Source: an uncultured cyanobacterium (GTDB lineage: Bacteria; Cyanobacteriota; Cyanobacteriia; Cyanobacteriales; CAWCAG01). From it: 64,000 nucleotides of DNA. How positions within the stretch are numbered: position 1 is the first letter of the stretch; each line of letters begins with the position of its first letter. Below are positions 1 through 64,000 of the stretch, piece by piece. The stretch lies in the NCBI GenBank assembly GCA_963803805.1, contig CAWDOD010000007.1, positions 174,328 through 238,327 on the forward strand. The letters are read 5' to 3'. A model generated the notes under the pieces. That model was not told the origin of the DNA. It saw nothing but the letters and a program-made list of their open reading frames with translations, and ran no database searches. Both the position numbers and the translations under genes were made by a program.

Positions 1-557
1 CCTTTAGTACGCTGGTTTGCGGGTAACAAGTCCCCCACAAAGGCGCGGAAGGGTTCCATACTGACATTAGCGGAGGTGTCTAATAGCCAAAGTAGTCCGG
101 CTGCCATCCATAATGTGGAAGAGTGGGGCATTAAAACTAAAGCCAGGGAACTAAAAATTGCTCCGAATAAAAAATAAGGTCTGCGCCTACCCAAAGGGCC
201 CCAGGTATTATCACTCATACTCCCCACAATGGGCTGAATAACCAAACCTGTTATAGGGCCTGCAATCCAAAGGATCGGGATTTGGTGTGCCTCTGCCCCA
301 AGCTGTTCAAAAATGGCACTCATATTGGCCATTTGCAAGCCCCAACCAAATTGAATGCCAAGGAAGCCAAAACTCATATTCCAAAGCTGCCAAAAGTTTA
401 GCTTGGTATCTTCTGTTGCTAATTCAGGGGTTTTTTCTGAGTCTTCTAAAAGATTAAGGTTTCCTTCAATCTCAGTAGTGAGAGTATTTACCTGGTTTAA
501 GATTGGTTCAACGATTTGGCTAACGGACTTCTCGTTCAGTTGTTCTTCGCTGGGCAT
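1..557 (-). CDS. MFS sugar transporter (SLC45/maltose-sucrose type), 5' part; runs off the window edge
   Basis: Manual minus-strand translation from ATG at 557: MPSEEQ...LNFWQLWNMSFGFLGIQFGWGLQMANMSAIFEQLGA...ILWIAGPITGLVIQPIVGSMSDNTWGPLGRRRPYFL. Not in the ORF track because it is truncated. Confidence 0.85.
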   Translation of the reverse strand, partial: MPSEEQLNEKSVSQIVEPILNQVNTLTTEIEGNLNLLEDSEKTPELATEDTKLNFWQLWNMSFGFLGIQFGWGLQMANMSAIFEQLGAEAHQIPILWIAGPITGLVIQPIVGSMSDNTWGPLGRRRPYFLFGAIFSSLALVLMPHSSTLWMAAGLLWLLDTSANVSMEPFRAFVGDLLPANQRTK

Positions 558-898
558 ATGCTAAGGTGATGAGCTACTAAATATTTATAGGTTGCCTTGT
601 TTAGAGCAGTTGACAAGGTTCGTTGTAGTTGTTGTGCTGAGAAGCTTTGAGGTTGATTGCCAAACAACAATTGTCCTCCGTTGAGATGCACCCTTTCTTG
701 TCAGGACTCATAGGTTGTTAGTAAATTAGGAAATATGTTACCTATTATTACATTCAATTCTCAAAGACTCGCGTACTCAGCCTCTTTAAATATCTGTCTC
801 TTGAAATATCTGTAGCCGAGAGCAAGGACAGACGATTGAATTGATTAAAATAGGCTCTAACTTTTTCCTACTACCCACTCCCTTCTCAATTGATAAAT

Positions 899-2752
899 AT
901 GCCAGAATCGACTTCCTTACGCGATCGCTACTTACAACTAATCGACGATATTGTTGATATTACCTTGCAAGGAAAAATCCGCTCCAAAGAGCAAGTATAT
1001 AGAATGCTTGTCAAAGGAATTAGTGGCGGTACGGGGGAAATTTTTGAACGTTGTTTGCAAGAGCGTTTAGAAGCCACAGAAGCCCAGTTAGAGGTTAAGC
1101 TAAAGGCTACCCGCGTTATGAGGGCTTTACAGACGATTCAGGGGCAGTGGGAACGGTGGCAAAAGGAAAATCAAGACCAAGAAGGAGTAAATGCTGCTGT
1201 TAAGCAAATTGCCTCAGCAGAAAGTCAGACGCGGTTACAGGAATTGTTAGCCGTAGTTGATCCTAATCGCAATCAGGTTTTATCTCCAGAACAACTAAAG
1301 CACTTAGCTAAGAATTTGCGACAGGAAGGAGAATCTGAGGTTGAAAGCAGTACAGGGAGAGAATTACAGCAAATAGCTATAGGAATTGAGCGAGGTTTAC
1401 AGAGTTTTTCTAGCTTAGAAGGGCATTTAATTAGTTGGATATATGAACAGAATCGAAGTCAGTTAGGGTTAGGGGATTTTCCCCAACAACGAGGCCCGTG
1501 GGCTTTTTGGAGTCAGAAAGTTACTAGCCCCTTACCCCAAAAGTTGTTTACCACCCTTGCCCACCAAAAATCCTTGGAAGAATTAACTCCTCAATTAAGG
1601 GAAGCGGATTTAGCAGCTTGGGTAGAATTAGCTTTAATGTTGCAATATGTGCAACGGGGTTTAGTTACTTGGTTTGATAAGCAACCCTATGATGGGAAAG
1701 CTGGTAAAAAGATATCTATTTCTACTCTGCTTACCTTTGCTTGGGTTTGGGCGCAATTATCCCAAGGTTTCGATTATGGGGGAGATTTTATCTTTGCTCG
1801 TGCTTCATTTCAAATGATGTTGCAAATTTTGCGTAGCTTTTCTCAACGAGAAGATTTTCCTTTATATGGGGGAATGTTTGCTTCTTTTCAAGGTAGTTAT
1901 CTACAAGAAACTATCAACTACTTAGACCAACCCCTAAAACAAGTAGAAAAGACTCAAGAAAAAGCACGCATCTTAACTTTACTCGGCTATTCTACTGCAA
2001 CTATGGGACGCTATGATAAAGCAGTTGAATTTTATCAAGAAGCCTTAGAAATTGCTCGTCAAGCTAAAGATAGTCCTTGTGAGGTTGCTAACCTGAATCA
2101 TCTTAGTCGCACCTACGTAATCAAGCAAAATTATAGCGAAGCAATTAATTATAGCCAACGGGCTTTAATTATGGCTCGTCAAACAGGGGATCGCTTAGGA
2201 GAAGCTAATGCTTTAGCTAATTTGGGCTATAGTGAAGTCTTCTCGGCCAGACAAATTGAACGCCTTGAACCAGAGGTTTATGAAACTGCCATTAATTATT
2301 TAGAACAGGGTTTAGCCCAATCAGAAAAATTAGGCGACCACCAAAGTCAGGCTCTTTGTTTTAATAGTTTGGGTATTGCCTATGTGGTTTTAGAAAAACC
2401 TGCTACAGCAATTAGTTATTTAGAAAGAGGTATTCAAACCGCCCAAGTTTCTGGTGATTTATATTTACAAGGACTTAATTTCACTTATTTAGCCGAAGCC
2501 CATCATAGTTTACAAGATGCAGGAAATGCTATTTATACAGGCTGTCTTGCTATGTACCTTTTAGAGCAAATTTCTTCACGGGAATGGCGACAAGCAGCAG
2601 GATTAATGACTATTTTACAAGGACATTTAGGAGAAGAAGTTTTTACTGAAAAGTTGGCACAACAACGCTCTAAAATTATTCCCATAATTGGGGTTGATGG
2701 TTATGATTATTTACCAGATTTATTGGTGAAATATAAAGAAGATAGAGACTAG
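899..2752 (+). CDS. Tetratricopeptide repeat protein (conserved cyanobacterial type)
   Basis: C-terminal TPR-like repeats (ARILTLLGYS...AVEFYQEALEIARQ; EANALANLGYS). ATG at 899 preferred over TTG at 890. Confidence 0.8.
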   Translation: MPESTSLRDRYLQLIDDIVDITLQGKIRSKEQVYRMLVKGISGGTGEIFERCLQERLEATEAQLEVKLKATRVMRALQTIQGQWERWQKENQDQEGVNAAVKQIASAESQTRLQELLAVVDPNRNQVLSPEQLKHLAKNLRQEGESEVESSTGRELQQIAIGIERGLQSFSSLEGHLISWIYEQNRSQLGLGDFPQQRGPWAFWSQKVTSPLPQKLFTTLAHQKSLEELTPQLREADLAAWVELALMLQYVQRGLVTWFDKQPYDGKAGKKISISTLLTFAWVWAQLSQGFDYGGDFIFARASFQMMLQILRSFSQREDFPLYGGMFASFQGSYLQETINYLDQPLKQVEKTQEKARILTLLGYSTATMGRYDKAVEFYQEALEIARQAKDSPCEVANLNHLSRTYVIKQNYSEAINYSQRALIMARQTGDRLGEANALANLGYSEVFSARQIERLEPEVYETAINYLEQGLAQSEKLGDHQSQALCFNSLGIAYVVLEKPATAISYLERGIQTAQVSGDLYLQGLNFTYLAEAHHSLQDAGNAIYTGCLAMYLLEQISSREWRQAAGLMTILQGHLGEEVFTEKLAQQRSKIIPIIGVDGYDYLPDLLVKYKEDRD

Positions 2753-2760
2753 AATTAAGT

Positions 2761-2958
2761 AACAAGTAAGCAGAAAAAAAGAAAATCGAAGCCCAAGGTA
2801 TTTCAGACTCTCAAAAAATCATTTCTCAAGGTTGAACGGAGGAAATTTTAAAACTAAAATCTATTGAAGCAACTCAAAAGTTAGCCGAATGTCAAAATAG
2901 TAAAGTTATTATTGTTGGTGGTGGAGAAAATGATTTGCAATTAACTTTACCAGAATAA
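2761..2958 (+). pseudogene. 3' remnant of a prohibitin/SPFH (band 7) gene
   Basis: In-frame AEKKKIEAQGISDSQKIISQG*TEEILKLKSIEATQKLAECQNSKVIIVGGGEND resembles the prohibitin C-terminus. Internal TGA at 2833 and no start codon. Confidence 0.6.
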
Positions 2959-2980
2959 TAGTTACTTAGTAGTAATAAAG

Positions 2981-3691
2981 ATGGCTGATATCATTGACTA
3001 TAAAATTTACGGCGACTCCTTGCAATTAGTAGAAATTGAACTTGATCCTGGTGAAGGAGTTCAAGCAGAAGTGGGTACTATGACCTATATGGAAGATGGT
3101 ATCCAAATGCAAACCTCCACAGGCGGGGGTTTGTTCTCTGGTTTTAAACGGATGATTACTGGAGAAAGTTTCTTTATTACTACCTTCGCTAATGGAGGGA
3201 GAGGTAAAGCCAGGGTGGGTTTTTCTGCCACTTGTCCAGGGCAAATTATTCCCCTTGATTTAGGTAGGTTGGGAGGAAGATTTTTGTGTCAAAAAGATGC
3301 TTTTCTTTGTGCTGCTAACGGCACAGATATTAACGTTGCTTTTACTAAGCGTCTTGGTACAGGTTTCTTTGGTGGTGAAGGTTTTATCTTACAAGAATTA
3401 AGGGGAGATGGCTTGGCATTTGTCCATGCTGGGGGGGCAATTATTGAAAAGAATCTTGTCCCAGGACAATCTTTACGGGTAGATACTGGTTGTTTAGTGG
3501 CTTTTGCACCTTCTGTTAACTACGATATTCAATTTGTCGGTGGTTTTCGCAATGCTTTATTTGGGGGAGAAGGTTTGTTTTTAGCTAGGCTACAAGGGCC
3601 AGGTACTGTTTATTTACAAAGTTTACCTTTCTCACGCTTAGCAGAAAGAATTACCTCAACAATGACTATTCCTACTGTTAGTAATGAGTAG
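2981..3691 (+). CDS. TIGR00266/AIM24 family protein
   Basis: Motifs [53 protein letters not shown]. Confidence 0.9.
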
Positions 3692-3747
3692 GGAGATGGG
3701 GGAAAGCAATAAGTAAAGAACATACTGTTTACTTTCCCTCTGACTCA

Positions 3748-4668
3748 TTAATTCCGATGATTATCCTCAATATGAACCCTCGTATTTGCCCACATCAACT
3801 TCTCCCTAATAATTTGATAAAAAGAATAATTTTCCCGTAAAACAATAAAGTGACTGCGACAATCTGCCATACGTACTGCAACCCTTTGTCCCGGCAAAAT
3901 TCTGGTTGCTAAAGCCCCATCTGTCCAGAGAGTATTATTAAGTTCATAACTTCCTAATGGCCAAATATCGACAACACAACCGGGGGGAAGGACTAAGGTA
4001 CGACTAGAAAGACTGAGAGGACAAATAGGTGTTACTGCGATCGCCTCCATACCAGAATGGAGAATTGGACCATTAGCAGAAACAGTATATCCTGTAGAAC
4101 CTGTTGGAGTAGAAACAATCAAGCCATCGCCGTGATATTGATCAACAATTTCTCCATCTACTTCCATCTCTAAAATTGAAGTGTGCATTCTATCAATACT
4201 TGCGGGTTTAACGCACATTTCATTAAGGGCTAAGAAGCGATCGCTAACAGGTTCGAGGTTGTGGCGATTGCCTTCAAATATCTGTGCTTGTAGCATCATA
4301 CGGCGTTGTACCGCATAGAGGTCTTTTTTTAAACGAGTCCAAACTTCTTCTGTATCTTTAAATAATTCAAAAGATTCTGAGAGAAACCCTAAATGCCCTC
4401 CCACATTGACCCCTAAAATAGGAATACCTTCCGGGGCTAAATGTCTTGCCGCAGAAAGGATTGTCCCATCTCCACCCAAAACTACTGCCAGGTCAATTTT
4501 GCTACTAGAAGAAGCAAGAAATACTGGGTAAGGATTATCTTGAACACCGCTTGGTCCTAATAAAACGTGGCATTGACGTTGTTCCAACTGACGAGCGCAT
4601 TTTTCAGCCCAAGAGCGACTTTGAGAGTCTCCTGCTTTATGGGCAATAATAACTTGTTTGAGCTGCAC
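3748..4668 (-). CDS. nadK: NAD(+) kinase
   Basis: GGDGT motif, GHLGFL, ALNE, GDGLIVSTPTGSTGY. Confidence 0.95.
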   Translation of the reverse strand: MQLKQVIIAHKAGDSQSRSWAEKCARQLEQRQCHVLLGPSGVQDNPYPVFLASSSSKIDLAVVLGGDGTILSAARHLAPEGIPILGVNVGGHLGFLSESFELFKDTEEVWTRLKKDLYAVQRRMMLQAQIFEGNRHNLEPVSDRFLALNEMCVKPASIDRMHTSILEMEVDGEIVDQYHGDGLIVSTPTGSTGYTVSANGPILHSGMEAIAVTPICPLSLSSRTLVLPPGCVVDIWPLGSYELNNTLWTDGALATRILPGQRVAVRMADCRSHFIVLRENYSFYQIIREKLMWANTRVHIEDNHRN

Positions 4669-4726
4669 AGTAGCTCCTTTTGAAGGTAATTATCCATTAT
4701 CCATTATTAATTACTAAAAACCGTTT

Positions 4727-5371
4727 CTATGTTTCAAGCTCAATACTCTGAATACTTTTTTCAAAATCTGGCAACCGCTGCTCAAATTCTTCAGCAGTGG
4801 TAGAGTAAGTGACTAACCAAAAAGTTTCGCCATCTTGTAAGACATAAAATAATTGTTTAATTTGCGTACCATTCTTCTGTGCCTCAGCTAAGATTCGTCC
4901 TGCTTTATGTCCATCAATAGCAGTTATTCTTTCTTCTTGAATTTCGTATGCTGGGGTAATTTGTTCTTTAGCAATTTCTAGGTAATCTTGTACGGTAAGT
5001 TCTTCATCTAACTTCTCTGGACGAACATTGATACTTGTAACTCCCTGTCTAGGGGTTGAGCGAGTATCAAACGCTAAAAGAGCTACTGCCCCAGGGTTTT
5101 GTTTGAGGAGTTCAAGGTTATTTTGAGAATCAGGGGCGACGGTTTTCAGTTGTTCTTCTAAGACATTAATATCGGTACTAGGATTACCCCCTTCAAAGCT
5201 AGGAGGTAAGTTTAAAGTAATACCTTCACCTTGAACTTTTTTCCAATTTGTTTGCGTCCTTTGGTCAGAGGAGTTAACTTCCTGTTGTTTCGTCACCTCC
5301 GCCTCACCACAAGCGAAAATGCTACCACTCAAAAACAAAAAGATGAAAGCAGACTGAATTCTAAACATCAT
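4727..5371 (-). CDS. Putative lipoprotein, PsbP/DcrB-like fold
   Basis: Lipobox-like IFAC after a hydrophobic stretch; WKKVQGEGITLNLP and C-terminal FEKSIQSI pattern. Confidence 0.55.
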   Translation of the reverse strand: MMFRIQSAFIFLFLSGSIFACGEAEVTKQQEVNSSDQRTQTNWKKVQGEGITLNLPPSFEGGNPSTDINVLEEQLKTVAPDSQNNLELLKQNPGAVALLAFDTRSTPRQGVTSINVRPEKLDEELTVQDYLEIAKEQITPAYEIQEERITAIDGHKAGRILAEAQKNGTQIKQLFYVLQDGETFWLVTYSTTAEEFEQRLPDFEKSIQSIELET

Positions 5372-5722
5372 TAGATGAAGGTTTCCTAACTATGTTCTTA
5401 AGTCTATACGAACTTATACTGATAGGATACCCAGTTACTGACTATTTTGCATAAATAATATCCGTATCTTGCATCAAAGAATACTTAGGCTAACTTACTA
5501 ATAAACCCCTGACCTCTGAATTGACACACCACTAGGTAAACAGAGACGGCGGGGAAGCAGTAAGCAGCAAGTTTTGAACATACTTAATACCTAACGGCAA
5601 CGCTTCGCGCTCACAAACCGTCTTCGCTGCGGAGAACCCTGTTTCCCTATTTCCTAGTTTGATAATATGTAGTTTAAAGGCACATCTTAATAAATGTGTT
5701 CATAAAAAATTGACAGGTAGAG

Positions 5723-7237
5723 ATGACTAAGGGGAAAAGTAAAATAGCAACTCAATCCTGGCAACCGGTGGATCGGCTATCGGTAATACTCATCTCGATC
5801 CTCAGTGTAACTATTGCCATCTTGCTTTTGGTTGTTAGTCCAGTCGGACCAAAAGTTAGGGATTTTAGTTGGCAAGAACAGACAATTGGCGCAGAAGATA
5901 GGGCTTTTATTGTCACTTTTAATAGCCCTATGAAACGCGAGAGTGTGGAGAATAATCTTAAAATAGCTCCACCTTTACCCGGCAAAATTAGCTGGTCTGG
6001 CCGCCGCTTAGCCTATACCTTAGAAAATCCTGCTACCTATGGTCTTGATTATGAAGTAACGATCAAAGGCGCTAGAGAAAAAATTGGGAGCAAAGATAGT
6101 CAAGGAAAAGCCTTGCAACCATTCACTGGGCAATTCAAGAGTAGAAATCGTGCTTTTGCTTATATTGGTGTCGAAGGAGAAGAGAAAGGTAAGTTAATTC
6201 TCTATAATCTTACGGGCCGCCAACAAAGTATTCTTACTCCTGGTGACTTGATAGTTACAGATTTCCAGCCCTATCCCCAAGGAGATCGCATTTTATTTGC
6301 TGCTGAAGAGTCAAAAGATTGGTCTAAAGGATTGAATAAGCAACAACTCTATTCTGTGGCTACGGGCATACAATCTCAAGATGGAGAAGAATTAGCCCCA
6401 GGAGAAAACTTGCAAGTGGTTTTGGATAGTAAGAATTATCAAAACTTGCAATTTGCTATTTCTCAAGATGGGGAAATAGTTATTGTTAAAAGATTGAGTT
6501 GGCGTAATAAAAGTGATCAAGATTTATGGGTGATTAAAGGGGAACAAGAAGCAAAACCTTTGAAGCAAGAATTAACTGGGGATTTCGTCATTACTCCTGA
6601 TAGTCAAGCAGTGGTTGTTCCCACCGGAAAAGATGGTAAAGGTGTGGGGGTTATACCTTTAGAAGCTGAGACTGAAACTATTGAATTTTTACCTAAATTT
6701 GGTCAAGTATTGAGTTTTGCGAGCGATGGCACAGCCGCAGCGATGGTAGATTTTAATAGCGATGATCCAGAATTGCGTTATGCGCGATCGCTGTTTTTAG
6801 TCACTAACCAAGGGCTACAAAAAAAACTCCTTGATGTCAAGGGTTCTTTGATTGATTGTGCTTTCGATGCTAACCGCAAAAATCTCTATTGTCTCCTCAG
6901 TGAGTTGAAAGAAGAGGAAGGATATCAAGAACAACCTTACTTAGCCAAGTTTGATTTAGAAGATACCGAAAATCCTACGGTTACGCCCCTAGCTTTGTTG
7001 CCAGAACAACTAGATGTACAAATGAGTTTAGCCCCCGATGGCTTAGGAATTTTGGTAGATCAGGTTATACCCACAGAAACAGATTCTCCTGAAGCATTGA
7101 GAAGCGATTCTGGGCAACCGATAGCTACCAGTCGCCTTTGGTTATTGTTGCTTCCTACTCCAGGGGCTGAATCCCCTAAACCTCCTGCTTTAGAAGAGTT
7201 GCCTTTACCAGGTTTCAAGCCCCAGTGGATGCCTTGA
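5723..7237 (+). CDS. Membrane-anchored Ig-like (Big_5/SbsA-type) domain protein with TolB-like propeller region
   Basis: N-terminal TM helix; TFNSPMKRESVENNLKIAPPLPGKISWSGRRLAYT Ig-like segment; repeated S.DG propeller motifs. Confidence 0.7.
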   Translation: MTKGKSKIATQSWQPVDRLSVILISILSVTIAILLLVVSPVGPKVRDFSWQEQTIGAEDRAFIVTFNSPMKRESVENNLKIAPPLPGKISWSGRRLAYTLENPATYGLDYEVTIKGAREKIGSKDSQGKALQPFTGQFKSRNRAFAYIGVEGEEKGKLILYNLTGRQQSILTPGDLIVTDFQPYPQGDRILFAAEESKDWSKGLNKQQLYSVATGIQSQDGEELAPGENLQVVLDSKNYQNLQFAISQDGEIVIVKRLSWRNKSDQDLWVIKGEQEAKPLKQELTGDFVITPDSQAVVVPTGKDGKGVGVIPLEAETETIEFLPKFGQVLSFASDGTAAAMVDFNSDDPELRYARSLFLVTNQGLQKKLLDVKGSLIDCAFDANRKNLYCLLSELKEEEGYQEQPYLAKFDLEDTENPTVTPLALLPEQLDVQMSLAPDGLGILVDQVIPTETDSPEALRSDSGQPIATSRLWLLLLPTPGAESPKPPALEELPLPGFKPQWMP

Positions 7238-7377
7238 CATTGAACATTAAACATTGTTGGCGTTAGCCTTGCCACTAGGCTGCATTAAATATTTTTTCTA
7301 TTCAAAAGCTAACAGCTATAGGCGTTTCGCGCAGCGTTGCCGCAGGCTAGCCTTGTCGTAAGACTAAGCTAAAATCA

Positions 7378-8389
7378 ACGTGAGTTCGACGGAGGAAAAA
7401 GAGAGAAAAGAAAAGCATCAGAGGTATGCTGAAAATGAATCTTAATCAGAATCTGATGCTATGTCCAATATTGTATCTCGTCTCGATATCACCCAAATAT
7501 TCTGTCAGGTAGATGACTTTTATCAAAGGTTTGAGAGGCATTGGCAACAACAGCCAATGTTAACAGCAACTTGTGGAGAGCGTCTATGTCGCTCCCGCCT
7601 AAGCCTAAGCGAAGTGATGACCATTGTCATTGCCTTTCATGGTTCGGGATTTCGCACTTTTAAAGAATTTTACACTCTACAAGTCTTGCCTTACTGGAAG
7701 AAAGCTTTTCCCAACTTGGTCAGTTACACTCGATTCGTAGAGCTAATGCCGTGGAGCTTAATGCTTCTTTGCTGTTTTCTACATACTCTTCGAGGAGAAA
7801 TTACCGGCATCAGCTTTATTGATTCTACCCCCATTGAGGTCTGCCACCCGAATCGCTCCAAAAGCCACCGTGTTTTTGAAGGTTTGGTAGGTTGGGGCAA
7901 AAATGCTATGGGATGGCATTATGGCTTCAAGCTACATCTAATTATTAATGACAAAGGTGAGCTGCTTGCTTTCAAACTTACAGAGGGTAATACTGATGAC
8001 CGTAACCCTGTGCCAGATATGGCTGATGGCTTGATTGGTAAGTTATTTGGCGACCGAGGTTATATTTCTCAGGATTTGTTTGAGAAACTCTATGAACAAA
8101 GACTACAACTGATTACACACCGCAAGAAAAATATGAAGCCGAAGTTAATGCGTCTTCAGGATAAGATTCTCCTACGTAAGCGTTCTCTGATTGAGACTGT
8201 TAATGACCAGCTCAAGAATATCTGTCAGATTCAGCATTCAAGACACCGTAGCGTTTGGAATTTTTTGGTTAATCTCTTAGCTGGTCTAATCGCTTATACT
8301 TTCTTGCCCAAAAAGCCTTCCCTTGACCTTGACCCCAAAGGCCTAGCTGAACTTCCTTCTGCTGTTTTTTAACTTCATCGAACTCACGT
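7378..8389 (+). mobile_element. IS982-family insertion sequence, apparently intact (1012 bp)
   Basis: Terminal IRs ACGTGAGTTCGA (7378) / TCGAACTCACGT (8389), flanked by an identical 8-bp direct repeat TAAAATCA at 7370-7377 and 8390-8397. Confidence 0.92.
7461..8372 (+). CDS. IS982-family DDE transposase
   Basis: FIDSTPIEVC, WHYGFKLHL, LFGDRGYISQ, RSLIETVNDQLKN, HSRHRS motifs. Confidence 0.95.
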   Translation: MSNIVSRLDITQIFCQVDDFYQRFERHWQQQPMLTATCGERLCRSRLSLSEVMTIVIAFHGSGFRTFKEFYTLQVLPYWKKAFPNLVSYTRFVELMPWSLMLLCCFLHTLRGEITGISFIDSTPIEVCHPNRSKSHRVFEGLVGWGKNAMGWHYGFKLHLIINDKGELLAFKLTEGNTDDRNPVPDMADGLIGKLFGDRGYISQDLFEKLYEQRLQLITHRKKNMKPKLMRLQDKILLRKRSLIETVNDQLKNICQIQHSRHRSVWNFLVNLLAGLIAYTFLPKKPSLDLDPKGLAELPSAVF

Positions 8390-8568
8390 TAAAATCAGAA
8401 AATTTTGAATACTTCATTAATTGGAATACTTTTTAATTGGAATACTTTTACTGTTTACTGTATTCGCTTGGTGGGTATTTTTTTTTGGGCTTTTGATTGG
8501 CTGTAAGCGGAATCAGCTTAATTGAGGTTGTATAAACACTTAAACCACAAAGTATAACCACACAAAAT

Positions 8569-9606
8569 ATGCTGATAGCAAAGTCAACTAGTAAGACTGT
8601 TTTAATACTGAGTATATTAATACTTACCGCTTGTGCAGGAGAAGCAAATCAAGGGACTAAATCTGAGTTAGAAAAATCTTTCCAAGAATTGTGTCTCCAA
8701 AAAGCCAACTTATCAACCGAAGTAAGTAAGACTATAGATGCACTACTAGAAGAAGCCGGGACAACTGATTGTGAAGCAGCTAACGCAGAGTTGTTAAGTC
8801 GCACACAGCTTAGCCTCTTTGATAAGGAAATTACAGATATTAGCCCAATAGCTGGGTTTACCAATCTAGAGGGACTTATCTTAGACAAAAATCAGGTCAA
8901 GGATATTACTCCTTTAACCAAACTGACTAACTTAGATTCTCTTACCCTCGCCAGCAACCAAATCGTAGATATTACCCCTCTAGCTGGACTGACTAATCTA
9001 GAAGGCCTTGCTCTTAACAATAACCAAATCGTAGATGTTACTCCTCTAGCTGGACTCACCAATCTAGAGATTCTTACTCTCAACGATAACCAAATCAACG
9101 ATCTTACCCCTCTAATCGGACTCACAAATCTAGAAGACATTACCCTAGACAACAACCAAATCAGTGATGTTGCTTCTCTAGCTGGACTGACTAATCTAGA
9201 CGGCCTTACTCTATATAACAACCAAATTACTGATGTTACTCCTCTAGCTAAACTTACAAAATTACAGTACCTTGACCTCCACAAAAACCAAATTACTGAT
9301 ATTACCCCGATAGCCAAACTTACACAACTAGACTCCCTTAGCCTGGACAACAACCAAATTGTCGATGTTACTCCTTTAGCTGGACTTACAAATTTACAGT
9401 ACCTTACCCTCACGGACAACCAAATCGCTGATGTTACCTCAATAGCGAGACTCACCAATTTAGACTCCCTTTACCTCAGCGACAATCAAATCACAACAGT
9501 CGATTCTCTATCAGGATTAACAAAGCTAAGTTGGCTTGCTCTTGAGGGAAATCCTCTTACACAAGAAACTTGCCCAGTAGATGAATCTATTTGTCATTTT
9601 GATTGA
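8569..9606 (+). CDS. Internalin-like leucine-rich repeat lipoprotein
   Basis: Lipobox LTAC; 22-aa LRRs of the form L..LTNL..L.L..NQI.D.TP; Cys-containing N- and C-caps. Confidence 0.9.
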   Translation: MLIAKSTSKTVLILSILILTACAGEANQGTKSELEKSFQELCLQKANLSTEVSKTIDALLEEAGTTDCEAANAELLSRTQLSLFDKEITDISPIAGFTNLEGLILDKNQVKDITPLTKLTNLDSLTLASNQIVDITPLAGLTNLEGLALNNNQIVDVTPLAGLTNLEILTLNDNQINDLTPLIGLTNLEDITLDNNQISDVASLAGLTNLDGLTLYNNQITDVTPLAKLTKLQYLDLHKNQITDITPIAKLTQLDSLSLDNNQIVDVTPLAGLTNLQYLTLTDNQIADVTSIARLTNLDSLYLSDNQITTVDSLSGLTKLSWLALEGNPLTQETCPVDESICHFD

Positions 9607-9680
9607 TCATGAGCGGAATTAGCTTGATGGAAACTGTAGAAATACTTACACGATGAAGCAATAACCGCAAACATACACTA

Positions 9681-11069
9681 ATGGCAAAATTAACTAACAA
9701 TCCCGTTTTAATACTAGGTACATTAATACTCACCGCTTGGGAAACTCAGGCAACTTATGCGGTTGGACTTAGTTTAGAAAGCTCTTTTCAGGAGTGGTGT
9801 TTGCAAAAAGATGAACTATCAACAGCAGCAAGGAAGACTGTAGATGCACTACTAGAAGAAGCTGGGACAACTGATTGTGAAGCGGCTAACAACGAATTAT
9901 CTCGCCGTAGCGAACTCTTCCTTAATCTCCAAGAAATCACAGATGTTGCCCCCATAGCGGGACTCATCAATCTAGAGTACCTTTCTTTAGCAGGCAACAA
10001 AATCACTGATGTTACACCTTTAGCCAAACTCACCAACCTCTCATCACTTGACCTAAGCGATAACCAAATTACAGATGCTACTCCTTTAGCGATACTCACG
10101 AATCTTAAGGGTCTTGGCCTCAGCGATAACCAAATTAGTGATCTCAGTTTTTTAATACCACTTACCAAGCTGAGTGGTATTAACCTTGAGCGTAACCAAA
10201 TTAGTGATCTCACTTCTTTGAGTGGACTAATTAATTTAGAGGGGCTTGATTTAAGGGATAATCAAATCTCAGATATTAATTCTTTGAGGGGGCTGACTAA
10301 ACTAGGATTCCTCAACCTCGATAACAACCAAATAACTGATATCACTTCTCTGGGTGGGCTAACTAATTTAGAGATACTTTCCCTGCGCTTCAACGAAATA
10401 ACTGAGATTAATTCTCTGAGCGGACTGAATAATCTAGAGATGCTTTCCCTGGGCTTTAATGAAATAACTGAGATTAATTCTCTGAGCGGACTGACTAATC
10501 TAAAGTCTCTTGACATAGACAAAAATCAAATCGTAGATGTTACTCCTTTAAGAGGACTGAATGATTTAGAGTCCCTTACTCTAAGCGAGCATAAAATCAC
10601 TGGTGTTGTTCCTGATTTGAGTTCTCTAGCGGCACTTCCTAATCTGCGATCGCTTGACCTAACTGGTAGCCAAATTAACGATCTTACTACTCTGTCTGGA
10701 CTCACTAACTTGAAATCTCTTTACCTCTGGGAAAACCAAATCGCTGATGTTACCCCTCTGTCTGGACTCACTAATTTAACAAGCCTTTACCTGGGCAACA
10801 ACCAAATCGCTGATGTTACCCCTCTGTCTAGACTCACTAATTTAAGAATACTTTTCCTGAACAACAACCAAATCACTGATGTTACCCCTCTGTCTGGACT
10901 CACTAACTTAGAATTTCTTTATCTCTACAATAACCAAATCACAACGGTTAGTTCTCTATCACCATTAACTAACTTAACCAAACTCCATCTCAATGAAAAC
11001 CCCCTCCTACAGGAAACTTGCCCAGTAGAGCAATCAGCTTGTACTTTTGGCTCAATCTCAGCAGAATAA
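9681..11069 (+). CDS. Internalin-like leucine-rich repeat protein (paralog of the upstream gene)
   Basis: Same N-cap (LLEEAGTTDCEAAN) and C-cap (QETCPV); more 22-aa LRRs; 66-bp DNA-level repeats near 10730-10910. Confidence 0.9.
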   Translation: MAKLTNNPVLILGTLILTAWETQATYAVGLSLESSFQEWCLQKDELSTAARKTVDALLEEAGTTDCEAANNELSRRSELFLNLQEITDVAPIAGLINLEYLSLAGNKITDVTPLAKLTNLSSLDLSDNQITDATPLAILTNLKGLGLSDNQISDLSFLIPLTKLSGINLERNQISDLTSLSGLINLEGLDLRDNQISDINSLRGLTKLGFLNLDNNQITDITSLGGLTNLEILSLRFNEITEINSLSGLNNLEMLSLGFNEITEINSLSGLTNLKSLDIDKNQIVDVTPLRGLNDLESLTLSEHKITGVVPDLSSLAALPNLRSLDLTGSQINDLTTLSGLTNLKSLYLWENQIADVTPLSGLTNLTSLYLGNNQIADVTPLSRLTNLRILFLNNNQITDVTPLSGLTNLEFLYLYNNQITTVSSLSPLTNLTKLHLNENPLLQETCPVEQSACTFGSISAE

Positions 11070-11133
11070 GCGCAATAGAAAAGAGCATCCCACAGTGATG
11101 CAACCAAGTAAAAATCACACCAGCAATACTAAT

Positions 11134-11286
11134 CCTTCTAAACAACGGTGATAAGGAAAATTCTCCTAAGCAATCAGCGTTTCTTGTTGTCATCACACTA
11201 TCGCTTAATTCAAAGGCCGCATCATGAGCTTTTCCTAGCATTTGATAGGTTTCTTGACGAAACTTTCTCAATCGTTCATATTTCAT
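11134..11286 (-). pseudogene. N-terminal fragment of an IS701-like (DDE_5-type) transposase
   Basis: MKYERLRKFRQETYQMLGKAHDAAFELSDSVMTTRNADCLGEFSLSPLFRR resembles cyanobacterial transposase N-termini; similarity ends abruptly after about 51 codons. Confidence 0.65.
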
Positions 11287-11377
11287 GGTAGGGAGATTTA
11301 TGTATTTAGATTCCTCTGAATCATTTTCTCCCTCTTTTCCCTTTTTTCTCTACTGTTTTCCCTTCTCTTCCTTTTCG

Positions 11378-12616
11378 TTAGTCTAAACTACAGTTATCAG
11401 TAATCCTCTGCATTGCTTCTTCTACATTTTCCCGACTATTAAACGCAGAGATGCGGAAATAACCTTCCCCCGCAGCCCCAAACCCTGAACCAGGAGTCCC
11501 TACTACATAGCAAGTTTGCAACAACTTATCAAAGAAGTCCCAACTAGAAAGTCCTTGGGGAGTTTTGAGCCAAATATAAGGTGCGTGTACACCACCATAA
11601 ACACTAATTCCGGCTGCGGTTAGTTTTTCGCGGATGATTTTGGCATTTTCTAAATAGAAGCTAATCAACTCTTTGATTTGTTGTTGTCCTGCTTCGGAAT
11701 AAACTGCTTCTGCCCCCCTTTGGATAATGTAGGATACGCCATTAAATTTGGTTGCTTGACGGCGATTCCACAGCTTCCATAACTCCACATCAGAACCGTC
11801 AGAGGCTTTGGCAGTTAAACCTTTGGGTACAACAGTAAAGGCACAGCGAGTTCCTGTGAAACCAGCATTTTTAGAAAAAGAACGAAATTCGATCGCACAA
11901 TCCCTTGCCCCGATAATTTCGTATATAGAATGGGGAATTTCTGGATCGGTTATGTAAGCTTCGTAAGCGGCATCAAAAAGAATTAAAGAGTTATTGCTTT
12001 TGGCATAATCTACCCAAGCTTTGAGGTTTTCTTTAGAAGCCACAACTCCTGTGGGATTGTTGGGGAAACAAAGGTAAATTAAATCAACTTTTTGCTTGGG
12101 AATTTCCGCCGTAAAATCATTCTCAGCAGTGATAGGTAAATAAACTAAACCCTCGTATTCCCCCTGCTCGTTAGCAGCACCTGTATGTCCTGCCATGACG
12201 TTAGTATCAACATAAACCGGATAAACAGGGTCTGTAACAGCGATGGTATTATCATTACCGAAGATATCAAGGATGTTGCCTGTATCACACTTAGCACCAT
12301 CAGAAATAAAGATTTCCGAAGCATCAACTTCACAACCCCGCGCCTGGAAGTCAGTGGCAGCAATTTTCTCCCTTAACCAAAGATAGCCTTGTTCTGGGCC
12401 ATACCCTTGAAAAGTTTCGCGATCGCCCATTTCCTGAGTTGCTGCAATGATTGCACTCCGGCAAGCTTCTGGTAAAGGTTCTGTGACATCACCAATACCA
12501 AGTTTAATTAAAGGTGCATCAGGATGAGCTTCAGCAAAGTTGCTAACCCGTCGTCCAATTTCCGGGAAAAGGTAGCCAGCTTTAAGCTTGAGGTAATTAT
12601 CGTTAATAGTTGTCAT
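11378..12616 (-). CDS. dapL: LL-diaminopimelate aminotransferase
   Basis: [47 protein letters not shown]. Confidence 0.97.
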
Positions 12617-12886
12617 AATTAATTTCTACACACGCCATAAAACAGCTTATACCATAAGATCTGGTGGTCACGCTTTCCCACTTACCGTAACCTACATTAT
12701 TTGCCAGAAATTGAAAAAATGCCTTTTTCGACGTAAATACCTATGCAAAATGCAAGATTAAGTTTTGTGACAATTGCCTAGAAGTTGCGTAAAACATAGC
12801 AATCTCACCAGAGAACCAGATGAAGGTGAGTAATTCACTTGAATAACCTATGAATAACCTAGAAGTTCTTACATATTCTGGCCAGG

Positions 12887-13525
12887 GTGATGAATGAACT
12901 AGATGAGTCCTTGAAAGAGCTAGCTAAAAAAGCGCAGGGTTATCCTGTAGGGAGCAAAGAGCGCAATCGAGTTTTGCATCAGTTATGGAACAAAATACAG
13001 CAAAATTCCCATAAACTTTGCCGTCCTTTCCGAGGGCAGTTTATCAACTATCAACAAATTTATGTTGAAGCAGTGTATAAGTTGCTAGCTTATGTTTGTC
13101 AAAATATAGATCAGTATGATCCTGACAAAGGAGAACTTTTACAATGGGCAGCTAATCATAAACGTATGAAAGGCTTTTTTGAGAAAGCTTATCGGGAGAT
13201 GAAGCCGATTGGAAATGCTAATTTGCCGAGGAAAACTTTACAAGATTTAGCAGAATTAAAAGAATCTAGTAATAAGCCGGGGAAACTAGCTTCTGAGCAA
13301 ATTATTGCTTATGTAGCTGAAGATCCTGATGGAATATTTAAGAGTAAATCTCTAAATGGCAATGAGGAGGCCAACTTTAAGATGATTTTTACTAAATATC
13401 ATCAAGGCTACTCGTTTCAAGAAATTGCCCAACAATTGCAGGAAAAATATTCCACTGTACATAGTTTTTATCACCGCAACTTGAGTTATTTTGCGGAAAC
13501 AATTAAAGCATATTTAAGTAATTAG
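12887..13525 (+). CDS. Divergent sigma-70 (ECF-like) factor
   Basis: Region-2-like segment (IYVEAVYKLLAYVCQNIDQYDPDKG...W) and C-terminal HTH (GYSFQEIAQQL); directly upstream of DUF1822 as is typical in cyanobacteria. Confidence 0.7.
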   Translation: MMNELDESLKELAKKAQGYPVGSKERNRVLHQLWNKIQQNSHKLCRPFRGQFINYQQIYVEAVYKLLAYVCQNIDQYDPDKGELLQWAANHKRMKGFFEKAYREMKPIGNANLPRKTLQDLAELKESSNKPGKLASEQIIAYVAEDPDGIFKSKSLNGNEEANFKMIFTKYHQGYSFQEIAQQLQEKYSTVHSFYHRNLSYFAETIKAYLSN

Positions 13526-13540
13526 TTAGGAGGTTGAAAA

Positions 13541-14491
13541 ATGCTAAGAGAATCGAATTCTTCTGGTGTAATTATATCTTTAGGTGCAAAAGCACATCAG
13601 CTTGCTGAGGCATTTTCTCAGCAACAAGCTCAAAGTCACAAGACAAAACAAGTTTATCTTAATACTTTAGCAGTTTATGCTGTCAATATTTATCTAGAAG
13701 GGATGGGGATTACTACTGATTTGAAGTCTAGCTATAGCTGGAATGCTGTTATGCAAACTATGGCTAACGTAGCAGATTTAGTAATACCGGAACGAGGTAG
13801 ATTGGAATGTCGTTACTTGTTACCTGACCAAGAATCTTGTTATGTTCCCTCAGAGGTTTGGCTAGAGAGAACTGGTTATGTTGTAGTTAAGCTAGACCAA
13901 GATTTAAGTGAGGCGAGGTTATTAGGTTTTACCATTAAAGTAGAAGAAGAATATTTAGCCCTTACAAACTTATTACCATTAGAAGATTTATTAGATAGAC
14001 TAATTGGAAAACAAGAGAAATTGCAGTCATCTCCTATTCAGCTTAGTAACTGGCTTGATAATCTTTTTACTAAAGGCTGGCAATCTTTACAAGAATACTT
14101 ACAGAGTCAAAATTATGAGCCTGGTTTCAATTTTAGAAGCCCTGCTTTAATCACTTCTAAGCCAAAAACAGGAAAAACCAACTTAGCCGAAGGAATCAAA
14201 TTAATCAAATTTGAAAAAGCAGAGCAACAAGTTGCTTTAGTGGTGGGTGCAGACTTAAAAACTCAGTTAGAATCTACTATTTCAGTTAAGGTTTTTCCTT
14301 TGGGTAGCAGTACTTATCTTCCCCAAGATTTACAATTACTAATTTTAAGTGAAACGGGGGAACCAGTAGTACAAACTAAAGCGAAAGCCACCAAACAAAT
14401 TGAAGTAGAGTTTAGTGGAGAAAAGGGAGAACAATTTAGGGTTAAAGTTGTTTTGGATGATTTTAGTATTACTGAAACATTTTCAATTTAA
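13541..14491 (+). CDS. DUF1822 family protein
   Basis: AH.LAEAFSQQQ...KQVYLNTLAVYAV, ADLVIP..GRLECR, P.EVW..RTGYVVV...A.LLGF; C-terminal FSGEKGEQFRVKV. Confidence 0.88.
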   Translation: MLRESNSSGVIISLGAKAHQLAEAFSQQQAQSHKTKQVYLNTLAVYAVNIYLEGMGITTDLKSSYSWNAVMQTMANVADLVIPERGRLECRYLLPDQESCYVPSEVWLERTGYVVVKLDQDLSEARLLGFTIKVEEEYLALTNLLPLEDLLDRLIGKQEKLQSSPIQLSNWLDNLFTKGWQSLQEYLQSQNYEPGFNFRSPALITSKPKTGKTNLAEGIKLIKFEKAEQQVALVVGADLKTQLESTISVKVFPLGSSTYLPQDLQLLILSETGEPVVQTKAKATKQIEVEFSGEKGEQFRVKVVLDDFSITETFSI

Positions 14492-14524
14492 TTCTAGGTT
14501 GCAAGTATTAGGGTAAAGTGCATT

Positions 14525-16871
14525 ATGGGTAGATTAGTAATTTTAAAGTTAGATGGCAATTTGCATTCAATAGGTTTTCGAGTAACCTTAGAAGTAGAAT
14601 CAAGAAGGTCATCGTTTTGGGGACTTACAAGGAAATTTACCTGCTAATCCAGAATTAGTAGAAAAGTTACAGGAGCATTGGTTAGAAAATTATCGTAAAA
14701 TTGGTTCCCCGGCACGTATTAAAGTTAAGAAAGTTACTTATAGTGGTTCTGTTAATAAGTTGGTTGAAGAGTCAGGTAAACAACTTAAAAAAAGTTTGAA
14801 CCAATGGCTTGCTTCACCGGAATTCAGTGAAATCAACAACTATTTACGCACAGTATTAAGCCCCAGTGAAGTAATTCGTTTCTTAATTCGTACTGATGAT
14901 ACAAATGTTTTGAAACTTCCCTGGGAAGAGTGGCAATTCTTTGTAGATTATCCCAAAGCAGAAGTCGGCTACGGGGGAACTAAGTTTAGTAAACCACAAC
15001 AGGTTGTTACAAAAAAAAAGCCAGCTAAGGTTCGTATCTTGGCAATCTTGGGACATAGTGAAGGTATTAACCTCGAAGCAGATGAACGGCTGTTGCGGAG
15101 TTTGCCAGGGGCTGATGAACCTGTATTTTTAGTACAACCGAAACGTAAAGATATTAATGATAGTTTGTGGGAACAACCTTGGGATATTATATTTTTTGCC
15201 GGACATAGTATTACCGAAAATGACGAGGGAAAGATTTATCTTAATGATGAGGAAAGTTTAACCATTGATGAATTGTGGCACGCTTTAAGAAAAGCAGTCA
15301 ACAATGGCTTAAAATTAGCTATATTCAACTCCTGCGACGGTTTAGGCTTAGCTAAACGCCTAGATGACATTAACATTCCGCAAATGATTGTTATGCGGGA
15401 GTTAGTACCAGACAAAGTTGCCCAACAATTTCTTAAATACTTCCTCAGCGCCTTTTCTGGTGGCAAACCCTTTTATTTAGCAGCAAGGGAAGCGAGGGAA
15501 CAGTTGCATTGGTTAGAAGAGGAGTTTCCTTGTGCTACTTGGTTGCCAGTGATTTTTCAAAATGTCGGTGAAGCCGCTTTGACTTGGGAAGAGTTAAAGG
15601 GAGCTAAGAAGCCTAAATCAGCTTTGCAGGATCTTTCTTGGCGACGGGGTTTGCAAATGGTATTGCTAACCAGTTTGGTGGTTACTAGTTGTGTGGTGGG
15701 GTTGCGATCGCAGTCTGTTTTTAAGCCATTGGAGTTGAAAGCGTTTGATCACCTGATGCAGCAAAGGAAAGATCAAGGGTCTGATCCTCGTATTTTAGTT
15801 GTAGAAATAACGGATGCAGATCAAAGGCTTCCGGAACAAAAAGGTAAAAAGCAAGGTTCCTCTATTTCTGACTTTGCACTAGAGAAACTTTTAGACAAGC
15901 TAGAATCATATCAACCACGAGTAATAGGTTTAACGCTATTTCGCGATCCTCCTGACTACGCACCAGAATTACCAGAACTTAAAGAACGTTTTCAAAAAAG
16001 CAAAGTCCTTTACGGAATTTGCAATGTAGATGAATTAGGAGATGGAGAAAGAGGATTTTTGCCTCCTCCAACCTTACCAGAAAAGCGTCTAGGTTTTACT
16101 AATGGTATAGGTGATGACGACAATGTAATCCGCCGCTCTATCCTGTTTATGGATACACCTGCAACGTCAGTTTGCCCAACATCTTTTTCTATTACCCTTA
16201 AGCTAGTAGAAGCATATTTGGAACAAGAAAGTATTCCGCATCCAGTAATTAAGCTGCCGAAACACTCTAACGATAGTTTGTATATAGGCAATGTGCTAAT
16301 TCCTAATTTACGCTACAATCCAGGAATTTATGGAAATAGCGATGATGATAATTGGGGATATAAATCAATTATTAATTATCGGTCTTATCGTTCTGTTTTG
16401 GAAATAGCAGACAAAGTTAGCTTAGAAGATATTTTAAGAGACAAAGTTATCTCGTCAAAAATAAAAAACAAGATAATTTTGATCGGTTCAAATAAGAGCT
16501 TACCTGATAACAAACACCAGACCCCTTATAACCAGAAAATACCTGGTGTAATTCTTCAAGCACAAATGGTTAGTCAGCTTCTCAGTAGGGTTCTTGATGA
16601 CCGACCTCTAATTGTTTTCTGGCCTCCCTGGCTGAATTTTATCTGGATTGCTGCTTGGTCTTTTTTAGGAGGTATTTTAACCTGGTGTTTACGTTCCCAG
16701 TTTAATTTGTTAGTAGCAGTAATTATATCTTTAGCTTCTTTATATGGGGCTTGTTTGTATTTATTAACTCAAGGTTTTTGGATTCCCTTAATTCCTTCAG
16801 TTTTGACTTTATTTGGTACTGCTGCTGTAGTGCTTTCAATCATCAATTTGAAAAAATCTCGTTCAATATGA
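14525..16871 (+). pseudogene. CHAT (caspase-like) + CHASE2 membrane protein with a +1 frameshift near 14602 (real or assembly indel)
   Basis: MGRLVILKLDGNL...LEVES from ATG 14525 joins EGHRFGDLQGNLPANPEL... (frame of ORF 14760) if one A of TCAAGAAGG is removed. CHAT His/Cys motifs FFAGHS and FNSCDG; CHASE2 ELKAFDHLMQ...ILVVEITD; three C-terminal TM helices. Confidence 0.85.
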
Positions 16872-17623
16872 TATTCAACAATTTGTTTGGCAAGTTTTTA
16901 AGCTTTCATTTAGTAGTTACCTTTCTACTAATCAACACAAATATTGTAGAAGCAAGAGTGTTAAAACCTCAATTAACTAAACCTTCCTATGAATTGAATT
17001 GGTGGGAACATTTTCTTCTTACTGAGGATACAGGACAAGGAACATCAAAAGGACATCCTATAAATACAGGTACTCGTACTCCTTGTGATTATAAACGATA
17101 TCTAGAACCTTTAGTACTAATAGAACCACACTCTAAGACAACCGAATGGCGTTGGGGTTTCACTCGCAATGAATACCCGACTTTTTGGGCTTACATTCCT
17201 TATCAAGCAGACATGATCAAGAAGATCACCTTTTCTTTGCGGGATGAACAAGAGAACATCATCTATGAAACAAACCTAAACAAACCAGAAACCACAGGCA
17301 TCATTAGCTTCACTCTGCCTAACACTGCAAAGCTACTTCCTAAAGGAGAATGGTATAAATGGTATTTATTTGTCGAAGCCAGTTGTAAACCTCAACAAAC
17401 TGCTGAAATGTATGAAACTAGTGCTTGGATACAAAGAAGCGATGACCCTCAAATTCCCGAAACTGAGTTTGTTTACGATCGCCTGACAGACATCGCTAAC
17501 CTTGCAGAAAGTCCCCAGAAGCCACAGCAATGGCAAACATTACTTGAATCACTAGGGTTAGACGAATATACTAACGAACCAATTATTGTAGACTGCTGTC
17601 AACCACTAGAGGAACAAGAGTGA
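16868..17623 (+). CDS. DUF928 domain protein
   Basis: ATG overlaps the upstream stop (ATGA); signal-like N-terminus; PTFWAYIPY, FSLRDE, GIISFTLP, WYKWY, W..LLESLGL. Confidence 0.85.
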   Translation: MIFNNLFGKFLSFHLVVTFLLINTNIVEARVLKPQLTKPSYELNWWEHFLLTEDTGQGTSKGHPINTGTRTPCDYKRYLEPLVLIEPHSKTTEWRWGFTRNEYPTFWAYIPYQADMIKKITFSLRDEQENIIYETNLNKPETTGIISFTLPNTAKLLPKGEWYKWYLFVEASCKPQQTAEMYETSAWIQRSDDPQIPETEFVYDRLTDIANLAESPQKPQQWQTLLESLGLDEYTNEPIIVDCCQPLEEQE

Positions 17624-17667
17624 CAAACAGATTGGGTTGTATTGACACCATTTTCATACATCCGCCT

Positions 17668-18366
17668 CTAAAGCGTATCAGGGTCAATGCCTAAGTCTCG
17701 AAGCTTGTCTAGGGCTTTATTCAGTTTAGCTCTAGCTTGCTCTTCTTGTAAACGAGCCTGATCCCGCTCTACTCGCGCCTGATCCCGCTCCAGCAAACTT
17801 ACTTCGGGTTCAGTAAATGTCTCACCATTGGGATAAAATACAGACAATCCATCCTCAAATAGTTCAAACCGAATCTGCAAAAGGGGCGATGTCCAAGGCA
17901 AATACAATGCAGTAACCAAAGTATAAACATCATTATTCTGTTGGCGTACAAAGCCCCAGAAATCCTTACGCTGAATGTCGTAGTAATAGGCTTCTAAAAC
18001 CCCATATTCTTCATAGAATTTCTGTTTTTCTGCCATTTCCCGACGAGTGTTGCTGGGGGAAAGAATCTCAAACACAACTTGGGGGGCAATCTGTTCTTCC
18101 TGCCATTGTTTATAGCTACCTCGATATCCTTGGGAACGACCTAAAACCACCATCACATCTGGCGCTTGGCATGGGGCAGGGGGTTCTTCCACTTCCACAG
18201 GATACCACAGCAAATCTCCTGCAACAAAGGCCACTTCATCTTTTAGTAAATGTTTGAGATTAGTAACTAGACGGACAATCCATTCATACTGTTCTGTGTT
18301 GTCGGCCATAGGTTTACCGTCAGAATCAGGGTATAGTGTTAAAGGAGAACGAGGAGTTTGAACCAT
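17668..18366 (-). CDS. Uma2 (DUF820) family putative endonuclease
   Basis: YPDSDGKPMADNT, APDVMVVLGR, PQVVFEILSPSNT, FYEEYGVLE. ATG at 18366 preferred over the longer ORF start. Confidence 0.9.
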   Translation of the reverse strand: MVQTPRSPLTLYPDSDGKPMADNTEQYEWIVRLVTNLKHLLKDEVAFVAGDLLWYPVEVEEPPAPCQAPDVMVVLGRSQGYRGSYKQWQEEQIAPQVVFEILSPSNTRREMAEKQKFYEEYGVLEAYYYDIQRKDFWGFVRQQNNDVYTLVTALYLPWTSPLLQIRFELFEDGLSVFYPNGETFTEPEVSLLERDQARVERDQARLQEEQARAKLNKALDKLRDLGIDPDTL

Positions 18367-18472
18367 GAGTCCTTGCAGACGACTGTTGATCGAGGGCAGT
18401 TTAGGTAAAGTTAGTTTATTATAACCCAGTGTTTGGTGGGTATGACACCCTTTCAAGAATAATGGTTGATTA

Positions 18473-21139
18473 TTAACGCCAATTGCCTACTAAAATAAAA
18501 GGACTCCAGTAGTAAGGTTTGCGATATTCACCCTCTCTGTTTAATAAACTTAACTGAGCATTTTGTAAAGCTTGTGCTTTCGTCAACCATTCTCCTGCTT
18601 CGGTTTTGCTCCCTAACTCCTGATAAAATTTCCCCATCAACATAGCAGTGGATTGATCGTTAACCGGATATAAAGAGGCAACAGCACTACGCGCCCCTGC
18701 TTGCAGTGCTACACCTGCCATACCTAATGCAGCACGTTTGTCGCCACTGGCCGTTTCACAAGCACTCAAAACTAATAGTTCTATTGCTGTGGTGTTGATT
18801 TCTGTTTGGTTTCTAATTAGGTTATCAAATTGGATTAAATTAATTTCTTCTTGGAAGGCATAAAGATAAGTTTCTTCAGGGCGAGAACTAAAAATGCCGT
18901 GGGTAGCAATATGAACTATAGAAAAGGGTTTTGTTTCTATTTGTTGTTGGAAGGTAGCTTTGGTAAAAGTGTTATTTTTGATAATTTTACTATTTGGTCT
19001 AGATTCCTGAATTTCTATTAGTTCATCCTCAACGTAAGGCAAAGCAGAAGCACCGAGATTTTCTTCGCTAACTCCTGCTGCTAATAGTAAAGTATCTTGG
19101 TCAAGAATTTGTGTATTCTCTGGTATTTGTAAGCCTAAGCTAGAAGCTAAACTATATTTTTCAATTAAATATTTTTCTCCGTCATGAAGAGTAGCTAGAG
19201 GAATACTTCGCAGAGAACCATTTAAGACAAAGGCTAAAGTATCTACTGAATATTTTTGTAATTCTAAGTCGATATCTTGCAAGATCAGTTTATATAATTC
19301 TTGAAAAGATGAGGCATTATTAGCAGATTTTTTTTGTTTAATATCTGTTTGTATTTTCTCAACTAAATTATCTAATTCCTGAGCAGTAATATTAATAGTA
19401 TAAGTTTTTAGTTCTGATTCTTGGGGTAGCTTAACAACAATTTCTAAACGGTTAGCAAAAATAATCGGATAAATAACAGCTACAGGTAAGTTATCTTTGT
19501 CAACAATTTCTTGAATAGAAACGCGATCGCCATTTTGCAGTTGACAGCGTAGATAGTCTTCTAATTCCGCTAGCTGCAACTTTTCCATGACAGCAACTGC
19601 TTTTTGCAAATAAGTTTGTCTCTGATCTAAATCTTTGTTGCTGCTTTTTGCTTTTTCTGGTTGTTTAGCAGTTTGTAACAATAAGTCAGCTAATTCTCGA
19701 TAAACTGGTTCAACATCATCACGAAAGTTAAATTTGAGGTCAGTATTATTGAGAGACAATAAATCTTTCCTGACTTTATCTACTTCATTAATGGCATTTT
19801 CATAGGCTGCGATCGCACTCTCTTCTTCTCCCTTTTGACGAATAATTCTGCCTAGCTGCCACTGGGTTTGATAACTAAGATCAGCACCATAAACTTCCTG
19901 TTTGGCTTGTTGAGTTTCAATTAGTTTGAACGCCTGTTCGGTTAATTGTTGTGCTTCAGCTAATTGTCCGTTACTAGCATATAATTGACCTAAATATTTG
20001 AGAGCAAAAGCTTCAGAACGAGTATCTCTTAAACTGCGGGCAGATGTAACAGCATTGGTTAATAAATTAAGGGTATTTGAGTTGAATTGTTTAGCATTGG
20101 ATAGTTGCATCAAACTATTAGCTAAGTTAAGCTGAGAATAGAGGCGATCGCGCCCAATATGCAAGTTATTAATCCCCGCAATAAGTTCAGGTAATTCAGT
20201 AAGTAGTTGTCGCAATTGCTGCTCAACTTCTTGGCCAAGTTGAGTATCTTCCTTTGCTAGTTGTAGTAACCACGGCTGGGCTTCAATGAGTAAGTTAAGA
20301 TGGTTCAATTTTGCTTTGTAACTGAGGGCTAAACTAGGAGAATCGGCACTTTGTTGATAATAAATTAAAGCTTGCCCTAATTTTTCCTTAGCTTTTGTTA
20401 AATCATTAGGTATACCAAGGCGTTGATAATTATCTTGCCAGTGGGAGTAAGCTGCCCTGGCAGTATTGCCTAAACTGAGGAGAGATTCATGATAACCGGG
20501 GGAAAAGTCAGCAGAGATAACTAAACTAGCTTGCAGTAACTCTTCTACTTGTTGCAGATAATCCTTCTCTTCATCTCCTGGTAACAGAGGATTTTTTACC
20601 TTACCTGTAACTAACAAAAGATTCGCCATCAGCCGCAAACTTGTTGCCTTAATTTCTGAATCTTCTTGCTGCTGCCAGTACCTAAAAGCAGGAATCAGAG
20701 TATTAATTGCTTCACGATGCAACCCTAATTCTTGGAGTGCGATCGCTTGATAAACTTGACTACGATGTAAACCGGAATTATCCTTCCCTTGGGCATATTG
20801 TTCTGCTGCTAGTTGCCAACTGTATAAAGCGGCTTCAGCTTTCCCTATACCAAACTGTATTTTACCTTGAAGTTCTAACGCTTGGGCTAGCAATTGCCAT
20901 TTTCGAGGAGAATCAAACTGTTGTAGTTGCGCTAAAGTATTTGCGATCGCTTCCTGGGCTAGTTGCCATTGTCCCTGTTGTTGATAAACTTGGGCTTGGG
21001 CAAGTTGTTTTTCAATTTCTTCTGTAGGTAATGCTTCAGCAACTGTAGTTCCTGTATTTGCAGGCTGAAGGGGAAAAGCTACTACAGGACAACAGATAAT
21101 TATTAAGGCGAGGGACAAAGGTAGATGTAGTTTGACCAT
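18473..21139 (-). CDS. Exported TPR + CHAT domain protein (caspase-like peptidase)
   Basis: Signal-like N-terminus; TPR-like helices; FRDDVEPVYREL; CHAT motifs VHIATHG and VLSACETASG; PYYWSPFILVGNW. Confidence 0.92.
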   Translation of the reverse strand: MVKLHLPLSLALIIICCPVVAFPLQPANTGTTVAEALPTEEIEKQLAQAQVYQQQGQWQLAQEAIANTLAQLQQFDSPRKWQLLAQALELQGKIQFGIGKAEAALYSWQLAAEQYAQGKDNSGLHRSQVYQAIALQELGLHREAINTLIPAFRYWQQQEDSEIKATSLRLMANLLLVTGKVKNPLLPGDEEKDYLQQVEELLQASLVISADFSPGYHESLLSLGNTARAAYSHWQDNYQRLGIPNDLTKAKEKLGQALIYYQQSADSPSLALSYKAKLNHLNLLIEAQPWLLQLAKEDTQLGQEVEQQLRQLLTELPELIAGINNLHIGRDRLYSQLNLANSLMQLSNAKQFNSNTLNLLTNAVTSARSLRDTRSEAFALKYLGQLYASNGQLAEAQQLTEQAFKLIETQQAKQEVYGADLSYQTQWQLGRIIRQKGEEESAIAAYENAINEVDKVRKDLLSLNNTDLKFNFRDDVEPVYRELADLLLQTAKQPEKAKSSNKDLDQRQTYLQKAVAVMEKLQLAELEDYLRCQLQNGDRVSIQEIVDKDNLPVAVIYPIIFANRLEIVVKLPQESELKTYTINITAQELDNLVEKIQTDIKQKKSANNASSFQELYKLILQDIDLELQKYSVDTLAFVLNGSLRSIPLATLHDGEKYLIEKYSLASSLGLQIPENTQILDQDTLLLAAGVSEENLGASALPYVEDELIEIQESRPNSKIIKNNTFTKATFQQQIETKPFSIVHIATHGIFSSRPEETYLYAFQEEINLIQFDNLIRNQTEINTTAIELLVLSACETASGDKRAALGMAGVALQAGARSAVASLYPVNDQSTAMLMGKFYQELGSKTEAGEWLTKAQALQNAQLSLLNREGEYRKPYYWSPFILVGNWR

Positions 21140-21304
21140 TGTGATTTGTTCAACTAGTACTCTACCCTCTTCTCTTGTTGTAGTGAGAGATTTTATGCGA
21201 AAGAGAAGAATTGTTTACAAAAGTTGACCAAACAACAGACTTTTACCAGTGGAAGCCTGTACAATGCTCCTTGATATATTTTTAAGTGTATCTACTAGAT
21301 AAAT

Positions 21305-23032
21305 ATGAAATCTTGCCTCGTAGCTAAGTATTTCCTCTCCTATTCGTTTTGTTTGCTATTAACTGGATGGTTTACCACTACCCTTAGTCTTGCCCAAAAC
21401 CCACCACCACCAGAAATAGAACCTCCTTCTACCCGTCCTCAACCTTTGGAATCACCACAAAAGCTGCCTCCACCGGAAGACTTGTTACCTCCTTTACCTA
21501 CTCCTACCCCACCAGACAATCCATCTCTCCCGACAGTTGAAACCTTTGAAGTTAAGGAAATTCAAGTAGAGGGTAGCACATTATTCACCGAAGCAGAGTT
21601 AAAGGAAATCATCGCCCCCTTCCTCAACAAATCCCTATCTCTGCCTGAACTTCAGCAGGTAGCATTAGCTGTAGAGAAATATTACCTTGAGCAAGGATAT
21701 CTTACTTCGGGGGCTTATGTTTCCCGGTTCGACATTGGGGAAGGCATCTTAACTATTCAAGTAGTAGAAGGGGGCATAGAAAAGATTAGAATCACTGGTA
21801 CAAAAAGACTCAATCCTAGCTATATTCGTAGTCGTCTTGCGATCGCTACCACAACTCCCCTCAACAAAGAAAGACTCTTAGAAGCTTTGCAACTCTTGCG
21901 TAGTGATCCTTTGATTGATAGGATCAGGGCTGATTTATTGGATAGTTCCCGCCTCGGACAAAGTATTCTGGAAATTAAAATAACCGAAGCTGATAGTTTT
22001 CGCACCGACTTTAGTTACAATAACCAGCGTTCCCCTAGTGTAGGGACTAATCGTTTAGGTTTGAGTTTCAATGAAGGGAATTTACTAGGATTAGGAGATT
22101 CCCTACGCCTAGGCTACTACCACAGCGAAGGCAGCGACAGTTTAGATTTTGGTTATGAATTACCTATTAATCCCCGTAATGGCAGCATTAGCTTTGCCCA
22201 TGGTACAACCTCAAGTCAGGTAATCGAAGACCCCTTTGCCATCCTAAATATCGAATCAGACTCCCGCTACTACGAAATCAGCCTACAACAACCAGTTAAA
22301 CGCACACCCAGAGAAGAAATGACCCTTGGCTTAACAGCTTCACGCCAGGAAAGTGAAAGTTCTCTTTTAGGTATTGCCATCCCTCTTGCTGTAGGGGCTG
22401 ATGCCCAGGGGCGTGTCCGTGTCTCCACTTTGCGGTTTTTCCAAGAATGGGTAAAGCGTGGAGACAGGGAAGTAATAGCTTTGCGATCGCAGTTTAACTT
22501 AGGAGTAGGGGCAATGTCTGCCACAATCAACGAAGCTGAACCCGATAGTTTATTCTTCTCCTGGCGTTTGCAAGGACAGTGGCTGCGCCTACTTGCACCG
22601 GATACCTTGTTAGTAGTCAGGGGAAATGTACAACTTGCAGACCAAGCTTTACTTAGTTTAGAACAGTTCGGAATAGGTGGGCAAAACACCGTCAGGGGTT
22701 ATCGCCAAGATTTCTTACTTGCTGACAATGCTGCCACCGTTTCTGGGGAATTACGTTGGCCCATTTTACGGGTATCTGATTGGGATAGCGTTTTACAGTT
22801 AACCCCTTTCTTTGACTTTGCCACAGTTTGGAATAATTCTAGGAATCAGGGACAACGTAGGGAATTAAATAATCATAACTTAGCTTCTGTTGGTTTAGGT
22901 TTACGTTGGCAACAGGGGGATAATTTAGCCTTAAGTTTGGCTTGGGGTATTCCTCTGATTAGTGTCGATAGTTCAGAGAATACCTGGCAGGAACAAGGCT
23001 GGCATTTTTCGGTTATTTACAGTCCTTTTTGA
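21305..23032 (+). CDS. ShlB/FhaC/HecB family two-partner secretion outer-membrane protein (TpsB)
   Basis: POTRA-like segments (Y...GY.TSGA; VVEG.IE.I), VRGYRQD motif, C-terminal aromatic F. Confidence 0.93.
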   Translation: MKSCLVAKYFLSYSFCLLLTGWFTTTLSLAQNPPPPEIEPPSTRPQPLESPQKLPPPEDLLPPLPTPTPPDNPSLPTVETFEVKEIQVEGSTLFTEAELKEIIAPFLNKSLSLPELQQVALAVEKYYLEQGYLTSGAYVSRFDIGEGILTIQVVEGGIEKIRITGTKRLNPSYIRSRLAIATTTPLNKERLLEALQLLRSDPLIDRIRADLLDSSRLGQSILEIKITEADSFRTDFSYNNQRSPSVGTNRLGLSFNEGNLLGLGDSLRLGYYHSEGSDSLDFGYELPINPRNGSISFAHGTTSSQVIEDPFAILNIESDSRYYEISLQQPVKRTPREEMTLGLTASRQESESSLLGIAIPLAVGADAQGRVRVSTLRFFQEWVKRGDREVIALRSQFNLGVGAMSATINEAEPDSLFFSWRLQGQWLRLLAPDTLLVVRGNVQLADQALLSLEQFGIGGQNTVRGYRQDFLLADNAATVSGELRWPILRVSDWDSVLQLTPFFDFATVWNNSRNQGQRRELNNHNLASVGLGLRWQQGDNLALSLAWGIPLISVDSSENTWQEQGWHFSVIYSPF

Positions 23033-23064
23033 GAGAATTTGACTGTTTTGAGTGCGATGGCGAA

Positions 23065-23232
23065 ACCCGCCACGGATTAAAATCCATGTCTAGCAGCCTA
23101 AGTCATCTTTAAGATGACTTCCAAACGCTGTAGTCTTCCCCAAGAAAAACTGTAACAAAACTCCTAAAAATTAATCTCCTAGTCATCTTGAGATGACTTA
23201 AGTTGTTAGCCCCGAATTAATTCGCGGGCGGT
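23065..23232. repeat. Palindromic MITE/REP-like element, copy 1
   Basis: Two AGTCATCT..AGATGACT palindromes at 23101 and 23181 plus a GGATT..AATCC hairpin; homologous to 38927-39057. Confidence 0.7.
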
Positions 23233-23341
23233 ATATGAACAAATATTAAGATATCAGTTTCTCTGCATAAAAGTTGCCGCGTTTTCTAGAGAAGAAACTA
23301 GAAACCCATATTTTAATTTACATGAAAGGGAAGCTTCTACT

Positions 23342-24687
23342 ATGAGATTTAAGCACATTGCTTCTTATCTTAGCTACAGCGTGCTAACACTTGGTATTTG
23401 TTCTCTACCAATTCAAACTGCCCAAGCAGGAACTATTCATAACAATTGGAACTATGTTATAGATTCGCCCAGCGACGGTACAGAAAGAACAGGGTTTGGA
23501 TTTAACCCTACTCCTTATCGAGTTGGGGGTTCAGATAACCCCTTTGAAATGTATGGTATGTCCTTGTTGGATTTAGGCGATCGCGTCACAGTTGCCATAA
23601 CAGGTAATATGCCTTTAGGAGGGGTTGATGATCCTTGGGGATATGTCAATGACGGTAATACAGCCTGGGGAGATTTATTTTTCAACTTTACCGGAGAAGA
23701 TATTCCTACTGCTAACACACGGGAGAACCTATTTGCTGTTCGCTTTGCAGCTAATAACGAAGCCGGAGTTAGCGAACTCGGAGTTTACAAAGATATAACT
23801 CTCAAAAATGTTGCTTCAATCAACGATGGCTGGCCTACTGTTGATAGATATATCAATGCTGTTGAGGCAAAAGGCAGTGATCCTTCAATGGGAGATATAG
23901 ATATAAGAAGTGGCTATTTCGGTGAAGAAAGTTACAACGTAATTGACTCTGGTACAAAAGTAGGTGATGTTGAACTCCTTGACTTGCCAGCTTTAACTGC
24001 ATTAGGGTTAGACTTTGAAAATTTTGATGCTGCTGGTTCAGAAACCTTTGGTTTTAGTTTCGCTAAACCAGAAGGCTTTATCGGCAGTTTCATCAGCCAC
24101 ATCGTCACAGAATGTTTCAATGATGGAGTTGCCCTCAAAGGTGCTTTAACCCTTGGAGGCCCTGTTCTTCCTGGCCCAACTCCTGAACCTTGCGTAGTCA
24201 CAGACGGACAAAAAAATCCTCTGCTACCCAGCTTTATTGATGATGAAGGGTGGGCTGTATTTGAAAATGTAGAAAGTGGTCTGTGGTATGACCCTGTTGC
24301 AGAAATGGGTTTTGAGTTTCAGGCACTAGGGGAAACCCGATTTACTGTGATAGAAGACTTCCCTTGTGGTATTTCCGAAGATGATACCTTTGATGTTTAT
24401 GTAGGTTCCAAACCCTATAGGGATCTTGGCCTGATAAAAGCTTAGTTTTTGACTTCCCAGTTAAAGAATTTAAGATTACTTTTCCCCTTGAAGGTGATTA
24501 CGGGCGGGAGACTTTCCCTGTGAAACTTGACTTTGCCACTGCAACAGGAACTTTTAGAATGCGTCAAATCCCACCACCACCGACTCCTCCTGAACCAGAA
24601 AAAATACCTGAACCTGATTCTGTAATGGCAATTCTAGCTTTAAGCCTTTCCGGACTCATTTGGCGATTGAGTCGCAAGAAAGTTTAG
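23342..24687 (+). pseudogene. PEP-CTERM surface protein (N-domain XDD3-like) with a -1 frameshift at about 24430 (real or assembly indel)
   Basis: Signal peptide; adding one C at GGCC (24428-24431) extends the ORF to ...PPEPEKIPEPDSVMAILALSLSGLIWRLSRKKV*, a PEP-CTERM sorting signal ending at 24687. Confidence 0.8.
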
Positions 24688-24767
24688 GATTTTAGGTTTG
24701 TTGCATTTTAATTAGCGGAGGGAGATAGCTTGTAAGTTGGCTATCTCCCTATTAATTGTGTTTTCTA

Positions 24768-27700
24768 TCAATCGTTTCTCAACAAACAACTAGCAAAAGC
24801 CTGAGAAGTCAGTATAATTTCACCATCCGGTAATTCAAACCAACCTTGCACTTCTTGAATCGATTGATCTGAATGAGATTGCTGTGTATCACTTAATGAT
24901 GTAACCGATGTATTCAGACTATCAATACTACTACTCAATGGATCAGAAGGGTTAGAAGGTAAACCAGCCCTGCCGATGTCGATAAAGACAGAATTTTTCT
25001 CTCCATTACTTCCTACAGCACAACCTTCAGGTAAACCTTCATCTAAAAAACGATCATCTAAGGGATTAAGGCGCAGATTGTCATTAACATTGATCTCAAC
25101 AGTACCATCAATTCCTAACTCAGAACTAGCAGTAAAATCGCTTTCAGAGGTGTTAACCTTTTCAAAGAGTCTAAAACCAAAAATCCCTTTTGCTGTAGCA
25201 GTAATATTACCACCTTGACCTTGTAAAGAACTGGCAATAATATCACTATCTTCTGCAAGAATCGCAACAATAAAGTCACCAACTCTCAGGGTCATATTAC
25301 CACCGCTACCTGTACCATTCGCATTGGTCAAAATATCGCTATCCTGGCGCAGAATCACTGATTTATCTACAAAAAGTTGAATGTTACCGCCATTAGCATT
25401 AATTGTTTCTGTTGTCAGCCTTGCACCGTTGGTCATATTAACAGATTCTGCATTGACTAGTATGTCCCCTGCATTACCTGAGTTGTTACCACTAAGATTA
25501 ACTTGCCCACCATTTTCTATGTTTAACAGCTTTGTATTAATTTCAATACCTTGGGCATTACCAGAACCAGAAGAAGCAAAGACAAGACGACTAGCTTGAC
25601 CACTATTGGCTACACCACTTACTTTCACTAAGTCTGAAGCATTAACAACTAAAGTTCCGCCTTGACCATCGCTAACAGTGGATGCGGATACTTCCCCTCC
25701 ATCTTCAACCAGTAATTGACTGGTGTTAATGACAAAATTACCTGCATTGCCACCACCAAAAGTATCTGATGATAAACCACTTCTAACCTGACCATTAGGG
25801 GTAGTACCTACAACTTTTACAAACTCTGAAGCATTAATAACAACATTTCCAGCTTGTCCTTGTCCTGATGTCGAGGCAAAAATCCTTGCACCTTCTTGAA
25901 GGGTTAATTGCTTAGTATTAACTGTTAAATTTCCGGCATTTCCTGTACTTGTTGCCCCTAAAAATATGCCGCTAAAGTTAGCATTGTTAACTGGATTAAA
26001 ATCGTTACCGATCAAAGTAGCTGACTCGCTGGCATTAACAGTTATTGTCCCCCCTGTTCCTGTACCTTGACTAAAAGCAGAAACGAAAGAACCATTTTCT
26101 AGTTGCAAAGTCTTAGCTTGCATATCAATAACTCCTGCATTGCCATCACCGTTAGTGTTGACGAAAATAAAGCCTCTGTTTAAAGATATACCTTGTTCTG
26201 CGGTTAGAGTAATTTGTCCTGAATCTCCGTTACTGCCTAGGCTATTCATGTCAGCAATGTCACTATTAGCATAAATACCAGAAGTGTTTTCAATATTAAT
26301 TTCTTGAGCATCAACACTGATATTTCCTGCTGTTGCTGTACCGATTATTGCCGTTGTACCAGCAGTCCTTGCAGATAATTCTGCACCATTTTGCAAGGTA
26401 AAACTGCCACCACTACTAAGATTAATATCACCTCCTTTCAGAGTAGATGTGTCTGTATAACTCTCATTAAAAATTCCTTGAGATAATACCAAAGGCGCGT
26501 CGCTGTGGACTCGGACATTGCCTCCCAGTAATCCTCTAGCAAGAATCTCTGCATTAGTAGTAAGTGTTCCTGTTCCTAAGATAGTTACATCGCCACCATT
26601 ACCACCGTAAGTATTAAGTGGTAAACCTCCTCCTATATTTTGATCAAGGGCAGAAGCATTTATACCACCTTGCAAAGTTGTATCTCCCCGTGAATCAATC
26701 TGTATAGAACCCCCTCCCTGTACTTCTCTAGTATCTATAACTCCATTAACTGCAATTCCTCCCGGTAAGCTATTAGGAAAGAATTGATTTGTTAAAACGA
26801 CTCTACCTCCGTCACTACCAGCAAACCCAAAAGCAGTAACAATTTCTCCCGTGGTAATATTGGCATTTGCTAGAGGTGTAGAAAATCTAGGCGGTGGGTT
26901 AGCAGTAAAGAAAGAATTACCATCAATTACACTGTTGTCAGGAGTAGGAATCCCCCCTAAAGCGTTCCAATCAATGCCTGCCCGTATGTCTAAGGTTGGT
27001 CTAGCATTACCATTAATCGTCGGGACTGCTGTACCATCTGATAAATTAAAGTTTGCTAAATCACTATAGGTTGTAGTTGCGTTAATATTGTTTGTATTTC
27101 CAGGGTTAATAGAGTTATTTCCTGTTTCTAAATTATCAATTAATACATCGCCTAAAGCGACGCTACCTCCAGCTAGAATATGCAAAGAAGCACCCTGATA
27201 ATCCCCTAAAATCACATCCCCAGAAGTAATAATTATTGGATCATCAGGACTAAATAAATCTCCTAAACTCCCATCTAATTTCTCCACACGAAAATTCCCC
27301 CCACTCCAATAATGGGCATCACCACCCACTGCATTACCAGAACGCAAAGTTAAATCTCCCCCAGCAAACAAACCACTATCAGGATGATTCAGGGCAAAAA
27401 TATCCACTTTCTCATCACCCTGGACCAACAACTCTCCTCCCGCAGCAGCTACAAAAGGGTTAGTAACACTATCCCTAATCTTCACTTCGTTTGTCGCCAC
27501 TAAGTTAACATCACCGCCACCTTGTACTTCACCAGTTAAATCTAAATTCCGTCCTACCAAGGTTAAATCTTGCCCCACAAGTAACTTACCTCGGTTAACA
27601 ATTTCCGCACGGGGAACATTGTTTCCATACTGCAAACCAGGACGTATATTAACTGTTAAAAGAGGAGGTGCATCGGGATTAGTAGCACTAAATTCTCTCC

Positions 27701-28136
27701 CATTTTCTAGCAACAAACTATCAGCAGTGCTAACGAAAAAAGACCCAGCAATATCTAAACGGGCATTTTCGCCAAAGAAGACACCGTTAGGATTAATTAA
27801 GAATAAATTTGCCGTACCGTCAACCCCTAAAGTACCTAATATTTCTGAGGGATTGTTACCAGTTACGCGGGTTAATATATTGTTGATTGCTGCTGGATTT
27901 TCAAAGTAAACCCGTTGCAATTCCCCGACATTAAACTGACTGAAACTGTGAAAAAGATTAGTACCACGAATAGCGCCGCCAGTGATTAATTCTCCTGGTA
28001 GGCCCTTGATTTGGGTATTGTTGATGATTTGGGAGTTTTCTTGTCCCAAGGTTGCATCAGGGGTGATTTGGGCTTGCAGAGGAGAAGCAGAGAAGAGGGT
28101 TGTAGTGAGTAGTAATAAGGTGGTTAGTTTGGACAT
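24768..28136 (-). CDS. Filamentous haemagglutinin N-terminal domain protein (TpsA-like)
   Basis: AQITPDATL, NLFHSFSQFNV, NILTRVTG, ANLFLINPNG; Gly/Asn-rich beta-helix repeats; C-terminal ITASSELG-like and GRAGLP motifs. Confidence 0.93.
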   Translation of the reverse strand: MSKLTTLLLLTTTLFSASPLQAQITPDATLGQENSQIINNTQIKGLPGELITGGAIRGTNLFHSFSQFNVGELQRVYFENPAAINNILTRVTGNNPSEILGTLGVDGTANLFLINPNGVFFGENARLDIAGSFFVSTADSLLLENGREFSATNPDAPPLLTVNIRPGLQYGNNVPRAEIVNRGKLLVGQDLTLVGRNLDLTGEVQGGGDVNLVATNEVKIRDSVTNPFVAAAGGELLVQGDEKVDIFALNHPDSGLFAGGDLTLRSGNAVGGDAHYWSGGNFRVEKLDGSLGDLFSPDDPIIITSGDVILGDYQGASLHILAGGSVALGDVLIDNLETGNNSINPGNTNNINATTTYSDLANFNLSDGTAVPTINGNARPTLDIRAGIDWNALGGIPTPDNSVIDGNSFFTANPPPRFSTPLANANITTGEIVTAFGFAGSDGGRVVLTNQFFPNSLPGGIAVNGVIDTREVQGGGSIQIDSRGDTTLQGGINASALDQNIGGGLPLNTYGGNGGDVTILGTGTLTTNAEILARGLLGGNVRVHSDAPLVLSQGIFNESYTDTSTLKGGDINLSSGGSFTLQNGAELSARTAGTTAIIGTATAGNISVDAQEINIENTSGIYANSDIADMNSLGSNGDSGQITLTAEQGISLNRGFIFVNTNGDGNAGVIDMQAKTLQLENGSFVSAFSQGTGTGGTITVNASESATLIGNDFNPVNNANFSGIFLGATSTGNAGNLTVNTKQLTLQEGARIFASTSGQGQAGNVVINASEFVKVVGTTPNGQVRSGLSSDTFGGGNAGNFVINTSQLLVEDGGEVSASTVSDGQGGTLVVNASDLVKVSGVANSGQASRLVFASSGSGNAQGIEINTKLLNIENGGQVNLSGNNSGNAGDILVNAESVNMTNGARLTTETINANGGNIQLFVDKSVILRQDSDILTNANGTGSGGNMTLRVGDFIVAILAEDSDIIASSLQGQGGNITATAKGIFGFRLFEKVNTSESDFTASSELGIDGTVEINVNDNLRLNPLDDRFLDEGLPEGCAVGSNGEKNSVFIDIGRAGLPSNPSDPLSSSIDSLNTSVTSLSDTQQSHSDQSIQEVQGWFELPDGEIILTSQAFASCLLRND

Positions 28137-28179
28137 GGTAGAGTTTTTCTATGAAGATTAGTTGAAATGAAATTATGCT

Positions 28180-28270
28180 GTAGGGACGGCCTGCTTGCGT
28201 TATTTTTGTACCTCACAAACCGATAAGATTGGGTGATCTTTTCGGGGATTATTGGTGGGGAGGGGGACGT
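28180..28270. repeat. Degenerate partial REPIN-like copy
   Basis: GTAGGGACGGCCTG followed by TTATTTTTGTACCTCACAAACC..., shared with the 142-bp elements. Confidence 0.7.
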
Positions 28271-28412
28271 GTAGGGGCGACCCGCCTACGTTGTTTTTGT
28301 ACCTCACAAACCAATAAAATTGGGTCGCCCTTTCGGGGTTTATGGGTAGGGAGGGCGACCCAAGATGATTTGTTTTTGGGTTGCCAAAGTTATGTCAACG
28401 GGTCGCCCCTAC
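28271..28412. repeat. 142-bp REPIN-like element (left of RAYT)
   Basis: Bounded by inverted GTAGGGGCGACCCG / CGGGTCGCCCCTAC, with an internal inverted pair TTGGGTCGCCCT / AGGGCGACCCAA. Confidence 0.85.
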
Positions 28413-28942
28413 GGATTGGGATGGGCGATCGCTTGGATATTCATTGAATCCGTTGCCCAGTCCAGAGGATTATTGACAATGTAAGCTCGGATTTTTTCTA
28501 AAGCAAATTCGTCGGGAATAATTCGGTCATAAAAGTTTCTTTGCCATACTTGTAACTGGGAATTTCTGTTCGCAATTCTCCATTTTTTGGTAACTTGAGA
28601 CTTGAACTGCCCAATGATGGCGCTTACAGAATTAGCTGTGGGGCCATTTCTTATTTGAGAAATAGGTTTAGGGAGAGGAAACTTTCTATTAATAATCATG
28701 ATGCCATGAAAATGATTGGGCATAATAACATAGCTATCTAACTCAATGTAAGAACGTACTTTAGGAGTTATAAGCCATTCATGTTCTACAATTTTGCCAA
28801 GGGGAGAAAGTTGTACTAATCCGGCCACAATTTTGCTAAGAGTGCATTCTTTGCGGTAGGTACAAATAGTAATAAAGTAAGCTCCCGATTGAGTATAATC
28901 ATATCCCGGTAAACGACGGGAAGAACGATGGTAGTTAGACAC
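28409..28942 (-). CDS. REP-associated tyrosine (Y1/HUH) transposase, RAYT-like
   Basis: RLPGYDYTQSGAYFITICT, MPNHFHGI (HUH), WQRNFYDRII, IRAYIVNNP. Its stop codon lies inside the flanking REP. Confidence 0.9.
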   Translation of the reverse strand: MSNYHRSSRRLPGYDYTQSGAYFITICTYRKECTLSKIVAGLVQLSPLGKIVEHEWLITPKVRSYIELDSYVIMPNHFHGIMIINRKFPLPKPISQIRNGPTANSVSAIIGQFKSQVTKKWRIANRNSQLQVWQRNFYDRIIPDEFALEKIRAYIVNNPLDWATDSMNIQAIAHPNP

Positions 28943-28975
28943 AATTTTTGGTGATTATTTTTGATTAATTATGCT

Positions 28976-29117
28976 GTAGAGGCGACCCGCCTACGTTATT
29001 TTTGTACCCCACAAACCGATAAAATTAGATGTTTTTTCGGGGATTATTTGGTGGGGAGGGCGACCCAATATGATTTATTTTTAGGTCGCCAAGGTTATGT
29101 CAACGGGTCGCCCCTAC
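28976..29117. repeat. 142-bp REPIN-like element (right of RAYT)
   Basis: GTAGAGGCGACCCG ... CGGGTCGCCCCTAC; same length and orientation as 28271-28412. Confidence 0.85.
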
Positions 29118-29209
29118 GGATTGTTGGGTGGTGTGCGTAAGCGTAGCCATGCCGGAGGCTTATCGTACAGGTGACAATTTAAAAATATACCCATCATCAA
29201 AATCATGTT

Positions 29210-29290
29210 GTAGGGGCGACCCGCCTACGTTATTTTTGTACCCTACAACCGATAAAATTGGGTCGCCCTTTCGGGGTTTATGGTTGGGGC
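29210..29290. repeat. Truncated REPIN-like copy
   Basis: GTAGGGGCGACCCGCCTACGTTATTTTTGTACC...TTGGGTCGCCCTTTCGGGGTTTATGG matches the 5' half of the 142-bp element. Confidence 0.8.
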
Positions 29291-29296
29291 TGAAAT

Positions 29297-32200
29297 TTAA
29301 ACTCCAGGAACACGGATATAGCGATCAGGATTACTCGCTGTGTAATCAACAATTCGGTGTAGTGTACCTGCCCCACCACCATCAAAATTAGTGTTGTAGT
29401 GTGATTCTGAAAGAACAACTCGTTTGACTCCATTTTGGTAGTAAGTTTTCTCAACTACAGCTACATGATTTTGACCATTCCTTGTCCATTGTGCAATATC
29501 ACCTGGTTGAGGATCGCTAACGATATACGCTCCATTGGATAGCTGATAGTGCCATTGGTTTGCATTGCCTGACATTGAGTTTAAAGCGGCAGGATTACCT
29601 CCTAATTCTTTCACGCGCCCGTGCGCGTACCAAGTACAATTACCTTCAGTTCTACTGTATCCATCAACTAAATTTGAGCCATAACTTGCCTGGGAAAAAA
29701 TATTTCCTGTTGTGTAAAACTGAGGACGAGCTTTGAAATAGTTTACTCCTTGCTGAGTAAGTAGAGGTGTTTTAACAGTACCTCCGCCTCCACCTCCACT
29801 ATCTCCGCTACCTTCACTTATATAATAAGCAGCAACATAACCCACCTGACCATTAGCTTCAATCTCATACCAATCAGTCCGATTACCTGGATAATAAGCA
29901 CCACCAGAAACTTGCTTGCGAATTGTCACCGCAGTTCCTTTAGGTAACTTGCCAATAATAGTAGAACCACTAACAGAAGGTTTGTTGCGGAAATTGAGAG
30001 AAACATTACCTACATTAGCATTAACATGACCTTTCTTCGTAGTATTGCCAGGATCGGAACTGCCACCGGGTTGAATAGGAGGCTTAGAATTGGGATAGCC
30101 GAAAATGTAAGCACTGGGAACCCAATAAGCTTTACCATCACGCCAGTAACGATACCAGAGAGCATCAGGCTTATCAGTCCAAATATCATTAACAGACTCC
30201 CCGTAAGTCCAGCCATCGAAATGCAAAGTCTTTTTGTAAGGTTCAGCTAAACCACTGCGGTCTTCATGCTTAGGGCTATTACGCAAAGCTACGCCAATAC
30301 TAGGCCCTACCCAACCGGAGAAATTCTCCGCACGAAAATCAGTTGGTTGAGAAACAATATCGACATAGTAGGCAGCGACAAAACCTTGCTGCCCATCTAC
30401 CTCGACTTTGTACCACTCATCACTTAAACCATTCTCGTAACTTTTTCCTTTGACAGACTCCAAAACCTTCAAAGTTTTTCCTTTAGGAAGCTGGCCAATC
30501 AGATTATCTCCTCTTACTTCAGGAGAAGTTCGGAAATTGAGAGGGTCATTTCCTACTTTAGAATTAACCACACCAGATTTAGGTGGTGCAGGCTGAGGTT
30601 GAGGCTTGGGACTAGGGGGAGGGTTGGAACCAGTTGCGCTACCTGTGAAGAATTTCTCAATGCCACGGGCAATAGCATGACCCGCTTTTTCTACATTGCC
30701 ACGGCTCATCCCTGGTGCATCAATAAACAAAGATTCTGTGAGAACGGCAGGAACCCCTAAAGGAGCATTGCGTAATACAGATAAATCTTTTGTTTTTACT
30801 CCCCGATTAGGAATCTCGTTATCAGGAAAGACAGCATCTAGTTCACTGTTGACAGCTTTAGCTAGTTCAGAATCAGCACTGGGTGCATTGGGATGAGAAT
30901 AAACTTCGTGGCCTTGGGCATCCTTGTTAAAGGCATTGAGATGCAAAGAAACAAACAGATCGTATCCAGCAGCCCGTTGACCAATCTGTGCTAAGGATAT
31001 AGCTTCATCAAGGATTTTTACCTCTGCACCGAGTTGGCGTAGGTGTTCAGCAACAATTTTTGCTTGGTGTAAGTTTTCTGTTGCTTCATTTGTACCATTA
31101 CCACCAGCACCAGGATCGAACCCTGTATCAGTAATACCATGGCCTGGATCGAGGATAATCTTTTTACCAGCGAGGGTATTAGTATTTGGAACTGGAAAGT
31201 TTTGGAAAACAGCACGTTCCCAAGGAGTAGTTGGTTCTTTCCCGATAGGAGGAGTTTGCTGCAATTTGGGGTTGTATACTTCTGGGTCAACGGTTCTTGC
31301 CAAACTAACTGCCGCAGCAATGTTTAGCAATCCTGCCCCTGTTTCTAAATCTTCTCCTAACTCGTTTATATCTGCTGCTGTAGATTTGAGGATGTCAATT
31401 ACTTGGCGATAATTCAAATTAGGGTTCGCAGCCCAAACTTGAGAGGCAGCCCCCGTTACCTTCGCGGTAGCAACAGAAGTACCAGCCATTGTCCCTACAC
31501 CATTACCAACAGTAGATACGACTGGAGTTTCTAAGTTGCCACCATTAGCAACAATGTCCAACCCTTCGCCATGATTTGAATATTCAGCCCGATCAAAGCC
31601 TTGCCAAACAGAAGTTTCACCACTAATTTGTTCTGCTGAACCTACGGTAATAACGTTATCAAAATGCTGAGAAGCTTGTCCCAAAGCTGACATAACTTCA
31701 CCCTCATTTCCTGCGGCAACGGCAACGAGAACATTGTTTTGACGGGCATATTCTAAAGCTGCCATTTCTGAGGGGGTAAACTCATAACGGGTGGTTTCTA
31801 CACCATCAATATCAATTTGAGTTAAATCAAAGCTTAGATTTGCGATTCCATTAGGTTGCCCCGACTCCCTAGCTGCATCTACAAACTCCATTAAAGATTC
31901 CGCCCATTCACCTGAACCAACAGCCCTTCCTAACCAAAGGGGTGCATCATCATTGATACCATCAATCCCAATATCATTATCATTCTGGGCTGCGACAATA
32001 CCTAAAACATGAGTACCATGTTCATTGCCTTCTCCTGGGGTTAGCAAAGGGTTAGCATCGTTGGCAATCTTATCTGTTCCTAAACTAATTTTTTCATAGT
32101 CTAAGTCAGGATTATCACCACTAAATCCAGTATCAATAAAGCCAATCAGAGGTTGGTCTTCAACAGGGAAATTATAATCGGTAACAGGAGGATCTACTTG

Positions 32201-33097
32201 AGGGTTAGCATATTCTAAAATAGCTTCCCCTAAATCGCTGTCTCGCCACTCTTTCCCCTCTTCAATGACATTATCTAGTAATTCAGCTTCTCCGGTTGCC
32301 CCACGTACTTGGAAAATTAAATCGTTGTAATCCCTATCAGAGTTATCATCAACCCGCCAGTCTTCCATCACAAAGGTGTTGCCATCCCCCGTTACATCAG
32401 CAATTTGTCCTAAATGGAAAGCATCATCAGGGTTGGCTGTAGCCACAGAGAAAAGAGGACGCAAATTACCTTTGTCAGGATTATCGAGAAACTCTTCTAC
32501 AGTGCCGTTAGGAATAAGCATAAAACCGAAGCGATCGCCCGGCTTCATTTTTACAGGATCTCCTTGTTGATAAATACCAGAGTTACGATCAGCTTCTCCT
32601 AATTCCCCGGAAAATTTTGCCCCTTCAGTAGCATCAGAAATAACAACATGACCTAATTCAGAATCACTCAAAGCTCGGTTAGCAGCTTCAAAACTAAAGT
32701 CTTCCGACTCTGGGTTCAACCCTTCTAAACTAAAGATGGCTAACTCTCCTTCGTAACCACCACCATCAAAGAGGAAGTCAACGGTTACTTCCCCAGTGTC
32801 CCCAACAGTAAAAACCCCTGAGTCGAAGTTGGGGGAAGAGATATCAGCTATTTCAGCTATTTGATCTGTTTCGAGTTCATCAAAGAAGCTAATCGGCTCT
32901 AATTCTTCATCGCTAAAGTCTTGGTCTATTTCTGCTAAAGGATCAATATCTTCTGGTAGATCAACGTCGAAGAGGGCTAAGTCAACCCCGTCATCACCGC
33001 CATCTAATAGCCCACTGGGGGTAAGAATTGGTTCTAAAATAAAGGCTTGAATTTTGGATTTGCCAGAACGAGAAGAGTTATTTTCAGGTAGTGCCAT
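29297..33097 (-). CDS. Multidomain secreted hydrolase: DUF4114-like, S8 subtilase, Amidase_3, SH3-like x3, CHAP
   Basis: FVMEDWR..SDRDYNDLIFQV (DUF4114-like); S8 triad IDTG / EHGTHV / GTSVA; amidase DPGHG, SLHLNA, LTESLF; SH3b-like LNFR..P....WY; CHAP GNCTWY and HVAVVE. Confidence 0.85.
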   Translation of the reverse strand: MALPENNSSRSGKSKIQAFILEPILTPSGLLDGGDDGVDLALFDVDLPEDIDPLAEIDQDFSDEELEPISFFDELETDQIAEIADISSPNFDSGVFTVGDTGEVTVDFLFDGGGYEGELAIFSLEGLNPESEDFSFEAANRALSDSELGHVVISDATEGAKFSGELGEADRNSGIYQQGDPVKMKPGDRFGFMLIPNGTVEEFLDNPDKGNLRPLFSVATANPDDAFHLGQIADVTGDGNTFVMEDWRVDDNSDRDYNDLIFQVRGATGEAELLDNVIEEGKEWRDSDLGEAILEYANPQVDPPVTDYNFPVEDQPLIGFIDTGFSGDNPDLDYEKISLGTDKIANDANPLLTPGEGNEHGTHVLGIVAAQNDNDIGIDGINDDAPLWLGRAVGSGEWAESLMEFVDAARESGQPNGIANLSFDLTQIDIDGVETTRYEFTPSEMAALEYARQNNVLVAVAAGNEGEVMSALGQASQHFDNVITVGSAEQISGETSVWQGFDRAEYSNHGEGLDIVANGGNLETPVVSTVGNGVGTMAGTSVATAKVTGAASQVWAANPNLNYRQVIDILKSTAADINELGEDLETGAGLLNIAAAVSLARTVDPEVYNPKLQQTPPIGKEPTTPWERAVFQNFPVPNTNTLAGKKIILDPGHGITDTGFDPGAGGNGTNEATENLHQAKIVAEHLRQLGAEVKILDEAISLAQIGQRAAGYDLFVSLHLNAFNKDAQGHEVYSHPNAPSADSELAKAVNSELDAVFPDNEIPNRGVKTKDLSVLRNAPLGVPAVLTESLFIDAPGMSRGNVEKAGHAIARGIEKFFTGSATGSNPPPSPKPQPQPAPPKSGVVNSKVGNDPLNFRTSPEVRGDNLIGQLPKGKTLKVLESVKGKSYENGLSDEWYKVEVDGQQGFVAAYYVDIVSQPTDFRAENFSGWVGPSIGVALRNSPKHEDRSGLAEPYKKTLHFDGWTYGESVNDIWTDKPDALWYRYWRDGKAYWVPSAYIFGYPNSKPPIQPGGSSDPGNTTKKGHVNANVGNVSLNFRNKPSVSGSTIIGKLPKGTAVTIRKQVSGGAYYPGNRTDWYEIEANGQVGYVAAYYISEGSGDSGGGGGGTVKTPLLTQQGVNYFKARPQFYTTGNIFSQASYGSNLVDGYSRTEGNCTWYAHGRVKELGGNPAALNSMSGNANQWHYQLSNGAYIVSDPQPGDIAQWTRNGQNHVAVVEKTYYQNGVKRVVLSESHYNTNFDGGGAGTLHRIVDYTASNPDRYIRVPGV

Positions 33098-33344
33098 TTT
33101 AATTATCTGGTAAGAAAAATCAAATTTGCTGTCTTACCTTCTTCTCAGGGTGATAAACCACTATTTATGCACTGAGATACATTTCTTTACAATCAGAGCC
33201 TTTAACCCATAACTTCAGTAAAAGTATAGTTTTGTAACAAAATCGGTAATTGTGCATAAAAGACTAGGGGTCAGACCTGAGAACAAATAGAAGGCTCAAC
33301 TAATTCCATAACTAACCATCTGTTTTCTCTTGCCATAACCAACC

Positions 33345-34538
33345 ATGTTCAAACAAAAACCAGGGCAGCACTTTTTCTTACTTTTCCCCAACATCTTCAA
33401 CTTCAAAGGGGGTATACAAGTTTACTCTCGCTTTCTTTTAGAAACTCTCCAGGATTTATATCCTGAAGCTAGTTATGAAGTTTTTCTGAAATACGACAGT
33501 AAATTCCCTCAAAACCATTCCTTTCTGCCGCAAACTAACTTTCACTGCTTAGGTAAATTTCCTCGTTGGTGGCAAAGTTTCTTTTTATTACTACAAACAG
33601 TTATTCTTGGTACTTTACAACGCCCAACCTTAGTTATTGCCACCCACATTAACTATGGAATAGCCTGTTATTGCCTGAAAAAATTAACTGGCACTCCCTA
33701 TTGGGTTGTCATTCATGGTTTGGAGGGGTGGAACATAGAAAATCCTCTGTTGCAAAGGGTTTTACAATCTACTGATAAAACCATTGCGGTAAGTGAGTAT
33801 ACCAGGAAACGTTTGCTTAAAGAACAACCGCTTTCCCCCCAACAAGTAGCTATTTTACCAAACACCTTCGATCCTACACAATTTCGCCCTCAACCAAAAC
33901 CAGCTTACCTGCAACGGCGTTATGGTTTAACCCCAGATCAACCTGTAATTCTGACGGTAACTCGCTTAGGGACTTCAGCAACCTACAAAGGTTACGAACA
34001 AGTACTTCAGGCTTTAGTTAAGCTACGTCAACAAATCCCCAACTTACATTACCTTTTAGGTGGAAAAGGGGATGATCTTCCCCGAATACACAGTTTAGTA
34101 CAGCGACTCGATTTAACTGACTGTGTAACTTTGACAGGATTTATTCCTGATGAAGAATTATGTGACCATTACAATCTTTGTGATGTCTTTGCTTTACCTA
34201 GTCGAGGTGAAGGTTTTGGCATTGTCTATTTAGAAGCCCTTGCCTGTGGTAAGCCCGTATTAGCAGGGTGCGGGGATGGGGCAGTAGATCCTTTAGGGCA
34301 AGGAGAATTAGGTTGTTTGGTGAACCCAAATGATGTTGCAGAAATTGCGGCTAAACTCCAAGAAATTTTAGAAAAAACTTACCCTAATACTTTGCTATTT
34401 TCTCCCCATCTACTCCGGGAAAAAACTATCAGACGTTATGGTGTAGCTCAATTTTGTCATACCTTAGCTAATTTGGCTGACTTTGAGACATCGGTAGCAA
34501 ATCCCCGTCCCTACCCATCATTGATAACTGGTAACTAA
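33345..34538 (+). CDS. GT4 (family 1-type, GT-B) glycosyltransferase
   Basis: KGGIQVY, ILTVTRL...YKGYEQV, FALPSRGEGFGIVYLEALACGKPV. Confidence 0.92.
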   Translation: MFKQKPGQHFFLLFPNIFNFKGGIQVYSRFLLETLQDLYPEASYEVFLKYDSKFPQNHSFLPQTNFHCLGKFPRWWQSFFLLLQTVILGTLQRPTLVIATHINYGIACYCLKKLTGTPYWVVIHGLEGWNIENPLLQRVLQSTDKTIAVSEYTRKRLLKEQPLSPQQVAILPNTFDPTQFRPQPKPAYLQRRYGLTPDQPVILTVTRLGTSATYKGYEQVLQALVKLRQQIPNLHYLLGGKGDDLPRIHSLVQRLDLTDCVTLTGFIPDEELCDHYNLCDVFALPSRGEGFGIVYLEALACGKPVLAGCGDGAVDPLGQGELGCLVNPNDVAEIAAKLQEILEKTYPNTLLFSPHLLREKTIRRYGVAQFCHTLANLADFETSVANPRPYPSLITGN

Positions 34539-34539
34539 A

Positions 34540-35973
34540 ATGGCTGATTATAGTAACTGGATTTGCCCTGATATTAGACCCTACTGGAAACTAGTGAGGG
34601 AAAAGAATTCTCAGCAATTAGTCCTTGCTGCAATTCAGGGGGAAGCTAAACATTTTCTCTCTGCAACTGAAGCCTATGCTTTACGATACTTTGTCGGCAA
34701 ACTTACTGTAGTCCAAGTACAAAAGAACTGCAACAAGAGGCTGCAAACTGCTGCTTCCCCTAACTTGGTAACAGAATTAATAGCAAAACTGATTAAGCTT
34801 GAGGTTATTTCCTTGGAAAGTGATTCGGAGTTGGCAAAGCCTCAAAGTCCCCAATCACATCAACTTAAACCCTGTTTACAATGGGTTAAACCTGCCCCAG
34901 AATATTGGATTTTGCGTAACCCGGAAGATGTTACCTTTCTCCAGTTTGATAACCGTAGTAAGGAAGCGGTTGAACAAATTGGGCAAATACCTCCCCAGGA
35001 GATTGTTCATCGGTTTGACATCACTCCCCAAGAGTTACAATACCTGCTGCAAATACTGGCAGCAACGGGGATGTTAGCTGGAACCCATCCTGGTAAACCG
35101 AAAAAAGGTAAGTTTCATCCTATGCAACTACTATTTTTTAAGCTTAAACTCTTCAATCCCGATCCTTGGTTGACTAATGGGGTTAAATACTTGCAGTGGA
35201 TTTGGACTTCCGCTTTCAGTTTCATACTTTGCATTTTCTTAGGATTATCAGGGGCAGTAGGATTTAATCAACGGCGGGAAATTCTCCACCAAGGGCAGGA
35301 ATTGTGGTTAAGATCAGGAACTTCCTTGCTCTTCTGGTTTGCAGTTCTTTCTTTAACAGTGGTAGCTTTGCATGAACTTGGCCACGCTTTTACCCTTAAG
35401 CATTATGGGGGCATTGTTCCGGAAGTTGGCTTACTCTTCATGTGCCTCTTTCCTGCTGCCTATACCAACACCAGTGATTCCTACTGCTTGCCTAAATTTA
35501 AGCGTGTTTTAGTTGTGGGGGCGGGGATAATTGTACAAGTTACTTTAGCTGCGGTGGGTTTGTTATTCTGGCACATTTCCCTTCCTGGAACCTGGTTGCA
35601 TACTGGTAGCTTTCTCCTTATGGCTGGGGCTTTATTCACTGTCACCATTAATCTTAATCCTTTAGCTAAGTTCGACGGCTATTACCTCGCCGTTGCAGCT
35701 ACAGGCATCAACAACCTCCGCAGCCGTGCCTTTGGTTTGTATGGTAACTTGCTCCGGTTGCAACCGATACAAGAAACCTGGCGCGATCGCCTGATTTTAG
35801 CAGTCTATGCCCCTTTTAGTCTTGTTTATATTTGGTTTGTGTTCGGTTTCCTTTTTTATCGCTTAGGAGACTGGATTTTAAGCAATGTACCCATGACAGC
35901 CCTGATTTTGCTAATTATCTGGGCAATTTATTTTTACTTTCCTCGCTCCTCCACTGCAAAATCAGAGAGCTAG
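34540..35973 (+). CDS. M50 (site-2 protease fold) membrane protein with two N-terminal PqqD/RRE-like domains
   Basis: HELGH at 35371-35385, NLNPLAKFDG, multiple TM helices. Two repeats of about 75 aa with a beta-beta-beta/helix-helix-helix pattern ending LIKLEVI and LAATGML. Confidence 0.8.
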   Translation: MADYSNWICPDIRPYWKLVREKNSQQLVLAAIQGEAKHFLSATEAYALRYFVGKLTVVQVQKNCNKRLQTAASPNLVTELIAKLIKLEVISLESDSELAKPQSPQSHQLKPCLQWVKPAPEYWILRNPEDVTFLQFDNRSKEAVEQIGQIPPQEIVHRFDITPQELQYLLQILAATGMLAGTHPGKPKKGKFHPMQLLFFKLKLFNPDPWLTNGVKYLQWIWTSAFSFILCIFLGLSGAVGFNQRREILHQGQELWLRSGTSLLFWFAVLSLTVVALHELGHAFTLKHYGGIVPEVGLLFMCLFPAAYTNTSDSYCLPKFKRVLVVGAGIIVQVTLAAVGLLFWHISLPGTWLHTGSFLLMAGALFTVTINLNPLAKFDGYYLAVAATGINNLRSRAFGLYGNLLRLQPIQETWRDRLILAVYAPFSLVYIWFVFGFLFYRLGDWILSNVPMTALILLIIWAIYFYFPRSSTAKSES

Positions 35974-35982
35974 AAACAGGTA

Positions 35983-36003
35983 TTACCTATTACCCATTAC
36001 CTA
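35983..36003. repeat. STRR-type heptamer array (TTACCTA x3, one variant)
   Basis: TTACCTA TTACCCA TTACCTA immediately before the HlyD start codon. Confidence 0.7.
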
Positions 36004-36005
36004 TC

Positions 36006-37568
36006 ATGAATAACCCAAACTTGCCTCAAAACACACCAAAGTTTCGTGTTGTCCCCTCTAAAACGACCAAAAAACCACAACCCCAAACTCCTCCTCCAGA
36101 ACCTCAAGATAAACAAGTTGCAGAAGCAGTTAATTCTAATCAGGGTAGGAAAAAATTAGTTATTCTAGGGGGCATCTGCTTGGGATTAGGAATTCTTGCT
36201 TTGATTCCCATACCTAATTATGTTACTGGCAAAGCGGAAATAACCTCCCGTGTTAATGCCCGACAACGCTTGACAATGCCCGTTGATGGCATTGTGGAAA
36301 TTAAGGTAGAAAGTAACGAAGAAGTGCAAAAAGGAGATGTTATTGCTACAATTGATAGTCCTGAATTAGATAAAGAAATTGCCCAAGCAAACCGTTCCCT
36401 CAAGGAAGCTAAAGGGGAACTAACGGCAGCTAAAAATCAATTAAGTTTGAGTAAAAGCCGCTTAAATCTCGCCCAGCAAGAAGAAGCGATCGCAACTTCT
36501 CAAGTAACTAGGGAACATCGACAGTATGGTGATGCCCCTAAGTTACGTCAATTTGATTATGAACAAGCCGGCATACAGGAGGAGATTACAGGGGTACAGA
36601 GTGAGATAGTTGGTATTAACAGTCAAGTTGTTGCTACTAAAAATAAAATTGTCGGATTGCAAGGAGAAATTGCCGGTTTAACCCAACAGCTAAGTAATGT
36701 AGAAGAACGTATCCAAGCGAGAGAATATGTGTCAACTCAAGGAGGCTTAGCAAGATTAGATCAAGAAACGGCAGCTTTGAAGATACAAAGAACTGAGTTA
36801 AATAACGATATCAGCCAAAAACGCCACCAAATCATCAACCATGAACAAGAAATTGTCCAAATTCAAAGTCAAATTAAACAACGGCAAAGTGTAATTGCTA
36901 GCAAGTCCAAAGATATTAATTCCCTATCTGAACGAAGCAAGGATGTTAATCACGAATTGGGAGATGATTTGAATAGTTATGAAAATAGTTTAACTCTTAA
37001 AGCTGCTCAAAGAGACACTGCAACCAAAGATTTTGAGGCAACAGTAGCCCAGGTGAATAGTAAAACTCAGTTGGTAGAACAGTGGGAAGATGAGGTGGCA
37101 AGGTTAGAGGCACAAAAGAATAATTTGACCTTAATTGCCGAAACTCCAGGGACTGTAATTACCCAAGAGATAGACTTAACCAGTAATAGTAGCCTCCAAG
37201 CAGGGGAAGATATTTTAGAAATAGCAGATTTGAAGCTTTTAGAGGCTAAGGTTGCAGTACGTCAAGAAGATCATAACTTGGTTCAGGAAACCCAAACTGT
37301 TACCTTCCAACCCAAAGATGCTAAGAGTTCCCGTTACAAAGCTAAAGTGCAGGAGAAAGATTCTATCATCATCGTCGAAAATCCTGGAGAGAGTCCCAAG
37401 TTAGGAGTAAGAATCTTGATTGAGAATGATAATAAGTTACTGTTACCAGGGGGTGAAGGTTATGCCCATATTAAAACTGGCAAGATGCCTATTTATAAAA
37501 AAGTTAACCATGAGTTGAGTAAGTTAATTGATTTGGGTAAATATTTCCCTTGGTTAACTGGTGAATGA
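36006..37568 (+). CDS. HlyD-family membrane fusion (periplasmic adaptor) protein
   Basis: Single TM helix, lipoyl-like VQKGDVIATIDSPEL, long coiled coil, AETPGTVIT, GEDILEIAD, LLPGGEGYAHI. ATG at 36006 preferred. Confidence 0.88.
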   Translation: MNNPNLPQNTPKFRVVPSKTTKKPQPQTPPPEPQDKQVAEAVNSNQGRKKLVILGGICLGLGILALIPIPNYVTGKAEITSRVNARQRLTMPVDGIVEIKVESNEEVQKGDVIATIDSPELDKEIAQANRSLKEAKGELTAAKNQLSLSKSRLNLAQQEEAIATSQVTREHRQYGDAPKLRQFDYEQAGIQEEITGVQSEIVGINSQVVATKNKIVGLQGEIAGLTQQLSNVEERIQAREYVSTQGGLARLDQETAALKIQRTELNNDISQKRHQIINHEQEIVQIQSQIKQRQSVIASKSKDINSLSERSKDVNHELGDDLNSYENSLTLKAAQRDTATKDFEATVAQVNSKTQLVEQWEDEVARLEAQKNNLTLIAETPGTVITQEIDLTSNSSLQAGEDILEIADLKLLEAKVAVRQEDHNLVQETQTVTFQPKDAKSSRYKAKVQEKDSIIIVENPGESPKLGVRILIENDNKLLLPGGEGYAHIKTGKMPIYKKVNHELSKLIDLGKYFPWLTGE

Positions 37569-37588
37569 AGTTTTTCACTTTCCTTAAG

Positions 37589-38070
37589 CTGTTAATGATA
37601 TTAAACGAGCTGTTCGAGAACGAGCAAAATATCTCTTTTACTTAGCTATTAACGAATTTCTTGAATTTGACAACTATAAATTACGATCTGCTGGTAAAAA
37701 GTGGGAAGTTTACGAACTAGGTGCTTCTCAAATTGATTTGTCACATCCCTACGAAAATTCAGTTCAAATAACACACATTTTTATTGACGAACAAAATAAA
37801 AAGAGTTCAAAAACATTTGAATCTTTCCCCCGGACAGGAAAAATTTCCAGAATGTTTGCGGAAAATTCTATCAGGGCTAACAAACATAATCTCTGGCCTG
37901 GCTACTTTGCGAAATACTATGAGTGATTCTCATGTTATATCCTATAAACCATTAAACCATCAGAGCATCACGCAAGGTTAGCTTTTAATTCGGCTAAAAC
38001 ACTTTGTTACTTTCTATTTGAAACGAAAGAGTATCAAGTGCAGAAGAAAAACGTATCATCTAATAGCTAG
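37589..38070 (+). pseudogene. Degraded abortive-infection (Abi_C/AbiJ-like) gene
   Basis: Fragments across frames: INEFLEFDNYKL...HIFIDEQ, then LRKILSGLTNIISGLATLRNTMSDSH, then YKPSEHHARLAFNSAKTLCYFLFETKEY after removing an 8-bp duplication. Confidence 0.65.
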
Positions 38071-38122
38071 AAGTTTATGGAAAAGCTTGGTAAAATGAAT
38101 AATCACTCAAACAAAATTAGAA

Positions 38123-38587
38123 ATGGTTGCTCATTATTATTATTATTGCTGTTCCCTTCCCTTAGAATCTGGTAGTATTATAAAACCGGGAAATTGGGGA
38201 AGAATAATGAAAAAATATACTCCTCACACATCGCCAAACATTTTGACTTTGACAAGAGAGCTAATATTTGAACAAGTAAGGTTTAAATATTTCTCAGGAA
38301 AGCCAAGCCGATTTGAGTCGATTTTTATCTGTCCTGATGAAGATACTATTATTAATTTTAGAAATACTTCTAATAGAGTATTAGATATAATTTACAAAGT
38401 AGAATTGGTTGATAGTGACGAACCCCAGCACAGGGGAGACTATAATAGAGCGGCTGACATTAGATCAGATGATAACTTTAAATCTATAGAAGAAAAAGCA
38501 AAAGATTACTGGCAGGGCAACGATATTTCAAATGTAGAACTAGTTACAACAAGTAGAATAAGAATAGTTGAAATGACAAGAGAATAG
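38123..38587 (+). CDS. DUF2441-like protein (possible ADP-ribosyltransferase fold)
   Basis: RELIFEQVRFKYFSGKPSRFESIFIC resembles DUF2441; AT-rich sequence. Confidence 0.55.
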   Translation: MVAHYYYYCCSLPLESGSIIKPGNWGRIMKKYTPHTSPNILTLTRELIFEQVRFKYFSGKPSRFESIFICPDEDTIINFRNTSNRVLDIIYKVELVDSDEPQHRGDYNRAADIRSDDNFKSIEEKAKDYWQGNDISNVELVTTSRIRIVEMTRE

Positions 38588-38926
38588 TTGGCAATATGAG
38601 GAGCTATCAAAAAACGAATTGCTCAGCCTATTTTTTATTCATGCAGTAGTCGCTTTTTACTTTTAATGCAATTACAACAAGACTATTAAAACAATCTCAA
38701 GATGCGAGTTTGTGGATAGTCATTAAATCTTTGGCGTTGGTCAATAAAGGTATGAAAACAAAAACTTAATGATCTGAAGTATTTGCAATTCAACGGTTTG
38801 GTGATCGCCAGCAAATAACAATCATACTCAAAATTACCAACGCCAAATCTTTTAAGAGCTTCCTGAAAATGATAATGTAAATCTTTCACCCTGAGCAGCA
38901 AACCAAAGACAAGCAAAAATATCTTC

Positions 38927-39057
38927 AGTCATCTTCAAGATGACTACCAACTCCTAGGATGTCCCTAAGAAAAAGTGCAACCCATTCATAAAAACTACCT
39001 CCTAGTCATCTGAAGATGACTTTTGCTATGAGGCGGCAAATTCATTTGTAGGCGGTA
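38927..39057. repeat. Palindromic MITE/REP-like element, copy 2
   Basis: AGTCATCTTCAAGATGACT (38927) and AGTCATCTGAAGATGACT (39004); spacer and GGCGGTAT end homologous to 23101-23232. Confidence 0.7.
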
Positions 39058-39087
39058 TTTTAATAATAGAATTCCAAAATAATTGTT

Positions 39088-39220
39088 TATAGCAGTTCTC
39101 AAATTCATGAGGTACATTTGGTCTATTTCCATATTTCTACCAACCACTAGCTACTAGTCACTAGCAAAAGCGCAAAAACCAGAATCTATGCTGTACCTCA
39201 CAAGTCTTAGAATTGCCATA
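39088..39220. repeat. Small MITE-like element with imperfect 29-bp terminal inverted repeats
   Basis: TATAGCAGTTCTCAAATTCATGAGGTACA versus TGTACCTCACAAGTCTTAGAATTGCCATA (22/29 complementary by hand count); internal CACTAG heptamers. Confidence 0.6.
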
Positions 39221-39235
39221 TACCTAATTAATATA

Positions 39236-41377
39236 TTATCCCTTCTCTTCCTTCTTTAAACGTCGCCACCAAGCCCTAACTAAACTAATTTCCTCATAAC
39301 TATAAAAATCCCCGATCGCCTCGCGAATCGCTTTCAAAGAATCTGCTCCCACTTTTTCAATCCCTACCATAATTACCTCTTGCTTCTCCTTCACCACCAA
39401 ACGCTGCAAATCCACAGGCTGATTTAACTCAATTAACTCACATAAATGGTTAACAATTGTCCGGGGGGTAAAACCTCTTTTTTTCGCTATTTCTTCCACC
39501 TCTAAACCCTGTTGAAATAAACCTAATGTATTCATTTGTGTATCAGTAGGCAGGGCTTCCGGGGGTTGCTGTTCCTGACAAAAGGCGCGAATCTCTGAGA
39601 CAAAGCGATCGCCATATTGCTTTAGCTTGTAATCCCCCACACCAGAAATCTTGCCAAACTCCGGTAAGGATTGGGGTTGCTTTTGCGCCATTAATTTTAA
39701 AGTAGAATCCCCAAAAACCACATAGGGAGGAATACCTTGATGATCGGCAATTTGTTTCCTTAATCGACGCAAGCGCCCAAATAGCAACTCCGCTTCCATT
39801 GTGCTGGGATTAGCATCTGTAAGCTCCTTGGAGGCTGGTTTTTTGGTGATGGCAATGTTTACCTGGCGTTGACTCCGCAACACCTCCCAACTACGCTTAT
39901 TTAACTTGAGGATGCGATAACCGTCGGTGGTTTGGTTAACTAAGCCTTGATGGAGAAGCGATCGCGCTAACATTTTCCAAGCATCAGCCGTCTTATCTTT
40001 ACCAATACCGTAGGTAGAAAGGAGGTGATGTCCGTATTGCTGCACCTTTTGTTTTTTGGAACCCCGCAACACATCAATAATGTGGTTTGTACCAAACTTT
40101 TCTCGACACCGGGCTACACAGGAAAGAAATTTTTGTGCTTCAGTCGTCCAATTTTCAATAGGTTTGGGGTTGCGACAGTTATCGCAGTTGCCACAATCGC
40201 CTTTGAACCTTTCTCCAAAATAACCTAAAACAATCGTGCGGCGACAGTCTGTACCTTCAGCATAATCAATAATCTGACTTAGTTGTTGTCGCGACACCCT
40301 CTGTTCATTGGGGTCTGGTTTTTGAGCAATCAGATAATCTATTCTGGGAATATCTCCAGGGCTGTAGAAAAAGAGACAATCTGCTGGTTCACCATCCCTA
40401 CCTGCCCTGCCGGATTCTTGATAATAACCCTCTAAATTTCTGGGTAGATCGTAGTGGATGACAAAGCGCACATCTGGTTTGTCAATACCCATACCAAAGG
40501 CGATGGTTGCCACCATAATTCTCACATCGTCCCGAATAAAGCGGGTTTGGTTGCTTGCGCGAGCCTCAGATTGCATTCCTGCATGGTAGGGCAGGGCTTC
40601 AATACCATCACTTTGTAAACGGTTAGCTGTTTCTTCTACTTGACGACGACTGAGACAATAAATTATTCCTGAACCTTGGCGACTTTGCACTGCTTTTAAT
40701 AACTGCCCATAGCTATTGCGCTGTTTCGGTTGTACTTCATAATAAAGGTTAGGACGATCAAAACTAGCAAGATGGATGCTAGGTTCTTTTAAGCCAAGTT
40801 GCTGGACAATATCTTCTTTTACTCGCTTTGTTGCTGTGGCGGTGAGGGCAATAACAGGAATTTTGGGGTAACGCTTTCTCAAAAGCCGAAGCTGGCGGTA
40901 TTCTGGCCGAAAATCATGACCCCATTCGGAAACGCAATGAGCTTCATCAATGGCAAATGCAGAGATACCTAATTGCATAGATACTAAATCCAAAAAAGGC
41001 AGAAACCTCTCCCCCAATAACCTTTCCGGGGCAACATAAAGTAACTTGATCTTCCCTGCCAAAATTTCCTGTTCTCGCTCTCGTATTTCCCTACTGCTTA
41101 AACTACTATTAAGGAAAGTTGCTCCAATGCCGTTGTCATACAAGGTATCTACTTGGTCTTGCATCAAAGCAATTAGGGGAGAAACCACCACACTTAAACC
41201 AGGTTTCAACAAGGCTGGTAACTGGAAACAAAGAGACTTCCCCCCCCCTGTGGGCATAATCACCAGTAAATCTCGATCTTGCAGTGCTTCTAGGACAATT
41301 TGACGCTGCCCTGGACGAAAATTCTCGTAACCGAAGTAATGTTTGAGGTCTTGCTCCAGAGATTGCAACTGGTACAT
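39236..41377 (-). CDS. recQ: ATP-dependent DNA helicase RecQ
   Basis: [43 protein letters not shown] and HRDC regions. Confidence 0.97.
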
Positions 41378-41584
41378 AGGAGATTTTTGCTCTGATGACT
41401 GGAGTTATTCTACCAAATTAAGACCTTGCTATTTAATTGTTATTATCTTGACCTCCTCCCACCGCCAAGCCCTCTATTCTTGGGGCTATGGTGGGGTTCA
41501 CCTGCACGAAGATAGATAAAATTTTCTTCTTCTTTTTAATTTCAAGTGTCATTTTTCCCTATCATTTTCAGTACAGCTTGAGAA

Positions 41585-43258
41585 TCAAATCTGTGAAAAA
41601 CTGTAGATAGTTTGGGTTTCCAAATTGCCAAATAATTGGGAAGGTTTACTGGTTAAAGAAAAATGCTGTCTGTCTAACTTAATTTGTAAACTTGTCATCG
41701 GATCACAACTGGGGGCGATTAAAAACTCTAAACGTTTAATACTAGGCCAAGTAACGAGATGATCAAGTATTTGGGCGATCGCCTCCAAGTAAGGATGATT
41801 TTTATCTTGATACCAATTACTATCAGCTAGTTGAGGTTGATCAAAACCGAGATGAACAGTTAAATTTGGTTGGCTAAACAGGGCTAAAGCTACGGGTCTA
41901 GCTTCTTCTTGCAATAAGAGGTTATGGCATTGAGCTAAATAACGTAATTTCTCTAAACGTTCATAGCCTGCTGTAATAGGTAACATTTCATCTTGCCAGT
42001 CAAGGGCTACGGTGACTAAATAAGTTTGTAATAGTAAATGTCCCAGCTTGCTAGCTTTGGTAGCTAAGTAGGTAGAATTATAATCAGTAGACTCGATCAA
42101 TAAAGGAACCCTATCGACAACTTCCAAACCATAACCTTTCAACCCCGCTATCTTACGAGGATTATTGGTAATCAAACGAATTTGCTTAACCCCCAAATCA
42201 TTAAGAATTTGCGCCCCCATACCATAGTCTCGTAAGTCAGCAGGAAAACCCAAACGTTCATTAGCTTCTACGGTATCTAAACCCAAATCTTGTAAGGAGT
42301 AGGCTTTCAATTTGTTGATTAAGCCAATGCCTCGCCCTTCTTGACGCAAGTAAACTACCACCCCCACCCCCGCAGCTTCAATCATTTTCAAAGCAGATTG
42401 TAGTTGCCCCCGACAATCACAACGCAGGGAACCTAAAGCATCTCCGGTTAGGCATTCTGAGTGCATTCGCACCATAATGGGATAGTCTTTAAACTGCACT
42501 GGATTACCCTTGACAATAGCCACGTGTTCTGTATCATCCAGGGCATTATGATAGGCGTAAATTTGGAAATCACCAAAGAGAGTAGGGAGTTTAGTAACGG
42601 TTTCCCGAAAGACAAAGCGATCATGTTTTAAGCGGTAGCTAATTAAATCCGCAATGCTAATTAGTTTTAAATGATGTTTTTGGGCATATTCTTTTAACTC
42701 TGGCAACCTCGCCATAGACCCATTAGGATTCTGGATTTCGCAAATCACCCCCGCAGGATATAACCCAGCTAACCTGGCTAAATCAACTCCAGCTTCTGTA
42801 TGTCCTGCCCTTTTCAACACCCCACCTTTACGGGCGCGGAGGGGAAAGATATGGCCAGGACGGCGTAAATCTTCAGAACGAGTAGCCGGGTTAATAGCGA
42901 TTTGAATAGTTTTGGCCCGATCTTCGGCGGAAATACCTGTAGTTACTCCTAAGTTAGGGGCCGCATCAATACTAACAGTAAAAGCAGTTTGATTACTATC
43001 AGTATTTTTATTCACCATCAAAGGTAAATCTAGTTCATCAAGGCGATCCCCTGTCATAGCCAAGCAAATTAAGCCCCTGGCTTCCACAGCCATAAAATTG
43101 ATGTTATCAGGGGTAGCAAATTGGGCGGCACAAATTAAGTCCCCTTCGTTTTCCCGATTTTCATCATCTACTACCACAACAGAAAGCCCAGCTTTGATAT
43201 CTGCTAGGGCAGAGTCAATAGAGTCAAATTTAAAAGAGTTATTTTGAGGCGATTCCAC
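41585..43258 (-). CDS. ribBA: Bifunctional DHBP synthase / GTP cyclohydrolase II
   Basis: VVDDENRENEGDL, RAGHTEA, RMHSECLTGD..GSLRCDC, QEGRGIGL, TNNPRK; extra C-terminal domain. Confidence 0.97.
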   Translation of the reverse strand: MESPQNNSFKFDSIDSALADIKAGLSVVVVDDENRENEGDLICAAQFATPDNINFMAVEARGLICLAMTGDRLDELDLPLMVNKNTDSNQTAFTVSIDAAPNLGVTTGISAEDRAKTIQIAINPATRSEDLRRPGHIFPLRARKGGVLKRAGHTEAGVDLARLAGLYPAGVICEIQNPNGSMARLPELKEYAQKHHLKLISIADLISYRLKHDRFVFRETVTKLPTLFGDFQIYAYHNALDDTEHVAIVKGNPVQFKDYPIMVRMHSECLTGDALGSLRCDCRGQLQSALKMIEAAGVGVVVYLRQEGRGIGLINKLKAYSLQDLGLDTVEANERLGFPADLRDYGMGAQILNDLGVKQIRLITNNPRKIAGLKGYGLEVVDRVPLLIESTDYNSTYLATKASKLGHLLLQTYLVTVALDWQDEMLPITAGYERLEKLRYLAQCHNLLLQEEARPVALALFSQPNLTVHLGFDQPQLADSNWYQDKNHPYLEAIAQILDHLVTWPSIKRLEFLIAPSCDPMTSLQIKLDRQHFSLTSKPSQLFGNLETQTIYSFSQI

Positions 43259-43544
43259 TAGATAAAAATAAAATAAGGGGAAGTAGGGGGGGAGTAGAAA
43301 CAGAAAGTGAACGGTAATAGCATGGAGTCATGCAATAAGGTTCATTTATCATTTTATCTTCTCAAACCTAGGATTATCTGAAACAAACTAATTAATTTCT
43401 CTCTTCCCTTCTCTGGTGCTTCCTACTCCCCACTCCCTACTTTTGAAAATTAAATACTCAAAAAGGCAGTTTTGGTACTAAAATGCAGCAGAGCAAGAGA
43501 TTTAAGAGTAATAGCAGATCAAAGAGTACCTAGGGGTTAAGCTT

Positions 43545-44603
43545 ATGGTTGATTCAGAACGCCTGTCAGTAGGAATTGTCGGCGCTTCCGGTTATGGTGG
43601 CGTACAGCTTGTCCGACTCCTTAGCGATCATCCTCAAGTTGAGATTGTTTATTTAGGGGGAGATAGTAGCGCCGGCAAGTCTTTTGGTGATATTTATCCC
43701 CATTTAGAACATTGCTTTGATAAAACTATTGAAGCGGTTAACTTAGATGAAATAGCTTCCCGTTGTCAGGCAGTTTTCCTGGGTTTGCCTAATGGGCTAG
43801 CCTGCGATATCGCCCCGACGTTATTGGCCAAAGGTTGTCGCGTTTTGGATCTTTCAGCCGATTATCGCTTTGATAACTTAGATACTTATAGTGCTTGGTA
43901 TAAAAAAGAGCGCAGTGATTATGAAACGGCGGGTAAGGCGGTTTATGGCTTGCCGGAATTATACCGGGATAAGATTCGTGGGGCGCAGTTAATTGGTTGT
44001 CCTGGTTGCTATCCTACCGCCAGTTTGCTTGCTCTTTCCCCTTTGTTGAAACAGGGTTTGATTTTGCCAGAAACAGCTATTATTGACGCTAAATCCGGGA
44101 CTTCTGGGGGAGGAAGACAGAAGAAAATCAACTTACTCTTAGCCGAGGCAGATAATTCTTTTGGGGCTTATGGAGTAGCCGGACACCGCCATACTCCTGA
44201 AATTGAAAGAATTTGTAGTGATTTAGCAGGGCATGAGGTTAGGGTACAATTTACTCCTCACCTGATTCCGATGGTACGAGGTATTCTTTCTACGGTATAT
44301 GCCAATTTGCGAGATCCTGGATTAGTGCGAGATGACCTATTAACTATTTACAAGGCTTTTTATCGTAATTCTAACTGTGTCAAGGTTTTACCTAATGGAG
44401 TTTATCCCCAAACTAAATGGGCTTATGGGACAAACCTTTGTTATATCGGTGTAGAAGTAGATCCTCGCACAGATAGGGTGATTGTCATGTCAGCTATTGA
44501 TAATTTAATCAAGGGTCAAGCAGGGCAGGCAGTGCAATGTCTGAATTTAATGATGGGTTGGGATGAGATGTTGGGGCTACCTAAGTTGGCTTTTTACCCT
44601 TGA
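43545..44603 (+). CDS. argC: N-acetyl-gamma-glutamyl-phosphate reductase
   Basis: [42 protein letters not shown]. Confidence 0.97.
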
Positions 44604-44629
44604 TTTTGTTAATAGCTAGCTGCTAGCAA

Positions 44630-45504
44630 TTAGCGACTTTCCACCACCTGTAAACGTTGAGAAACAATAGTCATACCGTCGCTGCGAATTAAGATGGCAG
44701 AAATCCAGCGACTACCTGTTTCTAAAGGGGCCCTACCTACTTTATAAATGCCTCCGCAGGTAGTAAATCTAACTCAAACTGACTAGGATCAGTGTAGCGT
44801 TGTGGATTTACTCCTTCATCTAAAGCGATGCCTAAAAGGATGTCATCTCCTAAAGGTTCAGTGACAACAGCATCAAAGAAAAATTGCCGCCCTGCCCTGA
44901 CTGTTTGGGGTAAATTAATCTCAACTTGGGGAGGGTTATTTCCGGAGGTTAAAACAGTTTTCTCTTCTAAAACATCTTGACGGACAATTTGATTATTTTC
45001 CCAATATTGCCGCGATCGCAAAGTTGCTTCTAAGTTGGTGGTTTTTCCCTGAACAGCTTGAATACCGTTGATATATGTAGTTGTTTCGACCACGATTTGA
45101 TTGTTCTGCTGTTCCCAGGAATTAAGTTCTGTACGGTAACTTAGTTGGGGATAGCGTGTCCATAATTCATTGATCCCCGCCATCAGATCAGCGCGATTTA
45201 AACCATCAGAATTGACAAAATTAGGGCTGTAAAACTGTTCTACTTGTTCAGCATTTTTAGTATTAGCCGACATTTCCATTGTGGCAAGAAGTTCTTTAAC
45301 TTCTTGAGGGGCGCTTTCTGGGCTATCGGCCCGGACAACCTCTGCTAAAGTTACGATTAAGCTTAAACTTAAGAGTAGAGAAAAAGACCAATTTAAGGGT
45401 GCAAAACGAAGTTTAGCTTTGCGTTGGCTTAATTTTTGTAGAGAATGGCTAGCAAAAGGTATTTGGGACATCAATGATAGTTGGGATAATAGAACAATGG
45501 TCAT
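44630..45504 (-). pseudogene. Conserved cyanobacterial NTF2/SnoaL-like exported protein with a 3' frameshift at about 44754 (real or assembly indel)
   Basis: FYSPNFVNSDGL motif. Adding one base at CC 44754-44755 gives the natural ending LPAGGIYKVGRAPLETGSRWISAILIRSDGMTIVSQRLQVVESR*. Confidence 0.7.
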
Positions 45505-45544
45505 TGGTCGTTTATGTAGAGTTGAATTTTAACAGATAAAGCTT

Positions 45545-46630
45545 GTGTCTAAAGCACCGATTCGATTATTAATAGCTGCTAGTGGTACGGGTGGGCATTT
45601 ATTCCCCGCCGTGGCTGTGGCAGAACAGTTGAGAGATTACAAAATTGAGTGGCTTGGAGTACCAGATCGTTTGGAAACAACTTTAGTTCCTAAACAATAT
45701 CCTCTCCATACTATAGCTGTTACAGGTTTTCAAAAGGGGCTGAGTTTGAGTAGTTTGGGTATTTTCCAGAAACTGGCTTTTTCAGTTTTGGAGGTACGAC
45801 GTTTATTAAAAACACGCCAATTTGATGCTGTTTTTACTACCGGAGGTTATATTGCCGGACCAACAATTATGGCAGCCCGTTTAGCCGGTGTACCAGTTAT
45901 TCTCCACGAATCCAATGCTATCCCTGGTAAAGTGACTCGTTTGTTTGGCCCTTTTTGCGATCGCGTGGCTTTGGGTTTTGCGGATGCTGCTTCTTTTTTA
46001 AGTCGTTCTCGCACAGTTTGGGTAAGCACCCCGGTTAGGGAAAATTTTCATACCCATCAAGAATTAGATTTACCAATTCCTAAATCTATTCCTGTGATTG
46101 TGGTGGTGGGAGGTTCCCAAGGGGCCGTAGCCCTTAATCAAATGGTACGCCAATGCGCTCCTATTTGGTTCAAAACTGGGGCAATGGTAGTTCACCTCAC
46201 CGGAAAACAAGACCCCGATGCCGATAGTTTACAGCATCCTCAATATCTTGCTTTACCTTTTTATGACAACATGGCAGCCCTGTTACAAAGGGCTGATTTA
46301 GCCATTAGTCGCGCTGGGGCAGGAACTTTAACGGAGTTAGCGGTGACTAAGACACCAGCTATTTTAGTTCCTTATCCCTATGCAGCAGAAGACCACCAAG
46401 CTTATAATGCTAAGGTGTTTGCTAAAGCTGAGGCAGCTTATGTTTATGATCAAGCTACTTTAACCCCCCAGAAGTTGGCAGATCGGGTATTAAGCTTGCT
46501 AGAGTCCCCGGAAAAGTTAGAGGAGATGGGACGAAAAGCAGAAACTTTGGCTGTGAAAGATAGTGCGGAGAAGTTGGCTTATTTGTTGCGTTCTGTGGTT
46601 AAGGAGAAAAGGGAAAAGGTTAAGGGGTAA
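45545..46630 (+). CDS. murG: Undecaprenyl-PP-MurNAc-pentapeptide GlcNAc transferase
   Basis: SGTGGHLFPA, TGGYIAGP, HESNAIPG, GGSQGA, RAGAGT, PYPYAAEDHQ..NA. Confidence 0.97.
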   Translation: MSKAPIRLLIAASGTGGHLFPAVAVAEQLRDYKIEWLGVPDRLETTLVPKQYPLHTIAVTGFQKGLSLSSLGIFQKLAFSVLEVRRLLKTRQFDAVFTTGGYIAGPTIMAARLAGVPVILHESNAIPGKVTRLFGPFCDRVALGFADAASFLSRSRTVWVSTPVRENFHTHQELDLPIPKSIPVIVVVGGSQGAVALNQMVRQCAPIWFKTGAMVVHLTGKQDPDADSLQHPQYLALPFYDNMAALLQRADLAISRAGAGTLTELAVTKTPAILVPYPYAAEDHQAYNAKVFAKAEAAYVYDQATLTPQKLADRVLSLLESPEKLEEMGRKAETLAVKDSAEKLAYLLRSVVKEKREKVKG

Positions 46631-46776
46631 AGGGCAACTAGTAGTCTGTCAATTGGAAATTTAAGGATTAGGGGTCAGTAATCCTTGTAACCCCAAAATT
46701 ATAGGCTGACACACTACTAGCAACTAGCGATTAACAAATGGAACAATTCCCTAGCTGCAAATATCTATGTTAACAG

Positions 46777-47826
46777 ATGGTTGATATACAGATATTGATG
46801 GTGAATACTCTTACTATGCACCGATTACAAAAGCGATATAAAAGACTGCTTTTGTTTTTTCCTAAGCTAGTTTTTCCTTTCGCTGTGTTAGCTTCTTTGG
46901 GGCTTCATGGTGCGGTTTTGATGTTGCCCTTAGAAGAGAAGCCAGAGGAAGAAGTTGTTGAAGAAGAGTTAATTGAAGATGTTCCCATTGCAATTTTCGA
47001 TGCTCCTTCTGATGCAGAAACTAAACCTAATAATAAAGAAATACCATTGCCAGCTTTTCCTTCTCCTCCTCGCAAAACGGTTTCTCCTGTTCAGCCTACA
47101 CCAGTTAAGGAAGAAGTTGTTACTGAACCAACTGAGGTTGAAACAGTTCCTGATTTAGATAAAAAAGACGATTCATCTACAAATAAGTCTAATTCCAAAG
47201 CCCCAATTAGTTCAGATTCAGAAGAGGATAATGGAAATGAATCTGATGACGATGGGGGAGATAGTGGTAAAAAACAAGTAGATAAAGAGGCTAAGACAAA
47301 AGCAGAACAATTTGTAAATAACTTTGCTCCTACTGATTCTACAGGAGTAGAAAAACCATATTTTTTTGAAGCATATATTAGATCTAAAATAGACCCTTTG
47401 AAACAATCAAAGAAAGAGAAGGAAAAGTCAAAAGAGCATATACAAGAATTAGAAAATCAGATACGAGAATTAGAAAATCAGATACGAGAATTAGAAAATC
47501 AGATACGAGAATTAGAAAATCAGATAAAATTATTTTTCCCTCTCTTTGATAAAGATATGACGGAGAAAAATTGGTTTGAAGATCGAGAAGCAAGTATCAT
47601 TAACATAGGATTAGTTCCTGAAAAAACTCTAAAAGAAGTATTTGAAAAAGAGATAGCTCCTCAACTAAAAGCTAACGGTTCTACTTATGAAAAAAAGGAT
47701 GAAGGATATGCAGGAGGCGATCTGTATCAAATAAAAGATACTGATTATTATATTGTTGTAGTTCAACTAAAAGGTCCTGGTAAATTAGTTCTTTGGGCAT
47801 ATTTAGACAAATCTTCTCTAGAATAA
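46777..47826 (+). CDS. Hypothetical membrane-anchored protein with Pro/acidic linker and heptad repeat
   Basis: TM helix with ASLGLHG; Pro/Glu-rich linker; (ELENQIR)n repeat. Confidence 0.65.
   Translation: MVDIQILMVNTLTMHRLQKRYKRLLLFFPKLVFPFAVLASLGLHGAVLMLPLEEKPEEEVVEEELIEDVPIAIFDAPSDAETKPNNKEIPLPAFPSPPRKTVSPVQPTPVKEEVVTEPTEVETVPDLDKKDDSSTNKSNSKAPISSDSEEDNGNESDDDGGDSGKKQVDKEAKTKAEQFVNNFAPTDSTGVEKPYFFEAYIRSKIDPLKQSKKEKEKSKEHIQELENQIRELENQIRELENQIRELENQIKLFFPLFDKDMTEKNWFEDREASIINIGLVPEKTLKEVFEKEIAPQLKANGSTYEKKDEGYAGGDLYQIKDTDYYIVVVQLKGPGKLVLWAYLDKSSLE
47446..47526 (+). repeat. 21-bp coding tandem repeat (about 3.9 copies)
   Basis: GAATTAGAAAATCAGATACGA at 47446, 47467 and 47488, plus a partial copy at 47509. 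Confidence 0.95.
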
Positions 47827-48070
47827 AAGACTAAATATTATTTGGTTTAGGTTGGGTTAGCCGTAAAGATATATAGCAGGAAACACGACAATTTTTGTGT
47901 TGCCGTAACCTAACAAAAAACTACGCATTCAAAAGTTACCAAATATCAACTTATAATCTTTTAAAAGCTTGATTTTTATGATGTGATCGCAAATTAGCAA
48001 CCTTAAAAAGTTAATGGTTTCTCAAGAGAGTTTACTAAAAAACCAGGGATAACGTCGTATTACCAAAATA

Positions 48071-48544
48071 TTAAAAACCAGCGATCGCTCCTAAATTTCC
48101 TTGCACTGCCTTCAAATAATCAACTGGAGAAAGTAAAATCAAGGTTCCACGTACTCCAGCAGAAACAGTTACTTTCTCAAAAACTTCTATGGTTTCATCA
48201 ACATAAACAGGATAATCTTTTTTACTAGCCAAAGCTGTTACTCCGCCGCGAATGTATCCTGTTAAAGATTGTACTTCCTGGAGGGGAACCATTTCTACTT
48301 TGCGATCGCCTATTAATTTTGCTAAGGCTTTGAGGTTAAGGTAGGCATTTCCTGGTATAACAGCAAAATAGATATTATTGGTATTACTACGAACAACTAA
48401 AGTTTTGAATACTTGTTCCGGGGGAAAACCAAGTTTCTGGGCTGTAGTTTCTGCGGCGAGATCTTCAGTATCAACCTCGTAATCAAGAAGTTGATAAGTA
48501 ATACCAAGGTTATCTAATAATCGGACAGCGTTGGTTTTTTTCAT
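48071..48544 (-). CDS. ybaK: Cys-tRNA(Pro) deacylase
   Basis: KKTNAVRLLD, VFKTLV, TGYIRGGVT, VSAGVRG. Confidence 0.92.
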   Translation of the reverse strand: MKKTNAVRLLDNLGITYQLLDYEVDTEDLAAETTAQKLGFPPEQVFKTLVVRSNTNNIYFAVIPGNAYLNLKALAKLIGDRKVEMVPLQEVQSLTGYIRGGVTALASKKDYPVYVDETIEVFEKVTVSAGVRGTLILLSPVDYLKAVQGNLGAIAGF

Positions 48545-48653
48545 AAAATATCAACTCTCTCCACCTAAGTTGAGGTTAGTTTAAAACACATCTTATCTAA
48601 AAACCCAGGAATACTATGATAGATGTTTAATAATAAATAAGAATTGCTATATT

Positions 48654-49319
48654 ATGTGTTGGTTCCAATCATCTTATCCCCACTCCACTCCCCAGTTGCA
48701 ACAATTGATGCAGCAAGTAGGCATTTCTAGTTATGAAGAACTTAGGAAAAAATCGGGAGTTGGAGAAAGGCAAATTATCCGCTTGCGTTATGGATTAGTA
48801 TTACAAACAAAGGCAGAAACTCTGGTCAAGTTAGCACAAACTTTACAAATATCTGTAGACGAATTAATTAAAGTTTTGTCCTCAAAACCTGTGGCGCAAG
48901 CATCAGCAATATCTCCAGGGACAAGGCAATTAAAACAGGAATATCAGCGTTTGCAAAAGCAAATGGCAAACCAAAAAGAAAGTTTGCAACAAGAGTTTCA
49001 ACAACAGAGTCTGCAAACCCTAGAATCTTGGATGATTCAATGGCCTACTGCTGCTGCGGCTGTGGAGAATAATCCTGAGTTGCCAGCTACAAGATTGTTG
49101 CCTTTAATTAAACCAGTAAGCCAACTTTTGCAACATTGGGGAGTTAAGGCGATCGCTTCTGTTGGGGAAGAAGTATCCTACAACCCCCAACAGCATCAAC
49201 TAATGTCAGGAAAAGCCCAGGCAGGAGATACTGTTAAGGTGCGTTATATAGGCTATTCCTGGCAGAATAAGTTGCTTTATCGTGCTAAGGTAAGCCCTGT
49301 GGGAGAAGGGAGAAAGTAG
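48654..49319 (+). CDS. Cro/C1-type HTH + coiled coil + GrpE-like C-terminal domain protein
   Basis: EELRKKSGVGERQI..L...KLAQTLQISVDEL; C-terminal VGEEVSYNPQQHQ...VRYIGY...LYRAKV. Confidence 0.7.
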   Translation: MCWFQSSYPHSTPQLQQLMQQVGISSYEELRKKSGVGERQIIRLRYGLVLQTKAETLVKLAQTLQISVDELIKVLSSKPVAQASAISPGTRQLKQEYQRLQKQMANQKESLQQEFQQQSLQTLESWMIQWPTAAAAVENNPELPATRLLPLIKPVSQLLQHWGVKAIASVGEEVSYNPQQHQLMSGKAQAGDTVKVRYIGYSWQNKLLYRAKVSPVGEGRK

Positions 49320-49373
49320 TCAGTTAAAGAATATACTATTTCCTTACTCCTAATTCGGCTTCCCCCTTGCCCA

Positions 49374-50141
49374 CTAACGAAAATTGTCAGGATTTAAGGT
49401 ACGTCCAGGAGAAGAACTCTCGGAAGTAGAAGGGCGTAACATTGTACCTGTACCGCCATCCTTATAATCTAAGTAAGGTTTGAGGTTGATGCCTCTACTT
49501 CCTACATTGTTGTTACCCCCCAAGGTGGATAAATCTACCCCCAGGAGATCCCCTACAGGATTTAACCAATCGTTGTTACCATCTCCTGTATAGGTGTTCA
49601 CTCCTTGAGTTGACTGCCCGCTATCAGCAACGGTTAGATTCTCAAAAACTAAATCCCTTACTACTTCAGGATTTTTACCAGGAGGTACAGTTAACACAAT
49701 GCGACAATCTGGTTCAACTTCTGTAGTGACGCAAAGAACATTATAGTTGTTTTCTACCCCTGTGGTTAATTCTACCAAACCGTCAGGGCGATAGGATTCT
49801 AAACGGCTGGTAATTGCTTCGCAACGTTTTTGAGGACTCCAACCGCCTCCCATTTGAGAAGGAATAGCCCAAGCATAGGATTCCTCCGGTTGGCTTTCAG
49901 GATTGTACATAACCGTGTACTGACCTTCATAAACTTCGCAGGTAAAACGAACCCCAGTTGTATTGCTGCCCGATTCCGTTGTTTGAGGATCAGTGTCAAC
50001 AACCACATCGGGAGGGGCTTGAGTTAGAAGCAAATCTGCACTGGCGCTACTGCTTAAAAAAGCAATGCTACCAAGGGAAAAAGTAATGGTTTTTAAGCTA
50101 GAGAAGAATAGTTTTTGCGTTTTGGGGTGTGAGGGCAACAT
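49374..50141 (-). CDS. COP23 domain protein
   Basis: RFTCE, GGGWSPQKRCEAITSRLE, TGVENNYNVLCVT, VLTVPPG. Confidence 0.85.
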   Translation of the reverse strand: MLPSHPKTQKLFFSSLKTITFSLGSIAFLSSSASADLLLTQAPPDVVVDTDPQTTESGSNTTGVRFTCEVYEGQYTVMYNPESQPEESYAWAIPSQMGGGWSPQKRCEAITSRLESYRPDGLVELTTGVENNYNVLCVTTEVEPDCRIVLTVPPGKNPEVVRDLVFENLTVADSGQSTQGVNTYTGDGNNDWLNPVGDLLGVDLSTLGGNNNVGSRGINLKPYLDYKDGGTGTMLRPSTSESSSPGRTLNPDNFR

Positions 50142-50408
50142 GGGAACTATTTTTTTATAAAGATTAAATGACTATGATATTTGGCTTGAGTTACTTCAAG
50201 CCCTAAAATTTCCAAGACCTTTTTAATTTTGAATTGTTCCGCTCTTAGTTAGTTGATACGCTTATTCAGTAAATACAACAGATATTAGGCAAATAAAAGT
50301 AATACTATTCGGAGATTACTCTCCAAGAAAGAGTCTATCAATAGGTGTGAATTCTTAGCTTTTACAGAAGATTTAATTAAAAATAGGACAGTTACTTAAA
50401 CATTCAAA

Positions 50409-52160
50409 ATGCCTGAAATGAAAACTTTGACTGTCACCAATACAGCAGATAAAGGGAAAGGTTCTCTGCGAGAGACAATCAATAATGCGAAGTCAGGAGA
50501 TAGGATTATTTTCGCTTCTGGTTTGGCTAACAAAACAATTAACATTAGCAGGCTTAGGTTTGATATTGATAAGGATCTAACCATAGATGGAAACAATGCC
50601 CCCGGCTTAACTATTAGCGGTGGCAAAAAGAATCAAATATTTCATTTGAAGGGAAATAATCGAGAATTCAATCTACGTAACCTAACTTTAGCTGACGGCT
50701 TTGTGAAAAATGGTCCTGGGGCAGCTATATGGGCAGCTAATGCTCAAGCCAAAATAGAAGTAGAAAATGTCGTTTTCACCAATAACATTTCCCGTACAGG
50801 AAGTGCAATATGGGCTAAAGATGGGGCTGAGGTTACAGTAATTGGCAGTCAATTTGATGGCAACAAAGCGACTAAGACAGGTTCTGATGTTGCCGCAGGA
50901 GCGATCGCGGTTTTTGATCAAAGTGAACTTGTGGTTCAAGGTAGCAAGTTTACAAACAACCAAGGAGATGCTGGGGGGGCGATTAGTACTGTTTTTACAG
51001 AGGTAATTATTGAAGACTCTGAGTTTATCAACAACAAAAGTAGAAGATTCAGCGGTGCAGTTAATATTGATGGGGCGAGCATCCCTACGCGAGATCGCTA
51101 CAACCCAGCGAATCTAGTCGGAGATGGTCAACCAGGAGAAATAATCCTCAAAAATAACCTCTTTAAGAAGAACCAAGCTACAGATTCGGGTGGGGGCTTA
51201 ACAGTGTGGGGTTATGACCAGGATTCAGTATTGATTGATAACAATACTTTCATCGGCAACAAAGTAAGTAAGAATTCAAGAGGCGAAGCAAGGGGAGGAG
51301 GACTGCGGGTAGCAGGTTTTGCTACCATCAAAAACTCGACATTTACCAACAATGAATCAGAGCAAAATGGTGGTGGTTTATGGTATCAAGGAGAAGTTCC
51401 TATTAAGGTTATTAATAGTAACTTTTCTGAGAACAAAGCCAAAGAATTTGGTGGGGCAATTTATAACGGACAATGGGGTAGCGAAACGACTATCAAAGGT
51501 ACAGAATTCATCAAAAACTTAGCAGGAAAAGAAGCAGGAGCTATTTATACCGCGAAGAATCACCCTATTACCATCGAAGATTCTATTTTTGATGATAATG
51601 AAGCCAACAACATCGCTGCCACGAAAAACTCGAACTATGAAGTTGTCCGCAAAGCTAGCGACAAGTTTTTGCTAACAGAAGAAAATATTCTTTATCAAGG
51701 TGATCGCCGGGAAGATCAATTTACTGGAGGGGAGGGGGATGATCTTCTTCTAGGAAGCGGTGGCAATGATACCTTGATAGGACAAGGAGGTAATGATACC
51801 CTCCAAGGAGATAGCGGTAAAAATATTCTTGACGGTGGGGCAGGTAATGATCGCTTCATTGGTGGTACAGGACAAGATATCTTTATCGGCGGTTTAGGTG
51901 CTGACAAGTATATCCTTGGTGATCGTAGGGAGAGTTTTTACAATAAGACTCGTAACCAAGATCAAGCTATTATCCAAGATTTTGATGCTGATGAAGATAC
52001 CATCCAACTCAGGGGTAAGGCTTCTGATTATAGTTTAGGTTCTATTACTATAGGTAAGCACTCAGGTACAGGCATTTTCGGTAACAATCTCATTGCTTTA
52101 GTAGCAGATGTAGATCCCAAAGATTTTAACCTCAAAGCTGATTATGTTGATTATGTTTAA
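50409..52160 (+). CDS. RTX-type secreted protein with parallel beta-helix (POMP-like GGAI/FxxN repeats), copy 1
   Basis: TVTNTADKGKGSLRETI N-motif; GGAI / F..N repeats; GGxGxDxL nonapeptides; no signal peptide. Confidence 0.85.
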   Translation: MPEMKTLTVTNTADKGKGSLRETINNAKSGDRIIFASGLANKTINISRLRFDIDKDLTIDGNNAPGLTISGGKKNQIFHLKGNNREFNLRNLTLADGFVKNGPGAAIWAANAQAKIEVENVVFTNNISRTGSAIWAKDGAEVTVIGSQFDGNKATKTGSDVAAGAIAVFDQSELVVQGSKFTNNQGDAGGAISTVFTEVIIEDSEFINNKSRRFSGAVNIDGASIPTRDRYNPANLVGDGQPGEIILKNNLFKKNQATDSGGGLTVWGYDQDSVLIDNNTFIGNKVSKNSRGEARGGGLRVAGFATIKNSTFTNNESEQNGGGLWYQGEVPIKVINSNFSENKAKEFGGAIYNGQWGSETTIKGTEFIKNLAGKEAGAIYTAKNHPITIEDSIFDDNEANNIAATKNSNYEVVRKASDKFLLTEENILYQGDRREDQFTGGEGDDLLLGSGGNDTLIGQGGNDTLQGDSGKNILDGGAGNDRFIGGTGQDIFIGGLGADKYILGDRRESFYNKTRNQDQAIIQDFDADEDTIQLRGKASDYSLGSITIGKHSGTGIFGNNLIALVADVDPKDFNLKADYVDYV

Positions 52161-52218
52161 GACTAGAGAATGAAGTGATCGCCTCAGTCTTAAAGAATAA
52201 GCAATATTTTTATAACAG

Positions 52219-52252
52219 GTCAGTGAAGAGTCTTTTCTTTCACTGACTTTTT
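52219..52252 (+). terminator. Probable intrinsic terminator after RTX gene copy 1
   Basis: 9-bp stem GTCAGTGAA / TTCACTGAC followed by TTTTT. Confidence 0.65.
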
Positions 52253-52435
52253 CTTGCTTCTTACTTTTCATATCTCTAGCGAAATCGTATAAACACGATG
52301 CTTTGTAGAATTATCTCCTCATGCAAAATCAATTTACTAAGTATAATTTTTTACTTTCTTAAACAAAAATAAATTGTTAATGTTATAAATACTCACTAAT
52401 ATGTAACAATTACTTAAATTATTTAAGATACCTAT

Positions 52436-54178
52436 ATGCAAACTTGGACTGTCACTAATACAGCAGATAAAGGGAAAGGTTCTCTGCGAGAGACAATTGC
52501 TCAGGCTAAATCAGGAGATAGGATTATTTTTGCTTCTAGTTTAGCCAAGAAAAAGATTGTCCTTGGTAAACGCAGGTTTAATATTGATAAGGATCTAACC
52601 ATAGATGGAAACAATGCCCCCGGCTTAACTATTAGCGGTGGCAAAAAGAATCAAATATTTCATTTGAAGGGAAATAATCGAGAATTCAATCTACGTAACC
52701 TAACTTTAGCTGACGGCTTTGTGAAAAATGGTCCTGGGGCAGCTATATGGGCAGCTAATGCTCAAGCCAAAATAGAAGTAGAAAATGTCGTTTTCACCAA
52801 TAACATTTCCCGTACAGGAAGTGCAATATGGGCTAAAGATGGGGCTGAGGTTACAGTGATTGGCAGTCAATTTGATGGCAACAAAGCGACTAAGACAGGT
52901 TCTGATGTTGCCGCAGGAGCGATCGCGGTTTTTGATCAAAGTGAACTTGTGGTTAGAGGCAGCAAATTTACCAGAAACCAAGGAGATGCCGGGGGGGCAA
53001 TTAGTACTGTTTTTACAGAGGTAATTATTAAAGACTCTGAGTTTATCAACAACAAAAGTAGAAGATTCAGCGGTGCAGTTAATATTGATGGGGCGAGCAT
53101 CCCTACGCGAGATCGCTACAACCCAGCGAATCTAGTCGGAGATGGTCAACCAGGAGAAATAATCCTCAAAAATAACCTCTTTAAGAAGAACCAAGCTACA
53201 GATTCGGGTGGGGGCTTAACAGTGTGGGGTTATGACCAGGATTCAGTATTGATTGATAACAATACTTTCATCGGCAACAAAGTAAGTAAGAATTCAAGAG
53301 GCGAAGCAAGGGGAGGAGGACTGCGGGTAGCAGGTTTTGCTACCATCAAAAACTCGACATTTACCAACAATGAATCAGAGCAAAATGGTGGTGGTTTATG
53401 GTATCAAGGAGAAGTTCCTATTAAGGTTATTAATAGTAACTTTTCTGAGAACAAAGCCAAAGAATTTGGTGGGGCAATTTATAACGGACAATGGGGTAGC
53501 GAAACGACTATCAAAGGTACAGAATTCATCAAAAACTTAGCAGGAAAAGAAGCAGGAGCTATTTATACCGCGAAGAATCACCCTATTACCATCGAAGATT
53601 CTATTTTTGAGAATAATAGAGCGAAACAAATAGCAGCCACGAAAAACTCGAACTATGAAGTTGTCCGCAAAGCTAGCGACAAGTTTTTGCTAACAGAAGA
53701 AAATATTCTTTACCAAGGTAATGGTAGAGACAACAAAATTACTGGTGGTAAAGGCGATGATCGCCTAGAAGGACGTGGCGGAAATGATATTTTAATAGGG
53801 GGGGCCGGTAATGACATCCTCCAAGGAGATAGCGGTAAAAATATTCTTGACGGTGGGGCAGGTAATGATCGCTTCATTGGTGGTACAGGACAAGATATCT
53901 TTATCGGCGGTTTAGGTGCTGACAGGTACATCCTGGGCGATAGTCGAGGCAGTTTTTACAATAAGACCCGTAATCAAGGTCAAGCTGTTATCAAAGATTT
54001 TAATACTGATGAAGATACTATCCAACTTAGTGGCAAACCTTCTGACTACAGGTTAGGTTCTATTACTGTAGGTAAGCACTCAGGTACAGGCATTTTCGAC
54101 AATAATCTCATTGCTGTGATAGCAGATGTCAAACTCAAGGAATTTAGCCTTAAAGCCGACTATATAGATTACATCTAA
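52436..54178 (+). CDS. RTX-type secreted beta-helix protein, copy 2
   Basis: Near-identical to 50409-52160 at a 2018-bp offset over the central region. Confidence 0.85.
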   Translation: MQTWTVTNTADKGKGSLRETIAQAKSGDRIIFASSLAKKKIVLGKRRFNIDKDLTIDGNNAPGLTISGGKKNQIFHLKGNNREFNLRNLTLADGFVKNGPGAAIWAANAQAKIEVENVVFTNNISRTGSAIWAKDGAEVTVIGSQFDGNKATKTGSDVAAGAIAVFDQSELVVRGSKFTRNQGDAGGAISTVFTEVIIKDSEFINNKSRRFSGAVNIDGASIPTRDRYNPANLVGDGQPGEIILKNNLFKKNQATDSGGGLTVWGYDQDSVLIDNNTFIGNKVSKNSRGEARGGGLRVAGFATIKNSTFTNNESEQNGGGLWYQGEVPIKVINSNFSENKAKEFGGAIYNGQWGSETTIKGTEFIKNLAGKEAGAIYTAKNHPITIEDSIFENNRAKQIAATKNSNYEVVRKASDKFLLTEENILYQGNGRDNKITGGKGDDRLEGRGGNDILIGGAGNDILQGDSGKNILDGGAGNDRFIGGTGQDIFIGGLGADRYILGDSRGSFYNKTRNQGQAVIKDFNTDEDTIQLSGKPSDYRLGSITVGKHSGTGIFDNNLIAVIADVKLKEFSLKADYIDYI

Positions 54179-54197
54179 ATTCGTTATTATCTTATCA

Positions 54198-54857
54198 ATG
54201 ACAAAAGTATTGCAACTTGGTCAACAACAAATACCCTTAGAACAACTTCCTTTTTTATTAGATAAGTATGAGCTTCTGCCTGCCTTGGCAGAAGAGATGA
54301 TTATAGATCAGGCGATCGCTTCAATAGATTTAACACCAGAGGAACAGCCCCAGGGGGTAAGAGAGGAACGGGGAGGCTTACGTAGAGCGAAAATTCATAA
54401 GTTTAAACAGCTTACCTGGGGACATGAACTTAAATCTCATTTCCTAAAATACAGAAGAAAGCTAGATCGGGCAACCTACTATCTTCTACGTCATCGCGAG
54501 GAGAAGATTATTCAAGAACTCTATTTTCGCCTCCAAGAAAAAGAGCAATCTTTTGCAGAACTAGCGAGGGAATACTCTCAAGGCAGTGAAGCAAAAAGGG
54601 GGGGTTTGGTTAATGGGGTGCAGTTGAGTACATTGCACCCTACTTTAGCTGCAATGCTATCAAGTAGCGAACCAGGAGAAATTTTACCAGTGACGAAGTT
54701 AGATGATTGGTACATTATTGTTAGCTTGCAAGAGTTTATTCCTGCCCAATTTAATGAAACCCTGCAACAGCAATTACTAGAGCAACTTTTTCAAGAGTGG
54801 CTAGAATTTCAGTTGTCGCTTATTAATGTAAGAAATCTTATTTCTGTTGATGCCTGA
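54198..54857 (+). CDS. PpiC/parvulin-type peptidyl-prolyl isomerase associated with T1SS
   Basis: ELYFRLQEKEQSFAELAREYSQGSEAKRGG...LHP.LA..L...PGEI. Confidence 0.85.
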   Translation: MTKVLQLGQQQIPLEQLPFLLDKYELLPALAEEMIIDQAIASIDLTPEEQPQGVREERGGLRRAKIHKFKQLTWGHELKSHFLKYRRKLDRATYYLLRHREEKIIQELYFRLQEKEQSFAELAREYSQGSEAKRGGLVNGVQLSTLHPTLAAMLSSSEPGEILPVTKLDDWYIIVSLQEFIPAQFNETLQQQLLEQLFQEWLEFQLSLINVRNLISVDA

Positions 54858-54928
54858 CTATTGCTTTTTCATTTTTGACTCTCTAAAAAATGGCAGACTA
54901 TTAAATTAATTAAAATAAGCTGTAGTTC

Positions 54929-54956
54929 TTACCTATTACCTATTACCTGTTACCTA
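54929..54956. repeat. STRR-type heptamer array (TTACCTA x4, one variant)
   Basis: TTACCTA TTACCTA TTACCTG TTACCTA. Confidence 0.8.
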
Positions 54957-54997
54957 TTAGATCACCTATGGGGGTGATCTAATATACCTGATAGCTT

Positions 54998-57913
54998 ATG
55001 ACAATGCTCCAATTCTTAGCTCAGGTTTATCCTCTCAATCTGTTGACTCGTAAGGAATTAGAGGAGGTTGCAGCCCAATTGCAACCCCATCGTTATTCTA
55101 TGGGTAGGGAGATCCTTAAAGGAGAAATGCTGCCCCGCCATGTGGGTATCCTCCATCAAGGACAAGCTCGTTTAGTGGCTGATGAACCCTATAGCGATCG
55201 CCGGGTTACTTTGAAGTTGTTGCAACCTGGGGCTATGGTTGGGGCTGTGAGTTGGTTGCGTCAAGTTCCTTGTGAGATTGTTACGGCTAGGGATGAGTGC
55301 ATTCTTTTGACTTTAACTCAAGAAGAATTTGCTCGTTGCTTAGATATTTATCCTCAACTTAAAAAAGCTTTTGCACAACAAATTACTTTCCTAGAAATCT
55401 TTACTGTTTTAAAGTTGGCAGTGGAGAAACAACCCTATGAGATCGAGGATTTCCGTGGATTAGTTTCTCAAGTACTTCCTGCAGCAACCTTAGCTTGCTT
55501 ACCATTTGGAACAAATGCAACAGAGAACCTAGATAGGGAAAGGATTTGGTTAGTTAGTAGTGGCAAAGTTGTTGGTTTTTCCATTGGTACTTGTTTGGAT
55601 CTGGAGCAAAAATATGTGGAGGTTGAGGGGAACGAAGCCAGATTAATCGGTTTGCCGAGAACTCAATGGCAATCATTATTTAATAGGGTTACTTCTTCTG
55701 TCCCGGAGTTTTTAAAAACAGAAATCACCGATAGTCCAGGATTAGAAGGGCCAATTTCTTTAGATTTTGCCCCAGTAAAATACCCTTTAGTTCGAGGTAG
55801 AGGCTGTGTAAATTCTACCTTAGCTTGTTTGGAGATGGTTAGTAAGTATATGGGTATGCCCTTTCGTAAAGCTTCCTTGCAGCGCATTTTAATAGAACAA
55901 ATGGCTCGCAGCGGGAAAATATCTCTGTTGCAATTAGGGGCGATCGCAGAATTAATGGGGTTAAAGGGGCAGGTAGTTAAATTTAAAGGTGAAGCTATTG
56001 CCCGTCTTCCTACTCCAGCTTTGATTCCTTGGCAAGATAGTTTAGTTCTACTTTATGAAAGTGATCCTCGTATCTTAATTTTAGCAAGTCCAGAGTTTGG
56101 GTTGCGTCACTACAAAGTGGCCCAATTTCTTGATCTTTGGGGAGATGAAGGTGAAGCGTTACTTCTGGAAGCAACGAAGGAAACTCCTCAAAAAAAGTTT
56201 GGCTTTAGTTGGTTTGTCCCTTCTTTATTACGCTATAGAGGAGTGCTTTTAGAAGTCTTTTTAGCCTCTTTCTTTGTGCAGCTATTTGCTTTAGCCAATC
56301 CTCTACTTATTCAAAATATTATCGATAAAGTTATTGTTCAAAATAACCTAGGTGCGTTGCAAGCATTAGGATTTCTCCTCTTAATTATGGCGGTTTTTGA
56401 GTCTGTCTTGACTAGCTTACGTACTTACTTATTTGCAGATACAACTAATCGAATAGATTTAAGTTTAGGTACAGAAATCATCAACCATCTCTTACGCTTA
56501 CCCTTAAGCTATTTTGAAAAGCGTTCTGTCGGGGAATTATCTAGTCGTGTTAATGAGTTAGAAAATATTCGTTCTTTTTTAACAGGAACAGCTTTAACTA
56601 TAGTTTTGGATGCAGTTTTTTCTCTTATTTATATTGGGGTGATGCTGCTATATAATCCCCTCCTCACCTTAGTTGCTTTGGGAACAGTACCTTTATTCAT
56701 TGGTCTTACTTTAATTGCTTCCCCTTTAATCCAAAAACAGTTAAGACTCAAAGCAGAACAAAATGCTAAAACTCAATCTTATTTGGTGCAGGTTTTAAAC
56801 GGTATCCACACCGTTAAGGCCCAGAATTTAGAAAGACATTCCCGTAATGTTTGGCAACAACGCTATGGTCATTATGTAGTTGATAGTTTCCAAACTGTAA
56901 TTACTGGTACTTTAGCAAGTTCTGCTAGCAATTTCTTGAATAAAGTTTCCCAGCTATTAGTAATTTGGGTAGGAGCCTATTTAGTAGTAACAGGAAAGTT
57001 GAGCTTAGGAGAATTAATTGCTTTTCGGATTATTTCTGGTTATGTAACTTCTCCTTTAATGCGCCTCGCACAAATTTGGCAAAACTTCCAAGAAACTGCT
57101 CTTTCTTTAGAAAGACTGAGGGATATTTTAAATCGCCCCCAAGAACAAAATCCTGAAGAGAGAAACAATATTCCTCTACCTTTAATTAAAGGGAAGGTTC
57201 AGTATAAAAATGTTTCTTTCCAGTTTTCAAATAGTAAACAACTACAACTAGATAAAATTAATTTACAAGTTTCCCCAGGAACTTTTGTAGCTATTGTTGG
57301 TCAAAGCGGTTCTGGAAAAAGCACTTTAACCAAGTTGTTAGTGAGATTTTATCATCCTAACCAAGGGAAAATTTTAATTGATAACTACGACATTGCAAAG
57401 ATAGAACTTTATTCTCTACGCCGTCAAATGGGGGTAGTTCCTCAAGATAGTTTGTTATTTGAAGGTACTGTACAAGAAAATATTGCTCTAACCAATCCCG
57501 AAGCTACCATTGAAGAAATTATTGCTGCGGCTCAAGTTGCCGTTGCCCATGACTTTATTATGAATTTGCCCAATGGTTACAACACCAATGTTGGCGAAAG
57601 GGGTTCTACTCTTTCCGGAGGGCAGAGACAACGCATTGCCATCGCTCGTACGATACTACAAAACCCCCGAATGCTTATCCTTGATGAAGCTACTAGCGCC
57701 CTAGATTATGCCACTGAACAACAAGTCTGTTTAAATTTAGCTCAAACAGCAGGTGATCGTACAGTATTTTTTATTACCCATCGTCTCAATACAATTAAGA
57801 ATGCAGACTTAATTTTAGTAATGGATAATGGTCAAATTATTGAACAAGGAAACCATCAAGAATTAATGGCTTTGAAAGGCAATTATTACTGTCTTTACAG
57901 CGAAAAAATTTAA
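54998..57913 (+). CDS. Type I secretion ABC transporter (HlyB-like): cNMP-binding + C39-like + TM + ABC domains
   Basis: cNMP-like N-terminus; ACLEM C39-like segment; GQSGSGKS, LSGGQRQR, ILDEATSALD. Confidence 0.93.
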   Translation: MTMLQFLAQVYPLNLLTRKELEEVAAQLQPHRYSMGREILKGEMLPRHVGILHQGQARLVADEPYSDRRVTLKLLQPGAMVGAVSWLRQVPCEIVTARDECILLTLTQEEFARCLDIYPQLKKAFAQQITFLEIFTVLKLAVEKQPYEIEDFRGLVSQVLPAATLACLPFGTNATENLDRERIWLVSSGKVVGFSIGTCLDLEQKYVEVEGNEARLIGLPRTQWQSLFNRVTSSVPEFLKTEITDSPGLEGPISLDFAPVKYPLVRGRGCVNSTLACLEMVSKYMGMPFRKASLQRILIEQMARSGKISLLQLGAIAELMGLKGQVVKFKGEAIARLPTPALIPWQDSLVLLYESDPRILILASPEFGLRHYKVAQFLDLWGDEGEALLLEATKETPQKKFGFSWFVPSLLRYRGVLLEVFLASFFVQLFALANPLLIQNIIDKVIVQNNLGALQALGFLLLIMAVFESVLTSLRTYLFADTTNRIDLSLGTEIINHLLRLPLSYFEKRSVGELSSRVNELENIRSFLTGTALTIVLDAVFSLIYIGVMLLYNPLLTLVALGTVPLFIGLTLIASPLIQKQLRLKAEQNAKTQSYLVQVLNGIHTVKAQNLERHSRNVWQQRYGHYVVDSFQTVITGTLASSASNFLNKVSQLLVIWVGAYLVVTGKLSLGELIAFRIISGYVTSPLMRLAQIWQNFQETALSLERLRDILNRPQEQNPEERNNIPLPLIKGKVQYKNVSFQFSNSKQLQLDKINLQVSPGTFVAIVGQSGSGKSTLTKLLVRFYHPNQGKILIDNYDIAKIELYSLRRQMGVVPQDSLLFEGTVQENIALTNPEATIEEIIAAAQVAVAHDFIMNLPNGYNTNVGERGSTLSGGQRQRIAIARTILQNPRMLILDEATSALDYATEQQVCLNLAQTAGDRTVFFITHRLNTIKNADLILVMDNGQIIEQGNHQELMALKGNYYCLYSEKI

Positions 57914-57965
57914 TTGTAAAATTCAGAACTAAAAATTACCACCTATTACCTATTGCTTGAAAATA

Positions 57966-59571
57966 ATGAAGGATTCAACAGTTTTGCCTGTAACTCTTAA
58001 ACAATCTCCGCGATGGTCTAGAGCCATTTTATGGACGATGATTAGTTTTACAACTTTTGGCATTACTTGGTCTTATTTCGCTACGATAGAACAAGCAATT
58101 ACAGTTACAGGGAAACTCAAACCAGAAGGTAATGTTCAAGAAATTCAAGCTCCTGTAGGAGGAGTAATCAAAGCTATTCATGTTGAGGAAGGAAGCCAAG
58201 TACAACCGGGGGAGGGCCTTAATTAGCTTTGATGTTACTACTAGCCAAGCAGAATTGAATGCTTTACAAAAGGTTCACGACTCTTTAAAAGCAGAAACTG
58301 AATTTTATCGCACTCTTTTAGACAAAGCCAATACTCAACCTTTAACAGAAGCTAGAATTCTGGCTTTAAATCTTCCTAAGAATATAGTAGATTTAGCTTT
58401 GAATCGTACTGCTTTAATAGCGGATAATCAATTTCTTCGTAGTCAAATAAATGGTAATCAACCTGATAATAAATGGGACAGAGATAAAACAGGGCGCTGG
58501 CACTCTACTAAAAGTTATTTAGATTCTGCTACTGCGGCTCAAGGTTTAGAAATTGAACAGAAACAACAACTATGGCGACAAAACCAAATTGAACTAGAAA
58601 ATGCTCGTAAACAGTTAAATACAGAGCAAAAAATTTTGCAAGAAATTAGCCAAAAAAATCAAATTACTACCGCTACAGCTAAAGATAGTTTAGTTCTTGA
58701 GCAAGAGATTTTTGCTAGCCTTGAACCTCTAGTTAAAGAAGGAGCTGTTTCTCAAGTTTACTACCAACGTCAGGCTCAAGAAGTCAAGCAAAGCTATCAG
58801 CTTTTTGAGCAAGAAAAATATCAAGGGCTTATTCAATATGAACAACAGCTACAACAAATCAAAAACATTCGTGCTGAAATAGCCAAATTAACAGCAGAAG
58901 GTAAACGTTTAAAACTAGACACCTTAAAAAGTAAGGAAGAATTAATTAGTAGTAAAGCAGCTTCAGAAACAGAACTTTGGGAGCAAATTGCTAACAATAA
59001 TCAGCAAGTTGCTACCATTAATAGCCAAATTGCTAAAAACATTGTTGAAAATAAAAAACGTTTAGCAGAAGTTGCTGGAAAAATGAGTAGCTTCCAGCAA
59101 GAATTAAAGTATCAACAATTAAAAGCCAGTTCTTCAGGTACTGTATTTGACTTACAAACTAGCTACCAAGAAGTTGTTAAAGCTGGAGAAACGGTTATGA
59201 AAATTGTTCCAGAATCCAAATTGGTTGCAGAGGTATTTATTCCTAATAAAGATATCGGTTTTATCCAACCAGGAATGCCAGTTAGTGTACGAGTAGAGAC
59301 TTTTTCTTTTAGCGAGTTTGGTGATATTAAAGGAGAAGTTATTTCCATAGGTTCTGATGCTCTTCCTCCCAACGAAACTCATCCTTTCTACCGTTTTCCA
59401 GCTAAAATAAAATTAACAGAACAGGTCATTAATTATAAAGGCAATCAACTATCTTTACGCTCAGGTATGTCTATTAGCGCTAGTATTATGATTGATACTG
59501 ACCGTAAAGTTATTAGTTTGTTCGTAGACCTTTTTGATAAAAAAATAGATGCTCTTAAAAGAGTGCGTTAA
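57966..59571 (+). pseudogene. HlyD-family T1SS membrane fusion protein with a +1 frameshift at about 58214 (real or assembly indel)
   Basis: LKQSPRWSRAILW...IQAPVGGVIKAIHVEEGSQVQPGE joins ALISFDVTT of ORF 58180-59571 if one G of GGGGGAGGG is removed. Confidence 0.85.
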
Positions 59572-59907
59572 ACAGCGGGGGGCATTATAAGTAACACTTT
59601 TCTTTTGGAAAGTTGTGATTAAATATTTTGAATTTACATAACTTCAAGTTTAAAAATGTCAAGCCCCAAAAAATTCTACAAATGACGCAAATTCGTCGTT
59701 TAATGGTACAATCAAGAAAATCACAATGCTACTCTTGTGTGCAAAACTCAATTGCAGTCTCTATAAGCTCGATAAAGCGTTAAAAAACTGGCTTTCTACC
59801 TTTAAATATCTAAAAATAAGGAGCTTAAGAAAATCTAATTTTCGAGGTAAGTTGAGAAGTTTTTTTGACAAAGTGTTATTTTCATGGTAGCGGATTTGGC
59901 TTAAGCT

Positions 59908-60922
59908 TCAATTTCTAAGATTAGCGATTCCAGAATCAATTAACTCACAACCTTGGGCAACACTTTCTAAACGCGATAGCTTGTCTCTCAACTCCGCAGC
60001 CCCTAAAAAACCTTTGGCATACCAAGCCATGTGTTTTCTAGATTGAAGGATACCTCGTTCCCCCTTATATTCCCACAACCCCTCTAAGTGTTCCTTTGCA
60101 CATTGCAGCCTTTCTATTGGGGTAGGTTGAGGCAACTTTATACCTCTTTTTAGGTAAGTATCTATTTCCCCTACCAAAAAGGGATAACCTAGAGTTCCTC
60201 GCGAACACATCACCCCATCTGCCCCAGTTTGAGTCAAGCATTTCACCGCAGCTTCTACTGAAAAGATATCGCCGTTAGCAATGACAGGAATAGTCAAAAC
60301 TTCCTTCACTTTCTTAATCCATTCCCACCTTGCAGAACCATTGTAACCTTGAGCGCGGGTACGAGCCATGCAACGTTAACATTGCTACCCCAGCATCTTC
60401 AAGGGCTTTAGCAAAGTCGAGGATGTTAATTTGGTCATCATCCCAACCTAAGCGAGTTTTTACCGTTACCGGAGCATCCACAGCTTGCGCCACTGCTTTA
60501 ACAATAGCCACTGCTACTTCCGGTTGCCTCAACAAAGAAGAACCACCACCCTTTTTGGTAATCTTATTAACCGGACAACCCATATTAATATCCACAGTAT
60601 CTGCTCCCTCTGCCACAGCTTTTCGGGCTGCTTCCCCCATAAAATCAGGGCGACAGTCAAAAAGTTGAATACTAATAGGACGCTCCTGTGGGTCAATTTC
60701 CATTAACTTAGGCAATTCCTGGAGATGGTGTATCTCCTTAGCGCTAACCATCTCCGTGTACATCATCGACTCCGGGGAGTAGCGCCTGACTAAACGCCTA
60801 AACACCAAGTCTGTCACTCCTGATAAGGGAGACTGCAAGACACGGCTATTAACTTTCACCGAACCAATTATCAAAGGGGTAGAAAGCTTGGTTTGTAAAG
60901 ACGAAGAAAGACTCTCAGACAT
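59908..60922 (-). pseudogene. dusB: tRNA-dihydrouridine synthase B with a +1 frameshift at about 60366 (real or assembly indel)
   Basis: QSPLSGVTD, DINMGCPVNKI, then LTLH joined to (A/G)RTRAQGY...IANGDI...GADGVMCSRG across two ORFs. Confidence 0.92.
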
Positions 60923-61017
60923 TTTTTAAAGATAAGCTATTTGGGATACAGTTAGCTTCAGTATTGCCAGAAGCTATAGGAGCAAGCTCCATAACTGTTT
61001 TTAATTTTTAATTAAAA

Positions 61018-61620
61018 TCAATACCCCCGCCATACCCCGACTAAAACTCCTTGTATATCTACTCTATCTGCGGCAACTTGGATGGGTGTATATTTAGGAT
61101 TGGAAGGTCTGAGGGTAACTTGATCTGCTTGGCGATAGAAGCGTTTTAAAGTAGTGCCGTGTCCTTCCACCCTGGCAGCCACAATTTCACCATTCTTAAC
61201 TTCATCTTTGGCTGGTACAGAACGCATAATGGCCATATCCCCTTCAGTAATATAGTCTTCAATCATGCTATCTCCTGTCACCCTCAAAGCAAAACAGTTG
61301 GGGCGTTGAATCAAATCTGATAAATCCAACTTCTCCTTTTCATCAGTAAAAGGTTCTACTAATCCCCCTGCGGCGATCGCTCCTAATACAGGCAATCCTT
61401 TTGCTTCTGCATGAAGAATGCGCAGGGTACGAGCTTTCCCTTCTGTCCAATCAATATAACCTTTAGACCGTAATCTCTCTAAGCGGCTCTGGATAGGCGC
61501 TGGAGATTTGAGGTTCATTGCTCGCATCATCTGTCTAATGGAAGGAGCATATTGGGAGGTGCGAATATATTCTACTAACCAATCAAATAGTTCCTTTTGA
61601 GCTTCGGTGAGAGGTTCCAT
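61018..61620 (-). CDS. lexA: Transcriptional repressor LexA
   Basis: APSIRQM...LKSPAPIQSRL; IAAG cleavage region; GDSM (Ser) and TLKR (Lys). Confidence 0.96.
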   Translation of the reverse strand: MEPLTEAQKELFDWLVEYIRTSQYAPSIRQMMRAMNLKSPAPIQSRLERLRSKGYIDWTEGKARTLRILHAEAKGLPVLGAIAAGGLVEPFTDEKEKLDLSDLIQRPNCFALRVTGDSMIEDYITEGDMAIMRSVPAKDEVKNGEIVAARVEGHGTTLKRFYRQADQVTLRPSNPKYTPIQVAADRVDIQGVLVGVWRGY

Positions 61621-61702
61621 AATTTTTTGTTCTTGAAAGATAGTTGTTTAATAGTAGTTAGGTTAATAAGAGTTTTATCCCTTTAACTAACTCCTATAAT
61701 TC

Positions 61703-61718
61703 TAGAACACTAGTACTA
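61703..61718 (-). promoter_or_regulatory. Cyanobacterial LexA (SOS) box upstream of lexA
   Basis: Minus strand TAGTACTAGTGTTCTA fits RGTACNNNDGTWCB and overlaps a TAGAAT -10-like hexamer (61704-61699). Confidence 0.8.
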
Positions 61719-61758
61719 GCAAAGAAAGTAATTGCTAATTGCTAGTTGGTTAACCTCA

Positions 61759-62685
61759 TCAACATAATCCCAATAAAGCAGCCAAAAGAGCTTGTTGAGC
61801 GTGCATTCTATTTTCTGCTTGTTCCCAAACTTTTGATTGTTTTCCTTCAATAACTGCTTCAGTTATTTCTTCGCCTCTATGGGCAGGCAAACAATGGAGG
61901 ACAATGGCTTCAGGATGAGCATTGTTGAGAATAGTGCCATTAACTTGATAATTTTGAAATACAGGTAAGCGGCTATCTGCCAAATCTTCTTGTCCCATAC
62001 TTGCCCAAACATCAGTATAGATAACATCGGCATTTTTTACTGCTTTCATGGGGTCATCGGTAAGCAAAACTTGGGAGCGATCGCCTGCAATATTTCGACC
62101 TTGTTCGACAATTTTTCTTTCGGGTTGATGATTAATCGGGGTAGCAAGGCTAATATTAATACCCATCAGGGCGCAACCTAAAAGTAGGGAATGGGCAACA
62201 TTATTGCCATCTCCTAAATAAGCTAAATTGACCCCACGGAGATCCTCAAAAGATTCTTGTATCGTTAATAAATCAGCCAAAATTTGACAGGGATGCTCCA
62301 AATCGCTTAAAGCATTGATAATGGGTATTTTGGTATATTTGGCAAAAATTTCTAAATCTTCTTGCTTAAAAGTACGAATTGCTAAAATATTCAGGTAACG
62401 GTCGAGAACTCTAGCTGTATCTGAGATTGGTTCTCCTCTGCCTACTTGAGTAACATTAGGATTAAGATCAATTACTTGCCCTCCCAGACGGTGCATCGCC
62501 ACAGTAAAACTAACACGGGTGCGAGTGGAAGCTTTATAAAATAGAAGTCCTAGTTCTTTATGGGTACGAAAAGAACGTTCTCCACTTTTAAGTTCTTTAG
62601 CTAGATGCAACAGTTCCTTAATTTCGGAAGAATTGAGGTCTGTTATTCTGAGAAAATCTCGTCCCTTTAAATCCTGTATGCCCAT
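61759..62685 (-). CDS. argF: Ornithine carbamoyltransferase
   Basis: KASTRTRVSF, HPCQILAD, GDGNNVAHS, DVWASMGQE, HCLPAHRG. Confidence 0.97.
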   Translation of the reverse strand: MGIQDLKGRDFLRITDLNSSEIKELLHLAKELKSGERSFRTHKELGLLFYKASTRTRVSFTVAMHRLGGQVIDLNPNVTQVGRGEPISDTARVLDRYLNILAIRTFKQEDLEIFAKYTKIPIINALSDLEHPCQILADLLTIQESFEDLRGVNLAYLGDGNNVAHSLLLGCALMGINISLATPINHQPERKIVEQGRNIAGDRSQVLLTDDPMKAVKNADVIYTDVWASMGQEDLADSRLPVFQNYQVNGTILNNAHPEAIVLHCLPAHRGEEITEAVIEGKQSKVWEQAENRMHAQQALLAALLGLC

Positions 62686-62831
62686 TGTTCAGTTGCTTAA
62701 TTTACCCAGATTAATAGCAAAGAGTATATTATATGCTGGAATTGAACTTTTGAATCGTATTTAAGTTGAACTTTTGGCTAGAAACTGGCAGATTTATAGA
62801 TGGAGGTTTAGTTAAAGATCAACATACATGA

Positions 62832-63428
62832 ATGGCTAGACATAAGGAATTTGATCGGGATGAGGTACTAAAAAAAGCAATGGAGTTGTTTTGGTATAAA
62901 GGTTATGAAGCAACTTCGGTTAGGGATTTAGTTAAGCATATGGGCATCAATCGAGGTAGTCTCTACGATACCTTTGGTGACAAACATAGCCTTTTTATGG
63001 CTGCTTTAGATTGCTATGGTGAAGGTTCTGCTTTAAAAGAGTTAGCCGAGTCTCCTCAAGGGGTTGCGGCTATCGGTCAGTTCTTTACTAATCTCCTGGG
63101 CTATTACACTACTAAAAAAGAGTGCGAAGGTTGCTTAATGACCAACACCTTAGTAGAATTAGCACTCCATGATTCAGATGCAGCTAACAAAATCACTGCT
63201 TATCTCCAACAAATGGAAGATGCTTTTTATCAAGCTTTGCTTTGGGGAAAAGAACAAGGAGAAATTAACCCAAGTCTAAATTTAAGAGCGATCGCTCGTT
63301 ATCTAACCAGTAGTGCCAATGGTTTAAGCGTTATGGCAAAAGCCAAACCAGATACTCAAGTTTTAAAAGATATTGTGGAGATGACTTTAGCTACCTTATC
63401 CAACCATTCGTTCCAGAATGGATTATAA
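62832..63428 (+). CDS. TetR/AcrR family transcriptional regulator
   Basis: MARHKEFDRDEVLKKAMELFWYKGYEATSVRDLVKHMGINRGSLYDTFGDK; GCLMTN. Confidence 0.93.
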   Translation: MARHKEFDRDEVLKKAMELFWYKGYEATSVRDLVKHMGINRGSLYDTFGDKHSLFMAALDCYGEGSALKELAESPQGVAAIGQFFTNLLGYYTTKKECEGCLMTNTLVELALHDSDAANKITAYLQQMEDAFYQALLWGKEQGEINPSLNLRAIARYLTSSANGLSVMAKAKPDTQVLKDIVEMTLATLSNHSFQNGL

Positions 63429-63764
63429 TTTTAGAAAAGGAAAATAATCCTACTTGCTCCCTACTCCCTTCACGAATGAAATATATCTTCAAATTCCAGA
63501 ATCTATGTAATATCTTCTTTACAAGAACTCTGTCTTAAATTACTCTGTTGGGAACTTACTAACTGATAAAGTATTCTTTGGTGAGTCTGGAATCGCCATT
63601 ATATGTTGAATTAATGACAATTAGCTAAGTTGCTCTATTTATTAGGAATTAAACTAACAAAAGTAAGGTGTACCCACACCAGATCTATTGATATAAAACT
63701 TCTTCGGAATATAGATTAACCAGGCTCTCGCAAATTTCTTTGCAACTGAACTAGAAGAAAAACT

Positions 63765-64000
63765 ATGCCACAACTAAATCTAAGCATTTCTAACCCCAGC
63801 CAAAGGCGATCAGGCCAACTAGAATCAACAACCACTGGGGGACAAAAATCAACAGAAATAGACATAGATTTTATCAACAAACAGTTTGTCAGGGCTGATG
63901 CTAACCAAATAGTTCAGTGGGGGGCAGATACTTTTGGTGATGAGTTAGTAATGACCACAAGCTTCGGCATCCAAGGGGCAGTTATGCTGCATCTAGTCAC
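63765..64000 (+). CDS. cysH: Phosphoadenylyl-sulfate reductase, 5' part; runs off the window edge
   Basis: Manual translation MPQLNL...[34 protein letters not shown]. Confidence 0.85.

Follow-up and report, generated by a model that had tools for sequence, protein, structure and literature searches.

We analyzed a locus at positions 12887 to 28136 of a 64,000-nt stretch of DNA from an uncultured cyanobacterium, hereafter the window. The first gene encodes a divergent ECF-like sigma factor of 212 aa (12887..13525, + strand; Sigma70_r4_2 at 19 bits, under the Pfam cutoff), and it is followed on the same strand by the genes for a 316-aa DUF1822 protein (13541..14491; PF08852, E 4e-65), a frameshifted EACC2-CHAT-TM-CHASE2-3TM receptor-protease (14525..16871), and an exported DUF928 protein (16751/16868-17623; 251 aa from the ATG at 16868; PF06051, 99 bits). 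Further downstream lie the genes for an exported TPR-CHAT protease of 888 aa (18473..21139, - strand; CHAT at 177 bits plus TPR), the outer-membrane transporter TpsB (21305..23032, + strand; POTRA_2, ShlB, and Omp85 domains, PF08479, PF03865, and PF01103), and the exoprotein TpsA of 1122 aa (24768..28136, - strand; TPS domain PF05860 at 165 bits; TIGR01901). In the gene calls of the window, TPR-CHAT and TpsA are thus on the strand opposite to the core genes. A Uma2 gene (17668-18456, - strand) and an XDD3 surface-protein gene (23342-24445, + strand) are interspersed in the same span, and they show no enrichment around the cassette. Gene calls and domain matches agree with the original prediction, made from the sequence of this DNA, in placing all the named domains at these coordinates and the four core genes in one co-directional run from 12887 to 17623.

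The window sigma protein scores under both the Pfam and NCBIfam cutoffs, and its longer relatives do pass the Pfam r4 cutoff. The best PDB matches of the family profile were the ECF sigma factors 2q1z and 4nqw, which are matched weakly (E 0.025-0.05) over regions 2 and 4, suggesting a very divergent ECF-like protein. DUF1822 begins 15 nt past the sigma stop codon, with a GGAGG ribosome-binding site 8 nt ahead of its ATG, and the length classes of the two proteins co-vary (p = 2e-6), which supports a tight, translationally linked, and co-diversifying pair. The AF2 model of DUF1822 (pLDDT 83) comprises an alpha+beta domain, a disordered linker, where the residues F198-R199-S200 are conserved, and a beta-sandwich; in other proteins, the C-terminal half of DUF1822 occurs fused to HTH+STAND regulators. 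The assignment of DUF1822 as a TPR protein by Kaur et al. 2021 (PMC8195603) was set aside, the model showing an alpha+beta plus beta-sandwich architecture instead. DUF1822 had also been predicted to be an anti-sigma factor, which the structural comparisons did not bear out: its profile found zero sequences in the PDB, and neither the PDB profile search nor Foldseek returned an anti-sigma-domain fold or an informative structural match. We regard DUF1822 as the partner of the sigma factor and as a candidate CHAT substrate.

The third core protein matches the CHAT domain (PF12770) at 44-57 bits and CHASE2 at 178 bits, and topology prediction places one TM helix ahead of the CHASE2 loop and three behind it. 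All paralogs, and likewise the ortholog from a related locus, L001, have a conserved N-terminal region of ~100-170 aa ahead of CHAT, for which there is no public EACC2 model for scoring. Computation points to an inner-membrane protein whose caspase-like EACC2+CHAT module faces the cytoplasm and whose CHASE2 loop lies in the periplasm. As had been predicted, both CHAT domains of the locus keep their catalytic His and Cys residues: the dyad H149/C192 is intact and invariant across three CHAT-CHASE2 paralogs, and the dyad H747/C794 of TPR-CHAT is intact and invariant in 45 TPR-CHAT homologs. The true start of the CHAT-CHASE2 gene is the ATG at ~14525. Comparison with the L001 ortholog (87% identity, frame intact) revealed a 1-nt insertion, an extra A at ~14598 in the N-terminal domain, which breaks the frame, so that the longest ORF (14760-16871) begins only at TTG 14760. 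Since the gene is frameshifted in the assembly, the window's copy of the sensor-protease may be inactive, unless the frameshift is a sequencing error.

The DUF928 ATG overlaps the stop codon of the CHASE2 gene (ATGA), suggesting that the exported protein is translationally coupled to CHAT-CHASE2. DUF928 has a predicted signal peptide and a beta-sandwich AF2 model; it adjoins or follows CHASE2 in 60 of 65 loci and is also found next to CHASE2 genes without CHAT, so that computationally it appears to be a general CHASE2 partner, and we propose it as a CHASE2 co-sensor. The N-terminus of TPR-CHAT contains a hydrophobic segment that fits the signal peptide claimed for it, and the predicted topology as a whole (CHAT in the cytoplasm, CHASE2 in the periplasm, and both DUF928 and TPR-CHAT exported) is the one originally put forward. 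TpsA and TpsB have predicted signal peptides and the features of type Vb secretion, namely the TPS domain of TpsA and the POTRA domain and Omp85/ShlB barrel of TpsB. A two-Cys module at the TpsA C-terminus (C1039...GRAGLPSNP...QGW...C1117) is conserved across loci.

Conservation of the cassette extends over 80 loci and many genera of cyanobacteria. More than 580 relatives of CHAT-CHASE2 were found, 20 of 21 related genomes encode DUF1822, frequently in multiple copies, and the genome of the window itself has three or more paralogous clusters. Neighborhood counts were made for 43 fully flanked related loci, 43 of which contain DUF1822 and 36 the sigma gene. TPR-CHAT is near the core in 29/43 loci versus 14% (0.14) by chance (p = 4e-15) and TpsA in 15/43 versus 9% (0.09; p = 3e-6), where the background rates come from one genome only and loci from related genomes lack phylogenetic independence. 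The predicted recurrence of these families together therefore held for DUF1822, TPR-CHAT, and TpsA, the last two with significant co-occurrence, but not for TpsB, which is near the core in 2/43 fully flanked loci, without enrichment. Both TPR-CHAT and TpsA are absent within 10 kb in 11 of the 43 cassettes. In one of the paralogous clusters of the window's genome, on contig C9, the sigma, DUF1822, TpsA, TPR-CHAT, CHAT-CHASE2, and DUF928 genes form a contiguous same-strand run. The genes of the locus cluster above chance, and as a set they recur non-randomly among cyanobacteria.

The sigma operon is preceded by an ECF-type promoter with the consensus TTTTGTAAC-N16-GCRTAAAA, i.e., TTTTGT(A/G)AC-N16-GC(G/A)TAAAA. 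Its form agrees with the ECF pattern (AAC-type -35, CGT/CAT-type -10, ~16-nt spacing, and a co-transcribed regulator, DUF1822), and autoregulation is predicted. In the window, the motif AGTTTTGTGAC-N16-GCGTAAAA (12761..12796, + strand; PWM 30.8) lies 91 nt upstream of the sigma gene and is conserved in L001 and upstream of related sigma genes. A second motif, ACTTTTGTAAAC-N-GCATAAAATC (21189..21224, - strand), is located 50 nt upstream of TPR-CHAT; this non-training match has a PWM score of 29.9, and none in shuffled genomes reached 29. In L001/G001 (G001 being a same-genus genome), its -35 and -10 elements are kept while the spacer diverges. The promoter core TTGTAAAG-N-GCATAAA (33164..33192, - strand) lies 67 nt upstream of the gene for a predicted peptidoglycan hydrolase of 1266 aa (29297-33097, - strand; DUF4114, S8, Amidase_3, SH3, and CHAP domains), with an orthologous site in G001. 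A strict pattern match at 33228..33263 (+ strand; PWM 23.2), conserved in G001, lies 82 nt upstream of an operon assigned by Pfam domains to GT4, M50, and HlyD (33345-34538, 34540-35973, and 35832-37568, + strand). The genome-wide PWM scan gave 8 matches of at least 23 bits versus 0.2 in shuffles, and all six non-training matches sit 50-302 nt upstream of ORFs. The window contains five core-pattern matches versus 0.35 expected; the strict pattern was drawn up once the first matches had been seen, and the hydrolase site came from that pattern. Orthologous promoter sites were present in G001, where the reversed-pattern control gave 0.

Six TpsA genes from two distant genomes (Brasilonema and Tolypothrix) also have the motif upstream, while the strict-pattern search found no copy ahead of the window's own TpsA and TpsB. 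The promoter is assigned to the window sigma factor by position and form, and several paralogous sigma factors in the genome share similar motifs; TPR-CHAT in the window and TpsA genes in relatives are candidate members of its regulon. As the promoter precedes TPR-CHAT here and TpsA in relatives, the secretion arm would lie, at a minimum, on the output side of the sigma factor. The promoter and its placement ahead of these genes are new in the present analysis.

The core idea is already known. In a computational study, Kaur, Iyer, Burroughs & Aravind (eLife 2021, PMC8195603) described EACC2-caspase genes together with CHASE2, ECF sigma, and DUF1822, and proposed a protease-triggered sigma output. 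The systems described there have a constant N-terminus, to which the conserved N-terminal region here may correspond, and they share with the window locus the caspase-like domain after it, a variable sensor at the C-terminus (CHASE2 is named, along with its TM helices), and neighboring genes for DUF1822 and an ECF (here ECF-like) sigma factor, both directly upstream in the window. The mechanism put forward in that study also matches the one proposed here. They differ in that the window copy has a frameshift, and the available part of that paper's text makes no reference to DUF928, to an exported TPR-CHAT or a TpsA arm, or to the promoter and its regulon. In the type III-E CRISPR Craspase (PMC9825189), the TPR-CHAT protease Csx29 acts on Csx30, which binds the RpoE sigma factor; there, as proposed here, a sensor-activated CHAT protease cuts a protein that binds an ECF-type sigma factor whose gene belongs to the locus. 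However, the sensor in that system is the RNA-guided Cas7-11 complex, whereas here it is a membrane CHASE2 receptor, and the window locus has no CRISPR genes. In neither the structural nor the profile search did DUF1822 resemble Csx30: Csx30 was missing from the top 50 Foldseek matches, and the DUF1822 profile matched no PDB sequence. The proposed path from an extracytoplasmic cue through proteolysis to release of an autoregulated ECF sigma factor resembles regulated anti-sigma proteolysis (RseA/DegS/RseP) and cell-surface signaling (FecA/FecR/FecI), but here the caspase-like protease domain is cytoplasmic and belongs to the same polypeptide as the sensor, and there is no single-pass ASD-fold anti-sigma factor, site-1/site-2 protease pair, or TonB-dependent transducer. 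An ECF sigma factor governing a TPS system has a precedent in PUMA3 and the PdtAB TPS pair under its control (PMC5422565).

We favor, at a probability of roughly 0.55, the reading that this locus belongs to the EACC2-caspase/ECF-sigma/DUF1822 signaling cassettes of cyanobacteria and that its circuit runs from a periplasmic cue through proteolysis to sigma release and a secreted arm. Sensed jointly by CHASE2 and DUF928, the cue would switch on the cytoplasmic CHAT protease, which would act on DUF1822, probably by cutting the conserved FRS/KR-flanked disordered linker, or on the CHAT protein itself. The freed sigma factor would then amplify its own operon and turn on the secreted arm, consisting of the TpsA fiber, the periplasmic TPR-CHAT, and a lytic enzyme with its exporter. 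The most likely substrate of TPR-CHAT would be the C-terminal tail of TpsA with its two conserved Cys, and the protease may also exert feedback on DUF928/CHASE2. Rather doubtful is an extension of this circuit into a trans-envelope relay with two proteases and positive feedback, in which sigma-induced periplasmic TPR-CHAT would cut both the C-terminal tail of TpsA and the N-terminus of DUF928 at motifs of the Arg-Gly-Gly type, and the cleaved product would be the cue by which CHASE2 holds the cytoplasmic caspase active on DUF1822. If true, this relay would form a bistable switch committing a filament cell to fibers and a cell-wall hydrolase, for controlled lysis or antagonism.

The original prediction reversed the direction of the secreted arm, with TpsA, TPR-CHAT, and DUF928 as the input to CHASE2, CHAT cutting DUF1822, and the sigma factor being released. 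All three exported proteins do cluster with CHASE2, and Arg-Gly-Gly-type motifs in flexible regions of DUF928 (GRxRGGAxRGxC) and of the TpsA tail (TGRGGLP) could be sites of one protease. Nevertheless, the sole directional evidence, the promoter, sets TPR-CHAT and TpsA downstream of the sigma factor, TpsB is unlinked to the cassette, the 11 fully flanked cassettes mentioned above do without TPR-CHAT or TpsA within 10 kb, and the GRRGG motif is missing from the window's own DUF928. Regulon membership is compatible with sensing, as FecA-type receptors serve both as output and as sensor, and we consider an input role for the arm possible, if improbable.

Still less probable is inside-out control of the kind exerted by LapD/LapG on CdrA in Pseudomonas aeruginosa, with the sigma factor setting expression levels only. 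There, LapG cuts CdrA, a TpsA protein, in its periplasmic tail (PMC5422565), and both systems have a periplasmic cysteine protease encoded with or acting on a TpsA whose C-terminal tail is periplasmic. Cassette-adjacent TpsAs share the C-terminal module, with its two Cys 75-115 residues apart, the TpsA-then-TPR-CHAT order recurs on one strand, and the genome encodes eight TPS::CHAT fusion proteins. Against this, TPR-CHAT is a CHAT protease and no homolog of LapG (C93), its cleavage of TpsA is putative, a domain search of the locus found no GGDEF, EAL, or LapD-like domains, there is no c-di-GMP receptor, and the cytoplasmic caspase domain and DUF1822 are left unexplained.

Least probable is a conflict or programmed-lysis system, in which the caspase would be a death or immunity switch and an invader or danger signal would lead the sigma factor to launch suicidal or antagonistic lysis: the sigma-type promoter ahead of the subtilase+amidase+CHAP hydrolase and of a GT4 matching the Pfam 'GT4-conflict' family, the fusion of the DUF1822 C-terminal half to STAND NTPases elsewhere, and the classing of EACC2-caspase systems among conflict systems by Kaur et al. 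(PMC8195603) are consistent with it, but PADLOC gave no match for any core protein (sigma, DUF1822, CHAT-CHASE2, and DUF928) and only a weak CHAT-type match for TPR-CHAT (BovA, 24.5 bits), CHASE2 senses extracytoplasmic cues rather than intracellular invaders, the cassette has no toxin or nuclease effector, and the link between promoter and hydrolase is confirmed within one genus only.

The cassette is common in cyanobacteria, and the literature searched contained no experimental study of any of its components. With the receptor-protease circuit as the favored reading, the domain-level prediction of 2021 becomes a testable circuit with a defined promoter motif, a linker in DUF1822 as the candidate cleavage site, DUF928 as the proposed CHASE2 co-sensor, and a candidate regulon of an exported CHAT protease, TpsA fibers, and a peptidoglycan hydrolase with its exporter. 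If confirmed, it would add a third route of protease-gated sigma release beside regulated intramembrane proteolysis and the CRISPR-linked Craspase/CalpL systems, and a membrane receptor-caspase governing a sigma factor would be a bacterial parallel to caspase signaling.

The core of the locus matches the EACC2-caspase/ECF sigma/DUF1822 system of Kaur et al. 2021 (PMC8195603). ORF listing together with Pfam/NCBIfam scans bore out the named gene inventory of the original prediction: on the plus strand, a 212-aa sigma-like protein (12887-13525; only a weak region-4 match in Pfam/NCBIfam), DUF1822 (13541-14491; E 4e-65), a CHAT plus CHASE2 protein (14760-16871), and DUF928 (16868-17623), followed by the secretion arm comprising TPR-CHAT (18473-21139, minus strand), TpsB (21305-23032, plus strand), and TpsA (24768-28136, minus strand). 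Two further genes are interspersed, encoding the restriction-endonuclease-like Uma2 between DUF928 and TPR-CHAT (17668-18456, minus strand) and the surface protein XDD3 between TpsB and TpsA (23342-24445, plus strand). The DUF1822 ATG lies 15 nt past the sigma stop codon and is preceded by a GGAGG site, and the stop codon of the CHASE2 gene overlaps the DUF928 ATG as ATGA. In a hydropathy scan, the EACC2 and CHAT domains are predicted to be cytoplasmic, with a transmembrane helix at residues 297-315, then the CHASE2 loop, and then three transmembrane helices; N-terminal signal-type segments were found in DUF928, TPR-CHAT, TpsB, TpsA, and XDD3. Both CHAT proteins keep their catalytic residues, as originally noted: H149 and C192 of CHAT-CHASE2 across its paralogs, and H747 and C794 of TPR-CHAT in 45 TPR-CHAT homologs. 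Just upstream, two adjoining leucine-rich-repeat proteins of 345 and 462 aa (8569-11069) are separated from the locus by an aminotransferase gene on the opposite strand.

CHAT-CHASE2 paralogs share a conserved N-terminal extension of ~100 aa, which in the window copy starts at an ATG at ~14525 in another frame, hits a stop, and continues in the +1 frame. Compared with the ortholog locus L001, whose CHAT-CHASE2 protein is intact (781 aa) and 87% identical, the window carries a single surplus A at ~14598 (AGAATC versus AG-ATC), leaving the N-terminal domain frameshifted over 14525-14760. Programmed frameshifting at 14598 was ruled out because a slippery sequence is absent and a single frame covers the whole ortholog; either the window CHAT-CHASE2 gene is a pseudogene, or the insertion is an assembly error. 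Taking out one A brings back a 781-aa product resembling that of L001; should the insertion be genuine, the copy would be a pseudogene or would be expressed from an internal start only. Elsewhere in the same genome (GCA_963803805.1), a paralogous TpsA on contig C3 (287347-292946) is divided between one ORF of 1569 aa and another of 205 aa, the latter carrying the conserved two-Cys C-terminal module, and the assembly may thus contain a second broken gene.

The 5.3 Mb of this genome were searched for the same families. On contig C3, genes for sigma, DUF1822, CHAT-CHASE2, two DUF928 proteins, TPR-CHAT, TpsB, and TpsA all lie inside 20 kb, and contig C9 has an unbroken same-strand run of sigma-like, DUF1822, TpsA, TPR-CHAT, CHAT-CHASE2, and DUF928 genes. 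Two more sigma/DUF1822/EACC2-CHAT loci lack CHASE2, each adjoining a gene for a TPS::CHAT fusion. A cross-genome scan with three paralogs as queries yielded 581 relatives, and the loci of the best 80 are all cyanobacterial and represent many genera. Loci were annotated with HMMs built from the paralogs, and the 43 flanked by 8 kb or more on each side were compared with a background rate from 22-kb stretches taken at random from the window's own genome. DUF1822 accompanies the cassette in all 43 loci and sigma in 36. The original prediction had the secretion arm clustering with the cassette, and this stood for TPR-CHAT (29/43 loci, background 0.14, p = 4e-15) and for the TPS domain of TpsA (15/43, background 0.09, p = 3e-6), but not for TpsB (2/43, background 0.04, p = 0.5), which was ruled out statistically as a linked part though found in both the window and the ortholog. 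Uma2 (8/43, background 0.12, p = 0.14) and XDD3 (2/43, background 0.015, p = 0.13) were likewise ruled out as parts of the system for want of enrichment (p > 0.1). Thus, TPR-CHAT and TpsA belong with the cassette, whereas TpsB, Uma2, and XDD3 as a rule do not. The Uma2 gene follows TPR-CHAT on the minus strand after 16 nt, a position kept in the ortholog.

For the sigma-like protein, a profile of 29 short relatives gave as best PDB matches the ECF sigmas RpoE of R. sphaeroides (2q1z) and SigK of M. tuberculosis (4nqw), with regions 2 and 4 aligned weakly (E 0.025-0.05); at other loci, longer relatives (~400 aa) exceed the Pfam region-4 cutoff. The length classes of sigma and DUF1822 co-vary (218/327 aa versus 400/383 aa, p = 2e-6), and proteins of ~650 aa in two other genomes, G018 and G020, consist of an N-terminal GerE/sigma-4-like HTH, an NB-ARC STAND NTPase, and the C-terminal half of DUF1822 (L081:1062-3029, L082:413-2362, and L083:894-2834). 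The co-varying lengths and the fusion to a sigma-4-type HTH tie DUF1822 to the sigma factor. These fusions show the beta-sandwich module of DUF1822 to be mobile, and they place it where STAND proteins usually have sensor repeats.

The AF2 model of DUF1822 (pLDDT 83) comprises an N-terminal alpha+beta domain (10-155), helices (168-189), a disordered gap-rich linker (192-212), and a C-terminal beta-sandwich. DUF1822 is a TPR protein according to Kaur et al. 2021 (PMC8195603), whereas the model obtained here has no TPR fold. A PDB sequence search with the DUF1822 profile gave no match, and Foldseek searches with the DUF1822 and DUF928 models returned nothing beyond generic Ig-like beta-sandwiches (E > 1e-3). 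The linker starts with F198-R199-S200 (R in 43/46 sequences) and ends with K/R217-R218-x-K220, which we infer to be candidate protease sites. Cleavage of DUF1822 by CHAT, as originally proposed, would be plausible, given that basic residues are conserved at this disordered linker and given the analogy with Csx29/Csx30/RpoE (PMC9825189).

The AF2 model of DUF928 contains a beta-sandwich and two helices, along with a signal peptide and a disordered stretch at the N-terminus. Most homologs carry FxPPxPPxxGxPxGRxRGGAxRGxCP within that stretch, where the window copy diverges. DUF928 is found at most 3 kb downstream of CHASE2 in 60 of 65 loci. Of the ten DUF928 genes in the window's genome, six have a CHASE2 gene no more than 800 bp away, and two of these CHASE2 genes lack CHAT, which makes CHASE2 itself, rather than the caspase module, the partner of DUF928. 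We propose that DUF928 is a CHASE2 co-sensor, added to the known core by the present evidence. PDB sequence searches with the DUF928 profile, TPR-CHAT, and the CHAT-CHASE2 profile returned nothing useful. The TpsA proteins adjacent to cassettes have in common a C-terminal module, Cys ... F.ITGRGGLPxxP ... EAQGW ... Cys, and action of TPR-CHAT on this tail, by analogy with LapG/CdrA (PMC5422565), would be a reasonable second function. Eight other TPS proteins of the genome combine an N-terminal TPS domain with a C-terminal CHAT ending in HPYYWSAFTMIGNPW (for example, C11:734123-739015, C9:38336-41701, and C2:906301-911454), two of which adjoin the sigma/DUF1822/EACC2-CHAT loci without CHASE2.

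Regions upstream of the sigma genes of the window's subgroup share the motif (AATGTAAA)GTTTTGTAAC-N16-(TT)GC(A/G)TAAAA, which in the window itself stands at 12761; we take its form to resemble the sigma-W/sigma-X type of B. subtilis ECF promoters. With a PWM built from seven upstream sites of sigma genes, the whole genome gave 8 matches of at least 23 bits versus 0.2 in shuffled genomes, and each of the six non-training matches is correctly oriented toward an ORF that follows after 50-302 nt. These include a site 50 nt before TPR-CHAT (21189-21224, minus strand, score 29.9), a site before the GT4/M50/HlyD operon (33228-33263, plus strand, score 23.2), matches divergent from two other sigma paralogs, and one before a giant RTX-like protein adjoining a TPS::CHAT gene. 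A match of 25 bits at C10:160990-161025 is upstream of a gene whose product resembles, by sequence only, a cation/proton antiporter; a short TpsA of 746 aa with the two-Cys tail is encoded 5 kb away.

Reading of the intergenic region 33090-33360 revealed a second promoter core (33164-33192, minus strand) 67 nt before a 1266-aa hydrolase with DUF4114, S8, Amidase_3, SH3, and CHAP domains. Of the 29 genomic occurrences of the core pattern, 5 fall in the 64-kb window, against an expectation of 0.35 (p = 3e-5). The strict pattern has 6 genomic matches, every one upstream of a gene; both this pattern and the hydrolase site that came with it were defined only after the first matches. The fifth core-pattern match in the window, TGTAACAGGGCTGCCATGTTGTCATAAA (46260-46287, minus strand), has no ORF of at least 100 aa within 350 nt downstream. 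Orthologous promoter sites in a same-genus genome (G001) retain the -35 and -10 elements, with spacers that have diverged, and the reversed-pattern control gave 0. Six TpsA genes in other genomes have the motif upstream, three in Brasilonema sp. CT11 and three in Tolypothrix carrinoi, and a search at the window TpsA and TpsB found it at neither. Plain k-mer enrichment upstream of long-type sigma genes was discarded, as closely related Nostoc sequences dominated the signal, and a search of the genome for promoter words common to other paralogous sigmas and nearby TPS::CHAT genes gave nothing convincing.

Exported TPR-CHAT and the TpsA fibres are candidate members of the sigma regulon. The original prediction had the secretion arm acting as signal input to CHASE2, a direction that is possible though less likely; its observations held, and its interpretation is supported in part. 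The giant hydrolase and the GT4/M50/HlyD operon (29297-37568) diverge from a common intergenic region in which each has the promoter core, and may therefore be co-regulated with the cassette. The link of the promoter to the lytic enzyme held in the window's genus, where the peptidoglycan hydrolase and its exporter are candidate regulon members. No core protein was matched in a PADLOC comparison. Our literature search found no paper joining CHASE2 with a CHAT domain, EACC2 in Kaur et al. 2021 alone, and no experimental paper on the cassette. This kind of cassette is known computationally and, in the literature searched, experimentally untouched, and what is new here is its promoter together with a concrete, testable candidate regulon.

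Follow-up and report, generated by a model that had tools for sequence, protein, structure and literature searches.

The 64,000-nucleotide stretch of cyanobacterial DNA analyzed here, hereafter the window (contig CAWDOD010000007.1, uncultured Cyanobacteriales), carries three colinear genes encoding a GT4 glycosyltransferase, an M50 membrane protein, and a HlyD-type adaptor, and a divergent gene for a large multidomain hydrolase, which we refer to as the cargo (table 1). The M50 gene starts 1 bp after the GT4 stop codon, and the ATG of the HlyD gene at 36006, a start supported by the alignment of homologs, is located 32 bp after the M50 stop codon. The ORF coordinates bear out the gene content, spacings, and divergent orientation given in the initial annotation. 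Promoter-like hexamers in the intergenic region, at 33202–33230 on the plus strand and 33123–33096 on the minus strand, are no more than what shuffled sequence gives.

Table 1. Features of the M50–HlyD locus and of the divergent cargo gene (positions in the window)
Feature	Position	Strand	Basis
Cargo gene, 1266-aa multidomain hydrolase	29297..33097	-	ORF list, translation, Pfam
Acidic linker of the cargo, probably disordered, residues ~30-95	32813..33010	-	translation
Leader core FILEPILTPSG, cargo residues 19-29	33011..33043	-	translation
Intergenic region of 247 bp separating the divergent cargo gene and GT4-M50-HlyD operon	33098..33344		ORF list
GT4 glycosyltransferase, accessory gene	33345..34538	+	Pfam, NCBIfam
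Tandem-RRE site-2-protease-like intramembrane metalloprotease (M50), 477 aa	34540..35973	+	Pfam, NCBIfam, alignment, AF2, Foldseek
RRE-like domain 1, residues 16-86, beta3-alpha3	34585..34797	+	AF2 model, Foldseek
RRE-like domain 2, residues 114-175	34879..35064	+	AF2 model, Foldseek, relatives
HELGH zinc-binding/catalytic motif, residues 278-282	35371..35385	+	invariant columns, 44 homologs
Partner motif NLNPLAKFDG, residues 371-380	35650-35679	+	invariant columns, 44 homologs
HlyD-type periplasmic adaptor, 520 aa	36006..37568	+	Pfam HlyD_D23 + HlyD_3, AF2, Foldseek

The protease matches the Pfam M50 family weakly (19.6 bits), and its top NCBIfam match, daptide_HExxH (NF041824), reaches 129 bits for a cut-off of 300. 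Its AF2 model (pLDDT 78) displays two beta3-alpha3 modules ahead of a membrane core. The top Foldseek match of this model is ThcOx (5lq4, 216 aligned columns), the N-terminus of which is a tandem RiPP recognition element (RRE), followed by SpoIVFB, MjS2P, TbiB1 with its leader, TruD, and CteB. In the alignment of 44 homologs, H278, E279, H282, and the residues N371-x-N373...F378-D379-G380 are invariant. From the model, we predict that the protein has two RRE (PqqD-like) folds ahead of a site-2-protease (S2P) core that is intact. RRE1 is missing in single-RRE relatives, the matches of which begin near residue 104, and RRE2 is retained in all relatives and is likely the leader-binding module. 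No recognizable HlyD gene adjoins the M50 gene in a single-RRE subgroup (loci L091–L093, L097, and L098).

The adaptor is organized as a cytoplasmic tail, one transmembrane helix, a lipoyl domain, an alpha-hairpin of approximately 2 × 120 residues, and a beta-barrel. Its tail carries the sequence FRVVPS (consensus LKVVPP), and the fold of the AF2 model is nearest to EmrA and MacA according to Foldseek. The protein is predicted to be a genuine periplasmic adaptor, its hairpin being very long. Among the 57 cyanobacterial loci that we compared, the HlyD gene almost always follows the M50 gene. Both are fused into one ORF in at least ten loci from three genera, and the fusion is found in nine of the 11 best representative clusters.

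The cargo is composed of a leader, an acidic linker, DUF4114 (residues 184–266), a subtilase domain (Peptidase_S8, 315–589), Amidase_3 (647–813), two SH3_3 domains, and a CHAP domain (1150–1231). The S8 catalytic motifs (DTG, HGTH, and GTSVA) and the CHAP catalytic residues (Cys in GNCTWYA and His in NHVAVV) are legible in the translation. According to Pfam, the cargo has no RTX repeats (no HemolysinCabind match), and it terminates with the CHAP domain. A Kyte–Doolittle scan of the translated N-terminus revealed no stretch hydrophobic enough to act as a Sec signal: the most hydrophobic 11-residue segment, IQAFILEPILT, has a mean value of 1.49 and contains internal Glu and Pro residues. No RR motif indicative of a Tat signal was read in this N-terminus either. 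The absence of both a Sec signal and C-terminal RTX repeats, proposed from the sequence at first reading, is thus in agreement with hydropathy and Pfam.

The leader core of the cargo is preceded by a basic segment and followed by a very acidic tract. We identified the same core in 39 other large proteins, where it is located 17–64 residues from the start, with the consensus F-[IV]-L-E-x-[ILM]-x-T-P-S-[GA]-h-h-D. Among 40 homologs, the 80 residues following the motif have a median net charge of −24. The initial annotation noted a GG after the motif. This feature is not conserved, Gly occupying the two positions after h-h-D in only 20/39 and 12/39 sequences, and we rejected a double-glycine site of the PCAT type as GG, GA, or GS is not conserved at this place. 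Variants of the leader (FILERIITPSA, FILEKIVTPSA, FALDNIITPST, LEQILTPSP, and LERLNTPSP) are each encoded next to an M50 gene whose product is 38–47% identical to that of the window; judging from these sequences, the leader diverges together with the M50 protein. A word-based search with the 60-residue leader retrieved nine proteins only, and "EPILTPS" was not found in the literature searched.

We surveyed 401 cyanobacterial genomes with DNA patterns for the leader and with control patterns. The short pattern LEPILTPS led to about four chance matches, as predicted by the controls, and an extended pattern was used instead. This pattern was found in 12 genomes with no control match. All 12 encode the M50 protease, itself present in 28–29 of the 401 genomes (Fisher P ~1e-15, a value uncorrected for phylogeny). 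The co-occurrence of leader and protease that the initial annotation proposed to look for is therefore observed. The strict pattern is absent from 16–17 M50-positive genomes, some of which show variant leaders beside the M50 gene. In the 57 loci, the gene encoding leader, DUF4114, and S8 lies at a median distance of 2 kb from the M50 gene. Of the 20 loci flanked on each side by 8 kb or more of sequence, 14 have a leader gene, and none was found within 10 kb in the other six. The association with the presence of M50 extends to leader genes located on other contigs of a genome. A genome may carry several of them, eight in G190 and five in G344, for one to three M50 genes. The cargoes have a common leader-DUF4114-S8 front but various cell-wall-degrading heads (CHAP, M23, or amidase); they resemble a family of secreted enzymes for bacteriolysis or wall remodeling. 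Judging by the names of the matching records, the hosts are mostly filamentous cyanobacteria.

The GT4 gene adjoins the M50 gene in only about 9–10 of the 57 loci, approximately one in six. Its orthologs were identified in 41 of the 401 genomes, 31 of which lack M50. For these two reasons, GT4 is not a core part of the system, and we rejected its core role as a dedicated glycosyltransferase of the cargo. Nothing points to the glycosylation of the cargo that had been proposed.

The nearest published systems are the daptide peptidase MpaP and a locus described in 2015. MpaP, an intramembrane S2P with a fused RRE, is reported to remove a leader that carries ELExMEAP, and daptide clusters pair this RRE-S2P with ABC transporters (Ren et al. 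2023, doi 10.1101/2023.03.08.531785). Like the M50 protein of the window, MpaP combines an N-terminal RRE with an HExxH intramembrane protease, and the motif of its substrate is much like L-E-x-[ILM]-x-T-P. However, the window protein remains far from the daptide family by its score and has two RRE domains, its putative substrates are 950 to more than 3000 residues long rather than short peptides, and its partner is a HlyD adaptor, often fused to it in relatives. None of the elements of the daptide context (short precursors, aminotransferase, dehydrogenase, methyltransferase, and ABC transporter) is conserved in the 57 loci. The second system is the "secondary SecA_DEAD / type I secretion-related" locus, devoid of ABC transporter, which combines a weakly M50-like membrane protein, HlyD domains, and sometimes an OEP gene; its authors suggested that the M50 protein could be the inner-membrane part (Kamneva, Poudel and Ward 2015, PMC4452313). 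A SecA_DEAD ATPase is part of this homologous locus in other phyla, and the article names no cyanobacteria, RRE domain, or substrate (PMC4452313). It resembles the window by the M50-like protein joined to or beside HlyD, adjacent here and fused in close relatives, and the Rhizobium and planctomycete relatives that we found are of the same kind. The window differs by the absence of a second SecA in the genome and of a GAF-HlyD protein (Pfam), which is not conserved in the cyanobacterial loci either, by separate M50 and HlyD genes, by a doubled RRE, and by a cargo from a family of hydrolases that has a leader of its own.

Other systems are more distant. PCAT-type type I secretion associates a C39 peptidase-ABC protein with HlyD and TolC. 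As in that system, the cassette would rely on a HlyD adaptor and a TolC-type channel, and an N-terminal leader would be recognized and cleaved off at the inner membrane, but the window locus has neither the ABC transporter nor C39, its peptidase is an intramembrane metalloprotease, and the double glycine is not conserved. Of the hallmarks of type I secretion, the membrane fusion protein is present, whereas a dedicated ABC transporter and a C-terminal signal or RTX repeats are absent. The YydH/LiaK family (NF058609) shares an intramembrane HExxH protease involved in peptide maturation and matches the window M50 weakly (42 bits), far under its cut-off of 225, and the locus has no radical-SAM or ABC context. 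The LEPR-XLL family (NF012209) is similar by an h-L-E-x-R/x-h-h motif 20–50 residues from the start of giant proteins without Sec signal; the cyanobacterial core differs in continuing with T-P-S-[GA]-h-h-D, at the front of DUF4114-S8 hydrolases and not of giant adhesins. Neither the leader of the window nor a second cyanobacterial leader matched NF012209 even at E = 10, and membership of this family was rejected. In the literature searched, we found no combination of "site-2 protease" with HlyD, nothing relevant for M50/HlyD/PqqD, and no functional lead for DUF4114 or DUF4347.

The M50/adaptor cassette is represented by thousands of protein clusters. Outside cyanobacteria, a homologous operon of Rhizobium encodes a TolC-type outer membrane factor (OMF, OEP), two HlyD proteins, and an M50-HlyD fusion, without any ABC transporter or ATPase, and adjoins a gene for a 1613-aa protein with the leader ELEPRIVFDAA. 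Similarly, M50-HlyD loci of Phycisphaerales (verified with Pfam at the planctomycete locus L058) are located near genes for giant proteins with LE[ED]RIL[LM]SA leaders, which score 18.6 and 16.9 bits against the 24-position model NF012209 for a threshold of 17 bits.

We propose, with a probability of about 0.6, that this locus represents, in cyanobacteria, a widespread envelope cassette, in which an RRE-S2P zinc protease working with, or fused to, a HlyD adaptor would ensure leader-guided processing and export. The large hydrolase would be made in the cytoplasm without Sec signal, with its basic N-terminus, leader core, and long acidic linker. A cytoplasmic RRE, most likely RRE2, would bind the leader core, as MpaP is proposed to read ELExMEAP, and the leader would be cut off by the HELGH/D379 site. 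Through its very long hairpin, the adaptor could connect the complex in the inner membrane with a TolC-type channel whose gene lies outside the locus; contig C4 of this genome encodes a candidate, an OEP protein of 562 aa. The cargo may thereby exit the cell or reach the wall or outer layers, and a single machine may serve the several cargo genes of a genome. Binding, cleavage, export, and the means by which energy and an inner-membrane channel are supplied are inferred; gene order, predicted folds, conserved catalytic residues, co-occurrence, and fusions are observed. The initial annotation had already suggested an RRE-M50 protein reading the leader and working with HlyD and TolC without linked ABC transporter. 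This core idea gains from the co-occurrence, the fusions, the TolC-type gene of the Rhizobium operon, and the daptide precedent, and loses its GT4 component; cleavage at a conserved GG does not hold either. The conserved tag, restricted to genomes with this M50 protease, points to a pathway for the processing, and probably the export, of large proteins that does not involve a linked ABC pump. A bolder version, in which RRE-S2P, HlyD, and TolC form the whole machine of a widespread one-step secretion route, with neither ABC nor, in cyanobacteria, a SecA-like motor, and deliver interchangeable wall-degrading effectors tagged with F-[IV]-L-E-x-h-x-T-P-S, is put forward only tentatively.

The alternative that best survives, although we consider it unlikely, is that the RRE-S2P acts as a leader peptidase only, with translocation carried out by a pump or motor encoded elsewhere, e.g., an unlinked ABC/PCAT transporter or housekeeping SecA/SecYEG. 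Such a pathway would be of the common type I-like or Sec-assisted kind, apart from its unusual peptidase, and would not be pump-less. We know of no S2P protease that translocates proteins. The pairing of daptide RRE-S2Ps with ABC transporters speaks for such a division of labor, as does the SecA_DEAD ATPase of the homologous locus in other phyla, from which a motor seems needed. The genome itself encodes ABC exporters, one of them 17 kb away, and one normal SecA. Conversely, the absence of ABC gene from the GT4-M50-HlyD operon, as initially annotated, holds in the ORF list and Pfam matches, and the 57 loci share no ABC or ATPase gene lying 10 kb or less from M50; the Rhizobium operon does without one as well. 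The nearby exporter, a cNMP-C39-ABC and HlyD pair, belongs to a canonical type I secretion system located with RTX genes 17 kb downstream in the window, and was rejected as the pump since it has its own RTX substrates beside it and no ABC gene is conserved near M50. A secondary SecA_DEAD protein was not found in the genome, which is 97% complete and contains a single SecA_DEAD match, in a 952-aa frame. Sequence of this sediment MAG was present in metagenome DNA runs only, and in no RNA runs.

It is distinctly less probable that the system is not devoted to secretion but is a membrane device for maturation or control, where leader trimming would activate or release the hydrolase, with the HlyD-like protein as a periplasmic scaffold, for remodeling of the cell's own wall, e.g., filament breakage or cell separation. 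This would suit cargo domains acting on peptidoglycan (Amidase_3, CHAP, M23, SH3, and LysM), the prevalence of filamentous hosts, and the M50 subgroup without adjacent HlyD. However, wall enzymes must still cross the inner membrane, and the cargo has no Sec or Tat signal. Furthermore, the fold and very long hairpin of the adaptor match those of TolC-docking adaptors, a TolC-type gene is part of the homologous Rhizobium operon, and many cargo copies with swapped heads are more like secreted effectors. Finally, M50 and HlyD might process and export an unrecognized small RiPP-like peptide, with the hydrolase gene as a frequent neighbor, since small precursor peptides are the usual clients of RRE domains and the top family match is a daptide peptidase; we find this hardly credible, as the two occurrences of the leader motif in this genome are both in large proteins, which leaves no small precursor ORF, as no small ORF or modifying enzyme is conserved near M50 in the 57 loci, and as leader genes on other contigs go with the presence of M50.

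If the proposed leader-guided processing and export by RRE-S2P and HlyD is correct, RRE domains would reach beyond small-peptide chemistry and also target proteins longer than 1000 residues to a machine of the envelope. A function and substrates would also be given to a cassette so far in print only as a locus lacking an assigned role (PMC4452313). The cyanobacterial form, with two genes and a tagged cargo, is the simplest version found, and its tag is short and highly specific, as reflected by the clean controls over the 401 genomes. The system would also delineate, in mat-forming and filamentous cyanobacteria, a so far unannotated family of secreted peptidoglycan hydrolases, which may serve bacterial competition or filament remodeling.

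The four ORFs of the locus and their spacings match the initial annotation (see table). The cargo gene is divergent from the operon, from which it is separated by a 247-bp spacer, and the ATG at 36006 as the start of the HlyD-like protein is backed by the alignment of homologues. According to Pfam, the cargo combines DUF4114, Peptidase_S8, Amidase_3, two SH3_3 and CHAP domains, and the search found no RTX repeats in it. Its N-terminus reads MALPENNSSRSGKSKIQA-FILEPILTPSG-LLDGGDDG... and continues into an acidic tract. The most hydrophobic 11-residue window of this region, IQAFILEPILT, contains a Glu and a Pro and is therefore not a Sec h-region. A Y1 (IS200-like) transposase-type ORF lies immediately downstream of the cargo gene, and the DUF2441 and RecQ genes past the operon are not conserved with the cassette. 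Elsewhere in the window, positions 50409-59571 hold a separate canonical type I system. The TPR-CHAT, TpsB, XDD3 and TpsA genes at 18473-28136 indicate that several secretion routes are packed in this region.

Features of the cargo locus and other secretion-related genes in the window
Feature	Position	Strand	Remarks
TPR-CHAT protein	18473-21139	minus	
TpsB-type transporter	21305-23032		
XDD3 exosortase-dependent surface protein	23342-24445		
TpsA-type protein	24768-28136	minus	1122 aa, TPS domain
Y1 (IS200-like) transposase-type ORF	28409-28942		
Cargo gene	29297-33097	minus	1266 residues
GT4 glycosyltransferase	33345-34538		same operon as M50 and HlyD
M50-like protein	34540-35973		
HlyD-like protein	36006-37568		starts 32 bp past the M50 stop
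DUF2441 protein	38123-38587		
RecQ helicase	39236-41377	minus	
Tandem RTX genes	50409-52160, 52436-54178		within the type I system
PPIase gene			within the type I system
cNMP-binding/C39-like/ABC exporter	54998-57913		971 aa, within the type I system
Second HlyD gene of the window	58180-59571		within the type I system

Keeping one genome per species, the linkage scan yielded 57 cyanobacterial loci with a close relative of the protease. An HlyD gene lies 3' of M50 in almost all of them. A gene combining the leader, DUF4114 and S8 is found at a median distance of 2 kb from M50, and 14 of the 20 loci whose flanks extend 8 kb or more in each direction have one. When all neighbouring ORFs were clustered, only three families besides M50 recurred, namely HlyD, the cargo and GT4 (nine loci); no ABC transporter or ATPase recurred among the ORFs neighbouring these 57 loci. 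A strong M50 match occurs in 28-29 of 401 genomes spread over the phylum. The DNA pattern for F-x-L-E-x-h-x-T-P-S-[GA]-h-h-D was detected in 12 of the 401, belonging to 10 genera (reversed control, 0), and all 12 carry M50 (Fisher's exact p ~1e-15, uncorrected for phylogeny). A shorter leader pattern gave the same picture, plus chance matches as the controls predicted. The leader travels with the cassette in this co-occurrence test, which the initial annotation had proposed. Beside M50 proteins with 38-47% identity to the query, the leader takes the forms FILERIITPSA, FILEKIVTPSA, FALDNIITPST, LEQILTPSP and LERLNTPSP; closer relatives have FILEPMYTPSG, FILEPIYTPSG, FVLEQILTPSA and similar. The leader diverges along with the protease.

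The M50-like protein matches Pfam M50 weakly (19.6 bits). Its nearest NCBIfam model is the daptide intramembrane metalloprotease NF041824 (129 bits, cut-off 300), YydH/LiaK being a more distant relative. Across 44 aligned homologues there is no variation in H278, E279, H282 or the N371-L-N...F378-D379-G380 motif, so proteolysis is under selection. In the AlphaFold2 model (mean pLDDT 78), residues 16-86 and residues 114-175 each form a beta3-alpha3 module, and a helical membrane core comes after them. The top Foldseek match is ThcOx 5lq4 (216 aligned columns), which has a tandem RRE (RiPP recognition element) at its N-terminus. Next come SpoIVFB with pro-sigmaK and the M. jannaschii S2P, and further matches are RRE proteins solved with leader peptides (TbiB1, lasso B1) or RRE-containing proteins (TruD, CteB). 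With two such modules and matches to both RRE and S2P folds, the description of this protein as a tandem-RRE M50 protease holds. RRE copies range from one to three among relatives, single-RRE forms retaining the second module. A third, N-terminal RRE-like repeat is seen at loci L008, L014, L026, L030 and L096, in proteins of ~570-640 aa. Loci L091-L093, L097 and L098 form a single-RRE subgroup with no recognisable HlyD adjoining M50. The M50 gene of L097 neighbours one for a 1559-aa adhesin-like protein (dockerin, Ig-like, cadherin-like and beta-propeller domains) whose leader reads FILERIITPSA; the product encoded downstream ends with a weak PEP-CTERM match.

The AlphaFold2 model of the HlyD-like protein (pLDDT 83) comprises a disordered cytoplasmic tail (residues 1-48), a single transmembrane helix (50-65), a lipoyl domain, an alpha-hairpin of ~125 + 120 residues and a beta-barrel domain. 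Its leading Foldseek matches are EmrA (E = 1.7e-16), MacA and the EmrAB-TolC and MacAB-TolC assemblies, and the protein is predicted to be a genuine adaptor of the TolC-docking type. A conserved L-K-V-V-P-P motif occurs in the cytoplasmic tail (FRVVPS in the window, residues 14-19, 36045-36062); more speculatively, this strand-like motif could be a ligand of one of the two RRE domains. In at least 10 cyanobacterial loci from three genera, protease and adaptor form a single ORF of 940-996 residues in which the adaptor transmembrane helix is retained. Coleofasciculus, Geitlerinema and Potamolinea, together with many metagenome clusters, have single-ORF forms of ~920-996 aa (L011, L013, L015, L022, L027, L029, L035, L041, L049 and P0134-P0142). 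Among 1.84 billion representative proteins, a profile search retrieved 11,221 related clusters, 1,850 of them at E <= 1e-30, and nine of the 11 best representative clusters are 920-963 residues long. Pfam confirmed M50 and HlyD in one polypeptide.

The 1-bp gap between the GT4 and protease genes suggests that they are co-translated in the window. GT4 adjoins M50 in about one-sixth of the related loci, at varying positions, and its orthologues (48-65% identity) occur in 41 of the 401 genomes, 31 of which lack M50. GT4 is an occasional accessory gene, and the proposed glycosylation of the cargo is unsupported.

Relatives were also identified outside the Cyanobacteria. In Rhizobium, an M50-HlyD fusion (183 bits to NF041824) shares its operon with two additional HlyD genes and one OEP gene of the TolC type. 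This operon diverges from the gene for a repeat protein of 1613 residues starting ...ELEPRIVFDAA. At the planctomycete locus L058, an M50-HlyD fusion has GAF-HlyD on one side and a short HlyD gene on the other. Giant neighbours in two Phycisphaerales loci (L059 and L064) start ...LEERILMSAS and ...LEDRILLSAT, scoring 16.9 and 18.6 bits against NCBIfam LEPR-XLL (cut-off 17). The cyanobacterial tag does not match this model, and seems to form a branch of its own, possibly a homologous one, within the same leader concept. The daptide precursor leader, which bears ELExMEAP, is reported to be removed by the RRE-dependent intramembrane site-2 protease MpaP (Ren et al. 2023, doi 10.1101/2023.03.08.531785); in our own comparison, ELExMEAP aligns well with L-E-x-[ILM]-x-T-P of the cyanobacterial tag. 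A conserved locus of Planctomycetes, Verrucomicrobia, Proteobacteria, Nitrospirae and Chlorobi encodes a GAF-HlyD protein, a weakly M50-like HlyD protein, a secondary SecA_DEAD, another HlyD and sometimes an OEP (Kamneva, Poudel and Ward 2015, PMC4452313). These authors proposed that the M50 protein might provide the pore through the membrane, with SecA_DEAD acting as the ATPase; no substrate, RRE or cyanobacterium is named in their paper. In contrast to this locus, the window cassette lacks SecA_DEAD and GAF and has a doubled RRE, a distinct leader and a family of hydrolase cargoes; in cyanobacterial cassettes, M50 and HlyD are split or fused. A 2026 preprint notes that giant proteins of Chlorobi begin with LEPRxLL domains, and takes an ordinary T1SS for granted. 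The cassette is not annotated as such in the sources examined, and the kind of system to which it belongs is barely known.

This architecture agrees with a machine for leader-guided processing and export, a model to which we assign a probability of about 60%. The tag would be bound by a cytoplasmic RRE and removed at the S2P site, and the adaptor would join a TolC-type channel for export; one gene for such a channel is present in the genome, on contig C4. The core of the initial interpretation is supported, whereas the GT4 role and the GG cleavage site are not. Inner-membrane passage and its energy source are the largest gap of the model: no ABC gene or other ATPase is conserved beside the cassette across the 57 loci, and the genome of the window encodes a single SecA and no paralogue of it. 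Within the export model, a truly pump-less route has a rather low probability, and dependence on an unlinked motor a slightly lower one. A non-secretory maturation role, in which the cassette would not export its cargo, is improbable. A small-peptide substrate that escaped notice is very improbable, as no small precursor was found and the leader motif in this genome is confined to two large proteins.

Leader genes can be numerous, with eight on seven contigs in one genome and five in another. The cargo proteins range from 950 to >3000 residues and share the leader, an acidic linker, DUF4114 and S8, followed by variable end modules (CHAP, M23, Amidase_3, SH3, LysM, ricin-type lectin, FG-GAP and P-domain). 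The second leader gene in the genome of the window (contig C9:49767-58002) encodes the leader MTSSKKRLQVHILEPILTPSG... and DUF4114 and stops after 375 aa. Next come an ORF on the other strand for a 303-aa transposase-like (IS-like) protein and a 1901-aa frame, which opens partway through an S8 domain and then runs on as an extremely long coiled coil. An insertion appears to have split this cargo gene. Secreted bacteriolytic enzymes and remodelling of the organism's own wall would both fit the cargo family, and the copies with swapped heads lean to the first.

Follow-up and report, generated by a model that had tools for sequence, protein, structure and literature searches.

The window analysed is a stretch of 64,000 nucleotides from an uncultured cyanobacterium (contig CAWDOD010000007.1). 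Its central part carries a minus-strand gene for a large modular protein, called the lysin here, and a divergent promoter region that leads into genes for a membrane protease and a periplasmic adaptor on the plus strand. L021 denotes the syntenic orthologue of the lysin.

29297–33097, minus strand: whole open reading frame of the modular, putatively exported lysin (1266 residues plus stop)
33011–33097, minus strand: N-terminus, residues 1–29, a basic tip and a leader-like core, FILEPILTPSG
32822–33010, minus strand: acidic linker, residues 30–92 (23 Asp/Glu, 0 Lys/Arg)
32273–32821, minus strand: β-rich constant module, residues 93–275, ending in DUF4114 (184–266)
31298–32155, minus strand: subtilase S8 domain, residues 315–600, the last constant module
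31160–31297, minus strand: constant/variable boundary linker, residues 601–646, with a degenerate motif, TTPWERAV, at 623–630
30659–31159, minus strand: Amidase_3 (N-acetylmuramoyl-L-alanine amidase), residues 647–813, by Pfam and alignment
30584–30658, minus strand: Pro-rich linker, residues 814–838
30353–30583, minus strand: SH3b domain 1 (Pfam SH3_3), residues 839–915
30086–30352, minus strand: predicted SH3b domain 2, divergent and family-specific, residues 916–1004
29810–30037, minus strand: SH3b domain 3 (Pfam SH3_3), residues 1021–1096
29762–29809, minus strand: Gly-rich linker, residues 1097–1112
29300–29761, minus strand: CHAP cysteine peptidase/amidase, residues 1113–1266
33098–33344, between the strands: divergent promoter region shared with the GT4-M50-HlyD genes, 86% identical to that of L021
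33230–33242, in the promoter region: conserved palindrome TTTTGT-T-ACAAAA
34540–35973, plus strand: intramembrane HExxH (M50-like) protease of the daptide/RiPP leader-peptidase type
35832–37568, plus strand: HlyD-family periplasmic adaptor, its true start probably downstream of the listed TTG

The start codon of the lysin is backed by L021, which has an identical start (MALPEN...). The protein has a sole cysteine, C1154, and no hydrophobic or transmembrane segment. A preliminary description of this DNA had read the gene as a single polypeptide in which a subtilase, a zinc amidase, and a CHAP domain are separated by Pro- and Gly-rich linkers. That layout stands: all of the domains match Pfam HMMs, and composition bears out the linkers (9 Pro in residues 814–850, 8 Gly in residues 1095–1112). 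Because domain mapping backs every hydrolase domain claimed, the lack of HMM support that the description had named as grounds against itself did not arise. Residues 1–275, comprising the leader-like motif, the acidic linker, and the DUF4114 module, were absent from that description; this N-terminal carrier region is the defining part of the family.

Each hydrolase was assigned on a Pfam score above cutoff together with its active-site residues, and both were found in all three cases. For S8, we looked for PF00082 above the gathering score, the Asp-His-Ser order, and an oxyanion Asn; PF00082 covers residues 315–589 (E 1e-31; 110 bits versus a cutoff of 21.8), and D322/H360/N464/S541 align with D32/H64/N155/S221 of subtilisin BPN'. 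All 40 of the family members aligned carry these motifs unchanged, and a fold search with a model of residues 85–640 returned subtilisins only (E 1e-16), with the DUF4114 module unmatched. For Amidase_3, the requirements were PF01520 above cutoff, His-Glu-His zinc ligands, and a catalytic Glu. The model matches residues 647–813 (E 7e-24; 85 bits versus 27), and H653/E671/H719/E788 align with the conserved H/E/H/E of Cwp6 (5j72), the first three of these positions being covered by the AmiA (8c2o) alignment as well; the AmiA-type autoinhibitory insert is lacking. For CHAP, defined by PF05257 above cutoff and a catalytic Cys, a His, and a polar third residue, the match spans residues 1150–1231 (E 2e-12; 48 bits versus 26), and C1154/H1211/E1231 align with 2k3a and PcsB. 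The catalytic residues that the preliminary description had picked out are thus present in alignments with solved enzymes. Assignment to the T7SS mycosins (TIGR03921) was rejected at 95 bits versus an equivalog cutoff of 278.75, and membership in the PatA/G family was rejected on scores.

Three SH3-like binders had also been proposed, and a module was accepted as SH3b if it had the SH3b β-barrel fold or an SH3_3 HMM match. Pfam SH3_3 recognizes two stretches of the lysin (E 3e-19). The isolated segment of about residues 916–1004 gave nothing in Pfam and only sub-threshold SH3 matches in a profile search of PDB sequences. This segment is, however, related to the SH3_3 domains of the family by hhalign (87%, E 4e-6), and its AlphaFold2 model (pLDDT 97.2) resembles known wall binders: among the top 23 Foldseek matches in the PDB, all but two are SH3b or SH3-like wall-binding domains or lysins that contain one, including PlySb, lysostaphin, ALE-1, and the phage 2638A endolysin (probability 0.98–1.0, TM 0.53–0.67, E 0.008–0.14). 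The model thereby supports the third binder as an SH3b module and a predicted wall binder; it occurs in 63 of 120 relatives.

The N-terminus shows no Sec or Tat signal (maximum Kyte-Doolittle value 1.16). What is conserved instead is the leader motif FILEPILTPSG, which roughly three in four of 120 homologues carry exactly or as a close variant, as do 47 of the 50 complete members of a genome scan. The acidic linker behind it is of variable length and low complexity among homologues. Double-glycine (C39) cleavage was considered and rejected, as homologues do not conserve the GG behind the leader. Farther along, Pfam DUF4114 matches residues 184–266 (E 1e-25) and includes a Ca-binding-type motif, DRDYND. 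Calcium-dependent sugar binding has been proposed for DUF4114 (PMC9109919), and mannose binding was shown for an Acanthamoeba DUF4114 domain (PMC11934332); by analogy, the module here is probably a lectin-like glycan binder.

The intramembrane protease encoded across the promoter region matches NF041824 (daptide_HExxH) with an E value of 2e-37 and 129 bits, below the 300-bit equivalog cutoff, and its N-terminal region gives weak winged-helix matches only. Within loci of at least 18 kb (n = 35), an M50 gene lies within 10 kb of the family gene in 22 (63%) and an HlyD gene in 17. Of the 25 members that bear the leader and are flanked by at least 6 kb on each side, 18 have an M50 gene, a figure for which the two or three or so leaderless members give a leader-bearing versus leaderless contrast no power. 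M50 and the lysin family also co-occur across genomes, in 18 of 22 M50-positive genomes (Fisher p 1.5e-11) and, counting strong matches, in 17 of 20 (p 3e-19), with one or two M50 matches per genome versus up to 8 matches to the DUF4114 module. A conserved leader and genomic linkage to an M50 gene, the pair of features by which we would recognize a substrate of a RiPP-type leader peptidase, are both found. From these sequence relationships, the M50 protease is a probable leader-processing partner of the lysin and the HlyD adaptor a probable export partner. GT4, present in only 3–4 of 80 loci, was rejected as a core component. Across the 80 loci, neither a TolC-like channel nor an inner-membrane transporter, ABC or otherwise, turns up repeatedly near family genes, which leaves gaps in the export machine outlined here.

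The lack of a Sec signal, the single Cys, and the lack of a transmembrane segment were taken as extracellular indications. The earlier wording "secreted" is retained as plausible, with the conserved leader motif and the linked M50-HlyD pair standing in place of a Sec signal.

The lysin belongs to a family of more than 747 proteins, and a literature search returned no paper describing it. Relatives share the leader, DUF4114, and S8, and conservation collapses past S8. The boundary is sharp, lying 86–89 residues past the catalytic Ser, and pairwise identity drops from 50–70% to about 10% beyond a family motif, TWSGEG.VTP.ERAV. The boundary linker (residues 601–646) is predicted to be disordered (pLDDT <50). 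Because the motif is degenerate in the lysin and absent from L021, it does not qualify as a cleavage site that S8 uses throughout the family. In 119 homologues that have the N-terminal half in common, the cargo comprises CHAP (44), M23 (43), and Amidase_3 (17) as well as lysozyme, GH108, lipase, C39_2, and Ntox44, the last verified in homologue P0025. The family is built like a polymorphic toxin, with a constant N-terminal carrier and an exchangeable C-terminal cargo, and the suggestion that the C-terminal modules are swappable between strains is borne out by this survey.

The exchange is seen directly in L021, which sits in conserved chromosomal synteny with the lysin locus and is 85% identical across residues 1–612. 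Its cargo of WD40-like, LGFP, SH3_3, and M23 domains is unrelated to that of the lysin. DNA homology stops at position 31295, returns only at 30033–29790, and is lost again before CHAP; the returning segment is SH3b domain 3 (70% amino acid and 80% nucleotide identity), the sole piece of cargo common to both proteins. The same N-terminal part with another cargo demonstrates cassette swapping. We favor the reading, at a probability of about 60%, that the lysin is an exported, polymorphic bacteriolytic effector, with the export route, self-processing by S8, and the target put forward on the basis of sequence.

A search for the amidase cassette on other carriers returned mostly fragments of the lysin family, along with a carrier-less copy (P0122) and two phage-type triple lysins (P0128 and P0130) that adjoin a MuF gene and carry the amidase cassette at 74% identity. 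Together with the Amidase_3-SH3b-CHAP order, which is a phage-lysin architecture, these matches could suggest an endolysin of prophage or tailocin origin that became joined to a host protease by accident and has no dedicated export. We consider such an origin highly improbable, as no phage genes lie on either flank, chromosomal synteny is conserved, and hundreds of genomes share the fusion of carrier and cargo along with the conserved leader and M50-HlyD linkage.

The distribution of the family bears on whether the lysin acts on other cells or on its own. Species-representative genomes contain 452 relatives; every one of the best 79 loci is cyanobacterial, and filamentous genera supply most of them. 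Such a restriction would also fit a filament-specific morphogenetic role. A self-directed autolysin or remodeller of the cell's own peptidoglycan or sheath, serving trichome breakage, necridium formation, hormogonium release, or sheath turnover, could draw further on the resemblance of Amidase_3 to Nostoc AmiC2 (5emi, E 1.6e-7) and on an HlyD-dependent step that could end in the periplasm, the site of peptidoglycan. A weak match to TftA, the hormogonium tapered-terminus morphoprotein (NF050040), points the same way, but it covers the amidase domain only and reaches 18 bits versus a cutoff of 500, and this assignment was rejected. Presence is patchy (47 of 251 genomes, 20 by strong matches), and copy number varies from 1 to 8. 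Wholesale cargo exchange between syntenic orthologues and the occurrence of lipase and Ntox44 are atypical of a morphogenetic enzyme, and five other Amidase_3 loci in this genome, including a tandem at C11:588–591 kb, are assumed to fill the AmiC-like housekeeping role. We regard the autolysin reading as unlikely. The preliminary description had left the choice between weapon and wall remodeller undecided; polymorphism, patchy occurrence, and the lipase and toxin domains that relatives carry, with their predicted activities, favor the weapon.

All modules of the lysin are degradative, relatives carry lipases, lysozymes, and lectins, and most host genera form mats or are benthic. These features would be expected of an exoenzyme cocktail that digests dead-cell debris in mats for nitrogen and carbon with no killing. 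Rapid cassette turnover and toxin-type cargo (Ntox44) point to conflict, however, and SH3b targeting is a usual trait of lysins directed at intact walls, so that pure scavenging seems quite improbable. Scavenging and predation are not cleanly separable readings.

For the favored bacteriolytic effector, we can outline a sequence of events. The carrier consists of the basic tip and FILEPILTPSG leader, the acidic linker, the DUF4114 lectin-like module, and a predicted-active S8; the cargo here is a muramoyl-L-alanine amidase, three SH3b wall binders, and a CHAP peptidase. The linked RiPP-type M50 membrane protease would recognize and remove the leader, and the protein would exit with the HlyD adaptor. 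The DUF4114 module, judging from the domain literature, may then bind surface or sheath glycans. Domain identity and intact catalytic sites suggest that the SH3b domains would dock on peptidoglycan and that the amidase and CHAP would cut two different peptide-stem/cross-link bonds, lysing exposed walls of competitors or prey. S8, always positioned just before the variable part, could by precedent process or release the cargo or strip surface proteins.

Several observations count against the effector reading. No recognized catalytic cargo is present in 30 of the 119 homologues, S8 motifs are degenerate in some relatives and in a paralogue on contig C9, and external lysins cannot reach Gram-negative peptidoglycan unaided. 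An immunity gene and orphan cassettes are usual for classical polymorphic toxins; the lysin gene is followed downstream by a RAYT transposase with REP elements, conserved immunity genes or orphan cassettes are absent there, and no small-ORF cluster recurs beside family genes in the 80 loci. Diverse immunity genes could slip through small-ORF clustering of these loci.

More tentatively, and with less than even confidence, it is possible that the family represents an undescribed effector system of filamentous cyanobacteria in which a RiPP-like N-terminal leader, ILEPILTPSG, addresses polymorphic lysins and toxins of 1000–2500 residues to a dedicated M50 protease and HlyD export, the built-in S8 frees the exchangeable wall-degrading cargo once outside, and one M50-HlyD pair serves up to eight paralogues. 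If the effector reading is correct, mat- and bloom-forming cyanobacteria would hold a widespread and experimentally unstudied antibacterial arsenal, and the polymorphic-toxin principle would extend to secreted multi-enzyme lysins. DUF4114 and the in-cis S8 domain would gain defined roles, and a RiPP-type leader with a membrane protease would provide a route for exporting very large proteins. The family also amounts to a natural collection of lysin modules that can be recombined (amidase, CHAP, M23, lysozyme, and SH3b variants), with pre-tested junctions.

Some characterized systems come close to the lysin without matching it fully. Polymorphic toxin systems in the definition of Zhang et al. 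(2012; PMC3482391), who list subtilisin among the processing proteases, likewise have a conserved N-terminal trafficking or stalk part, a sharply bounded, recombining C-terminal effector, and an in-protein processing protease immediately ahead of the variable region. Also shared are cargo of the peptidoglycan-degrading, lipase, and Ntox kinds, adhesion modules (lectin, SH3, and LysM), and several paralogues per genome. Close homologues with a common N-terminal region and unrelated effectors past a sharp boundary are found here; an immunity gene immediately downstream is not, nor are orphan cassettes detected. The lysin family differs further in having a novel leader with M50 and HlyD rather than T2SS, T5SS, T6SS, T7SS, or PVC, in a cargo that frequently joins two enzymes with binders instead of consisting of a single toxin domain, and in its confinement, among the relatives listed, to filamentous cyanobacteria.

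S8 as a toxin-processing protease has precedent (PMC3482391, PMC9424270, PMC13556192). In the S8-PTS of Firmicutes (PMC9424270; S. aureus S8-Ntox35, PMC13556192), extracellular S8 cleavage activates the toxin, and as in the lysin, the S8 peptidase has no I9 prodomain and is paired with a diffusible antibacterial effector of polymorphic type. There, however, the S8 is a separate Sec-secreted protein acting on a BetaH-toxin fusion, and the system includes an immunity gene, whereas the lysin carries its S8 in cis, between carrier and cargo, and has no Sec signal. Pfam finds no BetaH domain in the lysin, and with its in-cis S8 and no immunity gene detected, the lysin falls outside the S8-PTS.

With modular lysins (lysostaphin/ALE-1, staphylococcal CHAP-amidase-SH3b endolysins, and C. 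difficile Cwp6), the cargo shares Amidase_3, CHAP or M23, SH3b, flexible linkers, and conserved catalytic residues, and the predicted structure of SH3b domain 2 superposes on the SH3b domains of lysostaphin and ALE-1. Those enzymes are non-cyanobacterial, use Sec signals or holins, and lack the 600-residue leader-DUF4114-S8 carrier. Daptide/RiPP leader-peptidase systems (NF041824; PMC10036551) offer the parallel for that carrier, with a homologous membrane HExxH protease, candidate substrates bearing a short conserved N-terminal motif, and an adjacent HlyD-type adaptor. The M50 score is below the equivalog cutoff, no modification enzymes are found at the lysin locus, and the presumed substrates of the lysin family are not short peptides but proteins of 1000–2500 residues with folded enzymes.

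The minus strand between positions 29297 and 33097 contains exactly one ORF, of 1266 residues, and the lysin that it encodes has three intact hydrolase active sites and three SH3b domains. The following Pfam domains are all well over gathering score.

Residues 184–266: DUF4114
Residues 315–589: Peptidase_S8
Residues 647–813: Amidase_3
Two stretches: SH3_3
Residues 1150–1231: CHAP

Alignment to solved structures places the complete catalytic sets: D322, H360, N464, and S541 of S8 (subtilisin BPN′); H653, E671, H719, and E788 of Amidase_3 (Cwp6, with the AmiA alignment spanning the first three); and C1154, H1211, and E1231 of CHAP (2k3a and PcsB). The CHAP nucleophile is the single cysteine of the 1266 residues. 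The second of the three SH3-like modules in N- to C-terminal order, SH3b-2 (residues ~916–1004), has no Pfam match and gives only subthreshold SH3 matches in a profile search of PDB sequences. It does align with the SH3_3 domains of the family (hhalign, 87%, E 4e-6), and its model (pLDDT 97.2) is a six-stranded β domain, the best structural matches of which are nearly all SH3b or SH3-like wall-binding domains, or lysins holding one, including PlySb, lysostaphin, ALE-1, and the phage 2638A endolysin. A Pro-rich linker (residues 814–850) and a Gly-rich linker (residues 1095–1112) are also present. From the ORF, the Pfam domains, the catalytic alignments, the linkers, and the evidence for a third SH3-like module, the preliminary description of one polypeptide with three intact hydrolase domains, three SH3-like binders, and Pro- and Gly-rich linkers is therefore confirmed in full. 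The cargo half of the protein, that is, the part after S8, is an ordinary lysin architecture. Its Amidase_3 domain (window 30659–31159) is without the ~45-residue insert of Escherichia coli AmiA (~132–178, the autoinhibitory helix region), as is Nostoc AmiC2, and the missing insert suggests an unregulated, lysin-type amidase.

Residues 1–275, which the preliminary description had left aside, form the N-terminal part of what we call the carrier. The N terminus is a basic tip followed by the motif FILEPILTPSG, and this leader is succeeded by a linker of 63 residues, 23 of them acidic and none basic, and then by a β-rich module of ~180 residues with DUF4114 at its end. The lysin has neither a Sec or Tat signal nor, over its whole length, any hydrophobic segment (maximum Kyte-Doolittle value, 1.16). 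DUF4114 has been proposed as a Ca-dependent lectin-type domain for Myxococcus PilY1.1 (PMC9109919), and experiments on the Acanthamoeba mannose-binding protein have demonstrated mannose binding (PMC11934332). Four genomes (G054, G073, G169, and G218) encode ~1022-residue proteins that consist of a ~210-residue DUF4114-containing module in four or five tandem copies; these proteins have neither leader nor S8 domain, and their genomes have no homologue of the M50 intramembrane protease discussed below.

The lysin is a member of a polymorphic family in which the cargo is exchangeable. More than 747 relatives came from a protein search, and 452 from a scan of species-representative genomes. The leader motif is found in about three-quarters of the 120 listed proteins and in 47 of the 50 complete members from the genome scan, the DUF4114 module is common to family members, and the S8 catalytic motifs are invariant in all 40 aligned members. 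Conservation extends up to the motif TWSGEG.VTP.ERAV, 86–89 residues past the catalytic serine, beyond which mean pairwise identity falls from 50–70% to ~10%. Among 119 homologues, the cargo includes CHAP (44), M23 (43), and Amidase_3 (17), more rarely lipase (4), phage lysozyme (3), C39_2 (3), GH108 (2), and Ntox44 (2, the toxin domain being verified in homologue P0025), with binders such as SH3_3, LysM, LGFP, PPC, and lectins. Two types of cargo enzyme occur together in 29 of the 119, seven of which pair Amidase_3 with CHAP as the lysin does. Databases label the family only "S8 family serine peptidase," and our literature search found no paper describing it. Identity with TftA or a mycosin was rejected, the model scores being far under the cutoffs. 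A second leader-bearing member lies outside the window on another contig of the same genome (C9:49767–59265), where a 375-residue ORF with leader and DUF4114 module is followed by a ~930-nt gap and a 2482-residue frame with degenerate S8 motifs (IGFLDFTG and EHGENT). This member seems to be a paralogue that is broken or whose protease is dead.

All of the best 79 of the 452 loci come from cyanobacteria, for the most part from filamentous genera (among them Symploca, Coleofasciculus, Lusitaniella, Spirulina, Lyngbya, Leptolyngbya, Nostoc, Planktothrix, and Roseofilum). This restriction to filamentous taxa fits the main rival to a role against other bacteria, namely that the lysin is an autolysin that the filament directs at itself. 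Such a role, however, is a poor fit with the toxin and lipase cargo of relatives, with the patchy distribution and variable copy number of the family, with the five other Amidase_3 loci in the genome, and with the replacement of cargo between orthologues.

That replacement is directly proven by L021, a locus from an uncultured cyanobacterium MAG that is syntenic with the window: the HlyD, M50, and glycosyltransferase (GT4) genes are divergent to the family gene, and REP elements and TpsA lie downstream. The L021 protein (9743–14731, 1662 residues) has an identical start and is 85% identical to the lysin over residues 1–612, but behind this shared part come a WD40-like region, LGFP, a single SH3_3, and an M23 peptidase. 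At the DNA level, the two are collinear at 80% identity from 37564 to 31295 (residue ~601, the end of S8), and neither the amidase nor SH3b-1 nor SH3b-2 shows homology. A 245-bp stretch over SH3b-3 (30033–29790) is again homologous, and CHAP is not. It follows that two or more cassettes have been replaced, SH3b-3 being the shared joint. The earlier suggestion that the C-terminal modules are swappable is thus borne out both by this locus and by the variation among the 119 homologues. The L021 protein is without the ERAV boundary motif, and its S8 domain has a 14-residue deletion directly ahead of the catalytic serine. An amidase cassette 74% identical to that of the lysin is found in two ~1040-residue proteins, each with a GH19-like endolysin domain, Amidase_3, and M23.

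L102, 66–3206: P0128
L103, 3019–6159: P0130

Both adjoin Phage_Mu_F (MuF), SNase, and TPS-domain genes, and they are phage-type triple lysins that share a cassette with the family. The surrounding genes and the recurrence of the carrier–cargo fusion contradict a prophage origin of the lysin itself. An 829-residue cargo-only protein, P0122 (L100, 10001–12490; Amidase_3, SH3_3, lectins, and M23), begins just past the family boundary region, and no carrier gene is called upstream. Directly downstream of the lysin gene is a RAYT (IS200-like Y1) transposase flanked by REP/REPIN copies (28170–29290), and related copies lie downstream of the L021 orthologue (14748–17231). Rearrangements of the 3′ end of the lysin gene may involve these REP copies.

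The lysin gene is genomically tied to an M50–HlyD pair.

34540–35973, plus strand: M50, intramembrane HExxH protease
35832–37568, plus strand: HlyD-family adaptor

The divergent M50 gene matches NF041824, the intramembrane HExxH protease of daptide RiPP systems (E 2e-37, with a score under the equivalog cutoff), and also gives weak winged-helix matches; the adaptor has weak similarity to NHLP bacteriocin HlyD. Resemblance to the constant region was the sole criterion for picking 79 loci, 35 of which contain an M50 homologue; for loci of at least 18 kb, M50 is found in 22 of 35 and HlyD in 17 of 35, and where a leader-bearing member is flanked by 6 kb or more on each side, M50 is nearby in 18 of 25 cases. 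In a comparison of 251 genomes of the class, the DUF4114-module query matches 47, the M50 query 22, and both 18 (Fisher p 1.5e-11, phylogenetic relatedness ignored); with strong module matches, 17 of 20 genomes also have M50 (p 3e-19, relatedness again ignored). The co-occurrences span 11 family-level groups, and all four M50-only genomes are fragmented assemblies. M50 matches number one or two per genome, as against up to eight for the module. Near family genes, neither an ABC transporter nor TolC nor an immunity-like gene is recurrent, and GT4 was rejected as a partner because it is not conserved there.

From its listed TTG start, the HlyD ORF shares ~140 nt with the M50 gene (35832–35973); the first ATG is at ~36005, so translation probably begins further downstream than listed. 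Between the lysin gene and GT4-M50-HlyD, the divergent promoter region (33098–33344) is 86% identical to L021, compared with 80% for flanking coding DNA, and contains a conserved palindrome (TTTTGT-T-ACAAAA, 33230–33242) that may be a shared regulator site. A second recurrent neighbourhood, in ~18–22 of 80 loci, includes the following genes.

12887–28136; also L009, L013, L018, L021, and others: TpsA/TpsB, CHAT, DUF1822, and DUF928

We propose that the M50 protease would recognize and cleave the leader and that the protein would leave the cell with HlyD through a putative transporter. DUF4114 could bind sheath glycans or those of a target. The SH3b domains would attach to peptidoglycan, in which the amidase and CHAP would cut different bonds. 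The S8 domain, invariably the last constant module, might process or release the cargo. Subtilisin is among the in-protein processing proteases listed for polymorphic toxins (PMC3482391), and the Staphylococcus aureus BetaH-Ntox35 toxin is activated extracellularly by a secreted S8 protease (PMC9424270, PMC13556192). Disorder is predicted for the linker that follows S8. Because the boundary motif is degenerate in the lysin and missing in L021, it cannot be a universal cleavage site, and the loss of S8 motifs in the C9 paralogue is a caveat to this role. A scavenging enzyme is another reading, and such a role is not cleanly separable from predation.

The closest concept to the lysin family is the polymorphic toxin system. 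The immunity gene typical of such systems was not found, and the putative trafficking signal of the family belongs to no kind listed for them, but the family does have their key feature, a constant carrier followed, past a sharp boundary, by variable cargo.

Follow-up and report, generated by a model that had tools for sequence, protein, structure and literature searches.

A cyanobacterial site-2 protease with two RRE-fold domains points to leader-guided processing of large proteins

Genome mining for small-peptide (RiPP) clusters makes use of RREs, which are treated as the hallmark of RiPP biosynthesis. A stretch of DNA from an uncultured cyanobacterium (64,000 nucleotides, hereafter the window), contained in one metagenome DNA sequencing run and in no RNA run, encodes a membrane protease in which two RRE-like domains precede a site-2 protease core, and raises the question of what such a protein recognizes and cuts. 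The evidence assembled here points to an undescribed way of processing big proteins, and probably also of exporting them, and the sequences make large cell-wall-degrading proteins with a common N-terminal tag the likely substrates. Literature searches returned papers on daptides and on the membrane modules described by Kamneva and colleagues, and nothing on this cyanobacterial protease family or its leader.

The protease gene is an open reading frame with ends exactly at 34540..35973 of the forward strand, and encodes a 477-aa membrane protein of the tandem-RRE/M50 (site-2 protease) type. Transmembrane prediction places hydrophobic segments at residues 218-243, 259-281, 320-349, 417-440, and 442-468, and the M50 transmembrane core (residues about 208-466; 35161..35937, +) was delimited by these segments, by invariant motifs, and by Foldseek. 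The HELGH motif (residues 278-282; 35371-35385, +) lies at the end of the segment 259-281 and is followed by NLNPLAKFDG (residues 371-380; 35650-35679, +), giving the M50 hallmark of an HExxH in a transmembrane helix together with NxxPxxxxDG, which in M50/site-2 proteases supplies the third zinc ligand. The original prediction had described an M50 core with both motifs intact, and H278, E279, H282, N371, N373, P374, D379, and G380 are indeed invariant among 56 homologues. The fold of the core matches solved site-2 proteases (SpoIVFB, 8vjl, E 1.7e-3; MjS2P, 3b4r, E 3.8e-3; Foldseek probability 1.00). At the sequence level the Pfam M50 model (PF02163) scores 19.6 bits against a gathering threshold of 27.2, a precomputed PF02163 match is present in many homologues, and a phmmer search of PDB sequences returned a weak match to MjS2P and nothing else. 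The closest model is the NCBIfam daptide_HExxH family (NF041824; 129 bits, below its 300-bit cut-off), and YydH/LiaK (NF058609) also falls below its cut-off at 42 bits. A search for homologues found 359 at E <= 0.001; the best 120 of the 359 cover 76-100% of the query and all carry cyanobacterial source names. The family looks cyanobacterial and patchy in its distribution.

Two N-terminal segments, originally placed at 34570-34810 and 34860-35080 and taken to be related PqqD/RRE-like domains, fit two domains in an AlphaFold2 model of the whole protease (mean pLDDT 81.9). D1 (residues 16-86; 34585..34797, +; bounded by DSSP of the models and Foldseek) and D2 (residues 114-175; 34879..35064, +; bounded by DSSP and conservation) are connected by a disordered linker (residues 93-104) and share one order of elements, three strands and then three helices (D1: E16-20, E27-31, E37-40, H42-48, H57-68, H76-86; D2: E114-119, E122-127, E132-136, H138-145, H152-158, H163-175), which is the RRE topology of a three-stranded sheet followed by three helices. 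BLASTP gave no alignment between the two segments, but a profile-profile comparison aligned them in register (P = 2.8e-4, probability 41%), and the relatedness therefore appears weak but real.

The closest structural neighbours, both of the whole model and of D1 alone, are solved RREs. Searched against the PDB with Foldseek, the whole model retrieved ThcOx (5lq4) at the top (225 aligned columns, E 2.6e-4), then SpoIVFB and MjS2P, and then TbiB1 (TM 0.69, target-normalised), CteB, LynD/TruD, TigE, lasso B1, and SuiB. When D1 was modelled alone (pLDDT 89.4), RRE proteins made up 12 of the first 14 and 14 of the first 18 matches (TbiB1, CteB, ThcOx, lasso B1, McbB, TigE, PqqD [5sxy], and LynD), with TM 0.47-0.60, probabilities of 0.75-1.00, and modest E-values of 0.016-0.25. 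Because the TbiB1 alignment of D1 alone differs from that of the full model, the better full-model match probably derives from D2, which in the model would then probably match solved RREs as well. As modelled, both segments adopt the winged-helix/RRE fold proposed for them, but sequence libraries stay below significance: in profile searches of D1 and D2 against PDB and Pfam, all wHTH and PqqD matches remained below threshold (D1 with the PqqD chain 3g2b, E 0.4; Pfam PqqD in 1 of 22 D2 sequences, E 0.03), and no RRE sequence model, Pfam PqqD (PF05402) included, matched either domain significantly. D2 is the more conserved of the two, with a mean column identity of 62% versus 48% for D1 and five invariant residues in its region among the 56 homologues (K110, W115, W123, N127, and L173). 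It is present in all family members examined, including a subclade from which D1 is missing (L075, L077, and L080), and it occupies the position of the RRE in the daptide protease, the NCBIfam match to which begins at residue 160. A precedent for more than one tandem RRE copy at an N-terminus is ThcOx (PMC8795117), which differs from the present protein in having an FMN oxidase catalytic domain and small cyanobactin precursors as substrates.

The gene neighbourhood of the protease points to the cell envelope. An ATG at 36006, 32 nt downstream of the protease stop, begins a 520-aa HlyD-type periplasmic adaptor (36006..37568, +; Pfam HlyD_D23, HlyD_3, and Biotin_lipoyl_2) with a predicted cytoplasmic tail, a single transmembrane segment (residues 48-75), and a periplasmic body. 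Of 80 related loci, 57 have such an adaptor after the protease, with the two forming a single-ORF fusion in 5 of these, and a search of 1.84 billion proteins yielded at least nine further fusion representatives of 921-963 aa. Two subclades, the Nostocales-type and the D1-less loci, have a small signal-peptide protein in the adaptor's place, so HlyD-dependent export is not a universal function of the family. On the other side, the stop of a GT4 glycosyltransferase gene (33345..34538, +; Pfam Glycos_transf_1), which we regard as accessory, lies 1 nt before the protease start; orthologues of 56-64% identity adjoin the module, preceding the protease or following the adaptor, in L014, L020, L028, L033, and L084, and the L063 orthologue is far away on the opposite strand. 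Across the 80 neighbourhoods no ATPase, ABC gene, or known translocase, no RiPP tailoring enzyme, and no sigma or anti-sigma gene is conserved near the protease; nor is a GAF-HlyD gene. A TolC-type gene is encoded elsewhere in the genome. A promoter/terminator scan of 32900-38200 gave counts not above those of shuffles.

The putative substrate, or cargo, is a large neighbouring protein of 1266 aa on the reverse strand (29297..33097, -). Pfam orders it as leader, acidic linker, DUF4114, S8 subtilase, Amidase_3, SH3 domains, and CHAP, and prediction found no Sec-type signal, transmembrane, or hydrophobic segment in it. Since it nevertheless carries periplasmic or extracellular peptidoglycan hydrolase and wall-binding domains, a non-Sec route would be needed. 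Homologous large neighbours, relative to which this protein is divergent, occur in 35 of the 80 loci, and 27 of these have the leader; the leader-bearing proteins lack a signal peptide and consist of a basic stretch, FILEPILTPSG, an acidic linker, DUF4114, an S8 subtilase, and variable peptidoglycan-hydrolase modules. The leader core of the cargo spans F19-G29 (33011..33043, -), and in 25 cargo N-termini the most conserved stretch is L21-E22-P23-I24-L25-T26-P27, with L21 and S28 invariant and E22, I24, T26, and P27 conserved to at least 90%. By analogy with the daptide leader, we predict a cut after Pro27 (TP|S), by which the leader would correspond to nt 33017-33097. Double-glycine cleavage was also considered and rejected, as conservation of the GG that follows the motif is only partial. 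No NCBIfam model, whether of leaders or of N-terminal signals, matched the cargo N-terminus or the 25 leaders. Leader classes follow protease subclades (FILEPILTPSG; FALDDIITPS in the Nostocales type; LE[RK]I[VI]TPSA in the D1-less type), and comparison of leader variants with the D2 beta2-beta3 hairpin gave no consistent residue-to-residue compensation. A second leader-bearing protein of the same genome is encoded on another contig.

Leader and protease also occur together across the phylum. Of 301 genomes, 19 are protease-positive; all 14 leader-positive genomes fall among these, and none of the 282 protease-negative genomes has a strong leader match (Fisher p = 3e-20, from counts that are not phylogenetically independent). 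The leader-positive genomes span seven families and include cases of presence and absence within a genus. A divergent leader, LERLNTPSP, adjoins the protease of a fifteenth genome (G220), and four or five of the 19 protease-positive genomes have no leader match. The original prediction had the domains reading a leader carried either by a large protein or by an unlinked peptide; the neighbouring proteins, this co-occurrence, and the daptide-like spacing of the leader argue, at the level of sequence, for the large protein.

Among named families the best-scoring counterpart is the daptide protease MpaP/DapP, an intramembrane site-2 protease that removes the leader and bears an RRE as an N-terminal fusion (Ren et al., 2023, PMC10036551). 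The architecture is alike, with one RRE in MpaP versus two RRE-fold domains here. The daptide leader motif is ELExMEAP, which in MpaA reads ELDPMEAP (E-8, L-7, D-6, P-5, M-4, E-3, P-1), and L-7 and M-4 are essential for the RRE-dependent step assayed (PMC10036551). The cargo leader has the same core spacing, L-[DE]-P-[MI]-x-[AT]-P, with Pro last. Daptide substrates, however, are peptides of about 30-50 aa ending in Thr, whereas those proposed here are proteins of 1,100-4,400 aa, and daptide loci carry MpaB/C/D/M tailoring genes and ABC transporters, instead of which the present loci have the HlyD adaptor, sometimes fused. No short ELExMEAP precursor with a C-terminal Thr was found in the window or genome, and MpaB/C/D/M are not among the conserved neighbours. 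Unlike in the daptide system, the host is a diderm cyanobacterium. EpeP/YydH and TglG/TmoG (pearlin) are M50 membrane proteases that mature ribosomal peptides, and EpeP is thought both to cut and to export its product (PMC10885120); the text consulted reports no RRE in these proteases, which act on small peptides and have no adaptor. M50-like membrane proteins linked or fused to HlyD without an ABC transporter were proposed to be export-like machinery in the M50/HlyD/secondary-SecA modules of Planctomycetes, Verrucomicrobia, Proteobacteria, and others, in a study that covers no cyanobacteria and does not mention RRE/PqqD domains (Kamneva, Poudel, and Ward, 2015, PMC4452313). The second, truncated SecA_DEAD protein of such modules was not found here, the one SecA_DEAD match genome-wide being a housekeeping SecA in a 952-aa frame on another contig.

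Considering the domain folds, catalytic motifs, gene linkage, gene fusion, strict co-occurrence of leader and protease, and match to the daptide leader motif, we think it reasonably probable that the protein is an RRE-guided leader peptidase of the daptide-MpaP type whose RRE was duplicated and which was repurposed for large proteins with adaptor-coupled export. D1 and D2 would lie in the cytoplasm, because the protein has no signal peptide and a linker of charge +6 precedes the first transmembrane helix. Large signal-less proteins, here the 1266-aa DUF4114-S8-amidase-SH3-CHAP protein and the leader-bearing protein of the other contig, would be bound chiefly by D2 through their leader (a basic stretch followed by ILEPILTP), which would join the RRE sheet as an added strand. 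The leader would then pass to the HExxH/NxxPxxxxDG site on the cytoplasmic side of the membrane and be removed there, and the HlyD-type adaptor would join the protease to an outer-membrane TolC-type channel, tying processing to export. Leader binding, cleavage, the cut site, and the route and energy source for crossing the inner membrane are steps that we infer. We also entertain, more tentatively, the possibility that protease, adaptor, and TolC-type channel form a self-sufficient cyanobacterial secretion route without an ABC, RND, MFS, or Sec motor, in which the ILEPILTP leader would be the address tag and the RRE its receptor, while the protease would combine the roles of signal peptidase and gate in the inner membrane. 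The cargo of such a route would be a polymorphic family of peptidoglycan hydrolases linked to subtilases, directed against neighbouring bacteria or serving to remodel filaments.

HlyD adaptors usually partner ABC, RND, or MFS pumps, and the protease might accordingly be a leader receptor and peptidase only, with the adaptor bridging to a separate, unlinked transporter. We consider this rather unlikely, although no motor or channel is conserved at the locus, ABC transporters accompany the protease in daptide clusters (PMC10036551), and a complete type I system, whose cNMP-C39-ABC protein (54998-57913) is a candidate exporter, lies 17 kb away. That system comes with an HlyD and RTX substrates of its own, ABC genes do not recur across the 80 neighbourhoods, and the fusions (5 of the 80 loci and at least 9 further representatives) argue that protease and adaptor act on each other. 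Type I secretion by C39-ABC, HlyD, and TolC resembles the proposed route in removing an N-terminal leader at the inner membrane and in its HlyD-type adaptor and TolC-type channel, but the full set of ABC, HlyD, and TolC was not found in these neighbourhoods; in place of an ABC protein there is a metalloprotease predicted to be RRE-guided, and the leader is not of the double-glycine kind.

It is very unlikely, in our estimate, that the protein is a classical RiPP leader peptidase with a small unlinked precursor as its true substrate and the large neighbour coincidental or secondary. RREs and the daptide and YydH/LiaK epipeptide proteases do act on small peptides, and two leader-model matches in one genome (G014) lie in frames of 93 and 131 aa; the assembly has 250 contigs, and these frames, on small ones, may be truncated. 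At E <= 1e-8, however, leader matches mostly start open frames of 1,144-4,442 aa, most of the shorter leader-bearing frames (93-618 aa) lie at the ends of contigs or are truncated genes, and tailoring enzymes are missing from the conserved neighbourhood. The original prediction had noted no small precursor ORF nearby, and this was borne out, since the N-terminal L[ED]x[ILMV]x[TA]P motif occurs in the 64-kb window only on the 1266-aa protein and no small ORF with the leader motif was found in window or genome. Less probable still is regulatory intramembrane proteolysis, in which the winged-helix domains would bind DNA or a regulator and the protease would free a signalling factor as RseP or SpoIVFB does. 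Site-2 proteases classically serve signalling, D1 and D2 have weak sequence matches to DNA-binding wHTH proteins, and SpoIVFB, which shares the membrane core fold and active site, is among the top structural matches; it cuts an N-terminal pro-sequence from a soluble protein presented on the cytoplasmic side, aided by a cytoplasmic domain. That domain is a C-terminal CBS domain rather than an N-terminal RRE, though, and SpoIVFB's signalling role has no link to export. Nearly all structural neighbours of the N-terminal domains are RREs that bind peptides and in which three strands come before the helices, sigma and anti-sigma genes are not among the conserved neighbours, and adaptor linkage and fusion indicate the envelope, not transcription.

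On the preferred reading, of an RRE-guided peptidase acting on large proteins, the logic of RRE recognition, along with a leader core that is nearly identical, appears to be used for addressing proteins longer than 1,000 residues. RRE-based genome mining will catch these loci, which should therefore not be read as RiPP clusters. A portable tag of about 27 residues might send heterologous proteins to the envelope in cyanobacterial hosts. If the reading is true, leader-guided processing would be extended from natural-product peptides to protein trafficking, and the protease offers a testable candidate for how filamentous cyanobacteria may release large signal-less wall-degrading enzymes.

The protease gene (34540–35973, forward strand) is an open reading frame of 477 aa preceded by a GT4 glycosyltransferase gene (33345–34538, forward), whose stop lies 1 nt ahead of the protease start, and followed by an HlyD-type adaptor gene on the same strand, whose ATG at 36006 is 32 nt past the protease stop and which ends at 37568. 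Pfam returned a single, sub-threshold M50 match (19.6 bits), while the top NCBIfam match, over residues 160–430, was the daptide intramembrane metalloprotease model NF041824 (129 bits against a cut-off of 300), with the YydH/LiaK epipeptide protease at 42 bits. A word-indexed search gave 359 homologues. Coverage of the query is 76–100% among the 120 best, whose source names are all cyanobacterial. The original prediction of an M50 core with intact HELGH and NLNPLAKFDG motifs stands, as H278, E279, and H282 of the former and N371, N373, P374, D379, and G380 of the latter are invariant in an alignment of 56 homologues.

An AlphaFold2 model of the protease (pLDDT 81.9) contains two N-terminal modules, each of three strands followed by three helices, termed D1 (residues 16–86) and D2 (residues 114–175). 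A disordered linker (residues 93–104) separates them, and D2 is followed by a helical membrane core that includes a beta hairpin (residues 296–309). The two segments had been described as related, which holds at the level of profile and fold, where the family profiles align in register (hhalign, P = 2.8e-4) with the same order of elements, but not by BLASTP, which found no alignment between them. A Foldseek search of the PDB with the whole model ranked ThcOx first (225 columns, E 2.6e-4), a protein for which additional RRE copies have been stated (PMC8795117). The site-2 proteases SpoIVFB and MjS2P ranked directly after it, and below them stood mostly RREs of known structure: TbiB1 with its leader (TM 0.69), CteB, LynD, TruD, TigE, lasso B1, and SuiB. 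When D1 was modelled by itself (pLDDT 89.4), RRE proteins, PqqD itself among them, made up 12 of the first 14 and 14 of the first 18 matches, at TM scores of 0.47–0.60 but E-values of only 0.016–0.25. Because TbiB1 aligned worse with isolated D1 than within the full model, D2 is most likely the source of the full-model match, and on that reading of the models both domains would be RRE-like. The fold and the Foldseek matches thus confirm the PqqD/RRE-like N-terminal domains that had been proposed; sequence models of PqqD did not reach significance on D1 or D2.

The putative substrate, or cargo, is the 1266-aa product of a divergent gene (29297–33097, reverse strand), with DUF4114, S8 subtilase, Amidase_3, SH3, and CHAP domains and no hydrophobic segment. 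Domains of these types act outside the cytoplasm. When the N-termini of the cargo and of 27 large neighbours at other loci were aligned, one common design emerged: a basic stretch, the sequence FILEPILTPSG(L)xDGGDD, and a strongly acidic linker (net charge -24 over residues 29–100 of the cargo), in that order. Within this leader L21 and S28 never vary, and conservation is 90% or higher at E22, I24, T26, and P27; a search of NCBIfam with the cyanobacterial leaders gave no match to any model. The other leader-bearing proteins examined share this arrangement with variable C-terminal modules (CHAP, M23, LysM, LGFP, SH3, beta-propeller, and Calx-beta), the layout of a polymorphic secreted wall-hydrolase family. 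In one genome (G190; L084–L086, L089, and five further places), eight large leader-bearing genes, whose C-terminal modules vary (M23, CHAP, beta-propeller, and Calx-beta), accompany a single protease/adaptor pair, which suggests an expanding, polymorphic cargo family.

As had been noted, no small precursor is evident nearby, and no small ORF in the 64-kb window carries the leader motif. Exactly two frames in the organism's own genome have the motif near their start, the cargo gene and a paralogue on another contig (C9:49767–50894; N-terminus MTSSKKRLQVHILEPILTPSGLFDGGED). The paralogue is unlinked to the protease and carries HILEPILTPSGLFDGGED and then DUF4114. Its frame spans 403 aa, with an S8-like stretch about 1.5 kb beyond it (C9:52381–52980), so the gene may be interrupted or split.

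To relate protease and leader across the phylum, 301 evenly drawn genomes were searched for both. The protease occurs in 19 (E < 1e-120), and a 60-column leader model (threshold E ≤ 1e-8) matched in 14 genomes from seven families, all 14 of them protease-positive. Most strong matches fall at the beginning of 1,144–4,442-aa frames, with up to eight per genome; none was found in the 282 protease-negative genomes, two of which gave weak matches. The association is significant (Fisher p = 3e-20, or 1e-17 with the weak matches counted against it), on genomes that are not phylogenetically independent. Given the patchy distribution, shared ancestry alone is unlikely to account for the co-occurrence; genus g14 includes one genome with both protease and leader and two with neither. 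In the protease-positive but leader-model-negative G220, a divergent 2247-aa neighbour begins ...QRLERLNTPSP, so that its leader is divergent rather than absent. Together with the leader on large neighbours, this co-occurrence supports the proposal that the RREs read a leader on a large protein.

Daptides offer the closest comparison. Daptide precursors share an ELExMEAP motif in the leader, which is removed by MpaP, an "RRE-dependent intramembrane peptidase" (Ren et al., PMC10036551). In the MpaA leader this motif is represented by E(-8), L(-7), D(-6), P(-5), M(-4), E(-3), and P(-1), of which L(-7) and M(-4) sit in hydrophobic RRE pockets and are essential for the assayed RRE-dependent step (PMC10036551). 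The cyanobacterial L21-E22-P23-I24-L25-T26-P27 lines up position for position with L-D-P-M-E-A-P and ends in the proline that in daptides comes before the core. On this analogy, cleavage is predicted after Pro27, which would leave S28 as the new N-terminus. D2 is the likely primary leader reader, as it occupies the position of the RRE in MpaP, is more conserved than D1 (mean column identity 62% versus 48%), and is retained in a D1-less subclade (L075, L077, and L080) whose loci also neighbour leader-bearing proteins. D1 could provide a second contact, for example with the basic stretch of the leader, or act as a scaffold. The protease has no signal sequence at its N-terminus, and its first hydrophobic segment (218–243) comes after a +6 linker. 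HELGH falls at the end of the second segment (259–281) and is therefore placed at the cytoplasmic face of the membrane. This topology fits a leader offered from the cytoplasm, as in the SpoIVFB–pro-sigmaK complex, itself one of the leading structural matches.

Every ORF was compared across 80 related loci from species-representative genomes. The adaptor lies downstream of the protease in 57, five of which encode both as a single ORF (L007:7971–10931, L027:5382–8312, L037:7920–10868, L053:243–3134, and L057:261–2555), 963–986 aa long in the four complete cases; L057 ends at a contig edge. When protease residues 1–190 were searched exhaustively against 1.84 billion representatives, only 65 clusters matched, always at their N-terminus, and nine of these are of fusion size (921–963 aa). 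A large cargo homologue beside the protease (35/80 loci) is the sole other widely recurring neighbour. Two subclades have no adaptor; its place downstream of the protease is taken by a small protein with a signal peptide, about 135 aa long in Nostocales-type loci (L059:6703–7116 and L060:9431–9832) and about 225 aa in the D1-less loci (L075:3120–3794, L077:9092–9766, and L080:9134–9826), which might substitute for the adaptor. The constant pair is thus protease and leader-bearing protein, with the adaptor a frequent partner that is present here. An orthologous GT4 glycosyltransferase, which may modify cargo or envelope, adjoins the module in L014, L020, L028, L033, and L084, either ahead of the protease or behind the adaptor. 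Downstream of the adaptor lies a DUF2441 protein (38123–38587, forward) that is not conserved in related loci. The reverse strand carries a gene (24768–28136) for a protein of 1122 aa that has a two-partner-secretion TPS domain and, between this gene and that of the cargo, a 177-aa ORF (28409–28942) with a weak IS200/Y1-transposase match.

Export is the least secure part of this explanation; neither an energy source nor a channel is evident. No ABC, RND, MFS, or Sec component recurs in the 80 neighbourhoods. A canonical type I secretion unit in the window (50409–59571), comprising two tandem RTX-repeat genes (50409–54178), a PPIase-domain gene, a 971-aa cNMP-binding/C39-like/ABC exporter (54998–57913), and a 463-aa HlyD adaptor (58180–59571), is separate from the protease–adaptor module. 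A TolC-type gene is present on another contig. M50/HlyD/secondary-SecA modules in other phyla have been described as export-like machinery of unknown role, in a study that included no cyanobacteria and made no mention of RREs (Kamneva et al., 2015, PMC4452313). Unlike those modules, the present one occurs in a genome with the housekeeping SecA only. There is a real, though less than even, chance that the module represents a secretion route not yet described that needs no ABC transporter. The protease itself is best filed as a variant among the site-2 leader peptidases that carry a fused RRE, differing from MpaP in its duplicated RRE, putative protein-sized substrates, and adaptor partner, and predicted to bind and cleave the leader.
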